Of a stretch of 50,278 bases of DNA, positions 1 to 50,278 are shown piece after piece. Both the position numbers and the translations under genes were made by a program. Origin of the DNA: an uncultured Oscillospiraceae bacterium. GTDB lineage: Bacteria > Bacillota > Clostridia > Oscillospirales > CAG-382. Positions within the stretch are counted from its first letter, which is position 1; every line of letters starts with the position of its first letter. The notes under the pieces are model-generated. The model was not told the DNA's origin and did no database searches. It saw only the letters and a list, made by a program, of their open reading frames with translations. Location of the stretch: positions 1 through 50,278 of the forward strand of contig CAZGJQ010000002.1 in NCBI GenBank assembly GCA_964525815.1. Reading direction: 5' to 3'.

Positions 1-271
1 AGCCACCGTTACGCTCGTCGTAAATGGGTGCTATCACATTAAACAGCTTTGAAACAACACCTTCCTTTTTTAGGAATGACATCGCCTGTCTTTTGGCTGC
101 AAGCGTGTTTGCTTTGCCCAATGTAATCATTTTATCTGTAAGCGCACTGACTTCCTTAGCACGTGCATAGGTGGTCTCTATCTGTCCCTTTTCTAAAATG
201 AATGTAACCATACCCTTGAGCATTGATAATCTATGGTCCGTGCGCCTGCCTAATTTTCTCGTTCCAGGCAT
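1..271 (-). CDS. rplQ: 50S ribosomal protein L17 (3' end runs off the window)
   Basis: Not in ORF track (edge-truncated). Reverse translation from ATG at 271-269 reads MPGTRKLGRRTDHRLSMLKGMVTFILEKGQIETTYARAKEV..., the conserved L17 N-terminus. GGAGG lies 8 nt upstream. It follows rpoA as in the alpha operon. Confidence 0.85.
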   Translation of the reverse strand, partial: MPGTRKLGRRTDHRLSMLKGMVTFILEKGQIETTYARAKEVSALTDKMITLGKANTLAAKRQAMSFLKKEGVVSKLFNVIAPIYDERNGG

Positions 272-352
272 TTTCTTTGCCTCCTTTGTTAAAGTTTTCT
301 AACAAATGCAGTAAAACTGCAAAGTCAAATAACCGTCACCGCTAATTGCTTG

Positions 353-1303
353 TCAGTCATCTGATTTTCTTAAGGAAAGTCCCAGAGACTGCAGCTTCTG
401 GATAACCTCCTCAAGCGACTTTTTACCGAGGTTTCTAACCTTAATCATATCCTCCTCGGTACGGTTTATAAGATCCTCAACCGTATCTATGCCCGCACGC
501 TTTAAGCAGTTGAAGCTTCTTACCGACATATCCAGCTCCTCGATGGTCATCTCAAGAACCTTTTCCTTTATTGTTTCCTCCCGATCAACCATAATTTCTG
601 TGTTGATGGTTTCGGCGGAAAGCTCGATGAAAAGGTTTATATGCTCGCTCAAAATCCTTGCGGCAAGCGAAATTGCCTCCTTGGCGTTTATTGTTCCGTT
701 GGTGGATACCTCGAGTGTTAGCTTGTCATAGTCGGTTATATTCCCTACACGGGTATTAGACACCGCATAATTTACCTTATATACCGGAGTAAAAATAGAG
801 TCTGTGTAAATAATACCGATAATCGGGTTTTCCGCAGCCTGCTTATTCTTCTCTGCGGCAACATAACCTCGCCCGTTATCAAAGGTTATCTCCATAAAGA
901 AGGGATTACCCTCTTCAACGGTGGCGATATAATGATCGGGGTTTAAAATCTCAATATCCGAATCAACCTGTATGTCGCCTGCGGTAACCTCTCCCCCGCG
1001 TACATCGATAACGCAGGTCTTGGGACCCTGTCCGAAAAGCTTTGCTACAATGCCTTTAACATTAAGCACAATCTCCGGCACATCTTCCTTTACGCCGGGA
1101 ACAGTCGATATCTCATGCAATACGCCATCAATCTTAATGCTCGTTGCGGCAACACCCGGAAGTGAGCTTAAAAGTACTCTCCTAAGTGAGTTTCCAAGCG
1201 TTATACCGTAACCACGCTCAAGGGGTTCAATGATAAAGGTTCCGTGATTGCCGTCCTCGCTAAGCTCAGCGGTAACTATGCTCGGTCTCTCTATTTCGAT
1301 CAT
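353..1303 (-). CDS. rpoA: DNA-directed RNA polymerase subunit alpha
   Basis: 316-aa ORF with a typical alpha NTD and a C-terminal helix-hairpin-helix ([18 protein letters not shown]). Position between rpsD and rplQ. Confidence 0.97.
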
Positions 1304-1358
1304 TAAATTAACCTCCTTTTGGTCGGTCGGCTCTATATAAAATTATAATAAGAGCTGA

Positions 1359-1991
1359 TTATTTCGAGTAAAGCTCTACGATTAAATGCTCCTCGAACGG
1401 GAAATCGACATCCTCTCTTGTGGGAAGAGCCGTTATTGTAGCGGTGATGCTTTCCTTATCAACACTCATCCAGCCCGGTACCGTCCTTGCGGTGATATTC
1501 TCGATAAGCACTTTAATCTTAGGGGATTTGCGGCTGCTCTCCTTGAGCGTGATAACATCGTCCTTACTTACAATATAGGACGGAATGTTAACCTTTTTAC
1601 CGTTTACTCTGAAATGACCGTGTCTGACGAGCTGACGAGCCTCTTTACGGCTCTCCGCCATACCCATGCGATAAACGACATTATCAAGACGCCTTTCAAT
1701 CATCGTAAGCAGGTTTTCACCTGTCTGACCGCCTTTTCTGTCCGCCTTGATAAAGTAGTTCTTAAACTGCTTTTCCAGAATGCCATAGTACCTCTTGGCC
1801 TTTTGCTTCTCGCGGAGCTGAAGTCCATACTCCTTAACTCTTCTCCTACCGGAGCCGGCACCGTGCTGTCCGGGAGCCTGACTTCTGCGAGCGACCGAGC
1901 ATTTGTCCGAATAGCATCTCTCGCCCTTCAGGAAAAGCTTTGTGCCTTCTCTGCGGCACTGTCTGCATACTGCACCTGTATATCTTGCCAT
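1359..1991 (-). CDS. rpsD: 30S ribosomal protein S4
   Basis: 210 aa starting [16 protein letters not shown]...CYSDKC (Cys-containing S4 N-terminus), plus an S4 RNA-binding domain. Syntenic. Confidence 0.97.
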
Positions 1992-2016
1992 TTAATGACC
2001 TCCATTCATAATAGAA

Positions 2017-2415
2017 CTAAACACGCCTTCTCTTTGGCGGTCTGCAACCGTTGTGAGGAATGGGTGTTACGTCCTTAATCATACTGATTTCGAGACCGGC
2101 TACCTGTAAGGCTCTGATTGCCGCTTCTCTGCCTTGTCCGGGACCCTTGACATATACCTCCACCGATTTAAGACCATGATCCATAGCTGCCTTAGCCGCT
2201 GCCTCGGATGCCATCTGAGCCGCATAGGGAGTGGATTTACGGGAGCCTCTGTAACCGAGCTCTCCTGCCGAAGCCCATGAAATCGCATTACCCTTAACAT
2301 CCGTAATGGTAACAATGGTATTGTTGAAGCTGGAACGGATATGTGCCGCGCCCCGCTCTATATTCTTGCGCTCACGCCTTCTTTTTGTAATTGTTTTCTT
2401 CTGTGCTTTTGCCAT
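2017..2415 (-). CDS. rpsK: 30S ribosomal protein S11
   Basis: 132 aa, conserved [10 protein letters not shown]...[12 protein letters not shown] and a C-terminal [10 protein letters not shown]. Confidence 0.97.
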
Positions 2416-2433
2416 ATGGTGCTATTCCCTCCT

Positions 2434-2802
2434 TTACTTCTTCTTATTAGCAATGGTTTTAACCGGACCTTTTCGGGTTCTGGCGTTTGTTTTGGTTCTC
2501 TGTCCTCTTACGGGCAGACCTTTTCTGTGCCTTACGCCGCGGTAGCAATCTATCTCAACCATTCTCTTTATGTTGAGAGCAACCTCACGCCGCAAATCAC
2601 CTTCGACAATATAGTTGTTCTCAATAGCATCACGAAGCTTTGCTATATCGTCCTCGGTTAAATCCTTTACACGAGTGTCGGGATTTACACCTGTCCTTTT
2701 CAATATTTCGTTTGAGCGGCTTCTTCCTATGCCATATATATAGCAAAGACCTATCTCAACACGCTTGGAGTTGGGAATATCAACACCGGAAATACGAGCC
2801 AT
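2434..2802 (-). CDS. rpsM: 30S ribosomal protein S13
   Basis: 122 aa, [10 protein letters not shown]...[23 protein letters not shown]. Confidence 0.97.
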
Positions 2803-2817
2803 ATTTACACCTCTCTC

Positions 2818-2931
2818 CTATCCTTGTTTTTGCTTATGCTTAGGATTTTCGCAAATGACCATTACCTTGCCCTTGCGTTTGATAATCTTGCACTTCTCGC
2901 AAATTTTTTTAACGGAAGGTTTTACTTTCAT
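2818..2931 (-). CDS. rpmJ: 50S ribosomal protein L36 (Cys-containing form)
   Basis: Below the ORF-track size cutoff. Hand translation gives [37 protein letters not shown] (37 aa), stop at 2818-2820. Lies between infA and rpsM. Confidence 0.9.
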
Positions 2932-2981
2932 TATTTTACCTCCAATAACGATTCTTTGAATTCCAAAAAAACAACGGAACC

Positions 2982-3200
2982 CTATTTTGAGCGGTATGTT
3001 ATCCTGCCCTGACTCAAATCGTAAACAGAAACCTCAACCGTGACCTTATCGCCCGGAAGTATTCTGATATAATGCATACGCATTTTACCCGAAATGTGCG
3101 CAGTAACAACATGCCCGTTGGATAAACGAACCTTGAAGACCGTGTTTGGCAGTACCTCTATAACTTCGCCTTCAAATTCAATAACATCATCTTTAGCCAG
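2982..3200 (-). CDS. infA: Translation initiation factor IF-1
   Basis: ORF contains (L)[71 protein letters not shown], 72 aa like canonical IF-1. The ORF-track Met at 3260 would add 20 unconserved residues and overlap the upstream gene. GAGGAGG sits 8 nt before the CTG at 3200, so the start codon is uncertain. Confidence 0.85.
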
Positions 3201-3222
3201 AACAATTCCCTCCTCTGAACAA

Positions 3223-3531
3223 TTAAACCGTGTCGCAGGGTGTCTTTGCGTTATCCGCACAACAGCTCCTCAGCGCATTCTCAATCTCATTTATGCGCTC
3301 TCTGATAAACCTGTTGGTAAGCCTATCTCCTGGAAGCCTTAAAAGAAGCGAATCAACACCCGAAACCTTTTCTATATGCTTAAGCTTCTTCTTCTTGGGG
3401 GCTTCGGTCTTTCGGGTTCTTCCGTCGGCTATCAGAATATAATTCTCATCGACAACCTCGACGACAGCCGCAATTCTTCCCTTATCTCTGCCCGCAAGAG
3501 AAAAAACCATTGTACCTAAATAATTATCCAT
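3223..3531 (-). CDS. Small KOW-domain RNA-binding protein
   Basis: 102 aa with a KOW-like [11 protein letters not shown] segment. Occupies the map-infA slot where Clostridia usually carry such a gene. Confidence 0.6.
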
Positions 3532-3553
3532 AAACAGTTAATCCATTCCCTGA

Positions 3554-4303
3554 TCAGGTTGGGTCGGTCAGTATCAGGACACCATTTTCGGTGACGGCCA
3601 CCGTATTTTCATAGTGAGCCGAAAGCCCTCCGTCACAGGTTACGACAGTCCATTTGTTTTCAAGTATCCTTACCTGCTCACTTCCGACGGTTATCATGGG
3701 CTCAACCGCAAGGGTCATTCCGTTCTGAATTCTGGGTCCTCGTCCAGCTTCACCGAAGTTGGGTATATCCGGTCCCTCGTGTAGATTCTTGCCCACTCCG
3801 TGTCCGATGAATTCACGAACTACCCCGAAACCGTTTTTGGTTGCATATTCATAAACGGCGTTTGAAACGTCTCCGATTCTTCCGTTTTCACTGATTGCGG
3901 CAATACCCTCATAGAAGCAACGCTCGGTAACCTCGATAAGTCTCTTTGCTTCATCACTGATAGCTCCGACCGCAAAGGTTGCGGCACAATCCCCGTGAAA
4001 TCCATTGAAGAAGGCACCGACATCCACCTTTACAATATCACCTTCTTGTAAAACTCTGTCGGACGGAATACCGTGTATAACCTCGTCGTTAACACTGATG
4101 CATGCACTGGCAGGAAAACCTCCGTAGCCCAGAAAGGAGGGCTTTGCACCGTGTGCAAGGATGCACTCCTTTACCTTGGTGTCTATAGAGCGGGTGGTTG
4201 CCCCCTCCTTTACACAGGCTCCTGCAACCTCGCGAGCCTTGGCGGCGATTCTGCCCGCAGCTCTCATCAGCTCAATTTCGGCATGGCTTTTTATAGTTAT
4301 CAT
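3554..4303 (-). CDS. map: Type I methionyl aminopeptidase
   Basis: 249 aa with MetAP metal-site contexts (DIVKVDVGAFFNGFHGD, GHGVG, LAVEPM). Confidence 0.95.
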   Translation of the reverse strand: MITIKSHAEIELMRAAGRIAAKAREVAGACVKEGATTRSIDTKVKECILAHGAKPSFLGYGGFPASACISVNDEVIHGIPSDRVLQEGDIVKVDVGAFFNGFHGDCAATFAVGAISDEAKRLIEVTERCFYEGIAAISENGRIGDVSNAVYEYATKNGFGVVREFIGHGVGKNLHEGPDIPNFGEAGRGPRIQNGMTLAVEPMITVGSEQVRILENKWTVVTCDGGLSAHYENTVAVTENGVLILTDPT

Positions 4304-4305
4304 AG

Positions 4306-4941
4306 CTAGTCAAGACCCAGTGCCGCTTTGGTAAGACGAGTCGTATCCTCAAGCTTATCCTGTCCGATGACTGTTTTCACAAGTCCCTTTTTAGAATAAT
4401 AATCCTTGAGCGGAGCTGTTTCGCAGTGATAAGTCTCCAGTCTGTTTTTTACAACCTCCGGCTTATCATCCTTCCTTACGGTAAGCTCTGCTCCGCATTT
4501 GTCGCAGGTCTTGTTATCCTCGGTGGGATTATACTCAATATGATAAGTCGCACCACAGGCAGGACAGGTTCTCCTTCCGCTCATACGGGTTACTATAGTC
4601 TCGTCCGGAACCTCAATTGAGAGTACCGCATCTATCTTAACCTCCAAAGCGTCCAATGCCTGAGCCTGAGGAATCGTTCTCGGAAAACCGTCAAGTATAA
4701 AACCGTTTTTGCAATCCGGCTGACTCAGCCGCTCCCTGATGATTCCTATAACAATTTCATCGGAAACCAATGCACCCGACTCGATTGCACTTTTGGCTGC
4801 CTTACCCATCTCCGTTCCGTTTTTTATTGCTTCACGGATTATATTTCCGGTTGAAATAGTGGGTATTTTAAGCAGGTTGCTTATTATCTCCGCTTGGGTA
4901 CCCTTACCGGCACCGGGAGGACCGAACAGTATAATATTCAT
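4306..4941 (-). CDS. adk: Adenylate kinase (zinc-lid form)
   Basis: P-loop GPPGAGKGTQ and lid CPACG...CDKCG. The start is taken at the MNIILFGPPG Met (4941); the ORF-track start at 4953 adds 4 residues. Confidence 0.93.
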   Translation of the reverse strand: MNIILFGPPGAGKGTQAEIISNLLKIPTISTGNIIREAIKNGTEMGKAAKSAIESGALVSDEIVIGIIRERLSQPDCKNGFILDGFPRTIPQAQALDALEVKIDAVLSIEVPDETIVTRMSGRRTCPACGATYHIEYNPTEDNKTCDKCGAELTVRKDDKPEVVKNRLETYHCETAPLKDYYSKKGLVKTVIGQDKLEDTTRLTKAALGLD

Positions 4942-5022
4942 AATATCAATCATTCCTTTAATATGCTTGGAAATTGTGCGGTTAAGTACAATTCCTTAAC
5001 CGGAGGATTTAACCTCCGAATC

Positions 5023-6321
5023 TTATTCAAGGAATCCCTTGTAGTGGCGCATTGTAATCTCGCTCTCTATATCACGGGTGGTTTCGAGAGCAACGCCCAC
5101 AATAATTATCAGGGATGTTCCTCCGAAAATCAGGGATCTGAAGCTGTCGCTTCCCGTCCAGGACATCAGAATCGGGAACACCGACATAAACGCCAGGAAG
5201 AAAGCACCCAAAAGGGTTATTCTGTTAAGAACCTTCCTGATGTAATCGGCAGTCGGCTTACCCGGTCTGTATCCGAGAATGGTACCGCCGTTCTTCTTCA
5301 GATTATTCGCAACCTCAACGGGGTTAAAGGAAATGCTGATATAGAAGAATGCGAAAGCAAGTATGAGAAGAAAATCGATTGTTACATATATCCAGCCCCA
5401 GTCCGGTCTCTGCGGGGAGAAATACTTTGTAATAAAGGGTTCCCAGTTAGGAACAAGCAATGCGAGAGTGCTGGGTAAGCTGGAAATCGCATTTGCAAAG
5501 ATAATGGGCATAACACCGCTCATCAAAACCTTAATGGGCAGGTTTGTGTTCATTCCACCATACATTTTTCTTCCGACCTGTCTTTTTGCATACTGGACAG
5601 GAAGTCTTCTCTCTGATTTTGATATGAAAACGATAAGAGTAATAATTCCTATCATCATAAGCAAGGCCGCTATAGCAAATACTGTTTCTCTTCCGAGATA
5701 TTCATAGAACAATATCAGCTTAAATGCCAGTCCTGCAGTAATGTTGGCAAACAGTATTATTGAAATACCGTTTCCTATGCCCTTTTCGTCTATCTTTTCA
5801 CCAATCCACATTACCACACAGGCACCCGCTGTATATGCGACAAGCATTACTATCATCGAAAACCAGCCGGTATCCGAAAGAATCCTCGCTCCGCTATCCA
5901 GTCTTGTATTTTTCATTGTAGTGTAGTAACCGAAGGAGGTGATAAGAGCCAACGCAACCGTTACATAACGGGTTATCTTAGAGATCTTCGCCTGTCCGTC
6001 CGGTCCGCTTTTCTGCAGCTTTTCGAGTGCTGGAATGGCTATTGTTAAAAGCTGCATAACGATGGACGCGGTAATGTAAGGGCTTACACCCAAGGCAAAC
6101 AATGTCGCTTTCGAAAACGCTTCGCCGGACAGCATATTAAAGTATCCGAGCAACGAACCCTGTACTCCTTCTCCCGAAAACCATTCCTGCATTGACGAGC
6201 TGTCAACGAAAGGAACAGGGATTGCGGTACCGATTCTGAACAGAACAATGATAAAAAGGGTAAACAGCATCTTCTTTTTTAGATCATCAATTCTCCATGC
6301 GTTTCTGTATGTTTGCCACAT
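5023..6321 (-). CDS. secY: Preprotein translocase subunit SecY
   Basis: 432 aa, polytopic membrane protein with SecY blocks. Directly abuts the rplO stop. Confidence 0.97.
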   Translation of the reverse strand: MWQTYRNAWRIDDLKKKMLFTLFIIVLFRIGTAIPVPFVDSSSMQEWFSGEGVQGSLLGYFNMLSGEAFSKATLFALGVSPYITASIVMQLLTIAIPALEKLQKSGPDGQAKISKITRYVTVALALITSFGYYTTMKNTRLDSGARILSDTGWFSMIVMLVAYTAGACVVMWIGEKIDEKGIGNGISIILFANITAGLAFKLILFYEYLGRETVFAIAALLMMIGIITLIVFISKSERRLPVQYAKRQVGRKMYGGMNTNLPIKVLMSGVMPIIFANAISSLPSTLALLVPNWEPFITKYFSPQRPDWGWIYVTIDFLLILAFAFFYISISFNPVEVANNLKKNGGTILGYRPGKPTADYIRKVLNRITLLGAFFLAFMSVFPILMSWTGSDSFRSLIFGGTSLIIIVGVALETTRDIESEITMRHYKGFLE

Positions 6322-6762
6322 TTATACCACCTCTGCCTTTCCGCCCGTGGCTTCAATCTTTTCCTTTGCAGATGCAGAAAAAATTGCTGCTTTGACGGTC
6401 AATGCTTTGGATATATCCCCGTTTCCGAGAACCTTAAGTCCGTCGAACTCCTTCTTGGTTATACCGCTCTCTATTAATGTGTTTATATCTATAACCGAGC
6501 CGGCGTCAAACCTTTCAAGATCCGACACATTTATTATAGCGTACTTTTTCGAAAAATGATTCTTGAAACCTCTTTTTGGAAGTTTCCTGTACAACGGAAG
6601 CTGACCGCCCTCGAAGCCCGGTCTTACACCGCCGCCCGAGCGTGCGTTCTGACCCTTATGACCTCTACCCGCCGTCTTACCGTTGCCGCTGCCGGGTCCT
6701 CTTCCCTTGCGGAAGTTCTTTTTTGTGGAGCCGGTAGCCGGAGAAAGCTCGTGAAGCTTCAT
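6322..6762 (-). CDS. rplO: 50S ribosomal protein L15
   Basis: 146 aa, [35 protein letters not shown]. Confidence 0.96.
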
Positions 6763-6798
6763 ATTTTGTCCTCCTGTTCAAAAATTCTTTAGAGATTC

Positions 6799-6978
6799 CT
6801 ATGCTTCCTCAACGCTTATAAGATGGGATATAACATTAATCTTTCCCTCGGTTGGAGCGTCCTTTTCTACAACCTTGGAGCTGCCTACCTTTCTTAAACC
6901 AAGCGAATGCGCCGTAAGAATCTGGTTCTTTTTACAGCCGATAAGACTTTTTGTAAGAGTAAGCTTTACCTTTGCCAT
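6799..6978 (-). CDS. rpmD: 50S ribosomal protein L30
   Basis: Below the ORF-track cutoff. Hand translation gives MAKVKLTLTKSLIGCKKNQILTAHSLGLRKVGSSKVVEKDAPTEGKINVISHLISVEEA (59 aa). Lies between rpsE and rplO. Confidence 0.88.
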   Translation of the reverse strand: MAKVKLTLTKSLIGCKKNQILTAHSLGLRKVGSSKVVEKDAPTEGKINVISHLISVEEA

Positions 6979-6992
6979 TATGCTTCCTCCTC

Positions 6993-7544
6993 CTAACTGT
7001 TATTTGCCTGGACTGCGGCTGCTCCCGCATTCTCCGAACCGGTAACCGCCTCCACGCTGATACCGCGAATACGAGCTACTTCATCTGCGGTGCGAAGCTC
7101 CTTGAGCGCCTCGAATGTTGCTTTTACTACATTTATCGGGTTGTTCGAACGAAGGGATTTTGCACGAATATCACGAATACCCGCCATTTCAAGAACGGCA
7201 CGCATTTTTCCGCCCGCAATAACTCCCGTACCGGGAGCCGCAGGCTTCATAAGCACTCTTCCCGCTCCGTATTCGCCGATAATCTCATGCGGAATAGTGG
7301 TTCCCCTGAGCGAAACCTTAATTATATTTCTCTTTGCTGCCTCAATCGCTTTTCTGATCGCTTCGGGTACTTCGGCAGCCTTTCCGAGACCGTATCCGAC
7401 ATGACCGTTTCCGTCACCGACCACAACCAGTGCGGAAAACCTTGCTATTCGACCGCCCTTTACGGTTTTGCAAACCCGCTTTGTATCGATAAGATTTTCT
7501 TTTAAATCCAAGGTTGTATAATCTATCTTCATGTTTTTGAGCAT
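6993..7544 (-). CDS. rpsE: 30S ribosomal protein S5
   Basis: Contains [44 protein letters not shown]. The ORF-track start (7592) is a TTG with an unconserved extension. ATG at 7544 or 7532 fits S5 length better. Confidence 0.92.
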
Positions 7545-7601
7545 TCCTTTCCTCGGCACTTGTGCCGAAAATTCGAAAGTTTTATCCTTCAAATTTTCCT
7601 C

Positions 7602-7961
7602 CTAAAAGTTAAGTCCGGCTTCACGGGCACCGTTGGCGAGCTCCATAACACGACCGTGATAAAGATAACCGCCTCTGTCGAACACCACATTTGTGATACC
7701 CTTTTCCAAGGCTCGCTTTGCCGCAAGCTCTCCTACCTTTTTGGCGGATGCCTTGTTGCCGCCCTCTTTGCCGAATTCGGACTCAACGCTGGAGGCCGAT
7801 ACTAAGGTTTTTCCGGCAGTATCATCGATAATTTGCACATAGATATTCTGGCTGGAGCGGTATACACACATACGAGGTCTCTCTGCCGTACCTTTTATCT
7901 TCGCTCTTACTCTTTTATGCCGCTTCAGTCGTCTTTTATTACTGTCAACACGATTAACCAT
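7602..7961 (-). CDS. rplR: 50S ribosomal protein L18
   Basis: 119 aa, [38 protein letters not shown]...[11 protein letters not shown]. Confidence 0.96.
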
Positions 7962-7982
7962 AAAACAAACTCTCCTTTCTCA

Positions 7983-8522
7983 TTAAGTACCGGCTTTACC
8001 GGTCTTGCGCCTTATTCTCTCATCGGAATACTTGATACCCTTGCCGAGATAAGGCTCAGGAGGTCTCTTTTTCCTTATTTCCGCAGCAATATGTCCTACC
8101 TGCTGCTTATCCGGACCGCTTACTATAACGGTGTTTGGCTGCGGTACATCGAAGGTTATACCCTCCGGTTCGTCAAAAACAACATTATGGGAATATCCTA
8201 AATTTAATACAAGCTGTTTTCCCTGCTTTGCTGCCTTATATCCTACTCCGTTAATCTCGAGCTGCTTCTTGTAGCCCTCGGTTACACCGAAAACCATGTT
8301 AAAAATCAGTGATCTTGAAAGCCCGTGGAGCGCTCTGTCCTTCTTTTCGTCAGTCGGACGCTTAACGGTTATAGTGTCGTTCTCAAGGCTGACTGCCATT
8401 TCCTTAGGTATAATTTGAGAAAGGGTTCCTTTGGGTCCCTTGACGGTAACGAGATTTTCCTCTCCCACTGTTACGGAAACTCCCGCAGGAACAGTGATGG
8501 GCATTTTGCCTATTCTTGACAT
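7983..8522 (-). CDS. rplF: 50S ribosomal protein L6
   Basis: 179 aa, MSRIGKMPITVPAGVSV...KGPKGTL...PYLGKGIKY. Confidence 0.96.
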   Translation of the reverse strand: MSRIGKMPITVPAGVSVTVGEENLVTVKGPKGTLSQIIPKEMAVSLENDTITVKRPTDEKKDRALHGLSRSLIFNMVFGVTEGYKKQLEINGVGYKAAKQGKQLVLNLGYSHNVVFDEPEGITFDVPQPNTVIVSGPDKQQVGHIAAEIRKKRPPEPYLGKGIKYSDERIRRKTGKAGT

Positions 8523-8534
8523 TATTCTACCTCC

Positions 8535-8933
8535 CTACCATACAAAGGCGAGTACTTCGCCGCCGATGTTCTCTTTACGCGCTTTTTTGTCCGACATTAC
8601 ACCCTTGGAGGTGGATATTATCGCAACACCTAATCCGTTCATAACCTTGGGTATATCCTGACTTGCGGCGTAAATTCTGAGTCCGGGCTTTGAAACCCTG
8701 CGAAGTCCCTGTATTATTCTTGATTTTCCATCGCCGTACTTGAGGGTTACGGTAATTATACCCTGTTTGTTGTCCTCTTTAACCGTAAAACCCTTTATAT
8801 AGCCCTCGTCTACCAGTATCTGAGCGATTGCCTTCTTCAAATTGGAAGCAGGAATGTCAACAGTTTCATGCTTTGCCGAATTGGCATTGCGTATCCTTGT
8901 GAGCATATCTGCTACTACATCAGTTATTTGCAT
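8535..8933 (-). CDS. rpsH: 30S ribosomal protein S8
   Basis: 132 aa, [13 protein letters not shown]...[33 protein letters not shown]. Confidence 0.96.
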
Positions 8934-8945
8934 TTTGTATCCTCC

Positions 8946-9131
8946 TTACCAACTTGCTTTCTTAACGCCGGGTATCTGACCCTTATGGGCAAGATTCCGG
9001 AAACAAATACGACATATACCGTACTTGCGAAGATAAGCATGAGGTCTGCCACATATCTTACACCTGTTATAAGCACGGGTAGAATACTTAGGCTGCTTTT
9101 GCTGTTTTAAGATCATTGCTTTCTTTGCCAT
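8946..9131 (-). CDS. rpsN: 30S ribosomal protein S14, type Z (zinc form)
   Basis: 61 aa with [22 protein letters not shown] (CxxC...CxxC). Confidence 0.95.
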
Positions 9132-9145
9132 TTGTACTTACCTCC

Positions 9146-9688
9146 CTAAACTCTTTGAAACGGTGCGCCCAGCAGAGTTAAAAGCTCTCTTGCTTCTTCA
9201 TCGTTCTGAGCCGACGTTACAAACACTATGTCCATGCCTCTTATTTTATCTACATTATCGTACTCAATTTCGGGGAAAATAAGCTGCTCCTTGATTCCTA
9301 AGGAGTAGTTCCCCCTGCCGTCGAACGAGTTATTGCTGATACCCTTGAAGTCCCGTACTCTCGGCAAAGCTAAATTGAAGAACTTGTCAACAAACTCATA
9401 CATTACTTCTGCTCTGAGAGTAACCTTTGCGCCAACCTTTGAACCGGCACGAAGCTTAAAGTTGGAAACCGACTTCTTTGCGGTGGTCGAAACTGCCTTC
9501 TGTCCGGTTATTAATGAAAGGTCGTTTACAATACTGTCTATTACCTTTGGGTTATCCTTAGCGTCTCCTGCTCCGATGTTTATTATTACCTTTTCGAGGC
9601 GCGGTATCTGCATCGGACTCTTGTAATTGAACTTCTTCATCAAGGCAGGGGCAACTTCGCTCTTATAATATTCTTTAAGTCTTGACAT
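9146..9688 (-). CDS. rplE: 50S ribosomal protein L5
   Basis: 180 aa, [39 protein letters not shown]. Confidence 0.96.
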
Positions 9689-9706
9689 ATTTCATCCTCC
9701 CCCGCT

Positions 9707-10045
9707 TTACAGAGTCTCGTCGCAATGGACGCAAACCCTGATTCTCTCGTTGTTTTCTGTCTTTTTATGCTTAACCCTGACGCCTTTTTCACACTTAGGG
9801 CAATATAGCTGAACCTTACTTGCATAAAGTGCGCTCTCTGCCTTTATAATTCCGCCCGGCTGTCCCTGCTTCTTTGGCTTTACATGCTTAGAAACCATGC
9901 AGGCGCCTTCGACGATAACCTTGCCCTCCTTGGGCGAAACGCCGATGACCTTGCCGATTGTTTTTTCCTTTCCGGCTGCATACTTTCCGGAAATTATAAC
10001 AACCGTATCGCCGGTTTTTATATGCAATTTTTTGTTATTATTCAT
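9707..10045 (-). CDS. rplX: 50S ribosomal protein L24 with a Cys4 C-terminal motif
   Basis: KOW core HIKTGDTVVIISGKYAAGK. The start is taken at ATG 10045, preceded by GGGAGG; the ORF-track GTG at 10063 overlaps the rplN stop. The C-terminus carries CPKC...CVHC. Confidence 0.93.
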   Translation of the reverse strand: MNNNKKLHIKTGDTVVIISGKYAAGKEKTIGKVIGVSPKEGKVIVEGACMVSKHVKPKKQGQPGGIIKAESALYASKVQLYCPKCEKGVRVKHKKTENNERIRVCVHCDETL

Positions 10046-10062
10046 ATTTCTGTTACCTCCCA

Positions 10063-10431
10063 CTATACGACTTCTGGTGCCAAGGAGAGTATTTTCATAT
10101 AATCCTTTTCACGAAGCTCACGGGCAACCGGTCCGAAAATACGGGTTCCTCTCGGATTCTTGTCCTCTTTTATAATAACTGCTGCATTGTCGTCGAATCT
10201 CACAAACGAACCGTCCGCTCTGCGTGTTCTCTGAACCGTTCTTACAATAACCGCTCTGACAACCTCGCCCTTCTTGACAACGCCGCCGGGAACCGCTTTT
10301 TTCACCGAGCAAACGACCACATCACCAATCCCGCCGTAGCGTCTTCCTGTGCCGCCAAGTACTCGGATGCACATGAGCTCTTTCGCACCGGTGTTATCGG
10401 CAACCTTCATATATGATTGTTGCTGTATCAT
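10063..10431 (-). CDS. rplN: 50S ribosomal protein L14
   Basis: 122 aa, [27 protein letters not shown]. Confidence 0.97.
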
Positions 10432-10444
10432 AATGTACCTCCTG

Positions 10445-10699
10445 TTACTTAGCCTTTTCTGTTATTTTTACCAGACGCCATCTCTTGTCCTTGGAAAGCG
10501 GGCGTGTTTCCATAATAAGAACCTTGTCGCCTACGGCACATTCGTTGTTCTCGTCGTGTGCCTTGAACTTGACCGTTCTTTTTATGGTCTTTTTGTATAA
10601 GGGATGCTGAATACTGTCCTCAATTGCCACTATAATTGTTTTGTCCATCTTATCACTGACAACCCTGCCGGTTCTTGTTTTTCTCATAGCTCTTTCCAT
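10445..10699 (-). CDS. rpsQ: 30S ribosomal protein S17
   Basis: 84 aa, [22 protein letters not shown]...[29 protein letters not shown]. Confidence 0.96.
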
Positions 10700-10715
10700 A
10701 TCCGGTTACTCCTTT

Positions 10716-10922
10716 CTATGCCTTTGCCTTCTCGGCGAGTTCCTTCTCGCGGAGCACAGTGAGCAATCTTGCAATAGTCTTTTTGGTTTCGACTATCTTC
10801 ATCGGATTGTCGAGCTGATTGATAGAATGCTGAAAACGAAGGTTAAAAAGCTCCTCTTTCTGCTCGTTCAAGGTCTTCTGAAGCTCAGAAGGACTCAATT
10901 CTTTTATATCTTTTATATTCAT
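10716..10922 (-). CDS. rpmC: 50S ribosomal protein L29
   Basis: 68 aa, ELFNLRFQHSINQLDNPMKI. Confidence 0.94.
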   Translation of the reverse strand: MNIKDIKELSPSELQKTLNEQKEELFNLRFQHSINQLDNPMKIVETKKTIARLLTVLREKELAEKAKA

Positions 10923-10936
10923 AATGTTACCTCCTG

Positions 10937-11353
10937 TTATTCGAGGTCGGACTTGGTAGCAAATTTACACTTAACCGGAAGCTTGTGTGATGCAAGACGC
11001 ATTGCTTCCCGCGCCATTTCTTCACTGATCCCGTCCATTTCAAACAAGACTCTACCCGGCTTGACAACGGCAACCCAGTACTCCGGACTGCCCTTACCTG
11101 AGCCCATTCGGGTCTCGGCCGGCTTTTCGGTTACAGGCTTATCGGGAAAAATCTTTATCCAGACCTGACCGCCTCTTCTTATATAACGGGTCATTGCTAC
11201 ACGAGCTGCCTCTATCTGATTGCTTGTAATCCATGCAGGTTCGGTTGCAACAAGACCGAATGAACCGTTTGTAATCCTGTTGCCTCTCGTTGCCTTGCCC
11301 TTCATACGGCCTCGGTGAGCACGCCTGTATTTAACTCTCTTAGGCATTAACAT
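10937..11353 (-). CDS. rplP: 50S ribosomal protein L16
   Basis: 138 aa, [24 protein letters not shown]. Confidence 0.97.
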
Positions 11354-12033
11354 TATCTTCTGCCTCCTTCGTTAACCGTGTTTCTCTTCATTTCGGGAAG
11401 AACCTCTCCCTTATATATCCAGACCTTAACTCCTATTTTTCCGTATGTGGTGTTAGCCTCAAAAAAACCGTAGTCAATATCTGCTCTCAGAGTATGCAGA
11501 GGAATAGTACCCTCATGGTAATGCTCGCTTCTTGCAATTTCCGCACCGCCGAGACGTCCGGAAACAGCAACCTTTATTCCTTTTGCGTTAAGTCTCATCG
11601 TTCTGCCGATGGATTGCTTCATGGCACGGCGGAAGGAAATCCTTCTCTCGAGCTGGGATGCGATGTTCTCTGCCACGAGCTGAGCGTTAAGGTCAGGATG
11701 CTTTACCTCCACAACCTTCACATCCACCTGAACATTATCGGGCTGTCCGAGAAACAGCACAATATCCTTCTTAAGCTTATCAATTTCAACGCCGCCCTTA
11801 CCTATTATAATTCCGGGCTTTGCGCAATGAATGATAATCCTTATACGAGAATTGTCTCTTTCAATCTCTATTCTCGGAACACCTGCCTGCTGCAGTCTGT
11901 TCTTGAGAAACTCTCTGAGCTTGTAGTCGGAAACCAAAGTGTCGCCGAAATTCTCTTTTTTTACATACCACCGTGAATCCCAGTCTTTTATTACACCTAC
12001 ACGCAATCCGTGCGGATTAACCTTTTGACCCAT
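11353..12033 (-). CDS. rpsC: 30S ribosomal protein S3
   Basis: 226 aa, [23 protein letters not shown] plus a KH domain. Confidence 0.97.
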
Positions 12034-12047
12034 AGTTTGTCTCCTCC

Positions 12048-12398
12048 TTAATCTCTTTCCTTAAGCGCAATCGTAACATGTGAAGTGCGCTTTATAATCC
12101 GAAAGGCACTGCCTCTTGCTCGAGGCATAACCCTCTTCATATTCTTCAAAATGCCGGGAGTGACAAAACATTCCGCAACATACAGCTTCTCGGGATCCAT
12201 TTGATGATTGTTCTCCGCGTTGGCAACAGCCGATTTAAGAAGCTTCTGTATACTCTCACATGCGATTTTATTTGTGTTTTTTAATATTGCGGCTGCGTAA
12301 GCCACATCCTTGTTTCTAATCAAATCAAGTACGATTTTCACTTTTCTGGGTGAAATACGCAATTGCTTAAGATAAGCCTTTGCTACCTTGGTTTCCAC
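12048..12398 (-). CDS. rplV: 50S ribosomal protein L22
   Basis: Contains [20 protein letters not shown]. The likely start is GTG 12398, 10 nt after AAAGGAGG; the ORF-track TTG at 12419 lies inside that SD. Confidence 0.92.
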
Positions 12399-12426
12399 AG
12401 TAATAGTGCCTCCTTTCAATCAGCCG

Positions 12427-12705
12427 TTATTTTGTATTTGTTGTCTTGGAGCCCGAATGTCCCTTGAATATTCTCGTCGGAGCAAACTCACCGAGCTTGT
12501 GTCCGACCATATCCTCTACCACATAAACCGGAATATGCTTTTTTCCGTCATGAACCGCAATAGTATGTCCCACGAACTCAGGGAAAATAGTGGAAGCACG
12601 AGACCAGGTCTTAATAACCCTTTTCTCGTTCTTCTTATTCATTTCAATTATGCGGCTGTATAATTTTTTATCTACAAACGGGCCTTTCTTTACGCTTCTG
12701 CTCAC
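12427..12705 (-). CDS. rpsS: 30S ribosomal protein S19
   Basis: 92 aa, [12 protein letters not shown]...[17 protein letters not shown]. Confidence 0.97.
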
Positions 12706-12726
12706 TGTAATAATCCTCCTTTACGC

Positions 12727-13560
12727 CTATTTGTCGTTCTTGTGCTTGACAATAAACTTGTTGGTGCGAGCCTTCTTGTTCCTTGTCTTATAACCGAGAG
12801 TTGGCTTGCCCCAAGGAGTAACAGGAGAAGGTCTTCCTATTGGTGAGCGTCCCTCACCGCCGCCGTGCGGATGGTCTACCGGGTTCATCGCCGAGCCGCG
12901 TACGGTCGGTCTGATACCAAGGTTTCTCTTCTTGCCCGCCTTGCCGAGCTTGATGTTCTCATGCTCAATGTTTCCTACCTGACCTACTGCAGCGGTACAG
13001 TCCAGCCGAACCATTCTTACCTCGCCGGAAGGAAGTCTTACCTGAGCCATTCCGTTTTCCTTAGCCATAAGCTGCGCTGCCGCTCCTGCGGAGCGTACGA
13101 GCTGAGCGCCCTTTCCGGGATACAGCTCAATAGCATGAATAAATGTACCTACCGGAATTCTGGAAATCGGAAGTACATTTCCGGTCTTAATATCTGCGTC
13201 GCTGCTCGAATAGACGGTGTCTCCCGCTCTGAGTCCGTTGGGAGCTAAAATGTAGCTTTTCTTTCCGTTCTGGTCAGCCAGCAGTGCAATGTAGGCGGTA
13301 CGGTTGGGGTCGTACTCGATACCGATAACCTTAAATCCCGTATCCTGAGCCTTACGCTTAAAATCAATAATTCTGTATTTCTTTTTGTTTCCGCCGCCCT
13401 TATGACGAACGGTAATTCTGCCTGTATTGTTACGACCCGCGTTCTTCTTTAATGTCGTTATAAGACTTTTCTCAGGAGTCTTTTTAGTCACCTCGTCAAA
13501 CGAGGGTGACGACATGTTTCTCCTTGAGGGAGTCGTAGGTTTGTATAATTTAGTCGCCAT
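12727..13560 (-). CDS. rplB: 50S ribosomal protein L2
   Basis: 277 aa, [33 protein letters not shown]. Confidence 0.97.
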
Positions 13561-13578
13561 TGATTAAACTCCTTTCGC

Positions 13579-13872
13579 TTACATCAAACTATCGAAGAAC
13601 TCAATCGATTTGGAGTCCGGAGTAAGCTTGACAATTGCCTTTTTCCACTCGCTTGTGGTTCCTACATGATAACCCATTCTCTTGGGCTTGCTCTTGACGC
13701 TTATGGTGGTAACCTTTTCGACTTCCACCTTGAATATTTCCTCGATGGCTTTTTTTATCTCAATTTTGTTGGAATCGGGAGCCACCTTAAAGGTATACTT
13801 CTTCTGCTGCATATTCTGGATGGCAGCTTCGGTAATTACGGGTTTTAGGATAATGTCGTATGCTGATTTCAT
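13579..13872 (-). CDS. rplW: 50S ribosomal protein L23
   Basis: 97 aa, YDIILKPVITEAA...KYTFKVAPDSNKIEIKKAIEEIFKV. Confidence 0.95.
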   Translation of the reverse strand: MKSAYDIILKPVITEAAIQNMQQKKYTFKVAPDSNKIEIKKAIEEIFKVEVEKVTTISVKSKPKRMGYHVGTTSEWKKAIVKLTPDSKSIEFFDSLM

Positions 13873-14495
13873 TACGCATATACCTCCTCTATCTTAGCCA
13901 CCGCATCCTTTGCTATTATAAACTTGTCATACTTCAAAATATCATATACATTAAGAGAGTTGACAGGTGCGGTTGCAATACCCGGGATGTTGGAGGCCGA
14001 TTTTACGACCATTTTATCAGTCTCGGGCAGTACTATAAGTGCTTTACCCTCGATATTCAACGCAGAAAGCATGGATATAATCTTCTTGGTCTTGTACTCC
14101 TCAAGCGCGATATTGTCCACAACAATCAATTCGCCTGCGGCAACCTTGGAGGAAAGCGCCGATATCATAGCTGTTCTCTTAATCTTTTTGTTAATGCTTA
14201 CACGGTAGCTTCTCGGCTTCGGAGCAAAAACAACTCCTCCGTGAGTCCATTGCGGTGAGCGAATAGAGCCATGTCTTGCTCTTCCCGTTCCCTTTTGTCT
14301 CCAGGGCTTTCTTCCGCCGCCGGAAACCTCGCTTCTTGTGAGTGCTGACTGTGTACCCTGCCTTTGATTAAGCAGGTATGCTCTGACAACGGAATGCAGA
14401 ACCGTTTTATTAATGTCAGCGGCAAAAACCTTGTCGGAAAGAGTGATATCGCCGCATACCTGACCTTCCATATTATATAAATTTGTTTTTGGCAT
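13872..14495 (-). CDS. rplD: 50S ribosomal protein L4
   Basis: 207 aa, [39 protein letters not shown]. Confidence 0.96.
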
Positions 14496-14516
14496 CGTTA
14501 TTTCCTCTCCCTTCGC

Positions 14517-15146
14517 TTATTTTACGGTATCTCGAACAAAAACAATACCGCCGCGTGCGCCGGGAACCGCACCCTTTACGGCCAAAAGATTCTTGTCCGC
14601 ATCAATCTTGACTACTTCAAGATTCTGCATAGTAACCTGCTCGTTACCGTACTGACCGGCCATTTTTTTATTCTTAAACACCCTTGAAGGGTCGCTGGCA
14701 GCACCCATTGAGCCAACCTGACGGTGTACCGGACCGGTACCGTGTGTCATTCTCAGGCGATGAGCTCCCCATCTCTTGATAACACCGGAAAAGCCGCGTC
14801 CCTTGGTGATTCCTGTAACATCAACCTTATCGCCGACTGTAAATGTATCCGCCGTAACAATATCTCCTACATTCATTCCCGTAACGTCCTCAAGCCTGAA
14901 CTCCTTGAGATACTTCTTAAAGGAAACCTTTGCCTTAAGGAAATGTCCTTTTGCGGGCTTGTTAAGCTTCCTGTCCTCTATATCCGAGAAGCCGAGCTGA
15001 ACCGCCTCGTAGCCGTCCTTTTCCTTTGTTTTTTTCTGTGCGACAACGCAGGGTCCTGCGTTTATGACAGTAACCGGAATAACATTGCCCTTTTCATCAA
15101 AAAGCTGTGTCATACCGAGCTTTCTGCCGATAATACCTTTTTTCAT
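14517..15146 (-). CDS. rplC: 50S ribosomal protein L3
   Basis: 209 aa, [28 protein letters not shown]. Confidence 0.97.
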
Positions 15147-15211
15147 TTTTTATATTCCTCCTTGGTTATTGGTTAACCCAAGCACGGGTTAACATGACCT
15201 GAATGTAACCG

Positions 15212-15523
15212 TTAAAGCTCAACATTAAAATCAACGCCTGCGGGAAGATCAATGCTCATCAGCGAATCGACGGCAGCCTTGGACGGCTTAATAATGTCGA
15301 TAAGGCGCTTGTGAGTTCTGTACTCAAACTGCTCTCTTGCGTCCTTGTATTTGTGAACCGCACGAAGAATGGTGATTATCTCCTTATCTGTGGGAAGCGG
15401 AATGGGTCCGGATACATTAGCACCGTTACGCTTAGCCGTCTCCACTATCTTCTCGGCAGCCTGGTCTATAAGGGTATGGTCATATGACTTAAGCCTTATT
15501 CTGATTCTGTCTTTTTTTGCCAT
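15212..15523 (-). CDS. rpsJ: 30S ribosomal protein S10
   Basis: 103 aa, [39 protein letters not shown]. First gene of the cluster. Confidence 0.97.
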
Positions 15524-15715
15524 GTGTTTTTTGCCTCCTTAAAATAATACAAAAAAGTTTTGGCGGCAAAGCAACGAACACTGCCTCGGGCGTTTCATAA
15601 TCGTCCCATAAAAAATGCTCTTTGCTCTCGCCCGATTGTCGGACATACTCGGCGGAAGTTACCTGCTTATTTTTTAGCAGCAATCTCCCGTTTCATCGCA
15701 CACCAAGCGAAAAAT

Positions 15716-15744
15716 AGAATAGCACACATACAAGAGCATTGCAA
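15716..15744 (-). promoter_or_regulatory. Candidate sigma-A promoter of the S10 operon (TTGCAA-17-TGcTATTCT)
   Basis: On the minus strand: TTGCAA (15744-15739), a 17-nt spacer ending in TGC (extended -10), then TATTCT (15721-15716). It would give a leader of about 185 nt before rpsJ. Confidence 0.3.
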
Positions 15745-15803
15745 TAGCTTTGTGCAAATTGATATGTAAATATTCTATGAACGGCATTGCCGATAAAAAA
15801 TAC

Positions 15804-15831
15804 TTTACATGCGTGAAAAATACTGTATAAT
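15804..15831 (+). promoter_or_regulatory. Candidate sigma-A promoter for pgcA (TTTACA-16-TATAAT)
   Basis: TTTACA at 15804-15809, 16-nt spacer, TATAAT at 15826-15831. GAAAGGAAAG SD before ATG 15868. Confidence 0.4.
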
Positions 15832-15867
15832 TATATAGAAGTATTATAGTTATGAAAGGAAAGCCTT

Positions 15868-17589
15868 ATGTATAAAAGATACAGAAGCTGGCTTGACAGC
15901 AAAATTATCGACGAGGAGACCAGAAAAGAGCTTATTTCGATTCAGAACGATGAGCTTGCGGTTAAGGAGCGCTTTGCGTTCCCGATGCAGTTCGGTACGG
16001 CGGGACTACGCAGCACCATGGCTGCGGGCATTTCTAAGATGAACATATACACCGTTGCGCATACCACCAGAGGTCTTGCCGAGCTTATTATAAAAAACAA
16101 TGCGCAGGAGCGAGGGGTTGCCATTGCCTTTGACTGCCGTAACAACTCCTCCCTGTTTGCGGAAACAGCGGCACGGGTGCTTGCCGCATATAGAGTCAGG
16201 GTGTTTCTGTTTGATTCTCTTCGTCCGACTCCGGAGCTATCCTTTGCGATTCGCTATCACGGCTGTATTGCCGGAATAAATATAACAGCCTCCCATAACC
16301 CCAAGGAATATAACGGGTATAAGGTATATTGGGAGGACGGTGCGCAGCTTCCGCCCGAGCATGCACGGGTGGTTTCGGACGCTGTGGAGGCTGCGGATAT
16401 ATTCGAGGATGTTAAATATGCCGATTTTGACAAGGCAAAGTCGGACGGTGTTATAAAAATAATAGGAGCCGAAACGGACGAGGCATATATAAAGGCGGTA
16501 CTGGACTGCCGAATATGTCCCGAAGCGACGAAAAAGCAGGGTGACAGCCTTAACGCTGTATACACTCCCCTGCACGGTACGGGATATAGGCTGATACCCG
16601 AGGTTCTGCGTCGTGCCGGAATTCCAAGGCTGAGAACAGTGGAGAGCCAGATGACACCGGACGGAAACTTCCCCACAGTCGTATCTCCTAATCCGGAAAG
16701 CTCAGAATGCTTTGAGCTTGCCGTTGAAATGATAAGAAGAGAAAGCATCGATTGCGAGCTTATACTCGCAACCGACCCGGACGGAGACCGCTTGGGTGTA
16801 ACTGTCAGAGATGATAAAGGAGAATTTTATACCCTGAGCGGCAACCAAATCGGCGCTGTTCTGATTGATTATATAATAAAGGGCAGAAGGCAGCAAAATT
16901 TACTGCCGGAAAATGCCTGTGCAATTAAGAGTGTGGTATCCGGTAACCTTTTTGACGCTATTTGCGACAGAGCCGGGGTTAAGCACCTTAATGTGCTTAC
17001 CGGATTTAAGTACATCGGAGAAAAAATTAAGGAGTTCGAGAAGGATAATTCCTATACCTTTATCTTTGGATACGAGGAGAGCCACGGCTATCTTTCGGGC
17101 GGGTATGTACGGGATAAGGATGCCGTTGCGGCGGCTCTGCTTGTAACCGAGGCGGCCTCCTATTACAAGGAGCGGGGCAAGACCCTTTACGGAGTTATAA
17201 AGAACTTATACAATGAGTACGGTTATTTTAAGGAAGCGGTGCTGAATATTGTCATAGACGGAATAGAGCCCATGACTGATATGTCGCGGAAAATGCACTA
17301 TCTACGGAACAGCGAGCTGAAAAGAATAGGAAACACCGAAATAACCGCCGTCAGGGATTATAAAAACGGCACCAGAACCTCCCTAAGAGACGGCAGTACT
17401 CAGCCCAGCGGACTGCCCGAAAGCGATATGCTCTATTTTGAGCTGTCCGACAGTACCGCAATTATAGTAAGACCCTCCGGCACCGAGCCGAAAATTAAGG
17501 TATATATTCTTGTCTGTGCCGAGTCCGAGGGTGAATGCGAACGAATGCTAAACGATTACAGGTCTGAAATGAAGCATATTTTAAAATAA
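15868..17589 (+). CDS. pgcA: Phosphoglucomutase / alpha-D-phosphohexomutase
   Basis: 573 aa with the phosphoserine loop GINITASHNPKEYNGYKVY, the Mg site ATDPDGDRLGV and a C-terminal RPSGTEPKIKVY. Confidence 0.9.
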   Translation: MYKRYRSWLDSKIIDEETRKELISIQNDELAVKERFAFPMQFGTAGLRSTMAAGISKMNIYTVAHTTRGLAELIIKNNAQERGVAIAFDCRNNSSLFAETAARVLAAYRVRVFLFDSLRPTPELSFAIRYHGCIAGINITASHNPKEYNGYKVYWEDGAQLPPEHARVVSDAVEAADIFEDVKYADFDKAKSDGVIKIIGAETDEAYIKAVLDCRICPEATKKQGDSLNAVYTPLHGTGYRLIPEVLRRAGIPRLRTVESQMTPDGNFPTVVSPNPESSECFELAVEMIRRESIDCELILATDPDGDRLGVTVRDDKGEFYTLSGNQIGAVLIDYIIKGRRQQNLLPENACAIKSVVSGNLFDAICDRAGVKHLNVLTGFKYIGEKIKEFEKDNSYTFIFGYEESHGYLSGGYVRDKDAVAAALLVTEAASYYKERGKTLYGVIKNLYNEYGYFKEAVLNIVIDGIEPMTDMSRKMHYLRNSELKRIGNTEITAVRDYKNGTRTSLRDGSTQPSGLPESDMLYFELSDSTAIIVRPSGTEPKIKVYILVCAESEGECERMLNDYRSEMKHILK

Positions 17590-17602
17590 AAGAGCCACAA
17601 AT

Positions 17603-17632
17603 AATTCCGTCGGGGTTAGCCTTGACGGAATT
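17603..17632. terminator. Hairpin between convergent pgcA and the Dlt-like operon
   Basis: AATTCCGTC (17603-17611) pairs with GACGGAATT (17624-17632) across a 12-nt loop. No clean U-tract on either strand. Confidence 0.4.
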
Positions 17633-17645
17633 CCCGCATATTGGG

Positions 17646-18161
17646 TTAATCGAGTATCGCCAAATAATTAATTCCGCTAACAATGTCCTCATCCACGATA
17701 AACTGCAGGGTGCTGTCCCCTGAGGTATAATTATAGAACCTACCCTCCGCTGTGTAGTCGTCCCCATAGGCTTCCAGCAGCTCCGAAAGGGAGCATCCGA
17801 TATAAACACCATTTTCGGCGGAAACGGTGTCGTCCAGCAGTACAACCGTAAAAATATAATCGGTATCGTTAAGCTCGTAGGTGCTTATCTCAAAGCTGCC
17901 ATAATTATAGTGCTTATCCATTCCCTGAAAAGCACAGCTCGGGGCTTCAAAATAATCCATGGGCTCTCCCAAGGCGGTAATAACGGATTCCGCTCTTGCG
18001 TTCATGCGAACCGTAATATTGTTGTATTTAAATGAGAACCCCTTGTCATTTTCGGCTTGTGATTCAATAGAATCCGTACCGGATAAGTCGGTGTCTGTTT
18101 TCTCACCGCAGCCCGACAACAGCAGCAGTACAATAAGAATTATAGCAATGATTCTCATCAT
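17646..18161 (-). CDS. Lipoprotein of unknown function (last gene of the Dlt-like operon)
   Basis: 171 aa with signal peptide and lipobox (LLLLSGC). Its start overlaps the upstream stop by 4 nt (ATGA), suggesting translational coupling. Confidence 0.75.
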   Translation of the reverse strand: MMRIIAIILIVLLLLSGCGEKTDTDLSGTDSIESQAENDKGFSFKYNNITVRMNARAESVITALGEPMDYFEAPSCAFQGMDKHYNYGSFEISTYELNDTDYIFTVVLLDDTVSAENGVYIGCSLSELLEAYGDDYTAEGRFYNYTSGDSTLQFIVDEDIVSGINYLAILD

Positions 18162-19249
18162 TCATTCTCCTTCCCGCCGTTCTTGACCGGCGAAGCTCCG
18201 TAGCTCTTCAGGTAGCCGTATTCCTCCAGCTCGTATTCCTGATGCTCCTTCATCTCGTAATAAAAGCGTACTTTCGGCTCCCAGATTCTTTGCAGCTCGG
18301 GCTTGTTACTGCGGTCGGTCAAGCCGAAGTCCTCGCTTAATATTCTTCCGAAGTAATCGGTCAGCTTTTCGGCACCGCTGAGGTTCAGGTGCATACCGGC
18401 GTCATAGGTGTCCGTTTTGTAATCAATTCCGATTTCAGCCGCAAGGCCGAGGAAGTTTATATAGGTAAGCTCATTTACCTGCGCAAACTTCTTAATCTGC
18501 TCATCCCACTCATCATACCAATGCGGGTATGCGCTGGGTGCTTTTATCAGAATCAGCTCTATGTCGTTCTCCTTACAGAGAGCCGTAATACGCTCAAGAT
18601 AGTAGTTATTCTTTTCTGAGAAATTGTAGTCAGCCAGTTCCTTCGGCTTGGGTAAATAGGACAGCGGCTTAATATCCGTTCTCATAAGGAAGCCGTTGTG
18701 GGAAACCTTTTCCTTCCCGAAAAGGTATTTAAAGTCCTCAGAGGTAAGCTCGCTCCATCTTGAGTGATACCTAAGAATAGGAAAAATATACGTTATAAAC
18801 TGCTCGTCCTCCAGCATGGAAGCTTTTATTGCGCTTATTTTTGACCCGGACAGCCGCATACCGTCCAGGGTAAGGCGGTTATATTCCTCCTTGTGCGGCT
18901 CACTGTTTTTCATTGCCAGCACATTGAAAACAACAGCATCCGGATGCTCATACTTAAGCGTTTCCTCAAGCAGATAATAGGATTGCCAAACAGACTGCTC
19001 TGCGCTCCCTCTGATATAGCTCGTTATACCGTAATTCTCCCATAGGGTAACGGGAGAAAAGTTGGAAAACACCTCGCAGTCCCCCAAAAAGATAACATCA
19101 TGATCCTTTTCCTGGTCGTAATACTCCTCCACAAGATTTCCTTCAAATATCGAAGTCATGTACTTGGGCATAAGCAATCTTTGAGTAACGGACAGGATTA
19201 TTACGGCAAGCAGTAATACCGACAGGTTAATTAATAGCTTTTTTTTCAT
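18158..19249 (-). CDS. DltD-like / SGNH-fold membrane-anchored protein
   Basis: Start taken at MKKKLLINLSVLLLAVIILSV (ATG 19249, GAGGA SD); the ORF-track start overlaps the MBOAT gene. It has an N-terminal anchor, a block-I-like FLGDCEVFS and a C-terminal YDAGMHLNLSG (DltD DTxHL-like). Sits after the MBOAT gene as dltD does. Confidence 0.7.
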   Translation of the reverse strand: MKKKLLINLSVLLLAVIILSVTQRLLMPKYMTSIFEGNLVEEYYDQEKDHDVIFLGDCEVFSNFSPVTLWENYGITSYIRGSAEQSVWQSYYLLEETLKYEHPDAVVFNVLAMKNSEPHKEEYNRLTLDGMRLSGSKISAIKASMLEDEQFITYIFPILRYHSRWSELTSEDFKYLFGKEKVSHNGFLMRTDIKPLSYLPKPKELADYNFSEKNNYYLERITALCKENDIELILIKAPSAYPHWYDEWDEQIKKFAQVNELTYINFLGLAAEIGIDYKTDTYDAGMHLNLSGAEKLTDYFGRILSEDFGLTDRSNKPELQRIWEPKVRFYYEMKEHQEYELEEYGYLKSYGASPVKNGGKENE

Positions 19250-19265
19250 CTCGGTATCCTCATTG

Positions 19266-20858
19266 TCAAAACTGACTGTAAATAAACTGCGATGCGTTAT
19301 AGCCCGCTCCGTAAGCACCGAATACTATTGTCGAAAAAAACAATGCGAAGTTGGTGCAATATCTTAGCATAAGAGGCTTTTTATACAGCCTCTCGCGAAC
19401 ACTTCCCGCTCTTTGCTTAAGGCTTACGGCTATCATTAGCGTTATCGAAAGAATAAGTACCATATAATCGGGCGTGGAAAGACCTAAATTAAGTAATCCC
19501 CCGCCAAGAACCTCCCGAATATTTAAGTGGGTGAACACCGTTCCGAACATTCTGAAGGTGGTTCCTACCCCCTGATAACAGTCAAGGGTGCGCAGCAGGC
19601 TCATAAGCCAGAAGGTACGGGCTACCTGAAACAGCCGGTACCAAAAGGTATTAGCTACGGAAAATCTTGAATGGAATCTCGAATACAATGGTGTGCACTC
19701 GTGAGAGGCCAATATAACAACCGCATTAAGCAAACCCCAGACAATAAAGTTCCAGGAGGAGCCGTGCCAGATTCCGGTGGAAAACCATACCACCATGGTC
19801 GCAATATATACCGGAACTCTTTTTCCGAGCGCATTGCCAAAGCGGCTCCTGCATTTTTTCGAAAGATTAAGTACGGGCTTGCTGACCGATATAGGATAAA
19901 ACAAATAGTCCTTGAACCAGGTTCCCAGCGTGATATGCCACCTTCTCCAGTATTCCGCAATGGACTTTGAGAAATACGGTCTGTTGAAGTTTTCGGGCAT
20001 GCGTACTCCCAGCATTTGCGAAATACCGAGTGCAATATCAATTCCTCCGCTAAAATCCGCATACAGCTCTATCGCATAAAAGAGCATACCAAGCACGACA
20101 TATATTCCCGTGTACATTTCCGGACTGCCCGTTATAGTGCTTACCGCCACCAGCAGACGGTCGGCTATTACGAGCTTCTTAAAAAAACCCCACAACACCC
20201 TCTGCAGCCCCAAGGAAGCATTCTTTCTGTCGTAGCTATGCTCCTCGAACAGTGTTTGCTTAAGCCGGTCAAAACGGCTTATCGGTCCCTGCACAAGCTG
20301 CGGAAAATAGGAAATGAACAAAGCCAGCCTGAGAATGCTTTTTTCGTAGCTATATTTACCCCTGTACACATCAATCAAATACCCCATGCTCTGAAAGGTA
20401 TAAAAGGATATGCCCAGCGGAACGGCAAGCTTTAGATAAGATAGCTCCCTTTCCGGATTGAACAGCCGTATAACGCTGTTTATATTGGATATGGAAAAAT
20501 CAATATATTTTAAAGCGAAAAGAACACCGAAGTTAATGAGCAGGCATATAATCAGCCATTTCTTCTGCCTTTTCTTCATTAATGCCTTGTATTCTTTGCC
20601 TTGTTCTCTTGAAATTGCGTCTTTTTTGCTCTCAAGATAATCCGCTTGCTCCTGCTTGGAACGGTTTATCCTATAGCTCGCATAAAAGGTGGTTGCGGTT
20701 GCGGCTAAAATATATATCAGGAATTTTATACCCAAAAAGGCATAAAAAACATAGCTTGCCGCCAGCAGCAGAAGCCATTGAAAACGCTTTGGTATCAAAT
20801 AATAAACGGCAAGCAGCACCGCAAAAAAAAGTATAAATCCGTATGAAGTAAACAGCAT
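19266..20858 (-). CDS. MBOAT-family membrane O-acyltransferase (AlgI/DltB type)
   Basis: 530 aa, polytopic, with the conserved His region EYWRRWHITLGTWFKDYLFYP. Confidence 0.9.
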   Translation of the reverse strand: MLFTSYGFILFFAVLLAVYYLIPKRFQWLLLLAASYVFYAFLGIKFLIYILAATATTFYASYRINRSKQEQADYLESKKDAISREQGKEYKALMKKRQKKWLIICLLINFGVLFALKYIDFSISNINSVIRLFNPERELSYLKLAVPLGISFYTFQSMGYLIDVYRGKYSYEKSILRLALFISYFPQLVQGPISRFDRLKQTLFEEHSYDRKNASLGLQRVLWGFFKKLVIADRLLVAVSTITGSPEMYTGIYVVLGMLFYAIELYADFSGGIDIALGISQMLGVRMPENFNRPYFSKSIAEYWRRWHITLGTWFKDYLFYPISVSKPVLNLSKKCRSRFGNALGKRVPVYIATMVVWFSTGIWHGSSWNFIVWGLLNAVVILASHECTPLYSRFHSRFSVANTFWYRLFQVARTFWLMSLLRTLDCYQGVGTTFRMFGTVFTHLNIREVLGGGLLNLGLSTPDYMVLILSITLMIAVSLKQRAGSVRERLYKKPLMLRYCTNFALFFSTIVFGAYGAGYNASQFIYSQF

Positions 20859-20876
20859 AAGGCTAACCCTTGTTCT

Positions 20877-21104
20877 TTATTTTTCCTGCAATCGCTCAAT
20901 CAGAGCATACATCGCCTTTGCGGAGTTAAAGTTCTCCGGTACTATTTCCTCAACCGGTATCATAACATCAAACTCGTCGTTTATCTCGGCGATAATGGTT
21001 ACTATATCAAAGGAATCAATGATGCTGTCGTCAATCAGCCTCTCACTGCTCCCGAAATCAACCTCGGGGTTCTGCTCGTTTAAAATCCTAATCAGTCTGT
21101 CCAT
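20877..21104 (-). CDS. DltC-like acyl/aminoacyl carrier protein
   Basis: About 75 aa. LIDDSIIDSFDIVTIIAEINDEFDVMIPVEE parallels DltC LLDSFGTVELLLAIENRFDI (Ser for phosphopantetheine). Start taken at MDRLIRIL (21104), overlapping the upstream stop by 17 nt. Confidence 0.85.
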   Translation of the reverse strand: MDRLIRILNEQNPEVDFGSSERLIDDSIIDSFDIVTIIAEINDEFDVMIPVEEIVPENFNSAKAMYALIERLQEK

Positions 21105-22623
21105 ATTTAATATCCTCACTGTTTTTGTAGCTCTCCATGAGGAGCCTGCGGTCTGTCTTCCCGCTCTGTGTCAGGGGCATTTTGCTTAAATGGTGTACAC
21201 AGTTCGGCTGCATATATCGTGGCAGCTTGTCCCTTAGCGCTCTTATTACCTGTTTTTCAACGGCCTCGCCCGTATAAAAAAGGATGATTTTTTTATTTAT
21301 ATCGTCAAAGTAGCAGCATGCATTACTTACTCCGTCAATCCAACCGGTAATTGCTTCTATCTCGCTCAGCTCAATACGATAGCCCATATGCTTAATCTGG
21401 TTATCCTTGCGTCCCGCAAAAATCAACTCTCCCCGATCGTTATATCTACCTAAGTCTCCTGTACGGTAAATAATCTCTGGATAGAGCCTATTAAGCGGAT
21501 TCTGCACAAACACCCTGCTTGTTTTTTCAAAATCACGGTAATAGCCCAGCGTCAACGAAGAGCCGCTAATACAAATTTCCCCCAGCTCACCCTGCCTTGG
21601 AATTCTGTCCTTCTCGTCCAGCAGTATGACTTCCGAATTGTTAAACGGCTTACCGATGGGTATTGTCTCATTGTCGCCAAACTCACGGTCCACCTCATAA
21701 TAACAGGACATTCCGGTAGCCTCTGTAGGTCCGTACAGGTTGAAGTATCTTGCTTTGGGTATATATTTTATAAAGACACGTAATTGCTTTGCGGGAAACA
21801 CCTCGCTGCCGAACGCAATAATCCTCAGATGCTCAGGCACTGAGCTGTCAAACGCATTATGCGCCGACAGCAAGGACAGAGCGGAAGCAGCCCAGCATAT
21901 CGTATTGATTTTATTTTTGTTCAGGAATTCTATCAGCCTAAGTGGAAACATAAACAGCTTTTTTGGAATAATGCAAGCGGTTGCCCCCGTTTTCAATGCG
22001 GAATAAACATCCTTTAAGTGCCCGTCCACATACAGCGGTGCCTGATTGCCGAAAACGGTATGGCTGTCAAAGCCCATAACCTCGCACAAATTGTCAATAT
22101 AATCTATAACCGAGCGATGACAGGCGATCACACCCTTGGGAACTCCGGTGGAGCCGGATGTAAGCACGATATACACCGGGTCGGTATCCTTTTGTGCAAT
22201 CCTTACATCATTTAACGTCTTATCATTAATGGATGTTTTTATAATAGCATCAAATTCATAGACCGCACCGTGTTTTTCTGCTTTAAAAATACGCTCCCTG
22301 CTATTGCCGCAAATTACGGCAGGAGAATCAAGGCCGCTCAGTATCTGCCCGATTCTTTGCTCGGGCATATCCACATCAACAGGCACATAATAACAGCCGG
22401 CATATAGCACACCCAAAAAAGCGGCTACTGTATTGGCGCTCTTTTCCATGAATACACAAACAGGCTGCCTTGTATGTCCATTATTCAATAAGAATGTACC
22501 GATAGCTCTTGCTCTTTCATGTAACTGCTTGAATGTCAGCTGCTCTGTCTCATCCGAAAAAGCATTTTTATTCGGGAATCGTTTAACCGTGTACTCCAGG
22601 TATTCCAATAAATTTTTCTGCAT
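21088..22623 (-). CDS. DltA-like stand-alone adenylation enzyme (amino acid--carrier protein ligase)
   Basis: 511 aa with adenylation motifs LTSGSTGVPKGV, NLYGPTEAT, YRTGDLG, GRKDNQIKHMGYRIELSEIE and PLTQSGKTDR. Confidence 0.88.
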   Translation of the reverse strand: MQKNLLEYLEYTVKRFPNKNAFSDETEQLTFKQLHERARAIGTFLLNNGHTRQPVCVFMEKSANTVAAFLGVLYAGCYYVPVDVDMPEQRIGQILSGLDSPAVICGNSRERIFKAEKHGAVYEFDAIIKTSINDKTLNDVRIAQKDTDPVYIVLTSGSTGVPKGVIACHRSVIDYIDNLCEVMGFDSHTVFGNQAPLYVDGHLKDVYSALKTGATACIIPKKLFMFPLRLIEFLNKNKINTICWAASALSLLSAHNAFDSSVPEHLRIIAFGSEVFPAKQLRVFIKYIPKARYFNLYGPTEATGMSCYYEVDREFGDNETIPIGKPFNNSEVILLDEKDRIPRQGELGEICISGSSLTLGYYRDFEKTSRVFVQNPLNRLYPEIIYRTGDLGRYNDRGELIFAGRKDNQIKHMGYRIELSEIEAITGWIDGVSNACCYFDDINKKIILFYTGEAVEKQVIRALRDKLPRYMQPNCVHHLSKMPLTQSGKTDRRLLMESYKNSEDIKYGQTD

Positions 22624-22659
22624 GGCTTCTGCCGATACCTTTCAAAGCGTTAATACTTA

Positions 22660-24273
22660 TCAGTCGGGAGTTCTCGGGTAAAGAGCCTTATCAAAGTCAT
22701 AATAGCCTCTGCCCCTTTCTTTGGATAGCTGTTCAAGCTCCGCATCGGTCATCATAAAGGTATCCTTGAAGTCGATATAACGGCAGCTGTCGAAATGGTA
22801 CCAGCCGTCTCCGCAGTTTATAAGGTTCCAGTAATGGTTAGTGCGTCCGCCCACCCTTGTTACCTTGATATTATCTATACCTGCTCGGGTAAGCAGAACC
22901 TCCGCCACCGAATAGAAGGTGAAGCAGTCCCCTCCTCCCCCCGTAATACCGAGATAGGCTTCCTTCAGCCAGTCGGTAGGCAGGGTATCGCTCTTATATA
23001 TCATATTGTTTCTTATCCATTTATAAATCGCATACGCCTTGTCTCTTTTTGTCATGCCATCAGTGATTATCTCTGAAAGTATCTCGTCCGCAAGCTCAAG
23101 CACTGCCTCCTCGGTAACAGTTTGCTCTATCACCGTAACCTTTATGGTTCTCTCGGAGGTGTTTCCGCTTTTATCTGTAGCCTTATAGGTTACGCTATAA
23201 ACTCCTTCCCTTCTGAGATTCACCTCGCTGCTGTCTATCTCGAGCTGAACTTCAGAGCTGCTGTTATCCGTAACCGATACATTGGTTCTGTAGGAAACGG
23301 TTTGACCTATATAAACAATCCTGTCTACCGCTCCCGTTATCACGGGCGGCTCGTTATCCTGACGAATGAATAACAGGGCCTTCTTTTCGGTCTTGTTTCC
23401 CGAGGAATCCTCAAGGATTACCGCTACCTCCTGCTGCCCTAATCTATTAAAATCGGGATCTTCCTTGTAATAGACTACAACCTCAGAAAAATCCGTTATA
23501 TCGACAACAAAGTCTCCTGCCTTAACGGAATCTCCTAACCATATTTCTCTGTCAATTACGCTGCAACTCGGAGGTGTTGTGTCAACAACCTCAACTGCCA
23601 CCGTAACCCTTTTATCACCAACCCTAAGCTCAACCTCATGAATTCCGGGTGCGGTTATATCAAGTTCGGAAATATCAGATTCAAAGGAAGCGTCATATAA
23701 ATCGTCCAGTAAAAAGTCTTTTGGAGCTATATCAAGCGCCACTCCCGCTTCAACCCTAACGGACTGTTTTATATTCAGAATAAATAAAACCGAATCAAGC
23801 TCTGTCCTGTTGTTCCCCGAATCCTCTAATACTACAGTTACCGCATGCTCGCCCGGTCTGGTGAAATCGGGTAACTCCTTAAATTCTACCCTTACCTCAC
23901 TTGCATCTATAATATTGGTAACAAACTCATCCGCCTCCAGAACCTTCCCCTTTGGAGAAATAACGCTTCTTGCGTCCGCTTGCGGAGGGATTGTGTCCAC
24001 CACTCTTATGGTTGAGCCGTAGATCTTCCCGTCCACCTTAATTTCTATATCGTAATATCCCGGGTTATTAAGGCTAATAGCAGAAATGTCGGTTACAAAA
24101 ACAGCTTCCTTATCATTGCCTGTAAGAAATTCGCTTGCCTGTACAGCCTGCCCTGCTTCAACTGTAACCGAATCCTTAACCACCGAATTAAACTCTTTGT
24201 ATAGTAACACCGCTCCGACCGCTAAAAGCACTATTATTTCCAACAATAAAATGGCTTTGTGAGATTTTTGCAT
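22660..24273 (-). CDS. Membrane-anchored Ig-repeat protein with a C-terminal transglutaminase-like cysteine protease core
   Basis: 537 aa. N-terminal TM (AILLLEIIVLLAVGAVLLY), an A-B-A-B repeat of beta-sandwich-like modules plus one more Ig-like module. Then GGGGDCFTF...NHYWN...WYHFDS, a Cys-His-Asp transglutaminase core. Confidence 0.85.
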   Translation of the reverse strand: MQKSHKAILLLEIIVLLAVGAVLLYKEFNSVVKDSVTVEAGQAVQASEFLTGNDKEAVFVTDISAISLNNPGYYDIEIKVDGKIYGSTIRVVDTIPPQADARSVISPKGKVLEADEFVTNIIDASEVRVEFKELPDFTRPGEHAVTVVLEDSGNNRTELDSVLFILNIKQSVRVEAGVALDIAPKDFLLDDLYDASFESDISELDITAPGIHEVELRVGDKRVTVAVEVVDTTPPSCSVIDREIWLGDSVKAGDFVVDITDFSEVVVYYKEDPDFNRLGQQEVAVILEDSSGNKTEKKALLFIRQDNEPPVITGAVDRIVYIGQTVSYRTNVSVTDNSSSEVQLEIDSSEVNLRREGVYSVTYKATDKSGNTSERTIKVTVIEQTVTEEAVLELADEILSEIITDGMTKRDKAYAIYKWIRNNMIYKSDTLPTDWLKEAYLGITGGGGDCFTFYSVAEVLLTRAGIDNIKVTRVGGRTNHYWNLINCGDGWYHFDSCRYIDFKDTFMMTDAELEQLSKERGRGYYDFDKALYPRTPD

Positions 24274-24300
24274 ATACTAACTTCTCCAATGATAAAAATG

Positions 24301-25398
24301 TCATATCCAGCACTGATCGTCCTTGATGTCCAAAACAAAGACCTTCTCCTGATCCTCCTTATACTTTGCCTGATGATACCTAAATATCATTTTATCATCT
24401 TCCAGCTTTCCGACTATTTCGATCTTACCCCGCTCGTTTGAAAGTACATAACGGAAGCATTTTTCCTGTCCGTTAAGCAGCTTTCTCGCGTCCGAAACAA
24501 TTTTGTATCCTTTTTTAAGGGGTATTTGAAATTGATTTTTTACAGCAGTAACCGGTCTGCATTGGAACACATAGTACGGTACAACTCCGGAGGCAGTCAG
24601 CTTGCTTATAAGCTTTGCCATTACAGACGGGCTGTCATTTACGCCCTTGAGCAGAACCGCCTGATTCTTTACAATTATACCGATGTTCTTCAAGGCGCTT
24701 ATTGCTTTTTTTGCTTCTTTGGTTATTTCTCTCGGATGATTGAACTGTGTTACAACATAGATGGTCTTTTTCTTTGAGTATTCCTGTAATATAGAGAGCA
24801 GCTCGCTGTCCTTATAGATTCTGGAAGGGAGTACGACCGGAGTCCTTGTACCAAACCTAATGAGATTAATATGGTCTATTTCCACAAGCTCCTTGAGGTA
24901 AGACTCGATTTTTTTATTACTGTTCAAAAAGGAATCTCCGCCGCTGATTAGAACATTATTTATCTCCTTGTGCTCCCTTATATAAGCGATAATGTCGTCG
25001 AAGTTCTTGTTAACCTCATCATCGCTTATACCGACCAATCTTTTTCTGAAGCAATGCCTGCAATAAACAGCGCATTTGTTTGTGGACAGAATAAGTGCTG
25101 TTTGCTTGTATTTATGCTGCAACCCCACCGTAACGGTGTTCGACAGCTCACCGCTCGTGTCCATGCTTCCGCTCAAATCGGTTTCCGCAATGCTGGGAAT
25201 GCACATTTTTTTTATTGAATCGTCCTCACTTTCATCGTCAATGAGGGACAGATAATACTTTGAGACAGACATCGGGTACAGCTCGATTATACGATTCAAC
25301 TTTTTTGCCTGCTCATTGGTTAAATCCCAATCAAAGAAATCCTTCAGCTCGTTTCCCGTGGTTACGTTTTCTTCTAATTCCTTCTTCCAATTTATCAC
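24301..25398 (-). CDS. KamA-family radical SAM 2,3-aminomutase (substrate unknown)
   Basis: 365 aa, GTG start after AGAGGTG. Radical SAM cluster CAVYCRHCFRKR, SAM region ISGGDS, YYVFQC block and a PLP-Lys candidate in NERGK. Confidence 0.9.
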   Translation of the reverse strand: MINWKKELEENVTTGNELKDFFDWDLTNEQAKKLNRIIELYPMSVSKYYLSLIDDESEDDSIKKMCIPSIAETDLSGSMDTSGELSNTVTVGLQHKYKQTALILSTNKCAVYCRHCFRKRLVGISDDEVNKNFDDIIAYIREHKEINNVLISGGDSFLNSNKKIESYLKELVEIDHINLIRFGTRTPVVLPSRIYKDSELLSILQEYSKKKTIYVVTQFNHPREITKEAKKAISALKNIGIIVKNQAVLLKGVNDSPSVMAKLISKLTASGVVPYYVFQCRPVTAVKNQFQIPLKKGYKIVSDARKLLNGQEKCFRYVLSNERGKIEIVGKLEDDKMIFRYHQAKYKEDQEKVFVLDIKDDQCWI

Positions 25399-25495
25399 TT
25401 AGCTTCACCTCTCTGATTATTTTACTTTCGTAATATTGATATTTAGCACAAAAAACCGCAGCTATTAGCCAATATAGTAACAAGGCTACCATATT

Positions 25496-25524
25496 ATTAT
25501 AAACAAATAGTATTATGTTGTCAA
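25496..25524 (-). promoter_or_regulatory. Consensus sigma-A promoter TTGACA-17-TATAAT for the KamA/Dlt-like operon
   Basis: On the minus strand: TTGACA (25524-25519), exactly 17 nt, TATAAT (25501-25496). About 90 nt upstream of the KamA GTG. Confidence 0.65.
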
Positions 25525-25560
25525 GTTCAATATACACTGTATGGTCCGGGATATGCTATA

Positions 25561-25587
25561 AGTCCGAAGCGTATGCCGCTCCGGACT
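25561..25587 (-). terminator. Stem-loop after the ABC operon (possible terminator)
   Basis: 11-bp stem with one G-U pair: AGTCCGAAGCG (25561-25571) with CGCTCCGGACT (25577-25587), 5-nt loop. Lies 33 nt after the permease stop and has only a weak U-rich tail. Confidence 0.4.
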
Positions 25588-25619
25588 CTGCGTATTATAT
25601 AGCTGTAAAAAAGCTGAGC

Positions 25620-26693
25620 TTAACCCGTGATACCGCTGCGTTCCACACCCTCTATAAGGGTTCTCTGCGCAAACAGATAGATTATTACCAAAGGTGCAAG
25701 TATCATAAGTCCGCAGGTGTTCCTGATAGCCGCTTCGTAAGTAACCTGAGCGGAATACTGCGTATCCAGTGACGAAGGAATAGAGACAATGTTTGGCAGC
25801 ATCAGATAATTGGTCTTATCTGTAAAGAACAGTCCGGTATAGAAGGTATCAGACCATTGCCATGCAAAGGAAAACATGAATATGGTAACCAGCATGGGTA
25901 AAGACATCGGTATAATTATTCTTATAAATGTCTTGATGATACCAGCTCCGTCAACATATGCCGCCTCCTCAAGCTCATCCGGCACGCCGTTGAAGTATTG
26001 CTTCATTATGTATATAAACAATCCGTTCTTAAATGCAAGACCGGTAAGCGACAATATACCAAGCGGCCAGTATGAGTTGAGCAGGTTCCCAATCGCGGGT
26101 GTTGCCTCGGTTGAGCCGAACAGTGTTTTAATACCTCCGACAATACCCGAGATATCAAAATACCTGAACTTCATAAACATGGAGAGCTGTAATGTATCAT
26201 GCGGGATAATCATTGTAAGAATGACAAACACAAACAGAATGCCCTTAAACCTGAACTTAAACTTTGAAAAACCGTATCCGACTATCGCACAGGTCAGCAT
26301 CTGACATACGCCCGCCATAACAGATAATGTTGTTGAATTAAACAACGCCTGAAAATATCTGTTGTCGTTAATAATCGCCTTGTAGGTATCCAATGTAGGA
26401 TACTTTGGAATCAGCTTAACCGTCTGATCGACAAAGTCCTCCCTGGCCATAAATGAACCCGCTATTTTAGAAATATAGGGAAACAGAATTACATAGGAAA
26501 TACCGATAAGCAATACCAGCCTGAAAATAATCCACACAAGCTTTTTTGCGAAATAAGGGGTCAGATACTTATATCTCAGACGCATTCCGAACGATGTCTT
26601 TTCCTGCGCTTTTATGCGTCTTAACGCTTCTTCTTTTCGCTGGAGCCTTTTCAGCTCCTTTTCCGCTCTTTTGTTAGAAAAAGTTGAATCCAT
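25620..26693 (-). CDS. Carbohydrate-type ABC transporter permease (MalG-like), pair 1
   Basis: 357 aa, EAA loop EEAAYVDGAGIIKTFIRIIIPMSLP, 6 predicted TM segments. Has an unusual ~45-aa charged N-terminal tail. Confidence 0.9.
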   Translation of the reverse strand: MDSTFSNKRAEKELKRLQRKEEALRRIKAQEKTSFGMRLRYKYLTPYFAKKLVWIIFRLVLLIGISYVILFPYISKIAGSFMAREDFVDQTVKLIPKYPTLDTYKAIINDNRYFQALFNSTTLSVMAGVCQMLTCAIVGYGFSKFKFRFKGILFVFVILTMIIPHDTLQLSMFMKFRYFDISGIVGGIKTLFGSTEATPAIGNLLNSYWPLGILSLTGLAFKNGLFIYIMKQYFNGVPDELEEAAYVDGAGIIKTFIRIIIPMSLPMLVTIFMFSFAWQWSDTFYTGLFFTDKTNYLMLPNIVSIPSSLDTQYSAQVTYEAAIRNTCGLMILAPLVIIYLFAQRTLIEGVERSGITG

Positions 26694-26708
26694 AATCCGC
26701 CCCCCCTT

Positions 26709-27719
26709 TTATGTTTCTCGTCTCTGGTAGAACACATAGGCCGACATTATTCCGCCTACAATTAATAGGATTAGTATTACTACCAGGAAGTACATCCATG
26801 ACATTGCAGTGGCTCGAACATTACCTTCCGCAGAACCGCTGTAAATATTCTTGATATAGGTCATAACCGTGTTTGATTTGGATGTAAAGGAGTCGATAAC
26901 GGTATAAATTGAGTTAACCAATATCATCGGGCTGATCATCGGGAAGGTTATCTTCCAGAAGGTCTCCCATGCGGAAGCTCCGTCAATATGACAGGACTCA
27001 TAGATGGCCGGAGATATAGACTGCAAGCCCGCCAGGAATATAAGCATCTGCACACCGGATTTGTTTACAATATTGTAAACGTTGTTAACCATATCCGTTG
27101 CATATGTTACCAGCCCTTCTCCCACCTTCATGCCACCCAGCAGTCTCGCAACATCCATCTGCGTTATTATCTGTGTTCCGGCATTGGCGGCGTCCATACC
27201 GCCGTCGCTTATAGTGGTAACGCTCTCCTGAGCCTGAGCTATGATGTTCTGAAGGTCAATGGTCTCGATAATTCCCGTAGACACTATAACAGGAATGAAG
27301 AATATGGCTCGAAATACTGCTCTTCCCTTCATCTTCTGGTTAAGCATAACCGCCATGAAAAGAGAGAATATAACAATTGCAGGGATGTTAAAGAGAAGAT
27401 CCTTAATGCTTCCTATAAGAACCTGCACATACTCTACATCCTCAAAAAGGGCGTATCTGTAATTTTCCCATCCGACAAATTCAAGAATATAGCCGCCGCC
27501 GCCTTGAATTCGTATCTTATTAAAGGAGAACCAAATCGATTCCACAATCATCGGAAGGTAAACAAGCGCAAACCCTATCAGAAAGGGAGCAATAAAGAGC
27601 CAGCCCATTCTTGATTTTTGCTTTTGCAGGGATAATGATTTACGCTGTTTCCTCGGTCTTTTTGGAACGGAGGGCATATCCTTTGTTGTCACTGCTTTTT
27701 TCTTTATAACCTTACTCAA
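26709..27719 (-). CDS. Carbohydrate-type ABC transporter permease (MalF-like), pair 1
   Basis: 336 aa, EAA loop ESCHIDGASAWETFWKITFPMISP. Has a Lys/Arg-rich N-terminal tail of about 40 aa. Confidence 0.9.
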   Translation of the reverse strand: MSKVIKKKAVTTKDMPSVPKRPRKQRKSLSLQKQKSRMGWLFIAPFLIGFALVYLPMIVESIWFSFNKIRIQGGGGYILEFVGWENYRYALFEDVEYVQVLIGSIKDLLFNIPAIVIFSLFMAVMLNQKMKGRAVFRAIFFIPVIVSTGIIETIDLQNIIAQAQESVTTISDGGMDAANAGTQIITQMDVARLLGGMKVGEGLVTYATDMVNNVYNIVNKSGVQMLIFLAGLQSISPAIYESCHIDGASAWETFWKITFPMISPMILVNSIYTVIDSFTSKSNTVMTYIKNIYSGSAEGNVRATAMSWMYFLVVILILLIVGGIMSAYVFYQRRET

Positions 27720-27722
27720 CTT

Positions 27723-30632
27723 TTATCCCTCCCCCACTATGCTGTAATTAAAATCAATCTTGCTTCCGTCACCGTCAACCTTAATAAAGCCTTCGGCGGG
27801 AACTATATGTGTTTTTCCTTTATCAGTGACGGTGTAATCCTTAAGCAAATAGTTAATATAGAAGGATTTACCGTTATCATAGGTAACCTTGGCTACCTTG
27901 TTCTGCGAATCAAGGAACTCATGCGCCACGATGGTGTGGTTTCTCAAATCCTTGAGTGCTTCGTTAAGCATCAGATAGGTTGTTACCATATCCTCAACCC
28001 AGATATTATATCTTACCGAATAATACTGATCAAGGTAGGAATATGTATACTGCTTTAACTCAGCTGTGTTATCAAAGGCGACCACGAAATACGGAGATGC
28101 TCCGTTTTCGATTGTTTTAAGTAATGAATACTGATAATCGCCTGCCAAATTAATTGCAGTTCCGGCATAATCCTTATATCCGTGTAATACCATTCCCATA
28201 AACGGAACAGTACCAGCCGAATGCCTGTATCTTGAGTCATCAAGCGGAATATCCAGTATATCGGTTACATACTTAAGGGTGTAGGCATTACCGCCCGAGA
28301 CCATCACCTTACCGTTATCCTTCTTGATTTGTTCAAGCAGCCTTGTTATAAGCTTCTTAGAGTCCTCTCTGTGCAGCGTATCCTTTGTGTTAAAGTCGGA
28401 GGATAAATAATTTCCGAGTGTGGAAACCGATATGGCTCCTACGTTATAATCCTTATATTCCTTGAAGGTGTCACTATAAAGTCGCTCCATAACATTCGGA
28501 GATATAACGCCCAGACTGTCATAAATAAAGCCTTGCCAGACAGGGTCATAAATCTTCTTTCCTGCAGCGCGGTTGTCTATGGTCCGGGTTAAGTCTTTGG
28601 AGCTATTAAAACCATCAAATGCTTTGTCCTTAAAGGCAAAGGAGTAATCAAAATCGGGATAAATGGTAACATTATTCTTATTGGCATAATCAAGGAGCTC
28701 AAGGAAACCCTCATCTCCTCCCAATACATCCACAATGTCCACGCCGGTTGGAACCAAGGGAATCAACCCCTCGTTTGCCCATCCGCTAAGCTTAAGCTTA
28801 ATGTTGTTAACACCCTTATCTTTTAGGAAGCTTAGTATTTCAATCGAATCCTTGAAGCTTGTAAGGGCTACCGTGGTCTGCACCGGTATACCTAAAACAT
28901 GCTTTATAGTTTCAAGCGCTCCGAGAGTCTCAATATAGAGAGGAATGTCCTCAGTCGTCTGCTCCTGCTCGGTAAGCACTCCGTTCTTAATAAGATAATC
29001 TCTGTAAACATTCGCCATTTCGGAATAGGAAATGTCATCGGACAAAATAAAGTATCTCAGCTTGAAGTCGCCTGTGTATTTACGCCTTGATTCAACCGTC
29101 CACATTGCATCGCTGCTGGAGGTTGCACTGATTCCTCCGCTGAGTGTATAGGAATCCTTAGGTCTCGGATTGAAGGAGGTATATACCGACGAAAACATAT
29201 GTACCTGTCCGCCATTCTCTACTGTTATCCTGGCAAGCGAATCACCCTCTTCAATAACTGCAAGGTAGCCTATCTTTAGGTCATGCATTACCGTCTCTAA
29301 GGAAGTGGTCTCCTCTCCGGTCTCCTCATCGATAACCGTGATTTCCTCTACGGTCGAATACTGATCCTTTACAATCTCGACAACGCCGAATACAGGTAAA
29401 CGCATTATTTCTCTATTTGCTCCGGATATTGTATGAAACGCATAATCCTGTCCGTAGAGCTGACTTGTCGTCCTAAAAGCGGTACCCCGTATGTTTTCAA
29501 AATCAATAAGCGTTCCCGAACCGTCGGGGGTAAATATATAACCGCTGTTATTTACATTACCCGCTCCCGCAAACGGCAGCAAGGTTACGTTAGATAGCTT
29601 GTAGGTTGACGAATCAAATCTAATATTACCTGCATTGCATCTGACCGAAAGACCAAGCTCATCTATAGTGTACTCAATAGCCAGCTTAAACAACGGCGGA
29701 GTCTTATCCATCGAAACATAGTCGGTTTCAGCATGATCCGCATCCATCTGGTCGAAGGAATAATCGGTATACAGCTTAACCATCCGCTCCAGCCTCATAA
29801 GCTCCTTTGGGGTTATATGCGGTTCGCATACATAAACAGGGAACCTTTCGCTGATCGGATATGCCTTTCTCATCTCTACCCTTGTTTTTTCCGACAGGGA
29901 GGTGTCGTTGGGATCCTTTAATTGATAAAATGCATCGAACTGTCTTGCATCTCTCGAAACAGGCGAATTTGCTGCTATCTGTTCCATAAGCGCAATAAGC
30001 TTTTCTTTCTCAATAAGTCTCGGTACGAGATACTCGATTTCTTCTCTTCCCAATGTATACTCGACCCTTACTCCGCTTCTTATAGGCTTAACCGTAATCT
30101 GATTGTTCCTTGCGGCATCCACAAAGGAGTTAAAGGAAAGGTCTGTATTCTGTTCGGAATAATCAACAATAACCTGTGAATACAGCCTGCTCTTAATTGA
30201 CTCTGAGGTAGCCGTACCGGTCATGGACTGACTTGACCCAATGTTGTATGGATTGGTGGAAAAATAAGCGTCATACTTATAAATTCCGTCCTCTCCAATC
30301 TCATATTCTCCGTCCTCATCCGGCTCTGTGAGCTGAAGAAGAACCATCTCACCAGTAATTTCATCTACATAAAGGGCAAATCCGTCCTTGACAAGCATAC
30401 AGGTCATCTGTGCGATAACATCGTTTCCGTTAATCCTGTCGTTTATGGATTTAAAGCCCGTAGACATATACGCGGGATACAGAGCATCCCAGATATCCTC
30501 TTCATCATCATCCTGTGCGGAATTACCGGATTCATCGGCAAGCGCCTCAATAGCCATTACCGAAACAAGCATTATAAGGCAGAGAAGAAGCGCCGTTAGT
30601 TTTTTAAATATACCTTTTTTCATACTTGACAC
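27723..30632 (-). CDS. Large secreted protein of unknown function (possible glycoside-hydrolase-like barrel in the C-terminal half)
   Basis: 969 aa, N-terminal signal peptide (LLLCLIMLVSVMAIEALA/DE), no recognisable catalytic motif by eye. Embedded between the permease pairs. Confidence 0.8.
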   Translation of the reverse strand: MSSMKKGIFKKLTALLLCLIMLVSVMAIEALADESGNSAQDDDEEDIWDALYPAYMSTGFKSINDRINGNDVIAQMTCMLVKDGFALYVDEITGEMVLLQLTEPDEDGEYEIGEDGIYKYDAYFSTNPYNIGSSQSMTGTATSESIKSRLYSQVIVDYSEQNTDLSFNSFVDAARNNQITVKPIRSGVRVEYTLGREEIEYLVPRLIEKEKLIALMEQIAANSPVSRDARQFDAFYQLKDPNDTSLSEKTRVEMRKAYPISERFPVYVCEPHITPKELMRLERMVKLYTDYSFDQMDADHAETDYVSMDKTPPLFKLAIEYTIDELGLSVRCNAGNIRFDSSTYKLSNVTLLPFAGAGNVNNSGYIFTPDGSGTLIDFENIRGTAFRTTSQLYGQDYAFHTISGANREIMRLPVFGVVEIVKDQYSTVEEITVIDEETGEETTSLETVMHDLKIGYLAVIEEGDSLARITVENGGQVHMFSSVYTSFNPRPKDSYTLSGGISATSSSDAMWTVESRRKYTGDFKLRYFILSDDISYSEMANVYRDYLIKNGVLTEQEQTTEDIPLYIETLGALETIKHVLGIPVQTTVALTSFKDSIEILSFLKDKGVNNIKLKLSGWANEGLIPLVPTGVDIVDVLGGDEGFLELLDYANKNNVTIYPDFDYSFAFKDKAFDGFNSSKDLTRTIDNRAAGKKIYDPVWQGFIYDSLGVISPNVMERLYSDTFKEYKDYNVGAISVSTLGNYLSSDFNTKDTLHREDSKKLITRLLEQIKKDNGKVMVSGGNAYTLKYVTDILDIPLDDSRYRHSAGTVPFMGMVLHGYKDYAGTAINLAGDYQYSLLKTIENGASPYFVVAFDNTAELKQYTYSYLDQYYSVRYNIWVEDMVTTYLMLNEALKDLRNHTIVAHEFLDSQNKVAKVTYDNGKSFYINYLLKDYTVTDKGKTHIVPAEGFIKVDGDGSKIDFNYSIVGEG

Positions 30633-30638
30633 TCCTTT

Positions 30639-32855
30639 CTAAAACCAATAACGGTATTTAAGCTCGACAAATATATTATATCCGAATGTAAATACCTTCT
30701 GAAGCAGACTGAAGAACAGCGCTCCGACAAATACAATAAACACTGCACCTACGATTGTTCCTATGGTGGTTAAAATATTCTTGCCGAGTGTATAATCATG
30801 TATAACCATCATAGCAAAGAATATCAGCAGTCCGAGCCATGCAAAGGCTATGGATTCCATCATACCCAGAATGGCCATTTCCTCTGCAACAACAAAGTTT
30901 GACATAATTACCGTCGGTAAAACCAGCAGCGGAAGCGGAGCAATAGCATAACCCGAGGCGATATAAACATCCTTGTAGCTTCCCTCCCCTTCAAAAAGGG
31001 TTGTAAGACACCAGTTTGCGGTTACCCATAAGAACAGCGGCATTACCACCGAAATCGTCTGCCAGATAAATGAGCCTCCATAGTTGGACTGATTATATAG
31101 ATACCCCTGTCCCACAGACTGATAAATATATACGGCGACGGTAAATCCGAGCCAGAAGGTTGCACCCCTTACGGAGCCTCTCTTCTCATGCTTTATGTCC
31201 CAGAAGCCGTCAAACGGATGGAATATAACATGGAAGGCATACATTACTTCCGAGAAGAAGCTGCGTCTCTCTGCGGAATTCTGTCCCTTCTTATTGTACT
31301 TTTTAGCAAACTTTAACAGCTTGCTAACCCCGATTAAAAACAACACCACAACCAACGGAATAACCCAGACATTATTCTCTATCCATTGCTTACGGTACAT
31401 TCCGTATGCAACCGAATAATTTGCTGTGTCATAGGCGTTTTTGAAGTACTGCATTGCGTCAAGATAATAGCCGTCTCTATAAAGACTCTGACCTATTCCT
31501 ACATAAGCACTGTCATAGTTGTTGTTATACTGAAGTATTTTTATATAATAATCAACAGCAGCCTCGTAGTTCTTATCCTCTGTGTTTTGAATAGCGGAGG
31601 CTATCAAATCTCCGTAGCCTGTTCTTTTATAAACTGTTATGGAGCTTGAATTCCTGTCAAGGAGCAGAATGTTTGAGCCCTGATATTCAATCGCAATAAG
31701 AGATTGAATGTTACCTACCTGATCTCCCGTATCTCCGAATGCAAAAAGCAGGTTGCCGTTACTATCATATGTAAAAACCCTGCTGCGCTTAGAGTCAATT
31801 ATACTCCAGGTATTGCTCGGTCCGAGAGCTACATCAACCACGGTAGACGGTCCGGAAACAGGAAACTCTGTTCTCGACATGGTCAAAAAATCTATTTCGC
31901 CCGAGGGAGGATGGAACCCGTTTCGGTTCATAACATCGCTTCCGTTGGGATTTAGCTTCTTAACCGGTGCATAATCACCCGACTTTGATTTGCCGCGTAT
32001 TGCACTGATTACATCAGCTTCATCTATCGAAGAAGTAGTTACATAAAGGAAGCCGTCGTTATCGATATTTACATTGTTATACTCGGTGGGAACCCACTGA
32101 ATGCTTCTACTTATCTGATCCTGCGTCTGAAACATACGCCAGAAGAGCTGAAAGGCATTATATGTAACCTTCTGCGGCCCGATAAATCCGTTGAAGGAGC
32201 CGTCTCTGTTCAGTGAGATAACGCCATAGTTTGTTGTGGAGGAAACCACATAAACACGACCGGCTCTGTCCACTGCAACCGCAATAGGCTTATAAACGCT
32301 GTTGTCAGGCAGAACATCGCTTGCGGGCTCGGGAACTATATCAAGGAAGTTTCCGATCTTGTCGAATATAACAACCCTTGACTTCTCGGTATCCGCAACA
32401 TAAATCTCGCTGTCGGTAACAAAAACACCTCTCGGCTGATTAAGTGCATCCGGAATGCCCTGATCGTTTATAAACGTGTTGATAATAAGCCTGATGTTGT
32501 ATTCCTCATCCAACCCTACTATTCTGCTGTTGTCAGTATCCGCAATATATACATGGTTTAAATCGTCAACGCATATATCCCTCGGAGAATTCAAGTCCAG
32601 CATATCATCAAGACTATACTTCTGCCTTGTAATCTCACTTGCGCCGTTCTCATATGATTCTCTGATTGTTTTGGAATTAATAATGGTTAACGGCACATAT
32701 GCGTGCGGACTCCGTTGCATCCATCCGTATACATCGTATGTATAGGTTGCATACGGGACAACTGCGCTTGCACTGAAAACAGTGCCCGAAAGGAGAATAA
32801 GACATATTGCAAGAAGAAAAACTCTTATAATTTTTGTTTTGTTTTTCATTAGCAT
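30639..32855 (-). CDS. NHL-repeat beta-propeller / TPR / Yip1-domain membrane protein
   Basis: 738 aa with a signal peptide and about six NHL-like blades (VYIADTDNSRIVGLD, IYVADTEKSRVVIFD, VYVVSSTTNYGVISLNRDG...). Then a TPR-like segment (NYEAAVDYYIKILQYNNNYDSAYVGIGQSLY) and a polytopic C-terminus resembling the Yip1 family. Confidence 0.82.
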   Translation of the reverse strand: MLMKNKTKIIRVFLLAICLILLSGTVFSASAVVPYATYTYDVYGWMQRSPHAYVPLTIINSKTIRESYENGASEITRQKYSLDDMLDLNSPRDICVDDLNHVYIADTDNSRIVGLDEEYNIRLIINTFINDQGIPDALNQPRGVFVTDSEIYVADTEKSRVVIFDKIGNFLDIVPEPASDVLPDNSVYKPIAVAVDRAGRVYVVSSTTNYGVISLNRDGSFNGFIGPQKVTYNAFQLFWRMFQTQDQISRSIQWVPTEYNNVNIDNDGFLYVTTSSIDEADVISAIRGKSKSGDYAPVKKLNPNGSDVMNRNGFHPPSGEIDFLTMSRTEFPVSGPSTVVDVALGPSNTWSIIDSKRSRVFTYDSNGNLLFAFGDTGDQVGNIQSLIAIEYQGSNILLLDRNSSSITVYKRTGYGDLIASAIQNTEDKNYEAAVDYYIKILQYNNNYDSAYVGIGQSLYRDGYYLDAMQYFKNAYDTANYSVAYGMYRKQWIENNVWVIPLVVVLFLIGVSKLLKFAKKYNKKGQNSAERRSFFSEVMYAFHVIFHPFDGFWDIKHEKRGSVRGATFWLGFTVAVYIYQSVGQGYLYNQSNYGGSFIWQTISVVMPLFLWVTANWCLTTLFEGEGSYKDVYIASGYAIAPLPLLVLPTVIMSNFVVAEEMAILGMMESIAFAWLGLLIFFAMMVIHDYTLGKNILTTIGTIVGAVFIVFVGALFFSLLQKVFTFGYNIFVELKYRYWF

Positions 32856-32864
32856 GCTCCTTTC

Positions 32865-33785
32865 CTAATCCTTCATGCCGGAGGTTGACATGGTTTGAAT
32901 TACATTACTCTGTGCTATAACAAACACGGTAACCGGAACCACCATCATAACAACGGTTGCTGCGGCACCCACACCCGAACGGGCGATACCGGAGGTAACC
33001 AGCTGACCTATCGCATAGTTGAAGGTCTTGAGCTGCTCACTGTATATGAACAGGTTTCCACCCATGTTCCACAGGTCTCTGAATGAGAATATAACCAGAG
33101 TTACCCATGCAGGCTTTACCATAGGCATCGCTATCTTCCAAAAAATCTTGTTTTCGTTTGCACCCTCAATCCTCGCGCTCTCCAGCACCGCATCCGTAAC
33201 ATTAGTCTCCATAAACTGCTTCATCAGGTACAGACCGAAGGTGGTACAGAAGGCGGGAACAATTACCGCAAGATATGTATCAACCCAACCCAGCAGCGCC
33301 ATTGTTATGAAATTGGTTATGCCGGTTACGGTTGCGTTAAACATCAACGAGTAAATAACAATACTGAAGAGAAACTTTCTTCCCGGGAATGCAATCTTTG
33401 CGATTGCATATGCAGCATAGGAGGCAAACAGAACGTGTCCCGTAGTACCCACGGTGGAAATGAACACTGTGTTAAAAATGTATCTCGAAAAGGGTACCCA
33501 GGAGTCTCCCATCAGCCGGAATAAATCCTTGAAGTTCTTCATTGTGGGATTAACCACATAAAAGCGAGGCGGGAAAAACCAGAACTCGTCAAGCGGCTTA
33601 AGGGACTGTATAATGGCAAAGTACAAAGGAGCAGCCATTATTACACCGACTATTCCCAGTAAAACATATATACCGATGTCTCCGCCGGTGGAACGGTTAA
33701 TGGAGCGTCTGAAGGTATTGTGTGATTTGTTTCTCTGCCGTTTTTCTATGTAATTCTTGAATCTTTCTTTTATATTTACTGTCAT
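32865..33785 (-). CDS. Carbohydrate-type ABC transporter permease (MalG-like), pair 2
   Basis: 306 aa, EAA loop ESARIEGANENKIFWKIAMPMVKP. Confidence 0.92.
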   Translation of the reverse strand: MTVNIKERFKNYIEKRQRNKSHNTFRRSINRSTGGDIGIYVLLGIVGVIMAAPLYFAIIQSLKPLDEFWFFPPRFYVVNPTMKNFKDLFRLMGDSWVPFSRYIFNTVFISTVGTTGHVLFASYAAYAIAKIAFPGRKFLFSIVIYSLMFNATVTGITNFITMALLGWVDTYLAVIVPAFCTTFGLYLMKQFMETNVTDAVLESARIEGANENKIFWKIAMPMVKPAWVTLVIFSFRDLWNMGGNLFIYSEQLKTFNYAIGQLVTSGIARSGVGAAATVVMMVVPVTVFVIAQSNVIQTMSTSGMKD

Positions 33786-33788
33786 ATG

Positions 33789-34724
33789 CTACGAACCTAC
33801 CTTTCTGAGAACTCTCGTTACGATAAGGTTTGCACCTATCATCATGAAAAACAGAATAGTAGCTATAGCCGAAGCATATCCCATTTCAAATCGCATTCCG
33901 CCATAATCATCCAAATGATGCATTATGGTATGAGCTACATAGTTAGGGCTGGGGAATCCGACAAGCGCCGTTATATGAGCTCCGAAACCGAAGGAGCCGG
34001 TTATCGCCAATATTGCACCAAGCATCATCTGAGGACGCATGGTGGGAAGGGTAATAAACCACAGCTCCTGCCAGCGGTTCTTTACTCCGTCCATTGCTCC
34101 CGCCTCATACAGCTCCTGATTAACGACCTGAAAACCTGCGATAAAGGTCAGGAAGGAAGCTCCGAGCGAGGTCCAAAGAGCAACAACAACAATTAATGTA
34201 AATATGTACTTCTCATCCTGAAACCATAGGATGGGCTTGGAAATAATATTTAGCTTTATCAGCCATGCATTTACAAAGCCGTACTGATCGGAATGAAAGA
34301 ATATTGTCCATATCAAATAAACCATTCCGGAAATAGAGGGCGCATAAAACAAAACTGTTACAAATGCACGAATCTTAGGTCTCAGCTCATTGATAAACCA
34401 TGCGAAGAACAGACACAAAAGGTACGAGCCCGGTCCGGTAATTGCTGCGAACACCAATGTGTTCTTAATGGCTATCAGGAATATATCGTCATCTAAAAGA
34501 AGCCGGATATAGTTATCCATGAATATAAAGTTCGGCCATTCAAGCAGATTGAAGGTGGTAAAGCTGAGTACCACCGACATAAGCACGGGTACTACCGTAA
34601 AAATGAAGAACAGAAGGAAGAAGGGAAAAATCATCGCATACCCAGCCCAATTTTTCTTCATTTGTATTAGAGTCCACTTGGATTTTGATATATCCGTTCT
34701 GATTATCGCTTTTTCTTTTGCCAT
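33789..34724 (-). CDS. Carbohydrate-type ABC transporter permease (MalF-like), pair 2
   Basis: 311 aa, EAA loop EAGAMDGVKNRWQELWFITLPTMRP. Confidence 0.92.
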   Translation of the reverse strand: MAKEKAIIRTDISKSKWTLIQMKKNWAGYAMIFPFFLLFFIFTVVPVLMSVVLSFTTFNLLEWPNFIFMDNYIRLLLDDDIFLIAIKNTLVFAAITGPGSYLLCLFFAWFINELRPKIRAFVTVLFYAPSISGMVYLIWTIFFHSDQYGFVNAWLIKLNIISKPILWFQDEKYIFTLIVVVALWTSLGASFLTFIAGFQVVNQELYEAGAMDGVKNRWQELWFITLPTMRPQMMLGAILAITGSFGFGAHITALVGFPSPNYVAHTIMHHLDDYGGMRFEMGYASAIATILFFMMIGANLIVTRVLRKVGS

Positions 34725-34743
34725 TAACTATCTCCCCCTCCCC

Positions 34744-37700
34744 TTATTCCTTGCCTAAAAGATTGTGCTCAAGCTCCGCAATGTCCTCTGCCGTTGGCAG
34801 TCCGAACTCCTTGCGCTTTCGAGTCAACTCACTGTTTATATCAATAATATAGGAAAGCATTTTCTCAACCGGTTCGTCGCCGTTATTATACACACCTAAG
34901 AAAGCAAAGTTTGTGTATCTCGGAATAATATAGTTTCCTGGGAACTCCGGTACGCACTGTACCGCATTAAACTGCGCTCTCAAATTGTCATATTCATCTC
35001 TGGACCATGCCATATTTTCCAGAGCCTCAAGGTTTGCGGTATTCTGCTTCGCAGAGGGACCGAGCAGGGCAACCATTTCGTTGCCGTATGCGCTCTGTAC
35101 CCTTGCGCTGGTCCACCACTGCATATATGTCCAAGCTGAGAAAGCGTTTTCGTCGTTAACCGTTCTCATCATAACCATAGCGGTAATTGTTCCAACTGTG
35201 GTGTTGTCTATGGAGCCGTCGGGATTAAGGGTTCCGGGCAATGGTGTAAACTCCCAAAGTCCTTTAATCTCCGGCGCAAATACAATAAGGTGATTATATG
35301 TTATATATTCCATTACTGCCAGCGGCATCGTTCCCTGACGGAAGCGATTCGGGAAGCTGAACACAACGGGGAAATCATACATTGTATATAGCTGACAAAC
35401 CTCCTTAAACGATGCAAGAGCAATATCCGAATCAAGATTTATTGTCATTCCGTCCGTTTTGGGTAATACATTTCCCTCCTGATCCGTATAGGTATAGCCT
35501 AATTCGTCAAGATCCTCGTCTGTATATCCGTTTTCATGGAACAAATCCATATAATAATCGTAATTACCCATATCATAAAGGGTTGCACCCCGCTGATACA
35601 TCATAAACATAGCACCGCCCGTTCCTGCAGCCGCTGTCGCATCTCCGGCAACACCGGCAGGGAACCCTACCTCAAGCATGCTTGACTGTAATGTATAAAT
35701 AATATCGTAAAAATCGTCCCATGTGTTCGGAACATCAATACCAAGCTCCACAAAAATGTCCTTGCGATAAAACATCATCGGGAAGCCCATATTCTCGGGT
35801 ACCGCATATGTCTCGCCGTATAGGGTTACGGGAATCATAGCTGCGGGAGCGAAACGCTCCTTAACCTGGTCAAAGGTATCTACCCTGTCTAATATCGAGC
35901 CGTAAACAGGATGATTCTCCCACTGTGAGAAATCATTGAAGTTATATCCTATCTTTGTATCGCCTGTTTGTGTATTAAGGGACTTAACCGCTGATCTTAT
36001 TGCATAGTTTACCGGGTCTCCCTGTGCGTTACCCATAGAAACATCGGGTCCCGTTCCCGCAAGAGTTGCGGGGAGCAGGGTGCCGGGAATAACCAGCTTC
36101 ACGGTTACCGGTATATTGTAGTTGGCAGAAAAATCATCGTCAACAAGCCCCCTTATAATCTGAGCCTGTTCTCTTGAGGTGGCGGTCCAAACCTCAATTG
36201 CTACTCTATCTATATCATCGCTTGTAATTCCCTCCGATAAAGAACCTATAGAGTTATAATCGGCAAAGAAGGAAGCAATAAACTTTTGAATCTCTCCCCA
36301 CATTGATTTAAAGAACCCGGGCTCCGCCTCAGGAGGCTCTGCATCAACCGCTTGTATGCATAAATAATCTATATACAGCGGTTGGTTCTGGGTTGTGGTC
36401 AGCCAGGTACCTAATGCACCGAGATGATCCTTTAATATTGTCATACTTGAAGCTATGGTTGTGGGATATGTTCCCATTCGCTCAAGATAAATCGCAATCT
36501 TATCGAGGGTTGCGGCATGCTCTCCCTTTTCTCCGGTTATCTGGCTTAATCTCTCGGTTACATTATTAATTATAGCCGCTTGCTCCTTAAGACCCTTGAT
36601 AACATCGGGAATAAGTCTCTCAAACCTGTAATCTCGATATTCATCCGGCTTAGGACCGGTAATCATAAGTATTTTACGGTAATAACCGTTAATAACCGTA
36701 AGACTGTTCTCTACGACGCTTAAAATCTCGGACATATCTCCGAGAACAACCTCGAGACGAATTTTGTTTTCTCCCTCTTCGAGATAGAACTTGAAGTTGC
36801 GGCTTCCGTCACCGAGCGGCTCGGTAAGCCAGCTATCCGAGTAATTAAAACGCAGATAAGAGGCCTCCTCAAAAGGCACCTCATCATTTATATATATCCT
36901 TCTGGATACATACATTCCCGAATAAATATCCTGCTTAGAACGGGGAATTATGTTGTAAAATCCGTCCTCTGGTACATTTACCGTCCACTCAATCCACTGA
37001 CCCACATACTGCCATTTGTCGCCGCCTATCATATTTAATCTCATAAGTGCGGGATCCTGCGGGATTGTTATGATGGAGCTTCTGTCATTCAGCTGATAGA
37101 TTGTTCTCTCAGAAACAACGGTGGGATATTCCGCCTGTATCATAACAACCTCGTCGCCTGTATAATCGGGCTTATCCGAATACTGCTCGATATACTCATC
37201 ATATGTAGGAACCGAAGGCGCTCTCATCAGCTTAATGCTCTTAATTGCCATCGGCTCTTTAATTGTCTGAAGGGTTATCTTATGAGTGCCCTCATCCAAA
37301 TAGAATCTGAGCGGATTGTTATAATAACCCGTGGAGTCAAACAAAAAGCAATCCTCCCAGGCGTTCAACAGTACCTTATCGGGTTTTGCTTCGTTTCCGA
37401 TAAGATCCTTGAGGAAAAGACGTTGACTGTCCTTGATGTTATTCTCGTAATCAAGAATAAAATCCTCAAACTCCTTAGAGTCCGACAAATAGGTTACTCT
37501 TTTTCCGTTCTCGTCAAGCACGGGTCTGCCGTTCTCGTCAACGACGATATATTCATCGGCCCATCTTCTCTGCAAAACAATAGAACGAGCTTCTTTAAAG
37601 GGAACCCTGTCATTTATAAGAAGCATTCGCTCAAAGGAGGTGGACTTACCCACGCTTATCTCATTGCCTTCATCGTCCTCCACCTGAATATTACCTGTAT

Positions 37701-38115
37701 AATACTCGATGTATATGCTGTACATTGCTTCGTCCGAAATGTCAACATTCCAGCTAACCTTTCCGTCGTCACCCATAAACAGTACGGGCTCCTCAACGCC
37801 CGCAAAGCCGTCCTTAACATTAACGGTTGCGGTGGTACTCTCCTCATCATCTATGTAGTCGGCAATCGATAATTCAATCTCGGCTTCTGCATCCTTGACA
37901 TCGGAATGAAGATTCAAATATTCGCTGTACATGACTGATGTAAGAATATTTCTAATCTCGGTCAAGGAGGTACGCACCAAAGAATCGGAGCCGCCCACGC
38001 TTTCTACGAGAGCAGATGCGGGTATGCCGATTTCAAACATTGCTCCTGTCGCAAGTATTGCAAACGCAAGCACACCAACCAACAATCTTTTTGATGTTTT
38101 TCTGATTCTGGTCAT
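34744..38115 (-). CDS. Giant extracellular solute-binding protein with two N-terminal CBM-like modules
   Basis: Start taken at MTRIRKTSKRLL (ATG 38115, GGGAGGA 7 nt upstream). N-terminal anchor, two related beta-sandwich-like modules and a helical linker. The C-terminal ~480 aa resemble a family-1 sugar-binding protein (VAIEVWTATSREQAQIIRGLVDDDF..., MFYRKDIFVELGIDVPNTWDDF). Confidence 0.88.
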   Translation of the reverse strand: MTRIRKTSKRLLVGVLAFAILATGAMFEIGIPASALVESVGGSDSLVRTSLTEIRNILTSVMYSEYLNLHSDVKDAEAEIELSIADYIDDEESTTATVNVKDGFAGVEEPVLFMGDDGKVSWNVDISDEAMYSIYIEYYTGNIQVEDDEGNEISVGKSTSFERMLLINDRVPFKEARSIVLQRRWADEYIVVDENGRPVLDENGKRVTYLSDSKEFEDFILDYENNIKDSQRLFLKDLIGNEAKPDKVLLNAWEDCFLFDSTGYYNNPLRFYLDEGTHKITLQTIKEPMAIKSIKLMRAPSVPTYDEYIEQYSDKPDYTGDEVVMIQAEYPTVVSERTIYQLNDRSSIITIPQDPALMRLNMIGGDKWQYVGQWIEWTVNVPEDGFYNIIPRSKQDIYSGMYVSRRIYINDEVPFEEASYLRFNYSDSWLTEPLGDGSRNFKFYLEEGENKIRLEVVLGDMSEILSVVENSLTVINGYYRKILMITGPKPDEYRDYRFERLIPDVIKGLKEQAAIINNVTERLSQITGEKGEHAATLDKIAIYLERMGTYPTTIASSMTILKDHLGALGTWLTTTQNQPLYIDYLCIQAVDAEPPEAEPGFFKSMWGEIQKFIASFFADYNSIGSLSEGITSDDIDRVAIEVWTATSREQAQIIRGLVDDDFSANYNIPVTVKLVIPGTLLPATLAGTGPDVSMGNAQGDPVNYAIRSAVKSLNTQTGDTKIGYNFNDFSQWENHPVYGSILDRVDTFDQVKERFAPAAMIPVTLYGETYAVPENMGFPMMFYRKDIFVELGIDVPNTWDDFYDIIYTLQSSMLEVGFPAGVAGDATAAAGTGGAMFMMYQRGATLYDMGNYDYYMDLFHENGYTDEDLDELGYTYTDQEGNVLPKTDGMTINLDSDIALASFKEVCQLYTMYDFPVVFSFPNRFRQGTMPLAVMEYITYNHLIVFAPEIKGLWEFTPLPGTLNPDGSIDNTTVGTITAMVMMRTVNDENAFSAWTYMQWWTSARVQSAYGNEMVALLGPSAKQNTANLEALENMAWSRDEYDNLRAQFNAVQCVPEFPGNYIIPRYTNFAFLGVYNNGDEPVEKMLSYIIDINSELTRKRKEFGLPTAEDIAELEHNLLGKE

Positions 38116-38216
38116 TCGTTTTTCCTCCCACGAAAAATATGCGAAAACATACACAAGTGCATCTGCAATGCGGAATGCAAACCGCAGACGAGATTGTGCA
38201 TTTATTTATGTGATTT

Positions 38217-38245
38217 ATACTAACATGATAGCTCAAATTTGTCAA
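38217..38245 (-). promoter_or_regulatory. Candidate promoter of the ABC operon (TTGACA-17-TAGTAT, TG-extended)
   Basis: On the minus strand: TTGACA (38245-38240), a 17-nt spacer ending TGT, TAGTAT (38222-38217). Leader of about 95 nt to the binding-protein ATG. Confidence 0.4.
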
Positions 38246-38762
38246 GAGTGCATATAAAAGCTTGTACTTTTTTAGTGATTTTTCACCTAAAAAGCGGCAA
38301 AACCGCACTGCTTAACGAATTATTAATAATAAACCGATTCGGTTTATATGTTATATTTGCTAAATTGGTTTTTTTAAGAAAACTTTAAGCTGATTATAAT
38401 TTTGTGTTTTCTCCTTTTTATAAAATGCGTGAAAACGCCTTGCATAGCACTATTATTAGTAATTTGCTGCATTTTTTTAAGACATAATAGTGATACTTTT
38501 AAAACACGTTTTCTTTTAACGATAATTTATTCCATTTTCCAGCTTTAGCATTTATGCTGTATTTTTCGAACGTTTTATTAATATAAATGCAGGTTATTTG
38601 TGCATGTTGCACATTAAAAGGAGAATGTTTTTTACGTGATGTATTATGCTACAAAACATACGTTCCCTACGTGCTTCTCTATTATTTTCCGAAAAAAAAT
38701 ACTAATCCACATAAAAGAACATACGGAATTGCATGGGATTAAAACTTTGTCTGATAAAAAAT

Positions 38763-39764
38763 TTACTGCTGTTCGCCGACCGAAACGGTTATTATAAACC
38801 CGTCTGTATTATTCCCCGAAAATGTATACTCAAGCTCACTCGGAACTTTTATGTTGGTTGACGTACCGGTACCGGCTTGCTGATAATATATATAATATGT
38901 ATCCTTACTGTCCGCATCAGTATAGACAAGCGGATCTGTGTAATCCCGGCTCTTTATTTCCTCCAAATATTCCTCTAAGGTTATGCTGTTCTCGGTCATA
39001 TATTTGGAATGCGGCACTCCGACATATCTGTAAACGGACACTGAGGAAGCAGCACCGGTCTGCTCTGTTTTATCAGAAGGATACCGTAATATGTAGCCGT
39101 ATTTACTGCAATGGTCTTCGAGCCAGAGATAAACCCCCTCCCCCATTTTACCCTTATCGGACGGAAAAACGGTAAGCCGTACGGTTCTTCCCGAAGCAAG
39201 GTCGGCATAATCATAGAAGATATCCCGGTTCTTTAGGTCTTTAATTGCTACAAACGCATCGTTTATCATAATATCTGATACCTGAGTTGCCGTTAAAAAA
39301 GCTTCAGTCATTTCGTTAAACGCTTCAAACGCTTCCTTTTCGAGCACCAAGCCCGAACCGCTCAGCTTATACAGCCCCTTCGGTCTGTTATTATATATGT
39401 TTACAAGCTCAAGTGCTTCTTTCTCCGGAGCGGTTGCATCCGTTGTATTTTTCACCAGAATCAAGCTGCCCTCGCTCATCGCATCGTTTTGAAAGGCGAT
39501 TTCCCTATATACAAAAAGCTCCTCGGGCTCATCCGCGCTCTCGGCAATGCTCTCTACCGAATTTTGGTCAACAGGCTCAGAAAAAGGCATGCTGCTCTCC
39601 GAAACCACAATTCCGCTCTCTTCCTCGGAAAACAGATTCCCGGTCAATAAAATCGCCGCAATAACGGCAACTATAAGTATGCATATAAGCGCAGTTGTCA
39701 GATAAAGATACAGATACCTGTCCTTTTCCATACTTTTTTTGGCCAAAAAACTCTCTCCCTTCAA
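38763..39764 (-). CDS. LdcB/VanY-like (M15B) membrane-anchored protein, apparently lacking the zinc/catalytic residues
   Basis: N-terminal TM. The C-terminal KYGYILRYPSDKTEQTG...YRYVGVPHSKYMTENSITLEEY matches the LdcB/VanY hallmark block. Start uncertain: TTG 39764, TTG 39746 or ATG 39731. Confidence 0.75.
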   Translation of the reverse strand: MKGESFLAKKSMEKDRYLYLYLTTALICILIVAVIAAILLTGNLFSEEESGIVVSESSMPFSEPVDQNSVESIAESADEPEELFVYREIAFQNDAMSEGSLILVKNTTDATAPEKEALELVNIYNNRPKGLYKLSGSGLVLEKEAFEAFNEMTEAFLTATQVSDIMINDAFVAIKDLKNRDIFYDYADLASGRTVRLTVFPSDKGKMGEGVYLWLEDHCSKYGYILRYPSDKTEQTGAASSVSVYRYVGVPHSKYMTENSITLEEYLEEIKSRDYTDPLVYTDADSKDTYYIYYQQAGTGTSTNIKVPSELEYTFSGNNTDGFIITVSVGEQQ

Positions 39765-39775
39765 TATTATATAAC

Positions 39776-39807
39776 GGGGCAGCGTACGCAGGAGCGCACG
39801 CTGTCCC
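39776..39807 (-). terminator. Stem-loop after nifJ (probable terminator)
   Basis: 13-bp GC-rich stem, GGGGCAGCGTACG (39776-39788) with CGCACGCTGTCCC (39795-39807), one mismatch and one wobble. Lies 12 nt after the PFOR stop and is followed by a U/A-rich tail. Confidence 0.45.
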
Positions 39808-39818
39808 GTAATAATTCC

Positions 39819-42800
39819 TTATTCTTCAGCAAGCTTTTTCAGCTTCTGGTACTTTTCCTTTGCAGATTTCTCCGCTTCTTCAAAGAGCTTAGCCGCCCTC
39901 TCCGGGAACGCAATACTCAGCGAGCTGTATCTTGTCTCGGACTTTATGAAATCCATATAAGATACCGTCGGCTCCTTGCTGTCAAGAACAAACGGGTTCT
40001 TGCCTTCCTCCGCAAGCAAAGGATTATACCGGAAGTTGTGCCAATAACCCGATGCAACAGCGGCCTTGGTCTCAAGCATACTGGTACCTAAGCCATTTTT
40101 AATGCCGTGGTTGATACAGGGGGCATAAGCAATTATCACAGACGGACCCTTGTAACTCTCCGCCTCATTGATTGCCTTAATCGCCTGATTATAATCGGCA
40201 CCCATTGCAATCTGAGCTACATATACATAGCCGTATGACATCGCAATAGAAGCGAGATCCTTTTTCTTCTGAACCTTTCCTGCTGCCGCAAACTGCGCCA
40301 CCGAGCCGGTAGGAGTAGCCTTTGATGCTTGGCCGCCGGTGTTTGAATAAACCTCGGTATCGAACACAAGTATATTTACATCCTCACCGGTCGCAATAAC
40401 ATGGTCAAGCCCGCCGAAGCCAATGTCATATGCCCAGCCGTCACCGCCGAATATCCATACCGATTTCTTGACGAACAGGTCCTTCATATCCAGAGCCTTT
40501 TTATACAGCCCGTCAAACTCACAACCGCAGCTTCCGCATTCCTTATCCGCTTGCTCAATAGCCGCATAAAGCCTCTCGGATACGGCAGCCGAGGCTTTTC
40601 CGTCCTCCGCAGACTCCAGCCATTCCTTAGCCGGTACGCTTATAAGCTCATAGCCCGATTCAGCAAACTTATTAATAATCTCTGCAAGCTTTTCTCTTCT
40701 GTGCCTTACTGCGGTAGCCATACCGAAGCCGTACTCGGCATTGTCCTCAAAAAGGGAGTTTGCCCATGCCGGTCCGTGACCCGCTTTATTAACAGTATAG
40801 GGTGTGGAAGGTGCCGAGCCACCCCAGATTGACGAGCAACCCGTTGCGTTTGCTATAAACATTCTGTCTCCGAAGAGCTGTGTAACAAGCTTTGCGTAAG
40901 GTGTTTCTCCGCAGCCCGCACATGCTCCCGAATACTCAAGCAGAGGCTGCTTGAACTGACTGCCCTTTACGGTCTCGGGCTTGAATTTTTGCAGTACTTC
41001 AGGATTATCCGCATATTTATAAACGGTGTCCCAGTACTTCTGCTTATCCAGCTGTGTATCTATAGGCTCCATTACAAGAGCCTTTTCGCCTTTTCTTCCG
41101 GGACAAATAGCCGCACAGGAGCCGCAGCCCATACAGTCAAGAGTTGACACTGTAATTCCGAACTTATATCCGGGCATTCCGGTCATATCCTTAAGCTGCA
41201 TATCCGTATATTTCTCCGCTTCCTCCGCCTTCATCGCAACAGGTCTGATGGTAGCATGAGGACAAACATATGAGCAGAAATTACACTGGATACAGTTGTC
41301 GGGTATCCATGACGGTACATCCACCGCTACTCCCCGCTTCTCGTAAGCAGCGCTTCCCTGTGGGAAGGTTCCGTCCGCATCCTTAGCAAAAGCGGATACA
41401 GGCAGCTTATCACCCTGCTGTGCGTTGACGGGATTGAGTATATTTTCAACGAACTCAACCACTTCCGGTCTGCCGTTGATTTCAATTTTTGTGGTATTGT
41501 CCTTTGCATCCGCCCATGACTTGGGAATATCAACCTTCACCGCGGCTTTTGCTCCCGCATCAATTGCGGCGTAGTTCATATTAACGATAGCCTCGCCTTT
41601 TTTAAAGAAGCTCTTATAAGCGGCTTCCTTCATATACTTAATCGCATCCTCCTGCGGAATGATTCCCGCAAGCTTAAAGAAAGCACTTTGCAAAACGGTG
41701 TTTGTTCTTCCGCCTAGTCCAAGCTCCTTGGCGATGGAAATGGCATCCACTATATAAAAATTGATGTTCTTTTCAGCAAGATCCCTTTTTATTTTGGCGG
41801 GCAGTCTTTCCTCCAGCTCCTCGGGAGACCACTGGCAGTTAAGAAGGAAGGTGCCGCCCTCAATAAGATCCTCGGTTATATCGTACTTATCTATATAAGA
41901 GGGATTATGGCAGGCAACGAAATCCGCATGAGACACATAATATGTCGAGCGTATCGGCTTGTCTCCGAATCTGAGGTGGCTAATGGTGATACCGCCCGAC
42001 TTCTTGGAATCGTATGCAAAATAGGCCTGAATGAATTTATCGGTATGGTCGCCGATAATTTTGATTGAATTCTTGTTGGCTCCTACCGTGCCGTCCGAGC
42101 CGAATCCCCAGAACTTGCAGGATACGGTACCCTTCGGAGCTGTGTTTGGAGCTGTCTCCATAGTAAGTGAAAGGTTGGTTATGTCATCGGTAATTCCGAC
42201 TGTGAATCCGTTAATCGGCTTATCGCTGTCTAAATTCTTGTAGGTCGCAATAATAGCGGCGGGGGTTGTATCCTTTGAGCCGAGACCGTATCTGCCGCCT
42301 ACAATCCGGCAATTCTCGAACTCGGTTCCCCGCAGTGCGTTCACTACATCCATATACAAAGGCTCGCCGATTGCTCCGGGCTCCTTTGTTCTGTCAAGCA
42401 CCGCAATTTTTTTGACTGTCTTGGGTATCTCTGCTATAAAGCGGTCTGTTGCAAAGGGACGGTAAAGCCTTACCTTTACAAGACCGACCTTTTCTCCCTT
42501 TGAATTAAGGTAGTCTATAGTCTCTTCTATTGTATCGCATACCGAGCCCATGGCTACGATAATTTTTTCTGCATCAGGAGCGCCGTAGTAGTTAAACAGC
42601 TTGTAGTCGCTGCCAATTTTAGCGTTGATTTTTCCCATATATTCCTCAACCAGAGCAGGAACGGCATTGTAATATTCGTTGGATGCTTCCCTTGCCTGGA
42701 AGAAAATATCCGGGTTCTGGGCTGTTCCTCTAAGGACAGGATGCTCGGGATTAAGGGAGCGCTTTCTAAACTCCTCCACCGCATCCATATCCACCATCTC

Positions 42801-43376
42801 CTCAAGATCGGTATAATCCCATGCCTCTACCTTCTGAACTTCGTGCGAGGTTCTGAAGCCGTCGAAAAAGTGCAGGAACGGAACCCTGCCCTTTATGGAA
42901 GCAAGGTGAGCAACAGCTCCAAGATCCATGACCTCCTGAACATTGCCGGCGCATAACAGAGCAAAGCCTGTTTGTCTGCATGCCATAACATCGGAATGAT
43001 CTCCAAAAATGCTTAAAGCGTGTGATGCGACCGCTCTTGCGGACACATGAATAACGCCGGGCAGCAGCTCTCCGGCAATTTTATACATATTGGGTATCAT
43101 CAGAAGCAAACCCTGAGATGCTGTATATGTGGTTGTCAAGGCTCCGGCTGCAAGCGAACCGTGTACCGTTCCTGCCGCACCTGCCTCGGATTGCATTTCA
43201 ACAACCCTAACTCCCTGACCAAAAATATTTTTTCTGCCGTCGGCAGACCACTTGTCCGTAACCTCAGCCATATTGGAAGAAGGTGTGATCGGATAAATTC
43301 CGGCAACCTCTGTAAACGCATATGAAACATGCGCCGCCGCAGTGTTACCGTCCATAGAAATCTTTTTTCTTGGCAT
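39819..43376 (-). CDS. nifJ: Pyruvate:ferredoxin (flavodoxin) oxidoreductase
   Basis: 1185 aa single-chain PFOR. Two ferredoxin-type clusters (CIQCNFCSYVCPH, CMGCGSCAAICPG) and a TPP domain (GGDGWAYDIGFGGLDH). Confidence 0.97.
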   Translation of the reverse strand: MPRKKISMDGNTAAAHVSYAFTEVAGIYPITPSSNMAEVTDKWSADGRKNIFGQGVRVVEMQSEAGAAGTVHGSLAAGALTTTYTASQGLLLMIPNMYKIAGELLPGVIHVSARAVASHALSIFGDHSDVMACRQTGFALLCAGNVQEVMDLGAVAHLASIKGRVPFLHFFDGFRTSHEVQKVEAWDYTDLEEMVDMDAVEEFRKRSLNPEHPVLRGTAQNPDIFFQAREASNEYYNAVPALVEEYMGKINAKIGSDYKLFNYYGAPDAEKIIVAMGSVCDTIEETIDYLNSKGEKVGLVKVRLYRPFATDRFIAEIPKTVKKIAVLDRTKEPGAIGEPLYMDVVNALRGTEFENCRIVGGRYGLGSKDTTPAAIIATYKNLDSDKPINGFTVGITDDITNLSLTMETAPNTAPKGTVSCKFWGFGSDGTVGANKNSIKIIGDHTDKFIQAYFAYDSKKSGGITISHLRFGDKPIRSTYYVSHADFVACHNPSYIDKYDITEDLIEGGTFLLNCQWSPEELEERLPAKIKRDLAEKNINFYIVDAISIAKELGLGGRTNTVLQSAFFKLAGIIPQEDAIKYMKEAAYKSFFKKGEAIVNMNYAAIDAGAKAAVKVDIPKSWADAKDNTTKIEINGRPEVVEFVENILNPVNAQQGDKLPVSAFAKDADGTFPQGSAAYEKRGVAVDVPSWIPDNCIQCNFCSYVCPHATIRPVAMKAEEAEKYTDMQLKDMTGMPGYKFGITVSTLDCMGCGSCAAICPGRKGEKALVMEPIDTQLDKQKYWDTVYKYADNPEVLQKFKPETVKGSQFKQPLLEYSGACAGCGETPYAKLVTQLFGDRMFIANATGCSSIWGGSAPSTPYTVNKAGHGPAWANSLFEDNAEYGFGMATAVRHRREKLAEIINKFAESGYELISVPAKEWLESAEDGKASAAVSERLYAAIEQADKECGSCGCEFDGLYKKALDMKDLFVKKSVWIFGGDGWAYDIGFGGLDHVIATGEDVNILVFDTEVYSNTGGQASKATPTGSVAQFAAAGKVQKKKDLASIAMSYGYVYVAQIAMGADYNQAIKAINEAESYKGPSVIIAYAPCINHGIKNGLGTSMLETKAAVASGYWHNFRYNPLLAEEGKNPFVLDSKEPTVSYMDFIKSETRYSSLSIAFPERAAKLFEEAEKSAKEKYQKLKKLAEE

Positions 43377-43405
43377 AGCTATACCTCCTGTTTTTCATCC
43401 TTATA

Positions 43406-43434
43406 ACTATATCACTTTTTTTATGCGGTGTAAA
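43406..43434 (-). promoter_or_regulatory. Candidate nifJ promoter (TTTACA-17-TATAGT)
   Basis: On the minus strand: TTTACA (43434-43429), 17 nt, TATAGT (43411-43406). Then a short leader with an AGGAGG SD. Confidence 0.5.
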
Positions 43435-43654
43435 TACATATTTTTGTTTTTTTGTATTTTTTGTCGGTTTTTTCAAGAAAAACTCACAAAAACGCATATT
43501 TTTCAAAAATACTGTCAATTTCCCAAATGTTTGTCATTTTATATTGAAAAAGCTCATAATATGTGGTATCCTACAAATATTAATATTACAATTATATCCA
43601 TACTTGTAAAGGGGTATTTATTTGTCCTCCACGGGATAAATAATCACAGTTAAT

Positions 43655-45205
43655 ATGTTCAGCGTATTCTACTCCGCCGCAATTAACGGAATAGACGGTA
43701 TAATCGTGAATGTCGAGTCCTCGGGCATTGGTTCTCCGCAGCCCAGACTGGATATTATAGGATTGCCCGATGCTGCGGTCAAGGAAGCTGCCGGAAGGGT
43801 TCGCTCCGCTGCGAGGAGCAGTGCTTTGACATTGAAGAAGGGACTTCTTACGGTCAACCTCGCCCCTGCCGATATAAAAAAGGAAGGCTCGTCCTATGAC
43901 CTTCCCATACTGCTGTCCTTAATAGAGCACCCCGCATTTACGAAAATGGATTTTTCCAAGAAATGCTTTGTGGGAGAGCTTTCCCTTTCGGGTGAGCTGC
44001 GTCCCGTAAGCGGAGCCCTGCCTATGGCCATAGCGGCAAGAGACGCCGGATTTGCCGAGCTTTTTCTGCCTGCCGCAAATGCGCTGGAGGCTTCCGCCGC
44101 TGTCGGTATAAAGGTTTTCCCCGCCGACAATGCAAGACAGGTCTTTGACCATCTTCTCGGCGGTAAGCCCATAAACTCCATAAATTTTGACCAAAACAGC
44201 TTCCTTGCGGCTTCACAGAGCTGCGCGCTTGATTACTCAGAGGTAAAGGGACAGGAGAGTGCCAAAAAAGCTCTGGAAATAGCCGCTGCGGGTAACCACA
44301 ATATTCTGCTTATAGGACCACCCGGCTCCGGTAAAAGCATGCTGGCTTCCAGGCTGCCCGGAATTATGCCTCCTATGACCATTGATGAAGCCATTGAATC
44401 CTCAAAGATACACTCTATAGCGGAGCAAACTGCTGAGCTTAAGCCCTTACTTACGCACCGTCCCTTCCGAGCACCCCACCACACTCTGTCTCACATTGCA
44501 TTAACCGGAGGGGGCTCCTATCCCAAGCCGGGAGAGATTTCGCTTGCCAATAACGGTGTACTGTTCCTTGATGAGTTTCCGGAGTTTGACAAGCGTTCCA
44601 GAGAGGTGCTTCGTCAGCCCATCGAGAACAGAGAGGTTGTAATAACCCGAGTGAACGGTACGGTTACATATCCCGCATCCTTTCTTCTTGTATGCGCTAT
44701 GAACCCTTGCAAATGCGGATACTTCGGGCATCCCACAAAGGAATGTGTTTGTTCGGTTAACACGCGCAAGGCCTATATTTCCAAGCTGTCCGGACCTATT
44801 CTTGACAGAATAGACCTTCAGGTTGAGGTCGGTGCATTGGAGTTTGAGGAAATTGATACCACTGCCTCCTCAGAGAGCAGCTATGATATTAAAAAGCGGG
44901 TTTGTGCGGCAAGGCAATTCGCTCTGTCCCGTTTTGACGGAGATACCCTGTCCAACGGTAATAGACTTACCGCAAACGCATTGATGCAGCCCAAGCATAT
45001 CCGCAAATACTGTATTACCGATCAAAAGGGAAAGGAGCTGATGTATGCGGCCTTCAACAGACTGAACCTATCGGCAAGAGGTTATGATAAGGTTCTCAAG
45101 GTTGCCCGCACCATCGCCGATTTTGACGGAAGCGACCTTATTAAGGCTCCGCATATAGCTCTGGCGGTACAGCTCCGCAGCCTTGATAAAAAATATTCCC
45201 GTTGA
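43655..45205 (+). CDS. yifB: YifB/ComM-family Mg-chelatase-like AAA+ protein
   Basis: 516 aa. Lon-like N-domain, Walker A GPPGSGKS, Walker B VLFLDEFPEF, Cys cluster CKCGYFGHPTKECVC. Confidence 0.93.
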   Translation: MFSVFYSAAINGIDGIIVNVESSGIGSPQPRLDIIGLPDAAVKEAAGRVRSAARSSALTLKKGLLTVNLAPADIKKEGSSYDLPILLSLIEHPAFTKMDFSKKCFVGELSLSGELRPVSGALPMAIAARDAGFAELFLPAANALEASAAVGIKVFPADNARQVFDHLLGGKPINSINFDQNSFLAASQSCALDYSEVKGQESAKKALEIAAAGNHNILLIGPPGSGKSMLASRLPGIMPPMTIDEAIESSKIHSIAEQTAELKPLLTHRPFRAPHHTLSHIALTGGGSYPKPGEISLANNGVLFLDEFPEFDKRSREVLRQPIENREVVITRVNGTVTYPASFLLVCAMNPCKCGYFGHPTKECVCSVNTRKAYISKLSGPILDRIDLQVEVGALEFEEIDTTASSESSYDIKKRVCAARQFALSRFDGDTLSNGNRLTANALMQPKHIRKYCITDQKGKELMYAAFNRLNLSARGYDKVLKVARTIADFDGSDLIKAPHIALAVQLRSLDKKYSR

Positions 45206-45208
45206 ATG

Positions 45209-45229
45209 AACATAATGTTAAATTATGTT
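45209..45229 (+). terminator. Weak AT-rich hairpin after yifB
   Basis: AACATAAT (45209-45216) pairs with ATTATGTT (45222-45229), 5-nt loop, T/A-rich tail. Confidence 0.3.
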
Positions 45230-45284
45230 TATATATTTCACGCCGGATAAGGAAGTTTACATAAAACAGCATTATATTAGCCTT

Positions 45285-45384
45285 TTATACACATTTTTTT
45301 GTGGAAAACTAAGTGGACAATGTGAAAATGTCGCAATATCAAGCATAAGTTTTCCACAATATGCGGAAAAGGGCGTGGAAAACT
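45285..45384. promoter_or_regulatory. Cluster of DnaA-box-like 9-mers / GTGGAAAACT repeats
   Basis: TTATACACA (45285-45293), TGTGGAAAA (45300-45308), TTTTCCACA (45350-45358), GTGGAAAAC (45375-45383). The repeat at 45299-45310 and the one at 45348-45359 form a perfect 12-bp inverted repeat. Confidence 0.4.
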
Positions 45385-45401
45385 TTATGTTACTGTATTT
45401 T

Positions 45402-45430
45402 TTGTAAGTATTATGTATAACATCTATAAT
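45402..45430 (+). promoter_or_regulatory. Candidate promoter TTGTAA-17-TATAAT for the 45499 gene pair
   Basis: TTGTAA at 45402-45407, 17-nt spacer, TATAAT at 45425-45430. AGGAGA SD before ATG 45499. Confidence 0.55.
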
Positions 45431-45498
45431 AAGTGATATGTTTTTGTGCAAAGTAATGCATAAAAAAGAAAACAGACTCTCACAGGAGACGAGCAGAA

Positions 45499-46284
45499 AT
45501 GGATTATAAGGGTAATTACTTCAAGGATGATGACGAGGAGCAGGATTATCCTCATCAATCAAAAGCAGGTAAAAGAATCAAGCTGATTTTTAAGATTTTT
45601 ATATATTCGGTGTCGTTTCTGATATATGCCGTGGTGCTCTTTATGATTTTTTCCTCCTGCGAGCCGAAAATGATAAACAGCATGTATTTTTCCGACCAAG
45701 CTAGGGAAATGGCACAGAATGATACGGAGGCATTTGAGGTTTATAAGCTCCAGCCCTCTGATTTTATGAATTATGACGGCTCATTACAGCTAAAAAGCAT
45801 TTATTATGCGGACAAAGCCAAGGAGCTTGAGGTAGGAGTTCAGTTCAATCTAAAAAAAATCACTGACGGAAAGGTTGAGGATGCGCTTGTTTTTATACTA
45901 ACCGACAGCGAGGGGAACTATTATCCGGCCGTAAACATGGTTTATGATTCCAACCGAAAATACGGATATGCCCGAGTCAGCTTCAAGGTGGACACCATAG
46001 ACATTGAGCAGAATGATTATTACAAGTTCACCACCAGCTTTGACTTCTTGAGTGATTATGAGTTTGGGGGCAGTCCAGAGGAAAAGGAATTAGAAACGGG
46101 AATCAGCTATATGCTTAGCATTTTTTCTTATGATACTATAATTAAAAAGCAGTACACATATAATGAAAACGGAGTCGTGAATATTAATTATGAGGAATTT
46201 GCGAATGACCCTATAACGCCTATATCAGAGCATAAGATATATAATAATAAAACTGTTATATCCTCACAAAAATACAGCCGTTAA
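45499..46284 (+). CDS. Membrane-anchored hypothetical protein
   Basis: 261 aa with an acidic N-terminus, a single TM (IFIYSVSFLIYAVVLFMIF) and an extracytoplasmic domain without recognisable motifs. Confidence 0.7.
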   Translation: MDYKGNYFKDDDEEQDYPHQSKAGKRIKLIFKIFIYSVSFLIYAVVLFMIFSSCEPKMINSMYFSDQAREMAQNDTEAFEVYKLQPSDFMNYDGSLQLKSIYYADKAKELEVGVQFNLKKITDGKVEDALVFILTDSEGNYYPAVNMVYDSNRKYGYARVSFKVDTIDIEQNDYYKFTTSFDFLSDYEFGGSPEEKELETGISYMLSIFSYDTIIKKQYTYNENGVVNINYEEFANDPITPISEHKIYNNKTVISSQKYSR

Positions 46285-46319
46285 TATCATTAACAACACT
46301 ATTGCGAAAGGAAATGCTT

Positions 46320-47426
46320 ATGTTTAGAAGAGAGTTTCATGTTAAAAGGGGTACGAGTACTTTTTTATACAAAGGATTCTTCTACCTCTTTATGATGCTT
46401 TTATCAATGCTGTGCTGCTTGTTTCCCAAGCTCTACTATGTTTCGGAAGCATATATGTATTATATTGTATATATTGGGTTATCGGCCTGTATTTACTTTG
46501 CCTTTATGTTTGTTTACACTGTCTACACGGGCATAAAGCCCTTGGATGCCTTGATACTTACCGAGGAAGGTATCTATGATTTTATCAACGAGCCAAAAAA
46601 CGGCATTTTTATAGATTGGACAAACGTTTCGTCGGTAAAAATATTCGGCTCCGAAAAAATGCCGCTGCTGGGTATAGAGCTGTATGACATAGAAATAATA
46701 TCAGAAATGGTTAAAAAGGCAAAAGGCGAGGAGCTGCGCACGAATGTCGAGTCCGGCTTGCCTGCCATTATAATCAAGCAGTCGGAGATAGCTCCCAGGC
46801 TGTCTCAGATATTGCCCGCCTTTAATGATTTTATTTCCGCCACCCGACCGATTCCCATAGCAAACAGTCTTTCGGATAACGACGATATTGCCGATGACCC
46901 GTTGCTGGTGGTTCCGGAGCAAATAGAAAAACAGCACAGCGGATATATATCCCATGAAGAGGACGCCTCCCCCAGAACACTCAGGGGAGCAAAAAACGCA
47001 AACGAGGTGTTTGTTTTGCCCAACAACTCCTCAATACAATCCTCCAAAAAGGAAAGAGCAGCACGGAGTATCTACGACTCGGCTGTTGTAGTACCCGGTT
47101 TAAATAACGATGTTAACACACTGCCAAAAACAAAGCCGGAGGAAAAAAACGATTCTTCTGATTCCTCGGAGGATTTTCCCGAATTCATATTGGAAAAAGA
47201 GCCCAGTCGGGAGCAGACCTTAAGCATCAAGAATACCGAGACAAAGGAAATTCCCATAACACCTCCGACAGAGGAAAAGAGCACCGTAACCGAAAAAACG
47301 GAATTAAAAAAAGCACCCGCAGAAGCTGAGGCGGCAAAAAAAGAAGCGGAGGAAATAAAAACACTCGACGAGCTCTTATCCGGCTTTTCCGTTCCGACAG
47401 GGAAAAAGTTAAAGGATAACAAATAG
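46320..47426 (+). CDS. Membrane hypothetical protein with a disordered E/K/P/T-rich tail
   Basis: Start taken at ATG 46320; the ORF-track TTG at 46302 lies inside the AAAGGAA SD. Two TM helices, a small globular segment, then about 180 aa of low complexity. Confidence 0.7.
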   Translation: MFRREFHVKRGTSTFLYKGFFYLFMMLLSMLCCLFPKLYYVSEAYMYYIVYIGLSACIYFAFMFVYTVYTGIKPLDALILTEEGIYDFINEPKNGIFIDWTNVSSVKIFGSEKMPLLGIELYDIEIISEMVKKAKGEELRTNVESGLPAIIIKQSEIAPRLSQILPAFNDFISATRPIPIANSLSDNDDIADDPLLVVPEQIEKQHSGYISHEEDASPRTLRGAKNANEVFVLPNNSSIQSSKKERAARSIYDSAVVVPGLNNDVNTLPKTKPEEKNDSSDSSEDFPEFILEKEPSREQTLSIKNTETKEIPITPPTEEKSTVTEKTELKKAPAEAEAAKKEAEEIKTLDELLSGFSVPTGKKLKDNK

Positions 47427-47535
47427 CATTGGGGTTTTTCAATAATTCGTGTCACAACCTGCTTGTTTTTGTTGTATTTTAGTTGTTTTTGTTATATAAT
47501 ACCAGCATCACGGCACAAAGAAAGGGTATTACTAA

Positions 47536-48372
47536 ATGAAGATTAAGTTTCTCGGCACAGCTGCAGCGGAGGGCTGGCCTGCTGTATTTTGCAAATGCGA
47601 CCACTGCCAAAGAGCTAAAAAAGCAGGCGGCAGGAACATACGCACTCGTTCTCAGGCATTAATAAACAACGACCTTTTAATTGATTTTCCGTCCGATACC
47701 AATTATCATATGCTGGCTCACAGCCTTGATTTGTCGGCGGTTAAATACCTGCTTATTACTCATTCCCATCTTGACCATTTTGCACCGATTGATCTTTTTT
47801 TCCGTTCAAAGAGCTATTATGCACATAATCTGACCGAGGAAAAACTGTATATGTACTCAAACGAGGCGGTGCTTGACAGATATAATAAAGCATTAGCCGA
47901 TTATAACGAGGAGCCGACCGACCAGAGCATTATCGCCTCCTTTTTACCCCTTTATACTCCCACAAAGCTTGACAGGTACACCGTAACAGCGCTGAGAGCA
48001 AACCACGCTCCCGAGCAAACCGCATATGTCTATCTGATTCAAGACAAAGACAGCACTCTTCTATATCTTCACGATACCGGCAGGCTATATGACGAGGTTT
48101 ATGACTACCTGACAGACAACAGGATAAAAGCAGATCTCATCACCTTTGACTGTACATACGGCTTGATAAAAAGCGGAGGCGGTCACTTGGGAATAGATTC
48201 CTGTCAGCCGGAGAGAGAACGCTTATTGGAGCACAAAATTGCGGGTAAGGATACCCAAATGATAGTTAACCATTTTTCACACAACGGAGGGGCTATTTAT
48301 GACGAGATGGTTCCTGTTGCGGAAGAGCTGGGCTTCCAGACCTCCTTTGACGGTATGGAAGTGGAGTTTTAA
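47536..48372 (+). CDS. MBL-fold metallo-hydrolase (PhnP-like phosphodiesterase type)
   Basis: 278 aa with an HSHLDH (HxHxDH) motif and an N-terminal Cys cluster CKCDHC, as in PhnP-type enzymes. Confidence 0.88.
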   Translation: MKIKFLGTAAAEGWPAVFCKCDHCQRAKKAGGRNIRTRSQALINNDLLIDFPSDTNYHMLAHSLDLSAVKYLLITHSHLDHFAPIDLFFRSKSYYAHNLTEEKLYMYSNEAVLDRYNKALADYNEEPTDQSIIASFLPLYTPTKLDRYTVTALRANHAPEQTAYVYLIQDKDSTLLYLHDTGRLYDEVYDYLTDNRIKADLITFDCTYGLIKSGGGHLGIDSCQPERERLLEHKIAGKDTQMIVNHFSHNGGAIYDEMVPVAEELGFQTSFDGMEVEF

Positions 48373-48380
48373 TCAAAAAT

Positions 48381-48419
48381 AAAAATCAGCTGCGGCTTCT
48401 TTTCCGCAGCTGATTTTTT
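48381..48419. terminator. Bidirectional rho-independent terminator
   Basis: AAAAATCAGCTGCGG (48381-48395) pairs with CCGCAGCTGATTTTT (48404-48418). An 11-bp GC-containing core, 8-nt loop, A-run on one side and T-run on the other. Lies between convergent genes. Confidence 0.88.
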
Positions 48420-48426
48420 GCGTTTT

Positions 48427-49470
48427 TTATGGTAATATCTCGGCAATGCTCCTGCACTCGGAGAGTGTTCCGTCCGCCTTTATGTAATATACAACGGTTT
48501 CAAAATTCTGTGCTCCGATTGCCTTGTAGAATACAACCGAACCCGCCAGTGACGGCAGCTTCTGTGTTATGTAGTTATTGCTCTGATTATACGCCAATCT
48601 TGAGTCGTTTGTAATAATAATCGCTCCCGGAAGAAAGGCTCCGTAATGCGTTACGAATGTGTCCCAGTTTGCGGCGTTTAGGATTGTGTGCTTATCGGAT
48701 ATATAGTTACTAAACCCTATAACATTATAGCCGTTAGGGTCATTTATATCCAGCCTTGTGTTGCTTGGCAGCGGGCCGGCTTCAAATAGCTTCTCAAGAT
48801 AACCGTTCCAATATGCCGGGGTGTAGTTGGTTCCGTTTATCCTCCACTCAAAGCTTGTGCTCAAAAAATCCGCATATGTAACAGCTGAGCCTGCTATGCT
48901 CTCCTTAAGAGCCCTGAACACCTCGTCCTCCTCTTCGGATTGCACTCCGGTAACCGAAACATTGAACATGGTTTCAAAGGCGTTTCCCGCATAATCAATG
49001 TCATTGTCGGTTGATTCCCAGTATATCCTCAGCTCATACACCCTTGACTGACCTGCCGCTTCCAGCGGAAATCTTCCGTTTACGGTAAGCGTACCCACTC
49101 CGTCTGTCAAGCCACCTGCACTGACTATGTTATTATCTGTATCAAAAACAGCGGCTGTAAGCGGCCCTATTGCAGATTTTCCGTCTGCAGCCTCAGCCGT
49201 TAAGGTTACGGTATAATCTATCGGCACTTCGGAAACAAACTCACCCTCGTAATTCTTAAGACCAAAGCTCCAGATGACCGTCTCGGTGGGAGCTATTTTT
49301 ACACCGAACTCAAAGGTGTCCGTGCCGTACTCGGTAAGAATAAACTCCTTGGCGACTAAGCTACCCTCCGCAAGATCATCCAGTGTTACGGTATACATAG
49401 CCATTGTACCTGCAATAACGGATGTGATTATCGTAAGAACCAGTACGAATAAAAAAACAACTCTCTTCAT
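48427..49470 (-). CDS. Secreted protein of unknown function with a SipW-type (TasA/camelysin-like) signal peptide pattern
   Basis: 347 aa. The N-terminus MKRVVFLFVLVLTIITSVIAGTMAMYT resembles the GT-x-A-x-[FY]-T motif of SipW-dependent substrates. Monocistronic, between the riboswitch and the strong terminator. Confidence 0.8.
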   Translation of the reverse strand: MKRVVFLFVLVLTIITSVIAGTMAMYTVTLDDLAEGSLVAKEFILTEYGTDTFEFGVKIAPTETVIWSFGLKNYEGEFVSEVPIDYTVTLTAEAADGKSAIGPLTAAVFDTDNNIVSAGGLTDGVGTLTVNGRFPLEAAGQSRVYELRIYWESTDNDIDYAGNAFETMFNVSVTGVQSEEEDEVFRALKESIAGSAVTYADFLSTSFEWRINGTNYTPAYWNGYLEKLFEAGPLPSNTRLDINDPNGYNVIGFSNYISDKHTILNAANWDTFVTHYGAFLPGAIIITNDSRLAYNQSNNYITQKLPSLAGSVVFYKAIGAQNFETVVYYIKADGTLSECRSIAEILP

Positions 49471-49497
49471 CCAACTACCCCTTGTTTATTATTTATA

Positions 49498-49528
49498 AAG
49501 AAAAAACCGCTACATATCCTGTAGCGGT
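49498..49528 (-). terminator. Intrinsic terminator forming the riboswitch expression platform
   Basis: On the minus strand: ACCGCUACA-GGAUA-UGUAGCGGU (9-bp stem) followed by UUUUUU. Its 5' arm overlaps the 3' end of the aptamer (GGUUACCGCUAC). Confidence 0.8.
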
Positions 49529-49605
49529 AACCGGCTGTCATACCAAAAAAGGCTTAGACCCTATGGCTTTGCGTGATAGACTTTCGCCTATTTTGCTTTT
49601 CACAT
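49524..49605 (-). promoter_or_regulatory. c-di-GMP-I (GEMM-I) riboswitch aptamer
   Basis: The minus-strand RNA reads GUGAAAAGCAAAAUAGGCGAAAGUCUAUCACGCAAAGCCAUAGGGUCUAAGCCUUUUUUGGUAUGACAGCCGGUUACCGC. It contains the GEMM-I hallmarks GCAAA, a GAAA-capped hairpin, ACGCAAAGCC, GGGUCUAA and AUGACAGCCGGUUACCG. Confidence 0.78.
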
Positions 49606-49617
49606 TAATTTATTCTT

Positions 49618-49646
49618 ATCATATCACTTTTGATATAGTTTGTCAA
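49618..49646 (-). promoter_or_regulatory. Promoter TTGACA-17-TATGAT driving the riboswitch leader
   Basis: On the minus strand: TTGACA (49646-49641), 17 nt, TATGAT (49623-49618). About 140-nt leader to ATG 49470. Confidence 0.6.
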
Positions 49647-49682
49647 TATTTATTTTTGCATTCCGTAGTCTTGTCCTTTATT

Positions 49683-50278
49683 CTATAATATCATTGCAAC
49701 TCTTGCGCCTTCGTAAATAGCTTCTACCGCGGACCGGGCCTCCTTTGCGTCACCTATGATATAAACCTCCTCGGCTAATTCCTTTTCCCTGTCCTTGAAA
49801 GGATTATAAGCGTTTGCACCTAAAGCAAGGATAATGGAATCGTAGCCGCTAAGTGTCGTTTGTTTTCCGTTCCGCTCGCATATGACGCCGTCCTCGGTAA
49901 ACTCTACAATCTTTGTATTGGTCAGAATATCGACACCTTCTTCCTTAAAACGTCGGTATAAAGTCTCTCTGACAGTCATAAACAGGTCAAGTCCAATATG
50001 CTCGGTCATCTCCGCCACAGTTACCTTATCACAATAATCGGTGCAGTACTCGGCGGTTTCAACGCCCACAACACCGCCTCCCACCACAAGCACCTTCCCC
50101 GATACCTGCTGCCCGAGCAGCACATCGTTTGCCATCTTGATTCTCGGTCCGTCAATTCCCGGAATTCTTGGTCTCTTTTGAAGAGCTCCGGTTGCAATTA
50201 TTAACACATCCGGACTGATTTTCTTTACAAAATCAGCGTCAACCTCCTTTTCAAAGACCATTTCGACTCCGTATTTAT
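49683..50278 (-). CDS. FAD/NAD(P)-binding oxidoreductase, C-terminal part (5' end off window)
   Basis: Rossmann motif KVLVVGGGVVGVETAEY and a terminal YIIGDA motif, like the C-terminal pyridine-nucleotide-disulfide domain of NADH:flavin/2,4-dienoyl-CoA reductase-type enzymes. The reading frame stays open to the window edge. Confidence 0.8.
   Translation of the reverse strand, partial: KYGVEMVFEKEVDADFVKKISPDVLIIATGALQKRPRIPGIDGPRIKMANDVLLGQQVSGKVLVVGGGVVGVETAEYCTDYCDKVTVAEMTEHIGLDLFMTVRETLYRRFKEEGVDILTNTKIVEFTEDGVICERNGKQTTLSGYDSIILALGANAYNPFKDREKELAEEVYIIGDAKEARSAVEAIYEGARVAMIL

Follow-up and report, generated by a model that had tools for sequence, protein, structure and literature searches.

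An operon of an uncultured Oscillospiraceae bacterium that joins a KamA-family aminomutase homologue to a Dlt-like carrier and MBOAT cassette

Organization of the operon

The window analysed here is a 50,278-nt stretch of contig CAZGJQ010000002.1 (assembly GCA_964525815.1), to which all coordinates refer. A check of its open reading frames confirmed seven co-directional genes on the minus strand, which are listed below with their associated signals, from the promoter to the end of the unit.

25496..25524, minus strand: sigma-70-type promoter, TTGACA-17-TATAAT (12/12 match)
25399..25495, minus strand: 5' leader, some 97 nt long, in which an 11-bp hairpin immediately follows the -10 element (fold and Rfam scan)
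24301..25398, minus strand: KamA-family radical-SAM/PLP 2,3-aminomutase homologue, 365 aa (TIGR00238, CAVYCRHC motif)
22660..24273, minus strand: type-II membrane-anchored Ig/transglutaminase surface protein, 537 aa (PF01841 and Ig-like families)
21088..22623, minus strand: stand-alone amino-acid adenylating enzyme (DltA-like), 511 aa (AMP-binding profile, alignments)
20877..21104, minus strand: carrier protein, 75 aa, with the phosphopantetheine-attachment motif I-D-S-F (PP-binding)
19266..20858, minus strand: MBOAT, 530 aa, with the catalytic-His motif WRRWHIT and a C-terminal FIYSQF (PF03062, 59.9 bits)
18158..19249, minus strand: SGNH-fold membrane-anchored protein, 363 aa, an analogue of DltD/PatB by position and fold (AF2 and Foldseek)
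17646..18161, minus strand: lipoprotein, 171 aa, lipobox LSGC, the last and conserved gene of the cassette (sequence)
17603..17632, minus strand: hairpin of 9 bp and -16.7 kcal/mol with a T-rich tail behind it, in the gap between the operon and a convergent phosphoglucomutase gene

An earlier reading of the sequence alone had described a perfect promoter followed by seven co-directional genes with spacings of 27, 36, -17, 18, 16, and -4 nt in operon order, and all of this was reproduced with the assigned starts, the carrier being read from an ATG at 21104 that is preceded by the ribosome-binding site GAGGA. The promoter (25524-25496) was the sole perfect match in a 10.5-kb scan (16500-27000), and the same scan found no terminator-like site between the KamA gene and the next one. 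The leader shows an ordinary fold (z-score of -1.0), and no known riboswitch was detected in it at the Rfam gathering threshold. The hairpin at 17603-17632, with which the unit had been said to end, is real but makes a weak terminator candidate, as it reaches a z-score of just -1.7 relative to shuffled sequences and has a 12-nt loop that falls outside the scan rules; a role as the operon terminator is nevertheless plausible. The operon is flanked by unrelated genes, with ABC permeases and a DUF5696 protein upstream and the phosphoglucomutase downstream. The related locus L168 has an equal layout of promoter, seven genes, and hairpin, its promoter being just as perfect and lying some 70 nt ahead of the KamA gene.

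Profile searches agreed with the identities proposed for the KamA homologue, the transglutaminase protein, the adenylase, the carrier, the MBOAT, and the lipoprotein, whereas the assignment of the sixth gene to DltD did not hold, with no DltD, Pfam, or NCBIfam match for this protein. Its SGNH fold was recognized in an AF2 model (pLDDT 79.5) with Foldseek matches to GDSL lipases, PatB, and DltD, the similarity to DltD (E about 1e-3) being at fold level only; judged by this model, the likeness to DltD is confined to the fold and the place in the operon. Block I reads G-D-C-E, with Cys at the nucleophile position where Ser is expected, and is invariant in 43/43 sequences, and the block V region reads D-x-Y-D-x-G-x-H. 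In the 537-aa protein, an N-terminal TM helix is followed by Ig-like repeats and, at the C-terminus, by a papain-like transglutaminase core (PF01841, 31.4 bits vs 23), the Cys450/His480/Asp495 triad of which is kept in 36-37 of 37 homologues.

The cassette in relation to Dlt and other MBOAT-SGNH systems

The six genes downstream of KamA correspond to a widespread stand-alone Clostridial cassette, in the order Ig/transglutaminase protein, adenylase, carrier, MBOAT, SGNH protein, and lipoprotein. It is abundant in Clostridia of gut, rumen, termite, and digester, and homologues sharing 55-60% identity number in the thousands. Among the 43 loci covered upstream, the transglutaminase gene was present in 38 and a racemase gene in 24; among the 43 covered downstream, the carrier was found in 39, the MBOAT in 36, the SGNH protein in 35, and the lipoprotein in 32. 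In about half of 80 related cassettes, an Asp/Glu-type racemase is encoded between the transglutaminase and adenylase genes, and none of the 80 includes a KamA of the window type; in about 40% of cassettes, neither a racemase nor KamA lies nearby. The racemase scores as asp_race and also at the cutoff of the cysteate racemase CuyB, and four loci carry an additional asparagine synthase. No conserved acceptor-synthesis genes were found near the cassettes.

The adenylase/carrier/MBOAT/extracytoplasmic-transferase logic put forward for the operon was upheld, and it is shared with DltABCD(X), where in a similar gene order a cytoplasmic adenylase loads a carrier with an amino acid, an MBOAT takes this residue across the membrane, and an anchored SGNH protein delivers it outside. 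This order, the presence of DltA, DltB, and DltC models among the top NCBIfam matches, and the DltD structures among the Foldseek matches would fit the host's ordinary dlt operon, D-alanylating teichoic acid. We consider that explanation very improbable, as every component falls well below its cutoff: the adenylase scores 262.3 bits vs 559.85 for DltA (TIGR01734), the MBOAT 156.1 vs 375 for DltB (TIGR04091), and the carrier, of generic PP-binding type, 20.8 vs 52.35 (TIGR01688) and 30.4 vs 68 (NF003464) for DltC, and the SGNH protein has no sequence-family match to DltD at all. Also against it are the Cys at the nucleophile position of the SGNH protein, the Lys239 of the adenylase pocket, a racemase of Asp/Glu type in place of an alanine racemase, and a 530-aa MBOAT with a fused F-x-Y-x-x-F instead of a DltB without this C-terminal motif plus DltX, the microprotein that provides its Tyr in trans. 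This motif, described as the acyl shuttle of MBOAT-SGNH systems (PMC12148441), ends 49 of 52 cassette MBOATs, so a separate DltX would not be needed, and the gaps of the operon (<=36 nt) are too short to hold a DltX-like small ORF. The Ig/transglutaminase ectoprotein and the lipoprotein are further additions with respect to Dlt, and the supply gene is the racemase or, in the window, KamA. Given the missed equivalog cutoffs, the fused shuttle, and the Cys at the nucleophile position, sequence comparison places the cassette in a family other than DltABCD, even though it follows Dlt logic.

A long MBOAT with a C-terminal F-x-Y-x-x-F and a separate SGNH-fold transferase are also characteristic of PatA/PatB, AlgI/AlgJ/AlgX, and WssH/WssI. 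Such non-Dlt, acetyl-CoA-fed pairs work without a carrier protein (PMC12148441), whereas the cassette has a conserved adenylase and carrier, from which its donor would be an aminoacyl thioester and not acetyl-CoA. Dlt D-alanylation has been treated as the sole carrier-protein-fed MBOAT-SGNH pathway (PMC12148441); the cassette would represent a second one, distinguished by its Cys-for-Ser replacement, by a shuttle that is fused to the MBOAT, and by a transglutaminase-fold partner, and with a cargo that probably differs from D-Ala.

The KamA-family protein and its linkage to the cassette

The first protein of the operon scores 241.7 bits with TIGR00238 (cutoff 199.2) and falls below all equivalog cutoffs. 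It retains the CxxxCxxC motif, the Arg134 equivalent, and K325 as the equivalent of the PLP lysine, and C109/C113/C116, R118, and K325 are kept in 87-88 of 88 relatives. The column of LAM Asp293 is occupied by Arg281 and that of Asp330 by Val; among the relatives, the former is Arg in 87/88 and the latter hydrophobic. The replacement of both lysine-binding aspartates excludes EpmB and lysine aminomutase as identities of the protein, and its scores also speak against them (198 vs 369 for EpmB; 261 vs 525 for AblA, lysine 2,3-aminomutase), and a grouping with EpmB, which had been named beforehand as an objection to a role in the operon, was thus not found. The glutamate 2,3-aminomutase equivalog (TIGR04368) is likewise missed, at 263.7 bits vs 650 and with Arg and a hydrophobic residue at 293/330; a functional resemblance is possible. 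With Eam and KamA/AblA (2A5H), the protein shares the KamA family, CxxxCxxC, the carboxylate-binding Arg, and the PLP Lys, and it differs from them in its low scores, its short length (365 aa), and the missing C-terminal Zn/tetramerisation domain. Eam has a basic residue replacing the lysine-binding Asp293, as Ruzicka and Frey reportedly described in 2007; its residues at 293 and 330, which we take to be Lys and Asn, would differ from the Arg and the hydrophobic residue found here.

A reverse survey starting from KamA revealed that 82 of 88 relatives of the protein stand alone, in varied contexts, without conserved neighbours and with no adjoining Dlt-like genes. The window and four or five other lineages (L001, L161, L162/L163, and L164/L168) have KamA immediately ahead of the cassette, with different flanking genes in each. 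The expected co-conservation of KamA with the Dlt-like genes was therefore borne out among the nearest relatives, despite the changed flanks, but not across the KamA subfamily at large. Since the cassette is normally KamA-free and the KamA subfamily normally stand-alone, a general KamA-Dlt system is rejected, and on these comparisons the linkage is a single clade-specific event, with the linked KamAs forming a monophyletic group (93/100 bootstrap) and the adenylases of the same loci another (100/100 support).

These data bear on whether KamA takes part in the pathway or is instead a relocated housekeeping gene, perhaps sharing the strong promoter, in which case the cassette cargo would be the same as in the relatives, probably a D-amino acid. 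We judge the relocated-gene account rather unlikely. It is favoured by the stand-alone occurrence of the subfamily and the single origin of the linkage, and also by the many cassettes that work without an adjacent supply gene; in addition, linked and stand-alone KamAs have similar active sites, with no clade-specific change, so KamA may keep a role unrelated to the cassette. Nevertheless, the linkage survives a change of both flanks and a divergence of the KamAs to 65-77% identity, the intergenic gaps are <=50 nt in the linked loci, the promoter lies upstream of KamA in two lineages, and no linked locus has a racemase.

The adenylase bears on the same question. It scores 218 bits with PF00501 and just below the cutoff of TIGR01733 (308.9 vs 317.4), and it shows the features of an NRPS A domain (AMP-binding core, Asp235, A10 Lys), together with D200 in Y-V-D-G and an SGK motif. 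Its specificity residues are D235, G236, K239, S278, I299, F301, L322, G330, and M331, plus the A10 Lys. Position 236, a pocket residue adjoining the amino-binding Asp, is Gly in 6/6 KamA-linked adenylases and Ala in all other cassettes (78/78 in one alignment; 77/77 of those with a residue there in another); among the 120 closest database homologues, D-G was present in only seven, and 5/5 of those with a visible upstream region were KamA-linked. This is the sole near-invariant adenylase position altered in the linked clade, and its location in the substrate pocket speaks against a mere relocation of KamA. On the other side, the count of fixed substitutions in this clade is unremarkable, as 7 of 33 comparable adenylase clades likewise have a fixed substitution at a position that hardly varies otherwise, and Gly236 is not diagnostic of beta-substrates, since domain 1 of LgrA, an alpha-amino-acid A domain, reads F-D-G-S in the alignment. 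KamA linkage, the absence of the racemase, and G236 go back to one clade and are effectively one evolutionary event and not repeated co-variation.

Proposed pathway and cargo

From gene content, motifs, and comparison, we infer the chemical steps, the identity of the amino acid, and the acceptor of a pathway as follows. The KamA-family enzyme would isomerise a free L-alpha-amino acid, probably an acidic one, to its beta-isomer, the best guess being L-Glu to beta-Glu. The G236 adenylase would activate this beta-amino acid and thioesterify it onto the 75-aa carrier, and at the outer membrane face the Tyr in the FIYSQF shuttle of the MBOAT may receive the acyl group from this enzyme. From there, the block-I Cys of the SGNH protein would take it over for delivery to an envelope acceptor, with the Ig/transglutaminase ectoenzyme and the lipoprotein as putative extracytoplasmic partners, possibly for acceptor recognition, further transfer, or trimming. 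We would give about even chances to the operon being such a carrier-protein-fed MBOAT-SGNH aminoacyl-transfer pathway, in which the supply gene was swapped from racemase to aminomutase and the cargo changed with it, possibly to beta-glutamate. In most relatives, the adjacent Asp/Glu-type racemase implies a D-amino acid cargo, and the comparison suggests that the lineage of the window decorates its surface with a beta-amino acid instead. A beta-amino acid as cargo would be in line with the correlated pocket change (G236) and with the absence of a racemase, both of which strengthen the case for it. An acidic cargo is compatible with Arg281, Lys239, the Asp-type racemase, and the asparagine synthase; Lys239 and Arg281 are candidate carboxylate binders by analogy with Glu-activating NRPS codes and glutamate 2,3-aminomutase.

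A different cargo or order of steps is conceivable, with KamA acting on a carrier-tethered aminoacyl group or forming a non-acidic beta-amino acid, or with transfer by the Cys enzymes as an amide (to peptidoglycan, an amino sugar, or a surface protein) and not as an ester to a polymer resembling teichoic acid. The presence of two extracytoplasmic enzymes with a putative Cys nucleophile (SGNH G-D-C-E and the transglutaminase triad) would suit such a scheme, as thioester intermediates commonly feed amine acceptors, and so would the lack of conserved acceptor-synthesis genes near the cassettes. Known KamA-family enzymes, however, act on free amino acids, and the pattern of Arg281, Lys239, Asp-type racemase, and asparagine synthase suits an acidic free amino acid, so we hold this variant to be quite unlikely.

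If the beta-amino acid pathway is correct, the large orphan KamA subfamily would gain a physiological role, and the racemase-to-aminomutase swap would provide a natural variant pair for studying how cargo specificity is set. More tentatively, the operon could be the first case of bacterial envelope beta-aminoacylation (possibly beta-glutamylation), with an aminomutase replacing an Asp-type racemase on an unrecognised, widespread second carrier-fed MBOAT-SGNH route that in most of its members would put acidic D-amino acids on the surface instead of cationic D-Ala. D-alanylation is the paradigm for the tuning of surface charge and resistance to cationic peptides in Gram-positive bacteria; were the residue an acidic D- or beta-amino acid, the charge brought to the surface would be negative or zwitterionic rather than positive, which would affect how major gut anaerobes interact with phages, hosts, and antimicrobials.

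AlmEFG, which puts glycine on the lipid A of Vibrio cholerae by means of DltA/DltC-like enzymes, is a precedent for the use of such enzymes to bring a residue different from D-Ala to the envelope, although its host is Gram-negative, AlmG is a lipid A acyltransferase and not an MBOAT-SGNH pair, and neither an aminomutase nor a racemase is involved. In macrolactam/NRPS loading, the Glu aminomutase IdnL4 supplies a beta-amino acid that a beta-selective adenylase ligates to a stand-alone ACP (PMC11284099), the same succession of aminomutase, dedicated adenylase, and stand-alone carrier as predicted here, except that the carrier feeds a cytoplasmic PKS/NRPS line, whereas that of the cassette would feed MBOAT-SGNH surface export.

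The operon and its surroundings

The seven minus-strand genes that the sequence-only reading had placed between 17603 and 25524 were all recovered at those positions, and its intergenic spacings of 27, 36, -17, 18, 16, and -4 nt were reproduced with the carrier gene starting at the ATG at 21104 and the sixth gene at the ATG at 19249. The promoter it described as perfect (TTGACA-17-TATAAT, 25524-25496) indeed matches at 12/12 positions, being the sole perfect match in the 10.5 kb scanned, and no terminator-like site was found in the scan between the KamA-like gene and the next one. The hairpin said to end the unit (17603-17632) has 9 bp, a folding energy of -16.7 kcal/mol, and a T-rich tail; it separates the operon from the convergent phosphoglucomutase gene and is plausible as a terminator, not a strong one. 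The same layout was found at L168, a related locus where KamA also precedes the six-gene cassette: its promoter, which again matches at 12/12 positions, lies about 70 nt upstream of KamA, and its lipoprotein gene is followed by a hairpin. At both loci, the -10 element of this promoter is immediately followed by a short hairpin (window 25471-25495, minus strand; L168 3482-3500, plus strand), which may serve as a 5' stabiliser or as a regulatory stem. The 97-nt leader upstream of KamA gave no Rfam match to a riboswitch or leader, and its RNA fold showed nothing unusual.

The genes flanking the operon are unrelated to it: those on the upstream side encode ABC permeases, a DUF5696 protein, and an NHL/Yip1 protein, and on the downstream side lies the S10/spc ribosomal operon. 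The latter and its leader place the operon in the core chromosome of a member of the Clostridia. The upstream string (25620-38154, minus strand) is unusual in itself, as four ABC permease genes are interleaved with those of a 969-aa DUF5696 protein, a 738-aa NHL-repeat/Yip1 membrane protein, and an 1136-aa protein without Pfam match. In addition, a c-di-GMP-I riboswitch was detected upstream of a 347-aa ORF (48427-49470), also without Pfam match.

Structured RNAs detected in the window
15628-15704, minus strand, S10-Clostridia ribosomal-protein leader (RF03136, 40.4 bits), preceding the ribosomal operon (L3, L4, L2 to SecY)
49523-49607, minus strand, c-di-GMP-I riboswitch (RF01051, 70 bits; gathering score 35)

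Cassette proteins and transfer chemistry

Profile searches against Pfam and NCBIfam bore out the proposed assignments of KamA, adenylase, carrier, MBOAT, and Transglut_core, and returned no match for the window sequence of the SGNH gene. The first gene encodes a KamA-family radical-SAM protein (TIGR00238, 241.7 bits against a cutoff of 199.2), and the second one a protein with an N-terminal TM helix followed by Ig-like repeats and a Transglut_core domain, whose triad Cys450/His480/Asp495 is kept in 36-37 of the 37 homologues. The third is a stand-alone NRPS-type adenylase, with the A domains of LgrA and GrsA, as well as DltA, as its closest solved relatives. The fourth encodes a 75-aa carrier with the motif I-D-S-F, the fifth a 530-aa MBOAT with the C-terminus SQFIYSQF, and the seventh a lipoprotein (lipobox LSGC), for which single-sequence AF2 yielded an unusable fold (pLDDT 41).

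The label "DltD-like" given to the sixth gene holds for fold and position, but not for sequence family. A profile of 28 sequences produced only insignificant matches against PDB sequences, Lipase_GDSL_2 was weakly matched by 27 of the 28 homologues, and the NCBI name of its relatives is "SGNH/GDSL hydrolase family protein". The AF2 model (pLDDT 79.5, pTM 0.81) retrieved GDSL lipases, TesA, PatB, and four DltD structures with Foldseek, at E values from 1e-4 to 1e-2. Block I reads G-D-C-E and is invariant (43/43), so the nucleophile would be a Cys. Homologues of this family (window 18158-19249) number 7067 at E 1e-10, many of them placed in PF27429 by precomputed annotation.

In the Dlt system, D-Ala passes via DltB from DltC to the Tyr of the DltX motif F-x-Y-x-x-F, and DltD then loads LTA; in other MBOAT-SGNH pairs, the motif is fused to the MBOAT C-terminus, and they "lack a similar carrier protein" (PMC12148441). 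The F-x-Y-x-x-F ending was present in 49 of 52 cassette MBOATs, and the operon leaves no room for a DltX ORF. Thus, the cassette has carrier feeding in common with Dlt and a self-contained shuttle in common with PatA, which makes it a hybrid of Dlt-like and PatA-like features, with a Cys-type SGNH partner. Canonical D-alanylation would account for the carrier feeding, but hardly for the fused motif and the cysteine, and we regard it as scarcely credible. Very probably, the six genes constitute a carrier-fed MBOAT-SGNH system for aminoacyl transfer that differs from Dlt, and a second such pathway, with a Cys nucleophile, would be surprising to specialists.

A metagenome scan with the adenylase alignment identified 80 cassette loci of 47-58% identity, and their characterisation by tblastn and ORF clustering gave a syntenic core in the order transglutaminase protein, optional racemase, adenylase, carrier, MBOAT, SGNH protein, and lipoprotein. 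The optional gene, of about 237 aa, is an Asp/Glu/hydantoin racemase (PF01177) whose score with TIGR00035 (asp_race) exceeds the cutoff, and which matches the model of the cysteate racemase CuyB at the level of its cutoff (203 and 194 bits against 190). The cassette belongs to a large family, as every one of the 8000 adenylase candidates that were scored met E 1e-30, and its cultured carriers include Herbinix and Mobilitalea, both with the racemase type.

Presence of cassette genes at loci with sufficient flanking sequence
Transglutaminase protein, 38/43 loci with >3 kb upstream
~237-aa gene adjoining the adenylase, 24/43 loci with >3 kb upstream
Carrier, 39/43 loci with >4.2 kb downstream
MBOAT, 36/43 loci with >4.2 kb downstream
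SGNH protein, 35/43 loci with >4.2 kb downstream
Lipoprotein, 32/43 loci with >4.2 kb downstream

Linkage of KamA to the cassette

The gene-neighbourhood survey of KamA, with one genome per species, covered 80 loci of 51-72% identity from Lachnospiraceae, Oscillospiraceae, Peptostreptococcaceae, Sedimentibacter, Tissierellia, and Erysipelotrichales. Seven-gene synteny was found only at L001, the closest one at 72%, and none of the other 79 loci showed a Dlt-like gene within 10 kb or a conserved neighbour. Likewise, window-type KamA was present in 0/80 of the surveyed cassettes. A general KamA-Dlt association in Clostridia was therefore rejected, and what stands of the proposed linkage is that among close relatives of the window KamA. 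Searches of the literature brought up no account of the cassette, nor of KamA being linked to Dlt. Two weak KamA matches appeared among the 80 cassettes: a 31% fragment at L110 and a canonical lysine 2,3-aminomutase (LAM) at L158, two genes from a racemase-type cassette and on the opposite strand, whose proximity is probably coincidental.

1879-2787 of L158, minus strand, canonical lysine 2,3-aminomutase (YQCD motif, 412 aa with Zn domain)

Close database homologues of the window KamA
P0003, 69%, L164 / L168, full cassette follows
P0004, 67%, L162 / L163, full cassette follows
P0005, 66%, L161, full cassette follows
P0006, 67%, stand-alone
P0010, 66%, stand-alone
P0014, 65%, stand-alone

The cassette-linked KamAs were monophyletic in an NJ tree (support 93/100), and so were the adenylases of the same loci (100/100), with flanks that differ among loci (V-ATPase, SatD/DUF3307, or Amidase_6). 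The gap between KamA and the transglutaminase gene is at most 50 nt at every KamA-linked locus, and the racemase is absent from all of them, an alternation of racemase and aminomutase that specialists would not expect. That KamA is a co-located housekeeping gene would agree with its stand-alone homologues and with the single origin of the linkage, but less well with the short gap and the changing flanks, and we consider it less likely than a role in the pathway. In L162, the copy of the P0004 locus from an NCBI MAG, the genes for adenylase and MBOAT are fragmented (12842-16414; 94-aa and 423-aa calls), and both are intact in the near-identical Logan contig L163, the fragmentation being either an assembly error or a decaying copy.

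Active-site clues to the cargo

Alignment of KamA to 2A5H and to the LAM of L158 showed that it keeps the cysteines of the cluster, a counterpart of Arg134, and the PLP Lys (K325), and that it has neither the Zn ligand Cys268 nor the C-terminal domain. LAM Asp293 corresponds to Arg281 (87/88 sequences), and Asp330 to Val or Ile. The roles of Asp293, Asp330, Arg134, and Lys337 in LAM were reportedly addressed by Lepore et al. in 2005, and Ruzicka and Frey, in a 2007 study that PMC11284099 cites, are said to have described Lys/Asn in place of Asp293/Asp330 in glutamate 2,3-aminomutase. KamA also scored far below the equivalog cutoffs for Glu, Lys, and Arg aminomutases and EpmB. Residues and scores together rule out a lysine aminomutase, and also EpmB, the grouping that the sequence-only reading had named as incompatible with its proposal. 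With a basic residue in its distal pocket, the enzyme may act on a substrate with an anionic side chain. Linked and stand-alone KamAs did not differ at any active-site position.

Mapping of the Stachelhaus positions via the A4/A5 motifs and a HMMER alignment to LgrA gave the window adenylase code D235, G236, K239, S278, I299, F301, L322, G330, M331, and the A10 Lys, the family consensus being D-A-K-S-I/V-F-L-G-M. Position 236 is Gly in 6/6 KamA-linked adenylases and Ala in all other cassettes (78/78; 77/77 with a residue at the column in a second alignment). Among the 120 closest database homologues, D-G was found in seven, KamA-linked in 5/5 cases with visible upstream sequence, and the nearest non-G homologue, P0126, belongs to a transglutaminase-racemase-adenylase locus. 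The G236 clade has a single origin, and no more than four of the 511 residues, G236 included, are specific to it; Gly at this position is also found in LgrA domain 1, an A domain for an alpha-amino acid. Clade-specific changes at near-invariant sites were also seen in the carrier (A56V), the MBOAT (T270S), and the SGNH protein (Q107E and Q142H). A coordinated adaptation of all cargo-handling proteins was not counted, as 7/33 comparable clades of the adenylase tree, the one covered by the control, fix one such change; the number of changes is thus no evidence, and only the pocket location of G236 is notable.

We see about an even chance that the cargo is a beta-amino acid. KamA would convert L-Glu, or another acidic amino acid, to its beta-isomer, which the G236 adenylase would activate and load onto the carrier. 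The cargo would then pass to the MBOAT Tyr, the SGNH Cys, and an envelope acceptor, where the transglutaminase-fold ectoenzyme and the lipoprotein may assist. A different order of steps or acceptor chemistry appears improbable. Beta-glutamate differs from aspartate by one additional CH2, placed between the carbon that bears the amino group and the carboxyl that is activated, and a D-Asp-type pocket (D235 and K239) could take it if space were made beside D235, as A236G would do. Since beta-Glu is prochiral, the racemase would be unnecessary. Adenylase variants make the question of the cargo directly testable. Finally, an asparagine synthase gene (PF00733 and GATase domains) lies directly beside the transglutaminase gene at L111, L131, L144, and L147, a hint that a free carboxyl of either the cargo or the acceptor may be amidated.

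Follow-up and report, generated by a model that had tools for sequence, protein, structure and literature searches.

A conserved seven-gene operon for the probable surface and membrane parts of a CUT1-type ABC importer

Seven adjacent genes in the 50,278-nt stretch of DNA analysed here (the window) form one operon that probably specifies the extracellular and membrane components of an ABC importer of the CUT1 type, one that has its own equipment for glycan capture and cleavage and an ATPase encoded elsewhere; we would give this reading a probability of about 0.6. The importer assignment rests on four BPD_transp_1 domains with EAA loops, on the binding-protein fold of the first gene product and on the UgpC/MsmX-type ATPase in the Paenibacillaceae version of the operon. 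A literature search found no published description of this layout and no experimental data on any member, which agrees with the original prediction that the arrangement was undescribed.

Operon organization

The genes, numbered g1 to g7 in the direction of transcription, and the signals around them are listed below.

38294-38306, minus strand: terminator-like hairpin that closes the VanY-like gene upstream of the operon
38217..38245, minus strand: sigma-70-type promoter (TTGACA, 17 nt, TG-extended TAGTAT), found by promoter scan about 100 nt upstream of g1
34744..38115, minus strand: g1, extracellular binding protein, 1123 aa when read from the ATG that follows a GGGAGG ribosome-binding site
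33789..34724, minus strand: g2, MalF/UgpA-like permease of the first pair, 311 aa (BPD_transp_1, 40.6 bits; NCBIfam UgpA/PotB/GlcT)
32865..33785, minus strand: g3, MalG/UgpE-like permease of the first pair, 306 aa (NCBIfam UgpE/GlcU/MalG)
30639..32855, minus strand: g4, membrane protein, 738 aa (Pfam NHL, 52.6 bits; Yip1, 43.2 bits)
27723..30632, minus strand: g5, secreted DUF5696 protein of 969 aa (GTG start) or 966 aa (ATG start at 30623)
26709..27719, minus strand: g6, MalF/UgpA-like permease of the second pair, 336 aa (Pfam and NCBIfam; EAA loop at residue 241)
25620..26693, minus strand: g7, MalG/UgpE-like permease of the second pair, 357 aa (BPD_transp_1, 50.9 bits; NCBIfam MalG/UgpE)
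25561..25587, minus strand: stable hairpin, 33-60 nt past the stop codon of g7

All seven ORFs lie on the minus strand, with spacings of 19, 3, 9, 6, 3 and 15 nt from g1 to g7, and they encode, in order, a binding protein, a MalF/MalG-like pair, an NHL-TPR-Yip1 protein, a DUF5696 protein and a second MalF/MalG-like pair. The original prediction had read gaps of 3-19 nt, this order and EAA loops in all four permeases from the letters, and the ORF layout, the Pfam and NCBIfam profiles and a regex for EAA loops all agreed with it. An in-frame GTG upstream of the chosen g1 start would give a protein of 1136 aa. The start codon of g6 is TTG, and its ribosome-binding site, GGGGGAGGG, lies within the 3' end of g5.

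The -35 element (TTGACAA), the TG-extended -10 element and a GGAGG ribosome-binding site line up across eight related loci whose proteins are 59-76% identical. A cre-like site within g1 was kept in none of 88 relatives, which counts against the present reading. The hairpin 3' of g7 probably marks the end of the transcript: the RNA from 25545 to 25622 folds at -25.7 kcal/mol (z = -3.85), and the hairpin was absent from the terminator scan list because no T-run follows it. The next promoter past the operon, at 25496-25524, is a perfect TTGACA/17/TATAAT and serves a radical-SAM gene.

The membrane pairs and the binding protein

Profile searches with the seven proteins assigned the permeases to BPD_transp_1, g4 to NHL and Yip1 and g5 to DUF5696; g1 itself had no Pfam match. 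The EAA loop lies at residue 207 in g2, which has six hydrophobic segments, at residue 202 in g3 and at residue 242 in g7. The Pfam BPD_transp_1 score of g3 (23 bits) lies under the 26.4-bit cut-off, and its NCBIfam UgpE/MalG matches are clear. A MalF-like and MalG-like heterodimer with BPD_transp_1 domains and EAA loops, the membrane part of a CUT1 importer, is thus encoded twice over. The BPD_transp_1 membrane-domain family is not known outside importers. The two pairs are not close to one another: g6 shares about 24% identity with g2 but 33-44% with the third permease in the Butyrivibrio and Paenibacillus versions of the cassette described below, and g7 is the orthologue of the fourth.

The extracellular binding protein with a MalE/family-1 fold that is expected beside such a pair is predicted for g1. 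In its AF2 model (pLDDT 82, pTM 0.77), residues 640-1123 make up a complete MalE-type sugar-binding-protein fold, and Foldseek ranked oligosaccharide binding proteins as its best matches (TM to target 0.72-0.79). Direct sequence search gave weak matches of residues ~745-840 to PDB sugar binding proteins, and SBP_bac_8 or SBP_bac_1 was recognized in 29 of 40 g1 relatives. The import function that the original prediction had considered is supported, as to type of transporter, by the BPD_transp_1 domains together with this MalE-type fold.

Some 600 residues precede that fold, comprising an N-terminal signal/anchor helix, two CBM6/35-like beta-sandwiches (~38-300 and ~320-457) and a helical bundle (461-576). 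The only PDB matches of the N-terminal profile were CBM6/35 modules, at weak scores (E 0.006-0.56), and CBM_35 was likewise matched weakly in 11 of 40 relatives; a CBM6/35 motif is present as well, and the putative modules are consistent with glycan capture. No lipobox was found in g1 or in 55 of its 56 relatives.

Conservation and genomic context

The survey covered 101 related clostridial loci, of which 19 were cut by contig ends and left out of the count of complete loci. The seven-gene order was identical at all 82 complete loci, which argues that the layout is not a product of chance. The same order was also found in Butyrivibrio fibrisolvens pNP243 and in 14 of 14 Paenibacillaceae, and each gene has its orthologue at the same position across these distant cassettes. 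The seven genes are therefore one operon and a single conserved unit, as had been predicted, given the short gaps, the g6 ribosome-binding site within g5, the one conserved promoter, the hairpin after g7, the constant order and the position-wise orthology.

Within the 50-kb window, no ORF contains both a Walker A motif and LSGGQ, so the MalK/MsmX-type nucleotide-binding subunit of a CUT1 importer is absent from it; of the ORFs scanned, all 150 aa or longer, none proved to encode a regulator, a kinase or a cytoplasmic glycosidase, and no recognized CAZy family occurs in the window. The claim that the block lacks an ATPase and a regulator holds for the window but not for the system. An MsmX/UgpC-type ATPase gene (NF008653, 464 bits) opens the operon in all 14 Paenibacillaceae loci, whereas only three of the 101 clostridial loci have an ATPase gene in their flanks. 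Next to the Butyrivibrio cassette lie genes for a two-component system (histidine kinase and response regulator), for a GH43 protein without a signal peptide and for two extra lipoprotein binding proteins. Since the ATPase heads every Paenibacillaceae locus and a kinase and response regulator stand at the Butyrivibrio locus, the absence of both functions is a trait of this clostridial lineage. As to the claim that one binding protein serves two pairs, g1 may at most do so in this lineage, where it stands alone; in Butyrivibrio and Paenibacillus, conventional orphan binding-protein genes lie downstream of the second pair.

Those orphan genes, and the mere ~20-25% identity between the permease pairs, would suit a pair of independent, functionally uncoupled sugar importers that happen to be neighbours and enclose unrelated envelope genes. 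This is very unlikely, given that order and orientation are invariant at the 82 complete loci and at 15 distant loci across Clostridia and Bacilli, that the 3-19 nt gaps come with signs of translational coupling, that a single ATPase gene accompanies the entire block in Paenibacillaceae, and that g1 is the second pair's sole binding protein in this lineage.

The operon lies in the core chromosome, with ribosomal-protein genes, PFOR and a VanY-like gene as neighbours; such a setting, with no regulator or cytoplasmic glycosidase nearby, is unusual for an inducible polysaccharide locus. It invites the view that the operon serves not foraging but housekeeping recovery or remodelling of a glycopolymer from the bacterium's own envelope (capsule, EPS or secondary cell-wall polymer), which g5 would trim and the channels re-import. 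The site among ribosomal-protein operons, PFOR and the VanY-like carboxypeptidase is kept in about 45 of the 101 related loci, the promoter is near-consensus and conserved while the operon has no regulator, genes for surface-polymer acylation (AMP-binding, MBOAT and transglutaminase/Ig protein) lie downstream, and the Paenibacillaceae flanks are likewise free of CAZymes and sugar regulators. The conserved neighbours, however, look like vertical synteny because they differ from lineage to lineage; moreover, the Butyrivibrio setting is classically catabolic (GH43, two-component system, extra binding proteins), and modules of the CBM6/35 kind typically belong to enzymes that attack exogenous polysaccharide. 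Housekeeping is on balance unlikely, and the import of captured and cleaved glycan is preferred.

The DUF5696 protein

The g5 protein clearly belongs to DUF5696 (PF18952), scoring 517 bits where the gathering cut-off is 25.6 bits (E = 7e-155). At E <= 1e-3, the family takes in 5237 representatives of 50%-identity clusters, and no mention of any member was found in searchable papers. The original prediction had suggested that this protein may belong to a DUF family that accompanies Yip1-like proteins, and this proved to be the case: an NHL/Yip1 gene adjoins the DUF5696 gene at every locus with sufficient flank.

The AF2 model of g5 (pLDDT 84, pTM 0.80) shows a beta-sandwich, a (beta/alpha)8 barrel and a C-terminal beta-sandwich, preceded by a lineage-specific N-terminal region of ~300 aa. 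This matches the three-domain architecture of GH129 (PMC5698469), in which an N-terminal beta-sandwich and a (beta/alpha)8 barrel are followed by an Ig-like domain at the C-terminus. The Foldseek search that had been proposed for g5 returned 5opq (E 5e-26), 8rzk and 5wzn (E 2e-20) as best matches, with TM to target of about 0.7; the GH129 structures DagB and NagBb were followed by GH101, GH36 and GH31. By sequence profile, GH129 enzymes were the sole PDB matches, at E values of only 0.19-0.76, and hhalign against the GH129 profile gave a probability of 98.2% (E 2.9e-13). Identity to any characterized glycosidase is only 10-12%, and g5 is a remote relative of the GH129/GH101 retaining alpha-glycosidases, short of family-level similarity.

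The GH129 nucleophile is on strand beta4 (NagBb Asp435, DagB Asp486). In g5, the invariant Asp743 falls no more than two residues from the position that aligns with NagBb Asp435, in an alignment stretch of low confidence, and conserved Asp residues in the beta-sandwich before the barrel parallel DagB Asp202 (PMC5698469). Asp743, Asp670, Asn779, His814 and Glu839 are kept as far as Butyrivibrio and Paenibacillus. At the position of the canonical acid/base (NagBb Glu478, strand beta5), Gly-Gly-Asn (777-779) is aligned in g5. Hydrolysis would hence require a different acid/base, or g5 may be no hydrolase.

The latter would make DUF5696 an inactive, glycosidase-like protein for binding or scaffolding in a system that only captures and imports ready-made oligosaccharides, which the loss of the canonical Glu and the low identity to characterized glycosidases both favour. 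This is rather improbable, as an acidic and His set around the barrel (Asp367, Asp393, Asp670, Asp743, His814 and Glu839) is conserved down to 25% identity, and as DagB, the closest structural match, is active though it lacks the NagBb acid/base residue (PMC5698469). The GH129-type model matches, the hhalign result, the invariant Asp743 and the Asp202-like residues instead support cleavage, and from its predicted structure g5 is most likely a previously unclassified glycan-cutting enzyme. With the CBM6/35-like modules on g1 and the GH129/GH101-like fold modelled for g5, the large proteins are consistent with the proposed role in glycan capture and processing.

The NHL-TPR-Yip1 protein

In the g4 protein, a predicted signal peptide is followed by an NHL beta-propeller outside the cell and a TPR region (428-477). 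A predicted transmembrane helix (496-514) then leads to the multi-pass Yip1 domain at the C-terminus (541-710), with four to five hydrophobic segments within 603-718. Its Yip1 (PF04893) score is well above the 28.6-bit cut-off, and its PDB matches are PknD-type NHL propellers and consensus TPRs. The counterpart is split into separate NHL and YIP1 genes in Butyrivibrio and is fused in Paenibacillus; no fusion or other direct tie of g4 to g1 or g5 was found.

An export or surface-assembly machine for glycan or protein had been offered as an alternative to import. Two large secreted or anchored proteins are indeed encoded, and the sole studied bacterial Yip1 protein partners an exporter (PMC4887032). 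Nonetheless, each of the four membrane proteins is an importer domain of type I that carries an EAA loop, a binding-protein fold accompanies them, and the cassette has no glycosyltransferase, flippase or MacB/MFP-type component, making export extremely unlikely.

Comparison with known systems

The operon shares with the CUT1 importers of Firmicutes that depend on a common MsmX/MsmK ATPase (such as B. subtilis AraNPQ, GanSPQ and MdxEFG with MsmX), for which E. coli MalEFGK2 is the structural paradigm, a MalF/MalG-like pair with EAA loops and a MalE-fold binding protein. These importers often share an ATPase whose gene lies elsewhere (PMC7658222, PMC5730181), while the Paenibacillaceae version of the operon carries its UgpC/MsmX-type ATPase within. 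Unlike these importers, the operon has two anciently diverged membrane pairs, always with the NHL-TPR-Yip1 and DUF5696 proteins interleaved between them, and a binding protein about 2.5 times the usual size, with two CBM6/35-like modules, a helical bundle and no lipobox.

With NagBb (5WZN, a GH129 alpha-N-acetylgalactosaminidase), DagB (5OPQ, a GH129-like 3,6-anhydro-D-galactosidase) and the GH101 endo-alpha-GalNAc-ases, g5 shares the three-domain architecture and remote profile homology; its conserved Asp appears to lie at or beside the beta4 nucleophile position, and a similar R-E motif starts the next helix. It differs from them in its extra N-terminal ~300 aa (and, among its relatives, in helical insertions of up to ~850 aa), in its low identity and missing acid/base Glu, and in being encoded within an ABC operon. 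Bacillus YknWXYZ likewise encodes a Yip1-family multi-pass protein with an ABC transporter, but YknYZ is an exporter of the MacB type that comes with a membrane-fusion protein, and YknW lacks an NHL/TPR ectodomain, whereas this operon is of importer type and has no MacB, FtsX or MFP-type gene.

As in Gram-positive PULs and, in functional terms, the Sus-like systems of Bacteroidota, one locus combines a transporter with predicted glycan-binding modules and a glycosidase-like protein of the cell surface, although it uses ABC channels and not a TonB-dependent transporter. PULs are usually mosaic, whereas the composition here is fixed at seven genes across classes, and this lineage has neither a regulator nor a recognized CAZy family. 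The combination of transporter, recognized CAZyme and sugar-responsive regulator that marks a Gram-positive PUL is lacking in the window and occurs only at the Butyrivibrio locus, which has a sensor/regulator and a cytoplasmic GH43.

Proposed function

The following sequence of events may be proposed. Polymeric glycan would be gripped by g1 through its two CBM6/35-like modules, and secreted g5, as its fold and conserved Asp suggest, would cut the polymer or trim oligosaccharides at the cell surface. From there the products would be handed by g1, through its MalE-like domain, to a MalF/MalG-like channel. An MsmX/UgpC-type ATPase could drive both g2/g3 and g6/g7, as the gene arrangement in Paenibacillaceae, where its gene leads the operon, would suggest; in this organism it would be supplied in trans, and MsmX-type ATPases common to several importers are established (PMC7658222, PMC5730181). 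In the most speculative step, g4 might hold the non-lipoprotein g1 and the secreted g5 near the channels, or might modulate complex assembly in the way reported for the Yip1 protein YknW and the ABC transporter YknXYZ (PMC4887032). A catabolic context for these events is suggested by the GH43, histidine kinase, response regulator and lipoprotein binding proteins of Butyrivibrio. The operon is amenable to experiment.

Organisation and transcription of the block

The original prediction described a seven-gene ABC-type operon without ATPase or regulator, its genes 3-19 nt apart, and ORF layout, domain content and window scans bore out this observation in every point. From g1 to g7 the intergenic gaps measure 19, 3, 9, 6, 3 and 15 nt.

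Genes and promoter of the block
38245-38217, minus, promoter TTGACA / 17 nt / TG-TAGTAT (promoter scan)
34744-38115, minus, g1, binding protein, 1123 aa
33789-34724, minus, g2, permease, first pair, 311 aa
32865-33785, minus, g3, permease, first pair, 306 aa
30639-32855, minus, g4, NHL-TPR-Yip1 protein, 738 aa
27723-30632, minus, g5, DUF5696 protein, 969 aa (966 aa from the ATG at 30623)
26709-27719, minus, g6, permease, second pair, 336 aa
25620-26693, minus, g7, permease, second pair, 357 aa

The g1 start is an ATG preceded by a GGGAGG ribosome-binding site, with an alternative in-frame GTG upstream that would give 1136 aa, while g6 starts with TTG and its ribosome-binding site, GGGGGAGGG, falls within the 3' end of g5. 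The -35, the extended -10 and the ribosome-binding site of the operon promoter can be aligned in eight related loci. A stretch abutting the -35 TTGACAA, TATATGCAC(T/A)C at 38246-38270 on the minus strand, is kept in the five closest relatives, and its sequence could be that of an UP element or an activator site.

Upstream of the operon promoter, a VanY-like gene is closed by a terminator-like hairpin; 3' of g7 RNA folding gave a stable hairpin (-25.7 kcal/mol, z = -3.85), followed by a perfect promoter for the next gene. Within the block all promoter-like matches lie in coding sequence and occur at the background frequency of shuffled sequence. Terminator-like matches are about twice background (23 vs 12.8 expected), weak and inside coding regions, and none was found at the gene boundaries inside the block. 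The simplest reading is that the seven genes share one transcript. An Rfam search upstream of g1 returned no riboswitch or leader. A cre-like match at 38058-38072, inside g1, was set aside as a chance occurrence rather than a catabolite-repression site, because the window holds two such matches against 1.0 expected and none was present near g1 in any of 88 related loci.

Conservation across Firmicutes

Two scans of species-representative genomes yielded 101 related loci. All belong to metagenome-assembled genomes of Clostridia (Oscillospiraceae, 'Ruminococcus sp. CAG:382' and similar), with gut, rumen, digesters and groundwater among the sources. All seven genes occur in the same order and orientation in 82 of these, and in the remaining 19 a contig end cuts off the missing side. 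The second scan, which used two peptide patterns only, matched at least 238 species. One cassette-bearing contig, MFRH01000057.1 (locus L027), is labelled 'Candidatus Margulisbacteria'; the label is probably a binning error and not a true occurrence outside Firmicutes, since its match equals that of a Clostridiales MAG contig (L026) in identity (64%), query span and length.

A tblastn search of plasmids with g5 turned up two very distant members (25-27% identity), both annotated and from cultured organisms. On pNP243 of Butyrivibrio fibrisolvens D1 the genes run from a divergently transcribed histidine kinase and response regulator through a GH43 gene, a 977-aa binding protein, two permeases, separate NHL and YIP1 genes, DUF5696 and two further permeases to two lipoprotein binding proteins. 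In Paenibacillus cellulosilyticus the order is ugpC, a 986-aa binding protein, two permeases, a 719-aa YIP1 protein, DUF5696 and two permeases, and this eight-gene version with ugpC first was found in 14 of 14 Paenibacillaceae, Cohnella among them. The block is thus conserved as a unit, in the clostridial loci as well as in Butyrivibrio and Paenibacillaceae, and the cassette is both real and widespread.

BLASTP comparison of the window, Butyrivibrio and Paenibacillus showed the cassette genes to be orthologous position for position, the long N-terminal extension of g1 included. Both permease pairs match their positional counterparts much better than they match one another, so the duplication that gave rise to them is older than the divergence of Clostridia and Bacilli.

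Permeases and the missing ATPase

Four genes, g2, g3, g6 and g7, encode BPD_transp_1 permeases (UgpA/MalF and UgpE/MalG types), each with an EAA loop, as predicted. No ORF in the window combines a Walker A motif with LSGGQ, and the window ORFs of 150 aa or more included no regulator, kinase or cytoplasmic glycosidase. A first motif scan of the flanks of the relatives gave four odd ABC-like ORFs in the 101 clostridial loci. An ATPase seemingly present in the flanks of 10 loci by clustering was rejected as a single-linkage artefact. An MsmX-type gene lies in the flanks of only 3 of the 101 loci and inside the cassette in none. The ATPase that opens the Paenibacillaceae operon is of the UgpC/MsmX/MalK type. 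The lack of an ATPase in the clostridial lineage is ordinary, since shared ATPases are well documented among Firmicutes (PMC7658222, PMC5730181).

Its membrane domains and binding fold, together with the ATPase gene that the operon carries in Bacilli, mark the block as a CUT1-type importer. The original prediction had also allowed for an export or assembly machine; this is very unlikely, because the membrane-domain family of the four permeases is known from importers only.

The binding protein and the Yip1 protein

No Pfam family matches g1 itself, which weakly matches sugar binding proteins; among 40 relatives, 29 carry SBP_bac_8 and 11 weakly match CBM_35. In its model (pLDDT 82, pTM 0.77) a hydrophobic helix at the N-terminus leads into two beta-sandwiches and a four-helix bundle, and these precede a complete MalE-type fold that aligns with oligosaccharide binding proteins at TM 0.72-0.79. 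The N-terminal profile matched CBM6/35 modules alone in the PDB, weakly, and the motif GQWIEWxVxVPExGxY is of CBM6/35 type. A lipobox is absent from 55 of 56 g1 relatives; the ordinary binding proteins beside the Butyrivibrio cassette possess one.

In g4 a signal peptide is followed by NHL repeats, a TPR region (428-477), a transmembrane helix and, at the C-terminus, a Yip1 domain. As both g1 and g5 are without a lipid or wall anchor, the obvious candidate for tethering them to the membrane or organising the complex is g4. The sole precedent for such a role is YknW with YknXYZ (PMC4887032).

The DUF5696 protein

The g5 protein strongly matches DUF5696 (E = 7e-155); apart from its signal peptide it has no anchor. 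A direct sequence search against the PDB gave no matches, so that its link to GH129 comes from profiles and the predicted fold. The AlphaFold2 model (pLDDT 84, pTM 0.80) matches the whole chain of DagB, a GH129-like 3,6-anhydro-D-galactosidase (5opq; Foldseek E 5e-26), and TM to target is about 0.7 both for DagB and for NagBb, a GH129 alpha-N-acetylgalactosaminidase (5wzn; Foldseek E 2e-20); weaker fold matches were GH101, a GH36-like galactosaminidase, GH31 and GH36. GH129 enzymes were the sole, weak matches of the family profile among PDB sequences, and profile-profile comparison with 76 GH129 homologues gave 98.2% probability over 558 columns. The published GH129 architecture consists of a beta-sandwich, a TIM barrel and an Ig-like domain, and NagBb and DagB have only the Asp nucleophile in common (PMC5698469).

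The invariant Asp743 of g5 lies two residues off the column aligned to NagBb Asp435, and the NagBb acid/base Glu478 is aligned to Gly-Gly-Asn. Residues kept as far as Butyrivibrio and Paenibacillus are Asp367, Asp393, Asp670, Asp743, Arg752, Asn779, His814 and Glu839, a pattern of the kind expected for an active site. Fold, profile matches and conserved residues together argue that g5 is a remote relative of GH129/GH101 that is probably catalytic but falls outside GH129. With the canonical acid/base missing, g5 may instead be non-hydrolytic or non-catalytic; the conserved residues lead us to prefer a catalytic protein.

At E <= 1e-3 the DUF5696 family has 5237 representatives (clusters at 50% identity). 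Many of its proteins reach 1200-2500 aa, with long insertions; that of one representative, P0265, is an Ala/Thr-rich, low-complexity helical segment of ~850 aa without a Pfam domain, between the barrel and the C-terminal beta-sandwich, and may be a stalk projecting the domain away from the cell. No NHL, Yip1 or binding-protein domain was found fused to the long proteins (1100-2500 aa), and physical coupling has no support from fusion proteins.

Genomic setting

Core chromosome surrounds the cassette, with ribosomal-protein operons and the genes for SecY, Adk, RpoA, phosphoglucomutase and PFOR.

Features surrounding the cassette
38763-39764 and 39819-43376, minus, membrane-anchored VanY-like D,D-carboxypeptidase and PFOR, upstream of the cassette
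18158-25398, minus, radical-SAM protein, secreted transglutaminase-core protein with Ig-like domains, AMP-binding enzyme, MBOAT acyltransferase and a 386-aa protein without Pfam match, downstream of the cassette
49523-49607, minus, c-di-GMP-I riboswitch (70 bits, gathering score 35)
15628-15704, minus, S10-Clostridia ribosomal-protein leader (40 bits), upstream of a ribosomal-protein operon

Since the VanY-like gene and PFOR precede the cassette in about 45 and 40 of the 101 related loci, its position indicates a stable chromosomal site and not a mobile island. The genes of the downstream run suggest a set for acylating or otherwise modifying a surface polymer and recall dlt or alginate O-acylation systems. 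The riboswitch lies directly upstream of a 347-aa ORF (48427-49470) without Pfam match, and the S10-Clostridia leader is consistent with a clostridial origin.

Paenibacillaceae cassettes are flanked upstream by an aldo/keto reductase in 11 of 14 loci and downstream by NtaA/DmoA-family FMN monooxygenase and carbohydrate-type binding-protein homologues in 13 of 14. In the reference locus, L183 on a P. cellulosilyticus plasmid (flanks 2398-3366 and 15874-25097), four monooxygenases are interleaved with two binding proteins and accompanied by an NfsA-like flavin reductase. This inventory resembles the gene set of the sulfoquinovose 'sulfo-SMO' pathway, a hint that the substrate in these aerobes may be an unusual sugar, possibly a sulfonated one. 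No comparable flanks were found beside the clostridial cassettes.

Proposed function and significance

Under the proposed mechanism the CBM-like modules of g1 would capture a glycan, g5 would cleave it, and the binding domain of g1 would deliver the products for entry through one or both channel pairs, with the Yip1-anchored propeller/TPR protein g4 holding g1 and g5 at the membrane or organising the complex. Of this scheme the analysis establishes folds, conserved residues and gene order, while activity, ligand, delivery and scaffolding are inferred. Orphan conventional binding-protein genes lie 3' of the second pair in two distant lineages (Butyrivibrio and Paenibacillus), where they may serve that pair; in the clostridial lineage of the window g1 alone is available for it.

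The core-genome position, the missing regulator and the strong conserved promoter would suit a housekeeping function, for instance one in which the cell recycles its envelope glycan, whereas the Butyrivibrio context fits foraging.

A bolder form of the capture-and-import scheme is that the seven proteins and an MsmX-type ATPase form one physical, undescribed and Firmicutes-specific surface machine, built from a propeller scaffold with a Yip1 anchor, a binding protein that bears CBMs but no lipid anchor, a DUF5696 protein founding a new GH family (related to GH129/GH101, with other catalytic residues) and two distinct ABC channels. This reading is tentative, at a probability of 0.3. If true, depolymerisation would be coupled directly to uptake, and in Gram-positives the machine would be the counterpart of what the Sus 'utilisome' is in Bacteroidota.

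Each part of the cassette is of an already known kind. The original prediction that the layout is not a described importer agrees with the searchable literature, where no paper mentions the DUF5696/PF18952 family or the seven-gene layout and nothing relevant was found on Yip1 together with ABC and binding proteins; nor is there a description of a fixed layout of seven or eight genes, of an unanchored binding protein with CBMs, of the Yip1-propeller partner or of the enzyme-like DUF5696 protein. An operon, with one ATPase gene in Bacilli, that feeds two different ABC channels is an unexplained design, and bacterial Yip1 proteins may be organisers of ABC transporters. As a probable new enzyme family of some 5200 clusters at 50% identity, DUF5696 would add a GH family to the GH101/GH129 lineage. 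The cassette, which reaches through gut, rumen and environmental Clostridia to Butyrivibrio and Paenibacillaceae, is testable in cultured P. cellulosilyticus, Cohnella thermotolerans and B. fibrisolvens D1, and may be a determinant of how the abundant uncultured Oscillospiraceae of the gut use glycans.

Follow-up and report, generated by a model that had tools for sequence, protein, structure and literature searches.

The stretch of DNA analyzed here (the window, 50,278 nucleotides from an uncultured Oscillospiraceae bacterium) carries, near one end of its minus strand, a structured leader in front of a gene for a secreted protein. This locus raises the question of whether the leader is a functional riboswitch and, if so, which ligand it senses, whether binding turns expression on or off, and what kind of protein is placed under its control. 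The initial annotation, whose quoted leader sequence agrees exactly with the minus strand, had proposed a c-di-GMP-I (GEMM-I) element. When the whole window was compared with 4227 Rfam families by cmscan, the covariance model of this family, RF01051, clearly matched positions 49523-49607 on the minus strand, scoring 70.0 bits (gathering score, 35) with an E value of 8.8e-12. The alignment covered model positions 1-87 of 87 and was not truncated. In a permissive scan of positions 49400-49720 (E ≤ 10), RF01051 was recovered at an E value of 5.6e-14 along with three weak sRNA matches far under their thresholds, and the control model suggested for comparison, c-di-GMP-II (RF01786), gave no match in this interval even at that E value. 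An S10-Clostridia leader was also matched in the Rfam scan of the window and, together with the closest full-length homologue of the regulated protein, places the host within Clostridia.

Both hairpins of the class I fold were found, and both form in the minimum free energy (MFE) structure. P2 (49591-49576, minus strand) is capped by a GAAA tetraloop of the GNRA type at 49585-49582. P3 contains, in the Rfam alignment, the receptor-like sequences CUAAG and UAUG, which, by comparison with the 11-nt motif, we take to be the two halves of the tetraloop receptor. Conservation of the helices was evaluated in a set of 12 aptamers located upstream of homologous genes. In this set, 89.7% of cells were paired and 14 pairs were changed on both sides. 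None of 500 shuffles reached these pairing and covariation values, and slid controls were paired to 28-42%. The window contributes compensatory pairs of its own, with U-A at a position where the 11 other aptamers have C-G and C-G where the 11 others have U-A. By family membership and by its conserved, covarying structure, the leader is a genuine, ordinary class I cyclic-di-GMP riboswitch.

The nucleotides expected to contact the ligand were then located. The equivalent of A47 of Vc2 lies at 49570 on the minus strand, where it is the first A to follow the closing CGC of P2 (CGCAAA in the Rfam alignment); like A47 in Vc2, it presumably intercalates between the bases of the ligand. The position of A41 of Gs1761 in J2/3 was also used in assigning this role (PMC6274999). 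The C92 equivalent is found at 49527 (minus strand), where ACCGCU aligns to Rfam model positions 82-87 inside the 5′ arm of the terminator described below; C92 forms a Watson-Crick pair with the ligand G-beta (PMC6140456). The third contact, G20 of Vc2, was mapped by combining two publications (PMC6140456 and PMC6274999) with the Rfam alignment. A14 of Gs1761 is the last J1/2 nucleotide before P2 (PMC6274999) and has been equated with G20 of Vc2 (PMC6140456). The corresponding Rfam model position 11, just 5′ to the first G-C pair of P2, has a consensus G, and the window aligns an A to it (49597, minus strand). The canonical triad G20/A47/C92 is therefore incomplete, with the A47 and C92 equivalents present and the G20 equivalent being A, a substitution of the GEMM-Ib type. 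The c-di-GMP-I-GGC and c-di-GMP-I-UAU variants were rejected as assignments for this aptamer, as RF01051 was the best-scoring member of clan CL00126 in a scan that suppresses lower-scoring clan matches, and the A47 and C92 equivalents are canonical.

The leader is preceded by a sigma-70-type promoter at 49618..49646 on the minus strand, composed of a -35 element TTGACA (49646-49641), a 17-nt spacer with a TG extension directly before the -10 element, and the -10 element TATGAT itself (49623-49618). It scored 11 out of 12 and was the top promoter-like site between positions 46500 and 50278, in accordance with the promoter originally assigned to these positions. Transcription is predicted to start near 49611. 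At the other end of the leader, an intrinsic terminator occupies 49501..49528 (minus strand), with a stem from 49528 to 49506 and a U-run extending to 49501. Its 5′ arm ACCGCUACA (49528-49520) and 3′ arm UGUAGCGGU (49514-49506) enclose the 5-nt loop GGAUA and form nine pairs, five of them G-C, followed by TTTTTC. The hairpin was calculated by RNAfold to have a free energy of -14.5 kcal/mol. Both the 9-bp stem with its U6 tract and the sharing of the aptamer's 3′ strand with the 5′ arm, as proposed earlier, were borne out by the coordinates: the stem begins at 49528, which is the A of J1/3, and its 5′ arm holds the C92 equivalent together with the entire 3′ strand of a candidate P1. This P1 was read from the sequence and would consist of GUG at 49601..49603 (minus strand) paired with C49526, G49525, and C49524. 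The same register pairs in four related loci (L003, L031, L051, and L056). The P1 assignment is tentative, since no single register suits all members of the family (52% of cells paired). When the leader is folded in full, P2, P3, and the terminator are all present in the MFE structure, and therefore only P1 and the junction compete with the terminator. A Shine-Dalgarno sequence, AAGGGG (49478..49483, minus strand), is located 7 nt before the ATG of the regulated gene.

With the leader laid out, a reading in which the aptamer-like sequence is a decaying or nonregulatory remnant, and the gene is simply driven by the promoter through a leaky leader terminator, could draw on the altered ligand-contacting nucleotide, the weak P1, and P3, which has one U-U mismatch and one deletion compared with the Rfam consensus. 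The deletion is common to all 12 related aptamers, though, and the match to RF01051 scores at double its gathering threshold. Nothing is disrupted in the tetraloop, the receptor-like sequences, or the nucleotides equivalent to A47 and C92; lineage-specific compensatory pairs maintain the helices; and distant Clostridia have kept the same succession of promoter, aptamer, overlapping terminator, and gene. We regard such decay as very improbable.

Our preferred reading, to which we assign a probability of roughly 0.7, is that the leader is a class I c-di-GMP (GEMM-I) riboswitch that acts on transcription termination as an ON switch. The initial annotation had left the direction undecided, and the comparison narrows it to a predicted ON. 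The prediction follows from the mutual exclusivity of the ligand-bound aptamer and the terminator, given that the 5′ arm of the latter is made up of J1/3 and the candidate 3′ strand of P1. P1 is very short (3 bp in its best register) and its register is not conserved, so the call relies on this overlap logic and on analogy. The overlap design recurs in the relatives: of 13 related leaders, 11 have a U-run terminator that starts no later than the NCC(G/A) junction motif. In the proposed mechanism, a strong sigma-70-type promoter would start transcription near 49611. In the absence of ligand, ACCGCUACA would pair with UGUAGCGGU to give the 9-bp terminator and U6 tract, and most transcripts would stop after approximately 110 nt. 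Ligand bound at the three-way junction would keep the ACCGCUACA segment within the aptamer, with C49527 paired to one guanine of the ligand and CGC (49526-49524) paired to GUG (49603-49601) as a short P1. The terminator would then be unable to nucleate, and RNA polymerase would read into the gene. The decision window would be only about 10 to 20 nt, which is why control is probably kinetic.

The closest precedent for this arrangement is Bc2 of Bacillus thuringiensis, situated before the collagen adhesion protein gene cap. As in the window, a class I aptamer is followed by a terminator just before the open reading frame (ORF); the terminated product of Bc2 is about 120 nt. The terminator of Bc2 adjoins the aptamer, and read-through increases with c-di-GMP both in vitro and in vivo (PMC4933901). 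Bc2 has thus been demonstrated experimentally to be an ON switch, whereas the window RNA is one by prediction. The protein under the control of Bc2 is a secreted or surface one linked with aggregation and biofilm formation (PMC4933901), and the gene in the window also encodes a secreted protein. The two systems differ in their hosts, a Bacillus species as opposed to an anaerobic clostridial lineage, and in the family of the regulated protein. In the GEMM-Ib switches of Geobacter, destabilization of the terminator removes the need for ligand (PMC6456294).

The opposite direction, with ligand promoting termination, has its model in Clostridioides difficile. Cd1 and the other class I riboswitches of this organism belong to the same Rfam family, are likewise clostridial, and control surface and motility genes by termination, and all of them have been described as transcriptional OFF switches (PMC11477304), in contrast to the ON behavior predicted from the window architecture. 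The strength of the terminator relative to a 3-bp P1 would also suit an OFF switch. Such a switch is nevertheless difficult to reconcile with a terminator arm that consists of J1/3 and the 3′ strand of P1, an overlap kept in most relatives, because the bound aptamer and the terminator cannot coexist. Moreover, neither the sequence nor the predicted folds showed a separate antiterminator for the aptamer to sequester, and induction of a secreted or matrix-type protein at high c-di-GMP is the usual biology, for which Bc2 provides a precedent. An OFF switch is therefore considered improbable, and an ON switch is retained.

The identity of the ligand had also been left undecided. An A at the G20-equivalent position makes the question of 3′,3′-cGAMP a real one. 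The A20 substitution occurs naturally within the GEMM-I family, and c-di-GMP binding was kept in the cases tested (PMC6140456). The G20A mutant of Vc2 binds c-di-GMP at 53 nM and cGAMP at 120 nM, and Cbe 1-2, a natural A20 aptamer of Clostridium beijerinckii, binds them at 30 nM and 463 nM, respectively (PMC6140456). Cbe 1-2 recognizes both ligands through a protonated adenine (PMC6140456). As a clostridial class I aptamer, it offers, on the basis of the shared A20 feature, the best guide at hand to the ligand behavior expected of the window RNA. In the GEMM-Ib riboswitches of Geobacter (Gs1761/pgcA and Gmet_0970), A20 is the hallmark of a cGAMP-selective class, and A20G flips the selectivity to c-di-GMP (PMC6456294). 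These RNAs resemble the window in their fold, in the A at the last J1/2 position, and in their terminator-based ON design. They differ in being up to approximately 1200-fold selective for cGAMP, in their coupling to the Hypr GGDEF enzyme GacA, and in controlling cytochromes, pili, and exoelectrogenesis in Deltaproteobacteria, nothing comparable to which was seen in the window. A further difference is that the gene family of the window is also regulated by versions with G20.

Among the 17 aptamers associated with this gene family, position 20 was A in 4 and G in 13. The A20 aptamers are those of the window, a Christensenellaceae metagenome-assembled genome (MAG), and two metagenomic loci. Each of the three that were compared (window, L001, and L003) had a G20 aptamer as its nearest relative, at 75% similarity for the window and L051 and 77% for L003 and L031. 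At the metagenomic locus L070, a single gene is preceded by a tandem of one A20 and one G20 aptamer; in the Christensenellaceae MAG (OY762275.1), aptamers of both types precede paralogues.

A GEMM-Ib riboswitch whose physiological ligand is 3′,3′-cGAMP, or for which cGAMP and c-di-GMP are both real inputs, would connect expression of the secreted protein with a cGAMP synthase (a Hypr GGDEF enzyme or a CD-NTase). Retention of A20 in four independent leaders, the single-nucleotide control of selectivity in Geobacter, and the co-occurrence of both aptamer types, which could reflect two signals, are all compatible with this possibility. Against it, A20 alone makes Vc2 bispecific and not cGAMP selective; the only clostridial A20 aptamer tested prefers c-di-GMP about 15-fold; and the A20 aptamers form no clade, each of the three compared sharing its expression platform and kind of gene with its nearest G20 aptamer, a pattern that would result if either base served for one and the same signal. 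The 50 kb inspected showed no cGAMP synthase. No diguanylate cyclase was visible there either: a motif scan for GG[DE]EF returned nothing in any ORF of at least 100 amino acids, in line with the earlier statement that the window lacks a GGDEF gene. We judge cGAMP input to be unlikely, although slightly less so than an OFF switch. Since the related genes mostly have G20 aptamers and the published clostridial A20 aptamer prefers c-di-GMP, c-di-GMP is most likely the physiological ligand on these comparative and published data. The question is thereby narrowed, with position 20 established as A, and A49597 probably also permits binding of 3′,3′-cGAMP in vitro.

The regulated gene (48427..49470, minus strand) encodes a protein of 347 amino acids with an N-terminal signal peptide that contains the motif SVIAGTMAMYT. 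It is monocistronic and its product carries a secretion signal, as the initial annotation held: the ORF is followed by a bidirectional terminator of 15 pairs (48381..48418, both strands), which ends both this gene and a convergent MBL-fold gene (47536-48372, plus strand). Scans of the protein against Pfam and NCBIfam found no domain. Its closest full-length homologue, with 41% identity, is encoded by the Christensenellaceae MAG, and only this homologue shares the C-terminal domain. A beta-sandwich domain (residues 40 to 177, approximately) is common to a clostridial SipW-associated family. An AlphaFold model built from a 6-sequence alignment had a mean pLDDT of 58.6, with only the N-terminal beta-sandwich reaching about 70-86. 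Foldseek searches of the PDB returned generic jelly-roll, CBM, and lectin matches with query TM-scores of at most 0.25, and TasA was not among the top 50. Because the matches were generic and their scores low, and TasA was missing from them, no function was derived from the fold. A profile search of PDB sequences matched only CBM2 domains, through the C termini of other family members.

The protein is a member of an unannotated clostridial family whose genes cluster with those of SipW-type signal peptidases and repeatedly have a GEMM-I aptamer in front of them. Of the 17 aptamer loci considered, namely the window and 16 related ones, 15 have a gene with the AGTLxxYT signal-peptide motif that starts a short distance after the aptamer, the motif lying 101-186 nt downstream of the aptamer. 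The operons at L002 and L003 encode a signal peptidase I of the archaeal type (TIGR02228, scores of 81-84 bits, cutoff 51.85), whose best named match is SipW and which adjoins several paralogues of the family. The association with the aptamer is frequent but not universal, since the homologous operon at L002 had no GEMM-I at the gathering score or with the family model and most Desulfosporosinus loci also lack one. This gene organization recalls TasA of Bacillus subtilis and BsaA of Clostridium perfringens. Operons that contain relatives of the window gene likewise encode a SipW-type peptidase along with several short paralogues, and the relatives share the signal peptide ending in the conserved AGTLxxYT motif. 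BsaA is secreted in a SipW-dependent manner and forms extracellular polymers (PMC7395162). In contrast to these systems, no sipW homologue was present within the 50-kb window, and the window protein had no detectable sequence similarity to TasA/Peptidase_M73; polymer formation by it would be pure inference. Membership in the TasA/camelysin (Peptidase_M73) family was rejected, as no similarity was found with Pfam or NCBIfam, with the PDB profile search, or with hhalign, in which the family alignment matched an approximate TasA sequence with a nonsignificant probability of 1.7%. The product is a secreted protein, probably biofilm related, that could plausibly be made at high c-di-GMP as part of the extracellular matrix or the surface.

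In itself, the riboswitch of the window is a routine annotation of a well-known class, its one twist being an A in place of the usual G at a position that contacts the ligand. The alternation of A and G at this specificity position among close leaders in the same gene context represents a natural series, suited to asking whether A20 adjusts affinity, widens specificity, or has no effect. It is doubtful, at about the level of an OFF switch, that the clostridial GEMM-I riboswitches with the recurring A20 form a group whose physiological signal is 3′,3′-cGAMP, alone or integrated with c-di-GMP. If true, riboswitch-based cGAMP signaling would extend from Geobacter to gut and anaerobic-digester Clostridia and would be connected with a new family of secreted matrix proteins of the SipW type. 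Under the favored reading, the class I switches of this gene family are predicted to be ON, in contrast to those of C. difficile. The clostridial AGTLxxYT family that adjoins SipW, for which there is no Pfam or NCBIfam model, is thus predicted to be a c-di-GMP-induced extracellular component, and this regulon prediction gives an uncharacterized family a testable functional context.

The leader sequence quoted in the initial annotation was the exact minus-strand sequence from 49646 to 49460. When the whole window was scanned against all 4227 Rfam families, only two matches exceeded the gathering score. One was the c-di-GMP-I (GEMM-I) riboswitch RF01051 at 49523-49607 (minus strand), which scored 70.0 bits against a threshold of 35 (E = 8.8e-12) and spanned the full model, 1-87 of 87, untruncated. 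By score, fold and covariation, the window element is a member of RF01051, as had been proposed. The suggested control, the c-di-GMP-II model, passed: it gave no match in a permissive rescan of 49400-49720 (E <= 10), and the other matches there, three sRNA models at 12-21 bits, fell far under their own thresholds. The element is neither a c-di-GMP-II nor a GGC/UAU variant riboswitch. The second match in the window, an S10-Clostridia ribosomal protein leader (RF03136) at 15628-15704 on the minus strand (40.4 bits; gathering score, 35.1), is unrelated to the riboswitch but assigns the window to Clostridia. Elsewhere in the window, a 374-aa ORF (46302-47426, plus strand) combines an N-terminal match to NCBIfam STM3941 (50 bits; cut-off, 40) with a long low-complexity Glu/Lys/Ser-rich C-terminal tail.

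The Rfam alignment resolved the aptamer on the minus strand as follows. In P2, G49596-C49595 pair with G49572-C49571, and a further stem of 6 bp ends in a GAAA cap (49585-49582); P3 contains CUAAG...UAUG, whose two segments make up a tetraloop-receptor-like motif. The equivalent of A47, which intercalates in Vc2, is 49570, the first A after the P2-closing CGC. The 3' junction ACCGCU occupies 49528-49523, its first C (49527) being the C92 equivalent. The initial annotation had flagged the identity of the base equivalent to Vc2 G20, and the alignment answers this: model position 11, directly 5' of the first P2 pair, is a conserved G, and the window carries A (49597). In the structure of the Geobacter switch Gs1761, P1 and J1/2 (A9-A14) precede P2, which runs from C15, with J2/3 at A41 and J1/3 at G74-C75 (PMC6274999); A14 corresponds to Vc2 G20, which reads the Hoogsteen edge of one ligand base while C92 pairs with the other base (PMC6140456). 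Because 49597 is A, the window triad is A/A/C, typical of GEMM-Ib, and not the canonical G/A/C. This departure at one position is of a type already documented inside the RF01051 family.

Only six homologues of the 347-aa protein encoded downstream were detectable in a search of 5.8 billion proteins. Three loci had usable flanks; in two of them RF01051 lay directly upstream (L001, 69 bits; L003, 62 bits), and both aptamers have A at position 20. Pattern-based scans for the conserved N-terminal domain returned 56 loci from species-representative genomes and 39 further loci from metagenomes; named records among the 56 were Clostridia or other Bacillota, including Desulfosporosinus, Christensenellaceae, Oscillospiraceae, Sporobacter and Anaerobacterium. 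Rfam scans, combined with a covariance model built for the family (R1), yielded 18 aptamers in the window and 16 related loci. The aptamer of locus L041 precedes a different gene and was left out, giving 17 family-associated aptamers. In 15 of the 17 loci that bear aptamers (the window and its 16 related loci), the next ORF was close to the aptamer and carried the family signal peptide (...AGTLxxYT...ID.LA.G), with the motif 101-186 nt downstream.

Several related loci deserve separate description. On a metagenome contig (Ga0334900_1019575, L070:906-1310), tandem GEMM-I aptamers are followed by one gene of the same family: the first (958-1044) has A20 and its own overlapping terminator, and the second (1094-1180) has G20. 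This could be a two-input or sharpened-response arrangement. Two loci lie about 420 kb apart on the Christensenellaceae MAG chromosome OY762275.1; the gene behind the A20 aptamer of L005 is the full-length homologue closest to the window gene, and the one behind the G20 aptamer of L039 (1014-1100) is a paralogue. The elements at L032:1171-1256 and L041:754-838 matched c-di-GMP-I-GGC (RF03167) best, yet they contain CGCAAA and an A at the A47 equivalent; they look like canonical GEMM-I aptamers, and RF03167 probably outscores because its model includes P1. Unrelated minus-strand structured RNAs flanking other related loci were an azaaromatic (yjdF) riboswitch (L033:2614-2714), a drum RNA (L059:2394-2500), a glmS ribozyme (L057:2358-2505) and a T-box (L048:1342-1615).

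For the covariation test, an alignment of 12 aptamers was compared with 500 column shuffles and with 3' partners slid by 1-3 columns. The Rfam helices were 89.7% paired, and 14 pairs had changed on both sides. None of the 500 shuffles reached the observed values, and slid 3' partners paired at 28-42%. Unique to the window were a U-A pair where the 11 others have C-G and a C-G pair where the 11 others have U-A. Judged by this alignment, the match did not arise by chance: the aptamer structure is conserved and under selection. That the helices are so well paired across the 12 aptamers, and that the window brings its own compensatory pairs, makes a non-functional remnant very improbable.

The promoter claimed for the leader, TTGACA-17-TATGAT, was recovered at 49646-49618 (minus strand) with a score of 11/12 and a TG extension, the best site among 3.8 kb scanned. 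The intrinsic terminator was likewise found at 49528-49506 (minus strand), as 9 pairs followed by a U-run. The regulated ORF (347 aa; 49470-48427, minus strand) is preceded, at a distance of seven nucleotides, by the Shine-Dalgarno sequence AAGGGG and is monocistronic, as annotated, because a 15-bp bidirectional terminator (48381-48418, both strands) and a convergent MBL-fold gene come next. The upstream same-strand gene, the C-terminal part of a pyridine nucleotide-disulphide oxidoreductase, ends at 49683 (minus strand). No terminator was detected in the scan between this gene and the riboswitch promoter (49647-49685, minus strand). Transcripts reading through from that gene could therefore also extend into the leader.

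Because the terminator stem starts at the J1/3 A (49528), the C92 equivalent and the whole candidate P1 3' strand both fall within its 5' arm, ACCGCUACA. This bears out the proposal that the 3' strand of the aptamer doubles as a terminator arm. The minimum free energy fold of the full leader (-31.8 kcal/mol, RNAfold) holds P2, P3 and the terminator together, so that within the aptamer just the junction and P1 compete with terminator formation. The best P1 register pairs GUG (49603-49601) with CGC (49526-49524), and no separate anti-terminator was apparent in the sequence or predicted folds of the leader. The pbuE adenine riboswitch is an ON switch of this shared-strand logic. With that strand locked into the ligand-bound aptamer, the terminator would be unable to form and transcription would continue. 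Class I precedents with adjacent terminators include Bc2 of Bacillus thuringiensis, in which c-di-GMP raises read-through in vitro and in vivo (PMC4933901), and the Geobacter GEMM-Ib ON switches (PMC6456294). Class I riboswitches of Clostridioides difficile, in contrast, are described as OFF switches (PMC11477304), and ligand-promoted termination in the window leader would follow that example; it is nevertheless unlikely, given the overlap of terminator, junction and P1 strand, the lack of an apparent anti-terminator in the leader and the same layout among relatives, where the hairpin that precedes the U-run begins no later than the NCC(G/A) junction motif in 11 of 13 leaders. The window leader probably works as an ON switch. 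Since P1 is short, its register varies from relative to relative (a single fixed register is 52% paired) and only about 6-14 nt separate aptamer completion from emergence of the terminator 3' arm, control is presumably kinetic.

Recognition of cGAMP requires A at position 20. The A in the window therefore raises cGAMP as a possible physiological ligand, and an A20G change turns the Geobacter Gmet_0970 cGAMP switch into a c-di-GMP switch (PMC6456294). The pairing of A20 and G20 aptamers before paralogues in the Christensenellaceae genome OY762275.1, and the tandem of L070 before a single gene, also leave a small probability for this reading. However, A20 is insufficient for cGAMP selectivity, because c-di-GMP and cGAMP are bound at 53 and 120 nM, respectively, by Vc2 G20A and at 30 and 463 nM by Cbe 1-2, a natural clostridial A20 aptamer that acts via a stably protonated adenine (PMC6140456). 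Among the 17 family-associated aptamers, position 20 is A in 4 (window, L001, L003 and the first of L070) and G in 13. The A20 aptamers of the window, L001 and L003 are not each other's closest relatives; their nearest relatives are G20 (window-L051, 75%; L003-L031, 77%; L001-L056/L028, 73%), with the same terminator design and downstream gene type. If both versions read one signal, such recurrent A/G exchange against an otherwise constant background would be expected. These comparisons and the published affinities suggest that c-di-GMP is probably the physiological ligand, with cGAMP in that role unlikely; in vitro cross-binding of cGAMP by the window aptamer is probable. As initially reported, no GGDEF motif occurs in the ORFs of the 50-kb window, a result that bears on the window alone.

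Neither Pfam nor NCBIfam yielded a match to the 347-aa protein. Its N-terminal ~177 residues comprise a signal peptide ending in SVIAGTMAMYT and a predicted beta-sandwich (pLDDT about 70-86), and are 44-52% identical to many clostridial proteins of 176-180 aa. Residues ~178-347 (48427-48940, minus strand) gave no family match and a low-confidence model (pLDDT about 31-65); this domain is common only to the Christensenellaceae homologue (P0002; 41% identity over the full length). Some family members bear a C-terminal CBM2 domain. The ~176-aa secreted domain, for which no family model exists, occurs as two to four paralogues in an operon conserved between two related loci (L002:4001-8957 and L003:4001-9035); the first paralogue is fused to a CBM2-like C-terminus. 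The operon also encodes an archaeal-type signal peptidase I (TIGR02228, 81-84 bits, above cut-off; best named match, SipW), a protein resembling a degenerate ABC ATPase, and a polytopic membrane protein of ~470 aa whose C-terminus is again signal-peptidase-like. This layout resembles SipW-TasA of Bacillus and sipW-bsaA of Clostridium perfringens, in which secretion of a matrix protein that forms polymers depends on SipW (PMC7395162). The family could not be linked to TasA by sequence or fold, and the 50-kb window holds no sipW. From context, we infer that the 347-aa protein may belong to the cell surface or extracellular matrix and be induced when c-di-GMP is high.

Overall, the observation in the initial annotation was confirmed and its interpretation supported. 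The best explanation, to which we assign a probability of roughly 0.7, is a transcriptional ON riboswitch that responds to c-di-GMP and controls a secreted protein. Bc2 is most alike in working, as a class I ON switch with an adjacent terminator and a surface protein, and Cbe 1-2 is most alike in its A20 ligand pocket. Two aspects are somewhat new: the natural A/G series at position 20, and the way in which GEMM-I switches of predicted ON type are repeatedly coupled to a SipW-associated protein family that lacks annotation.
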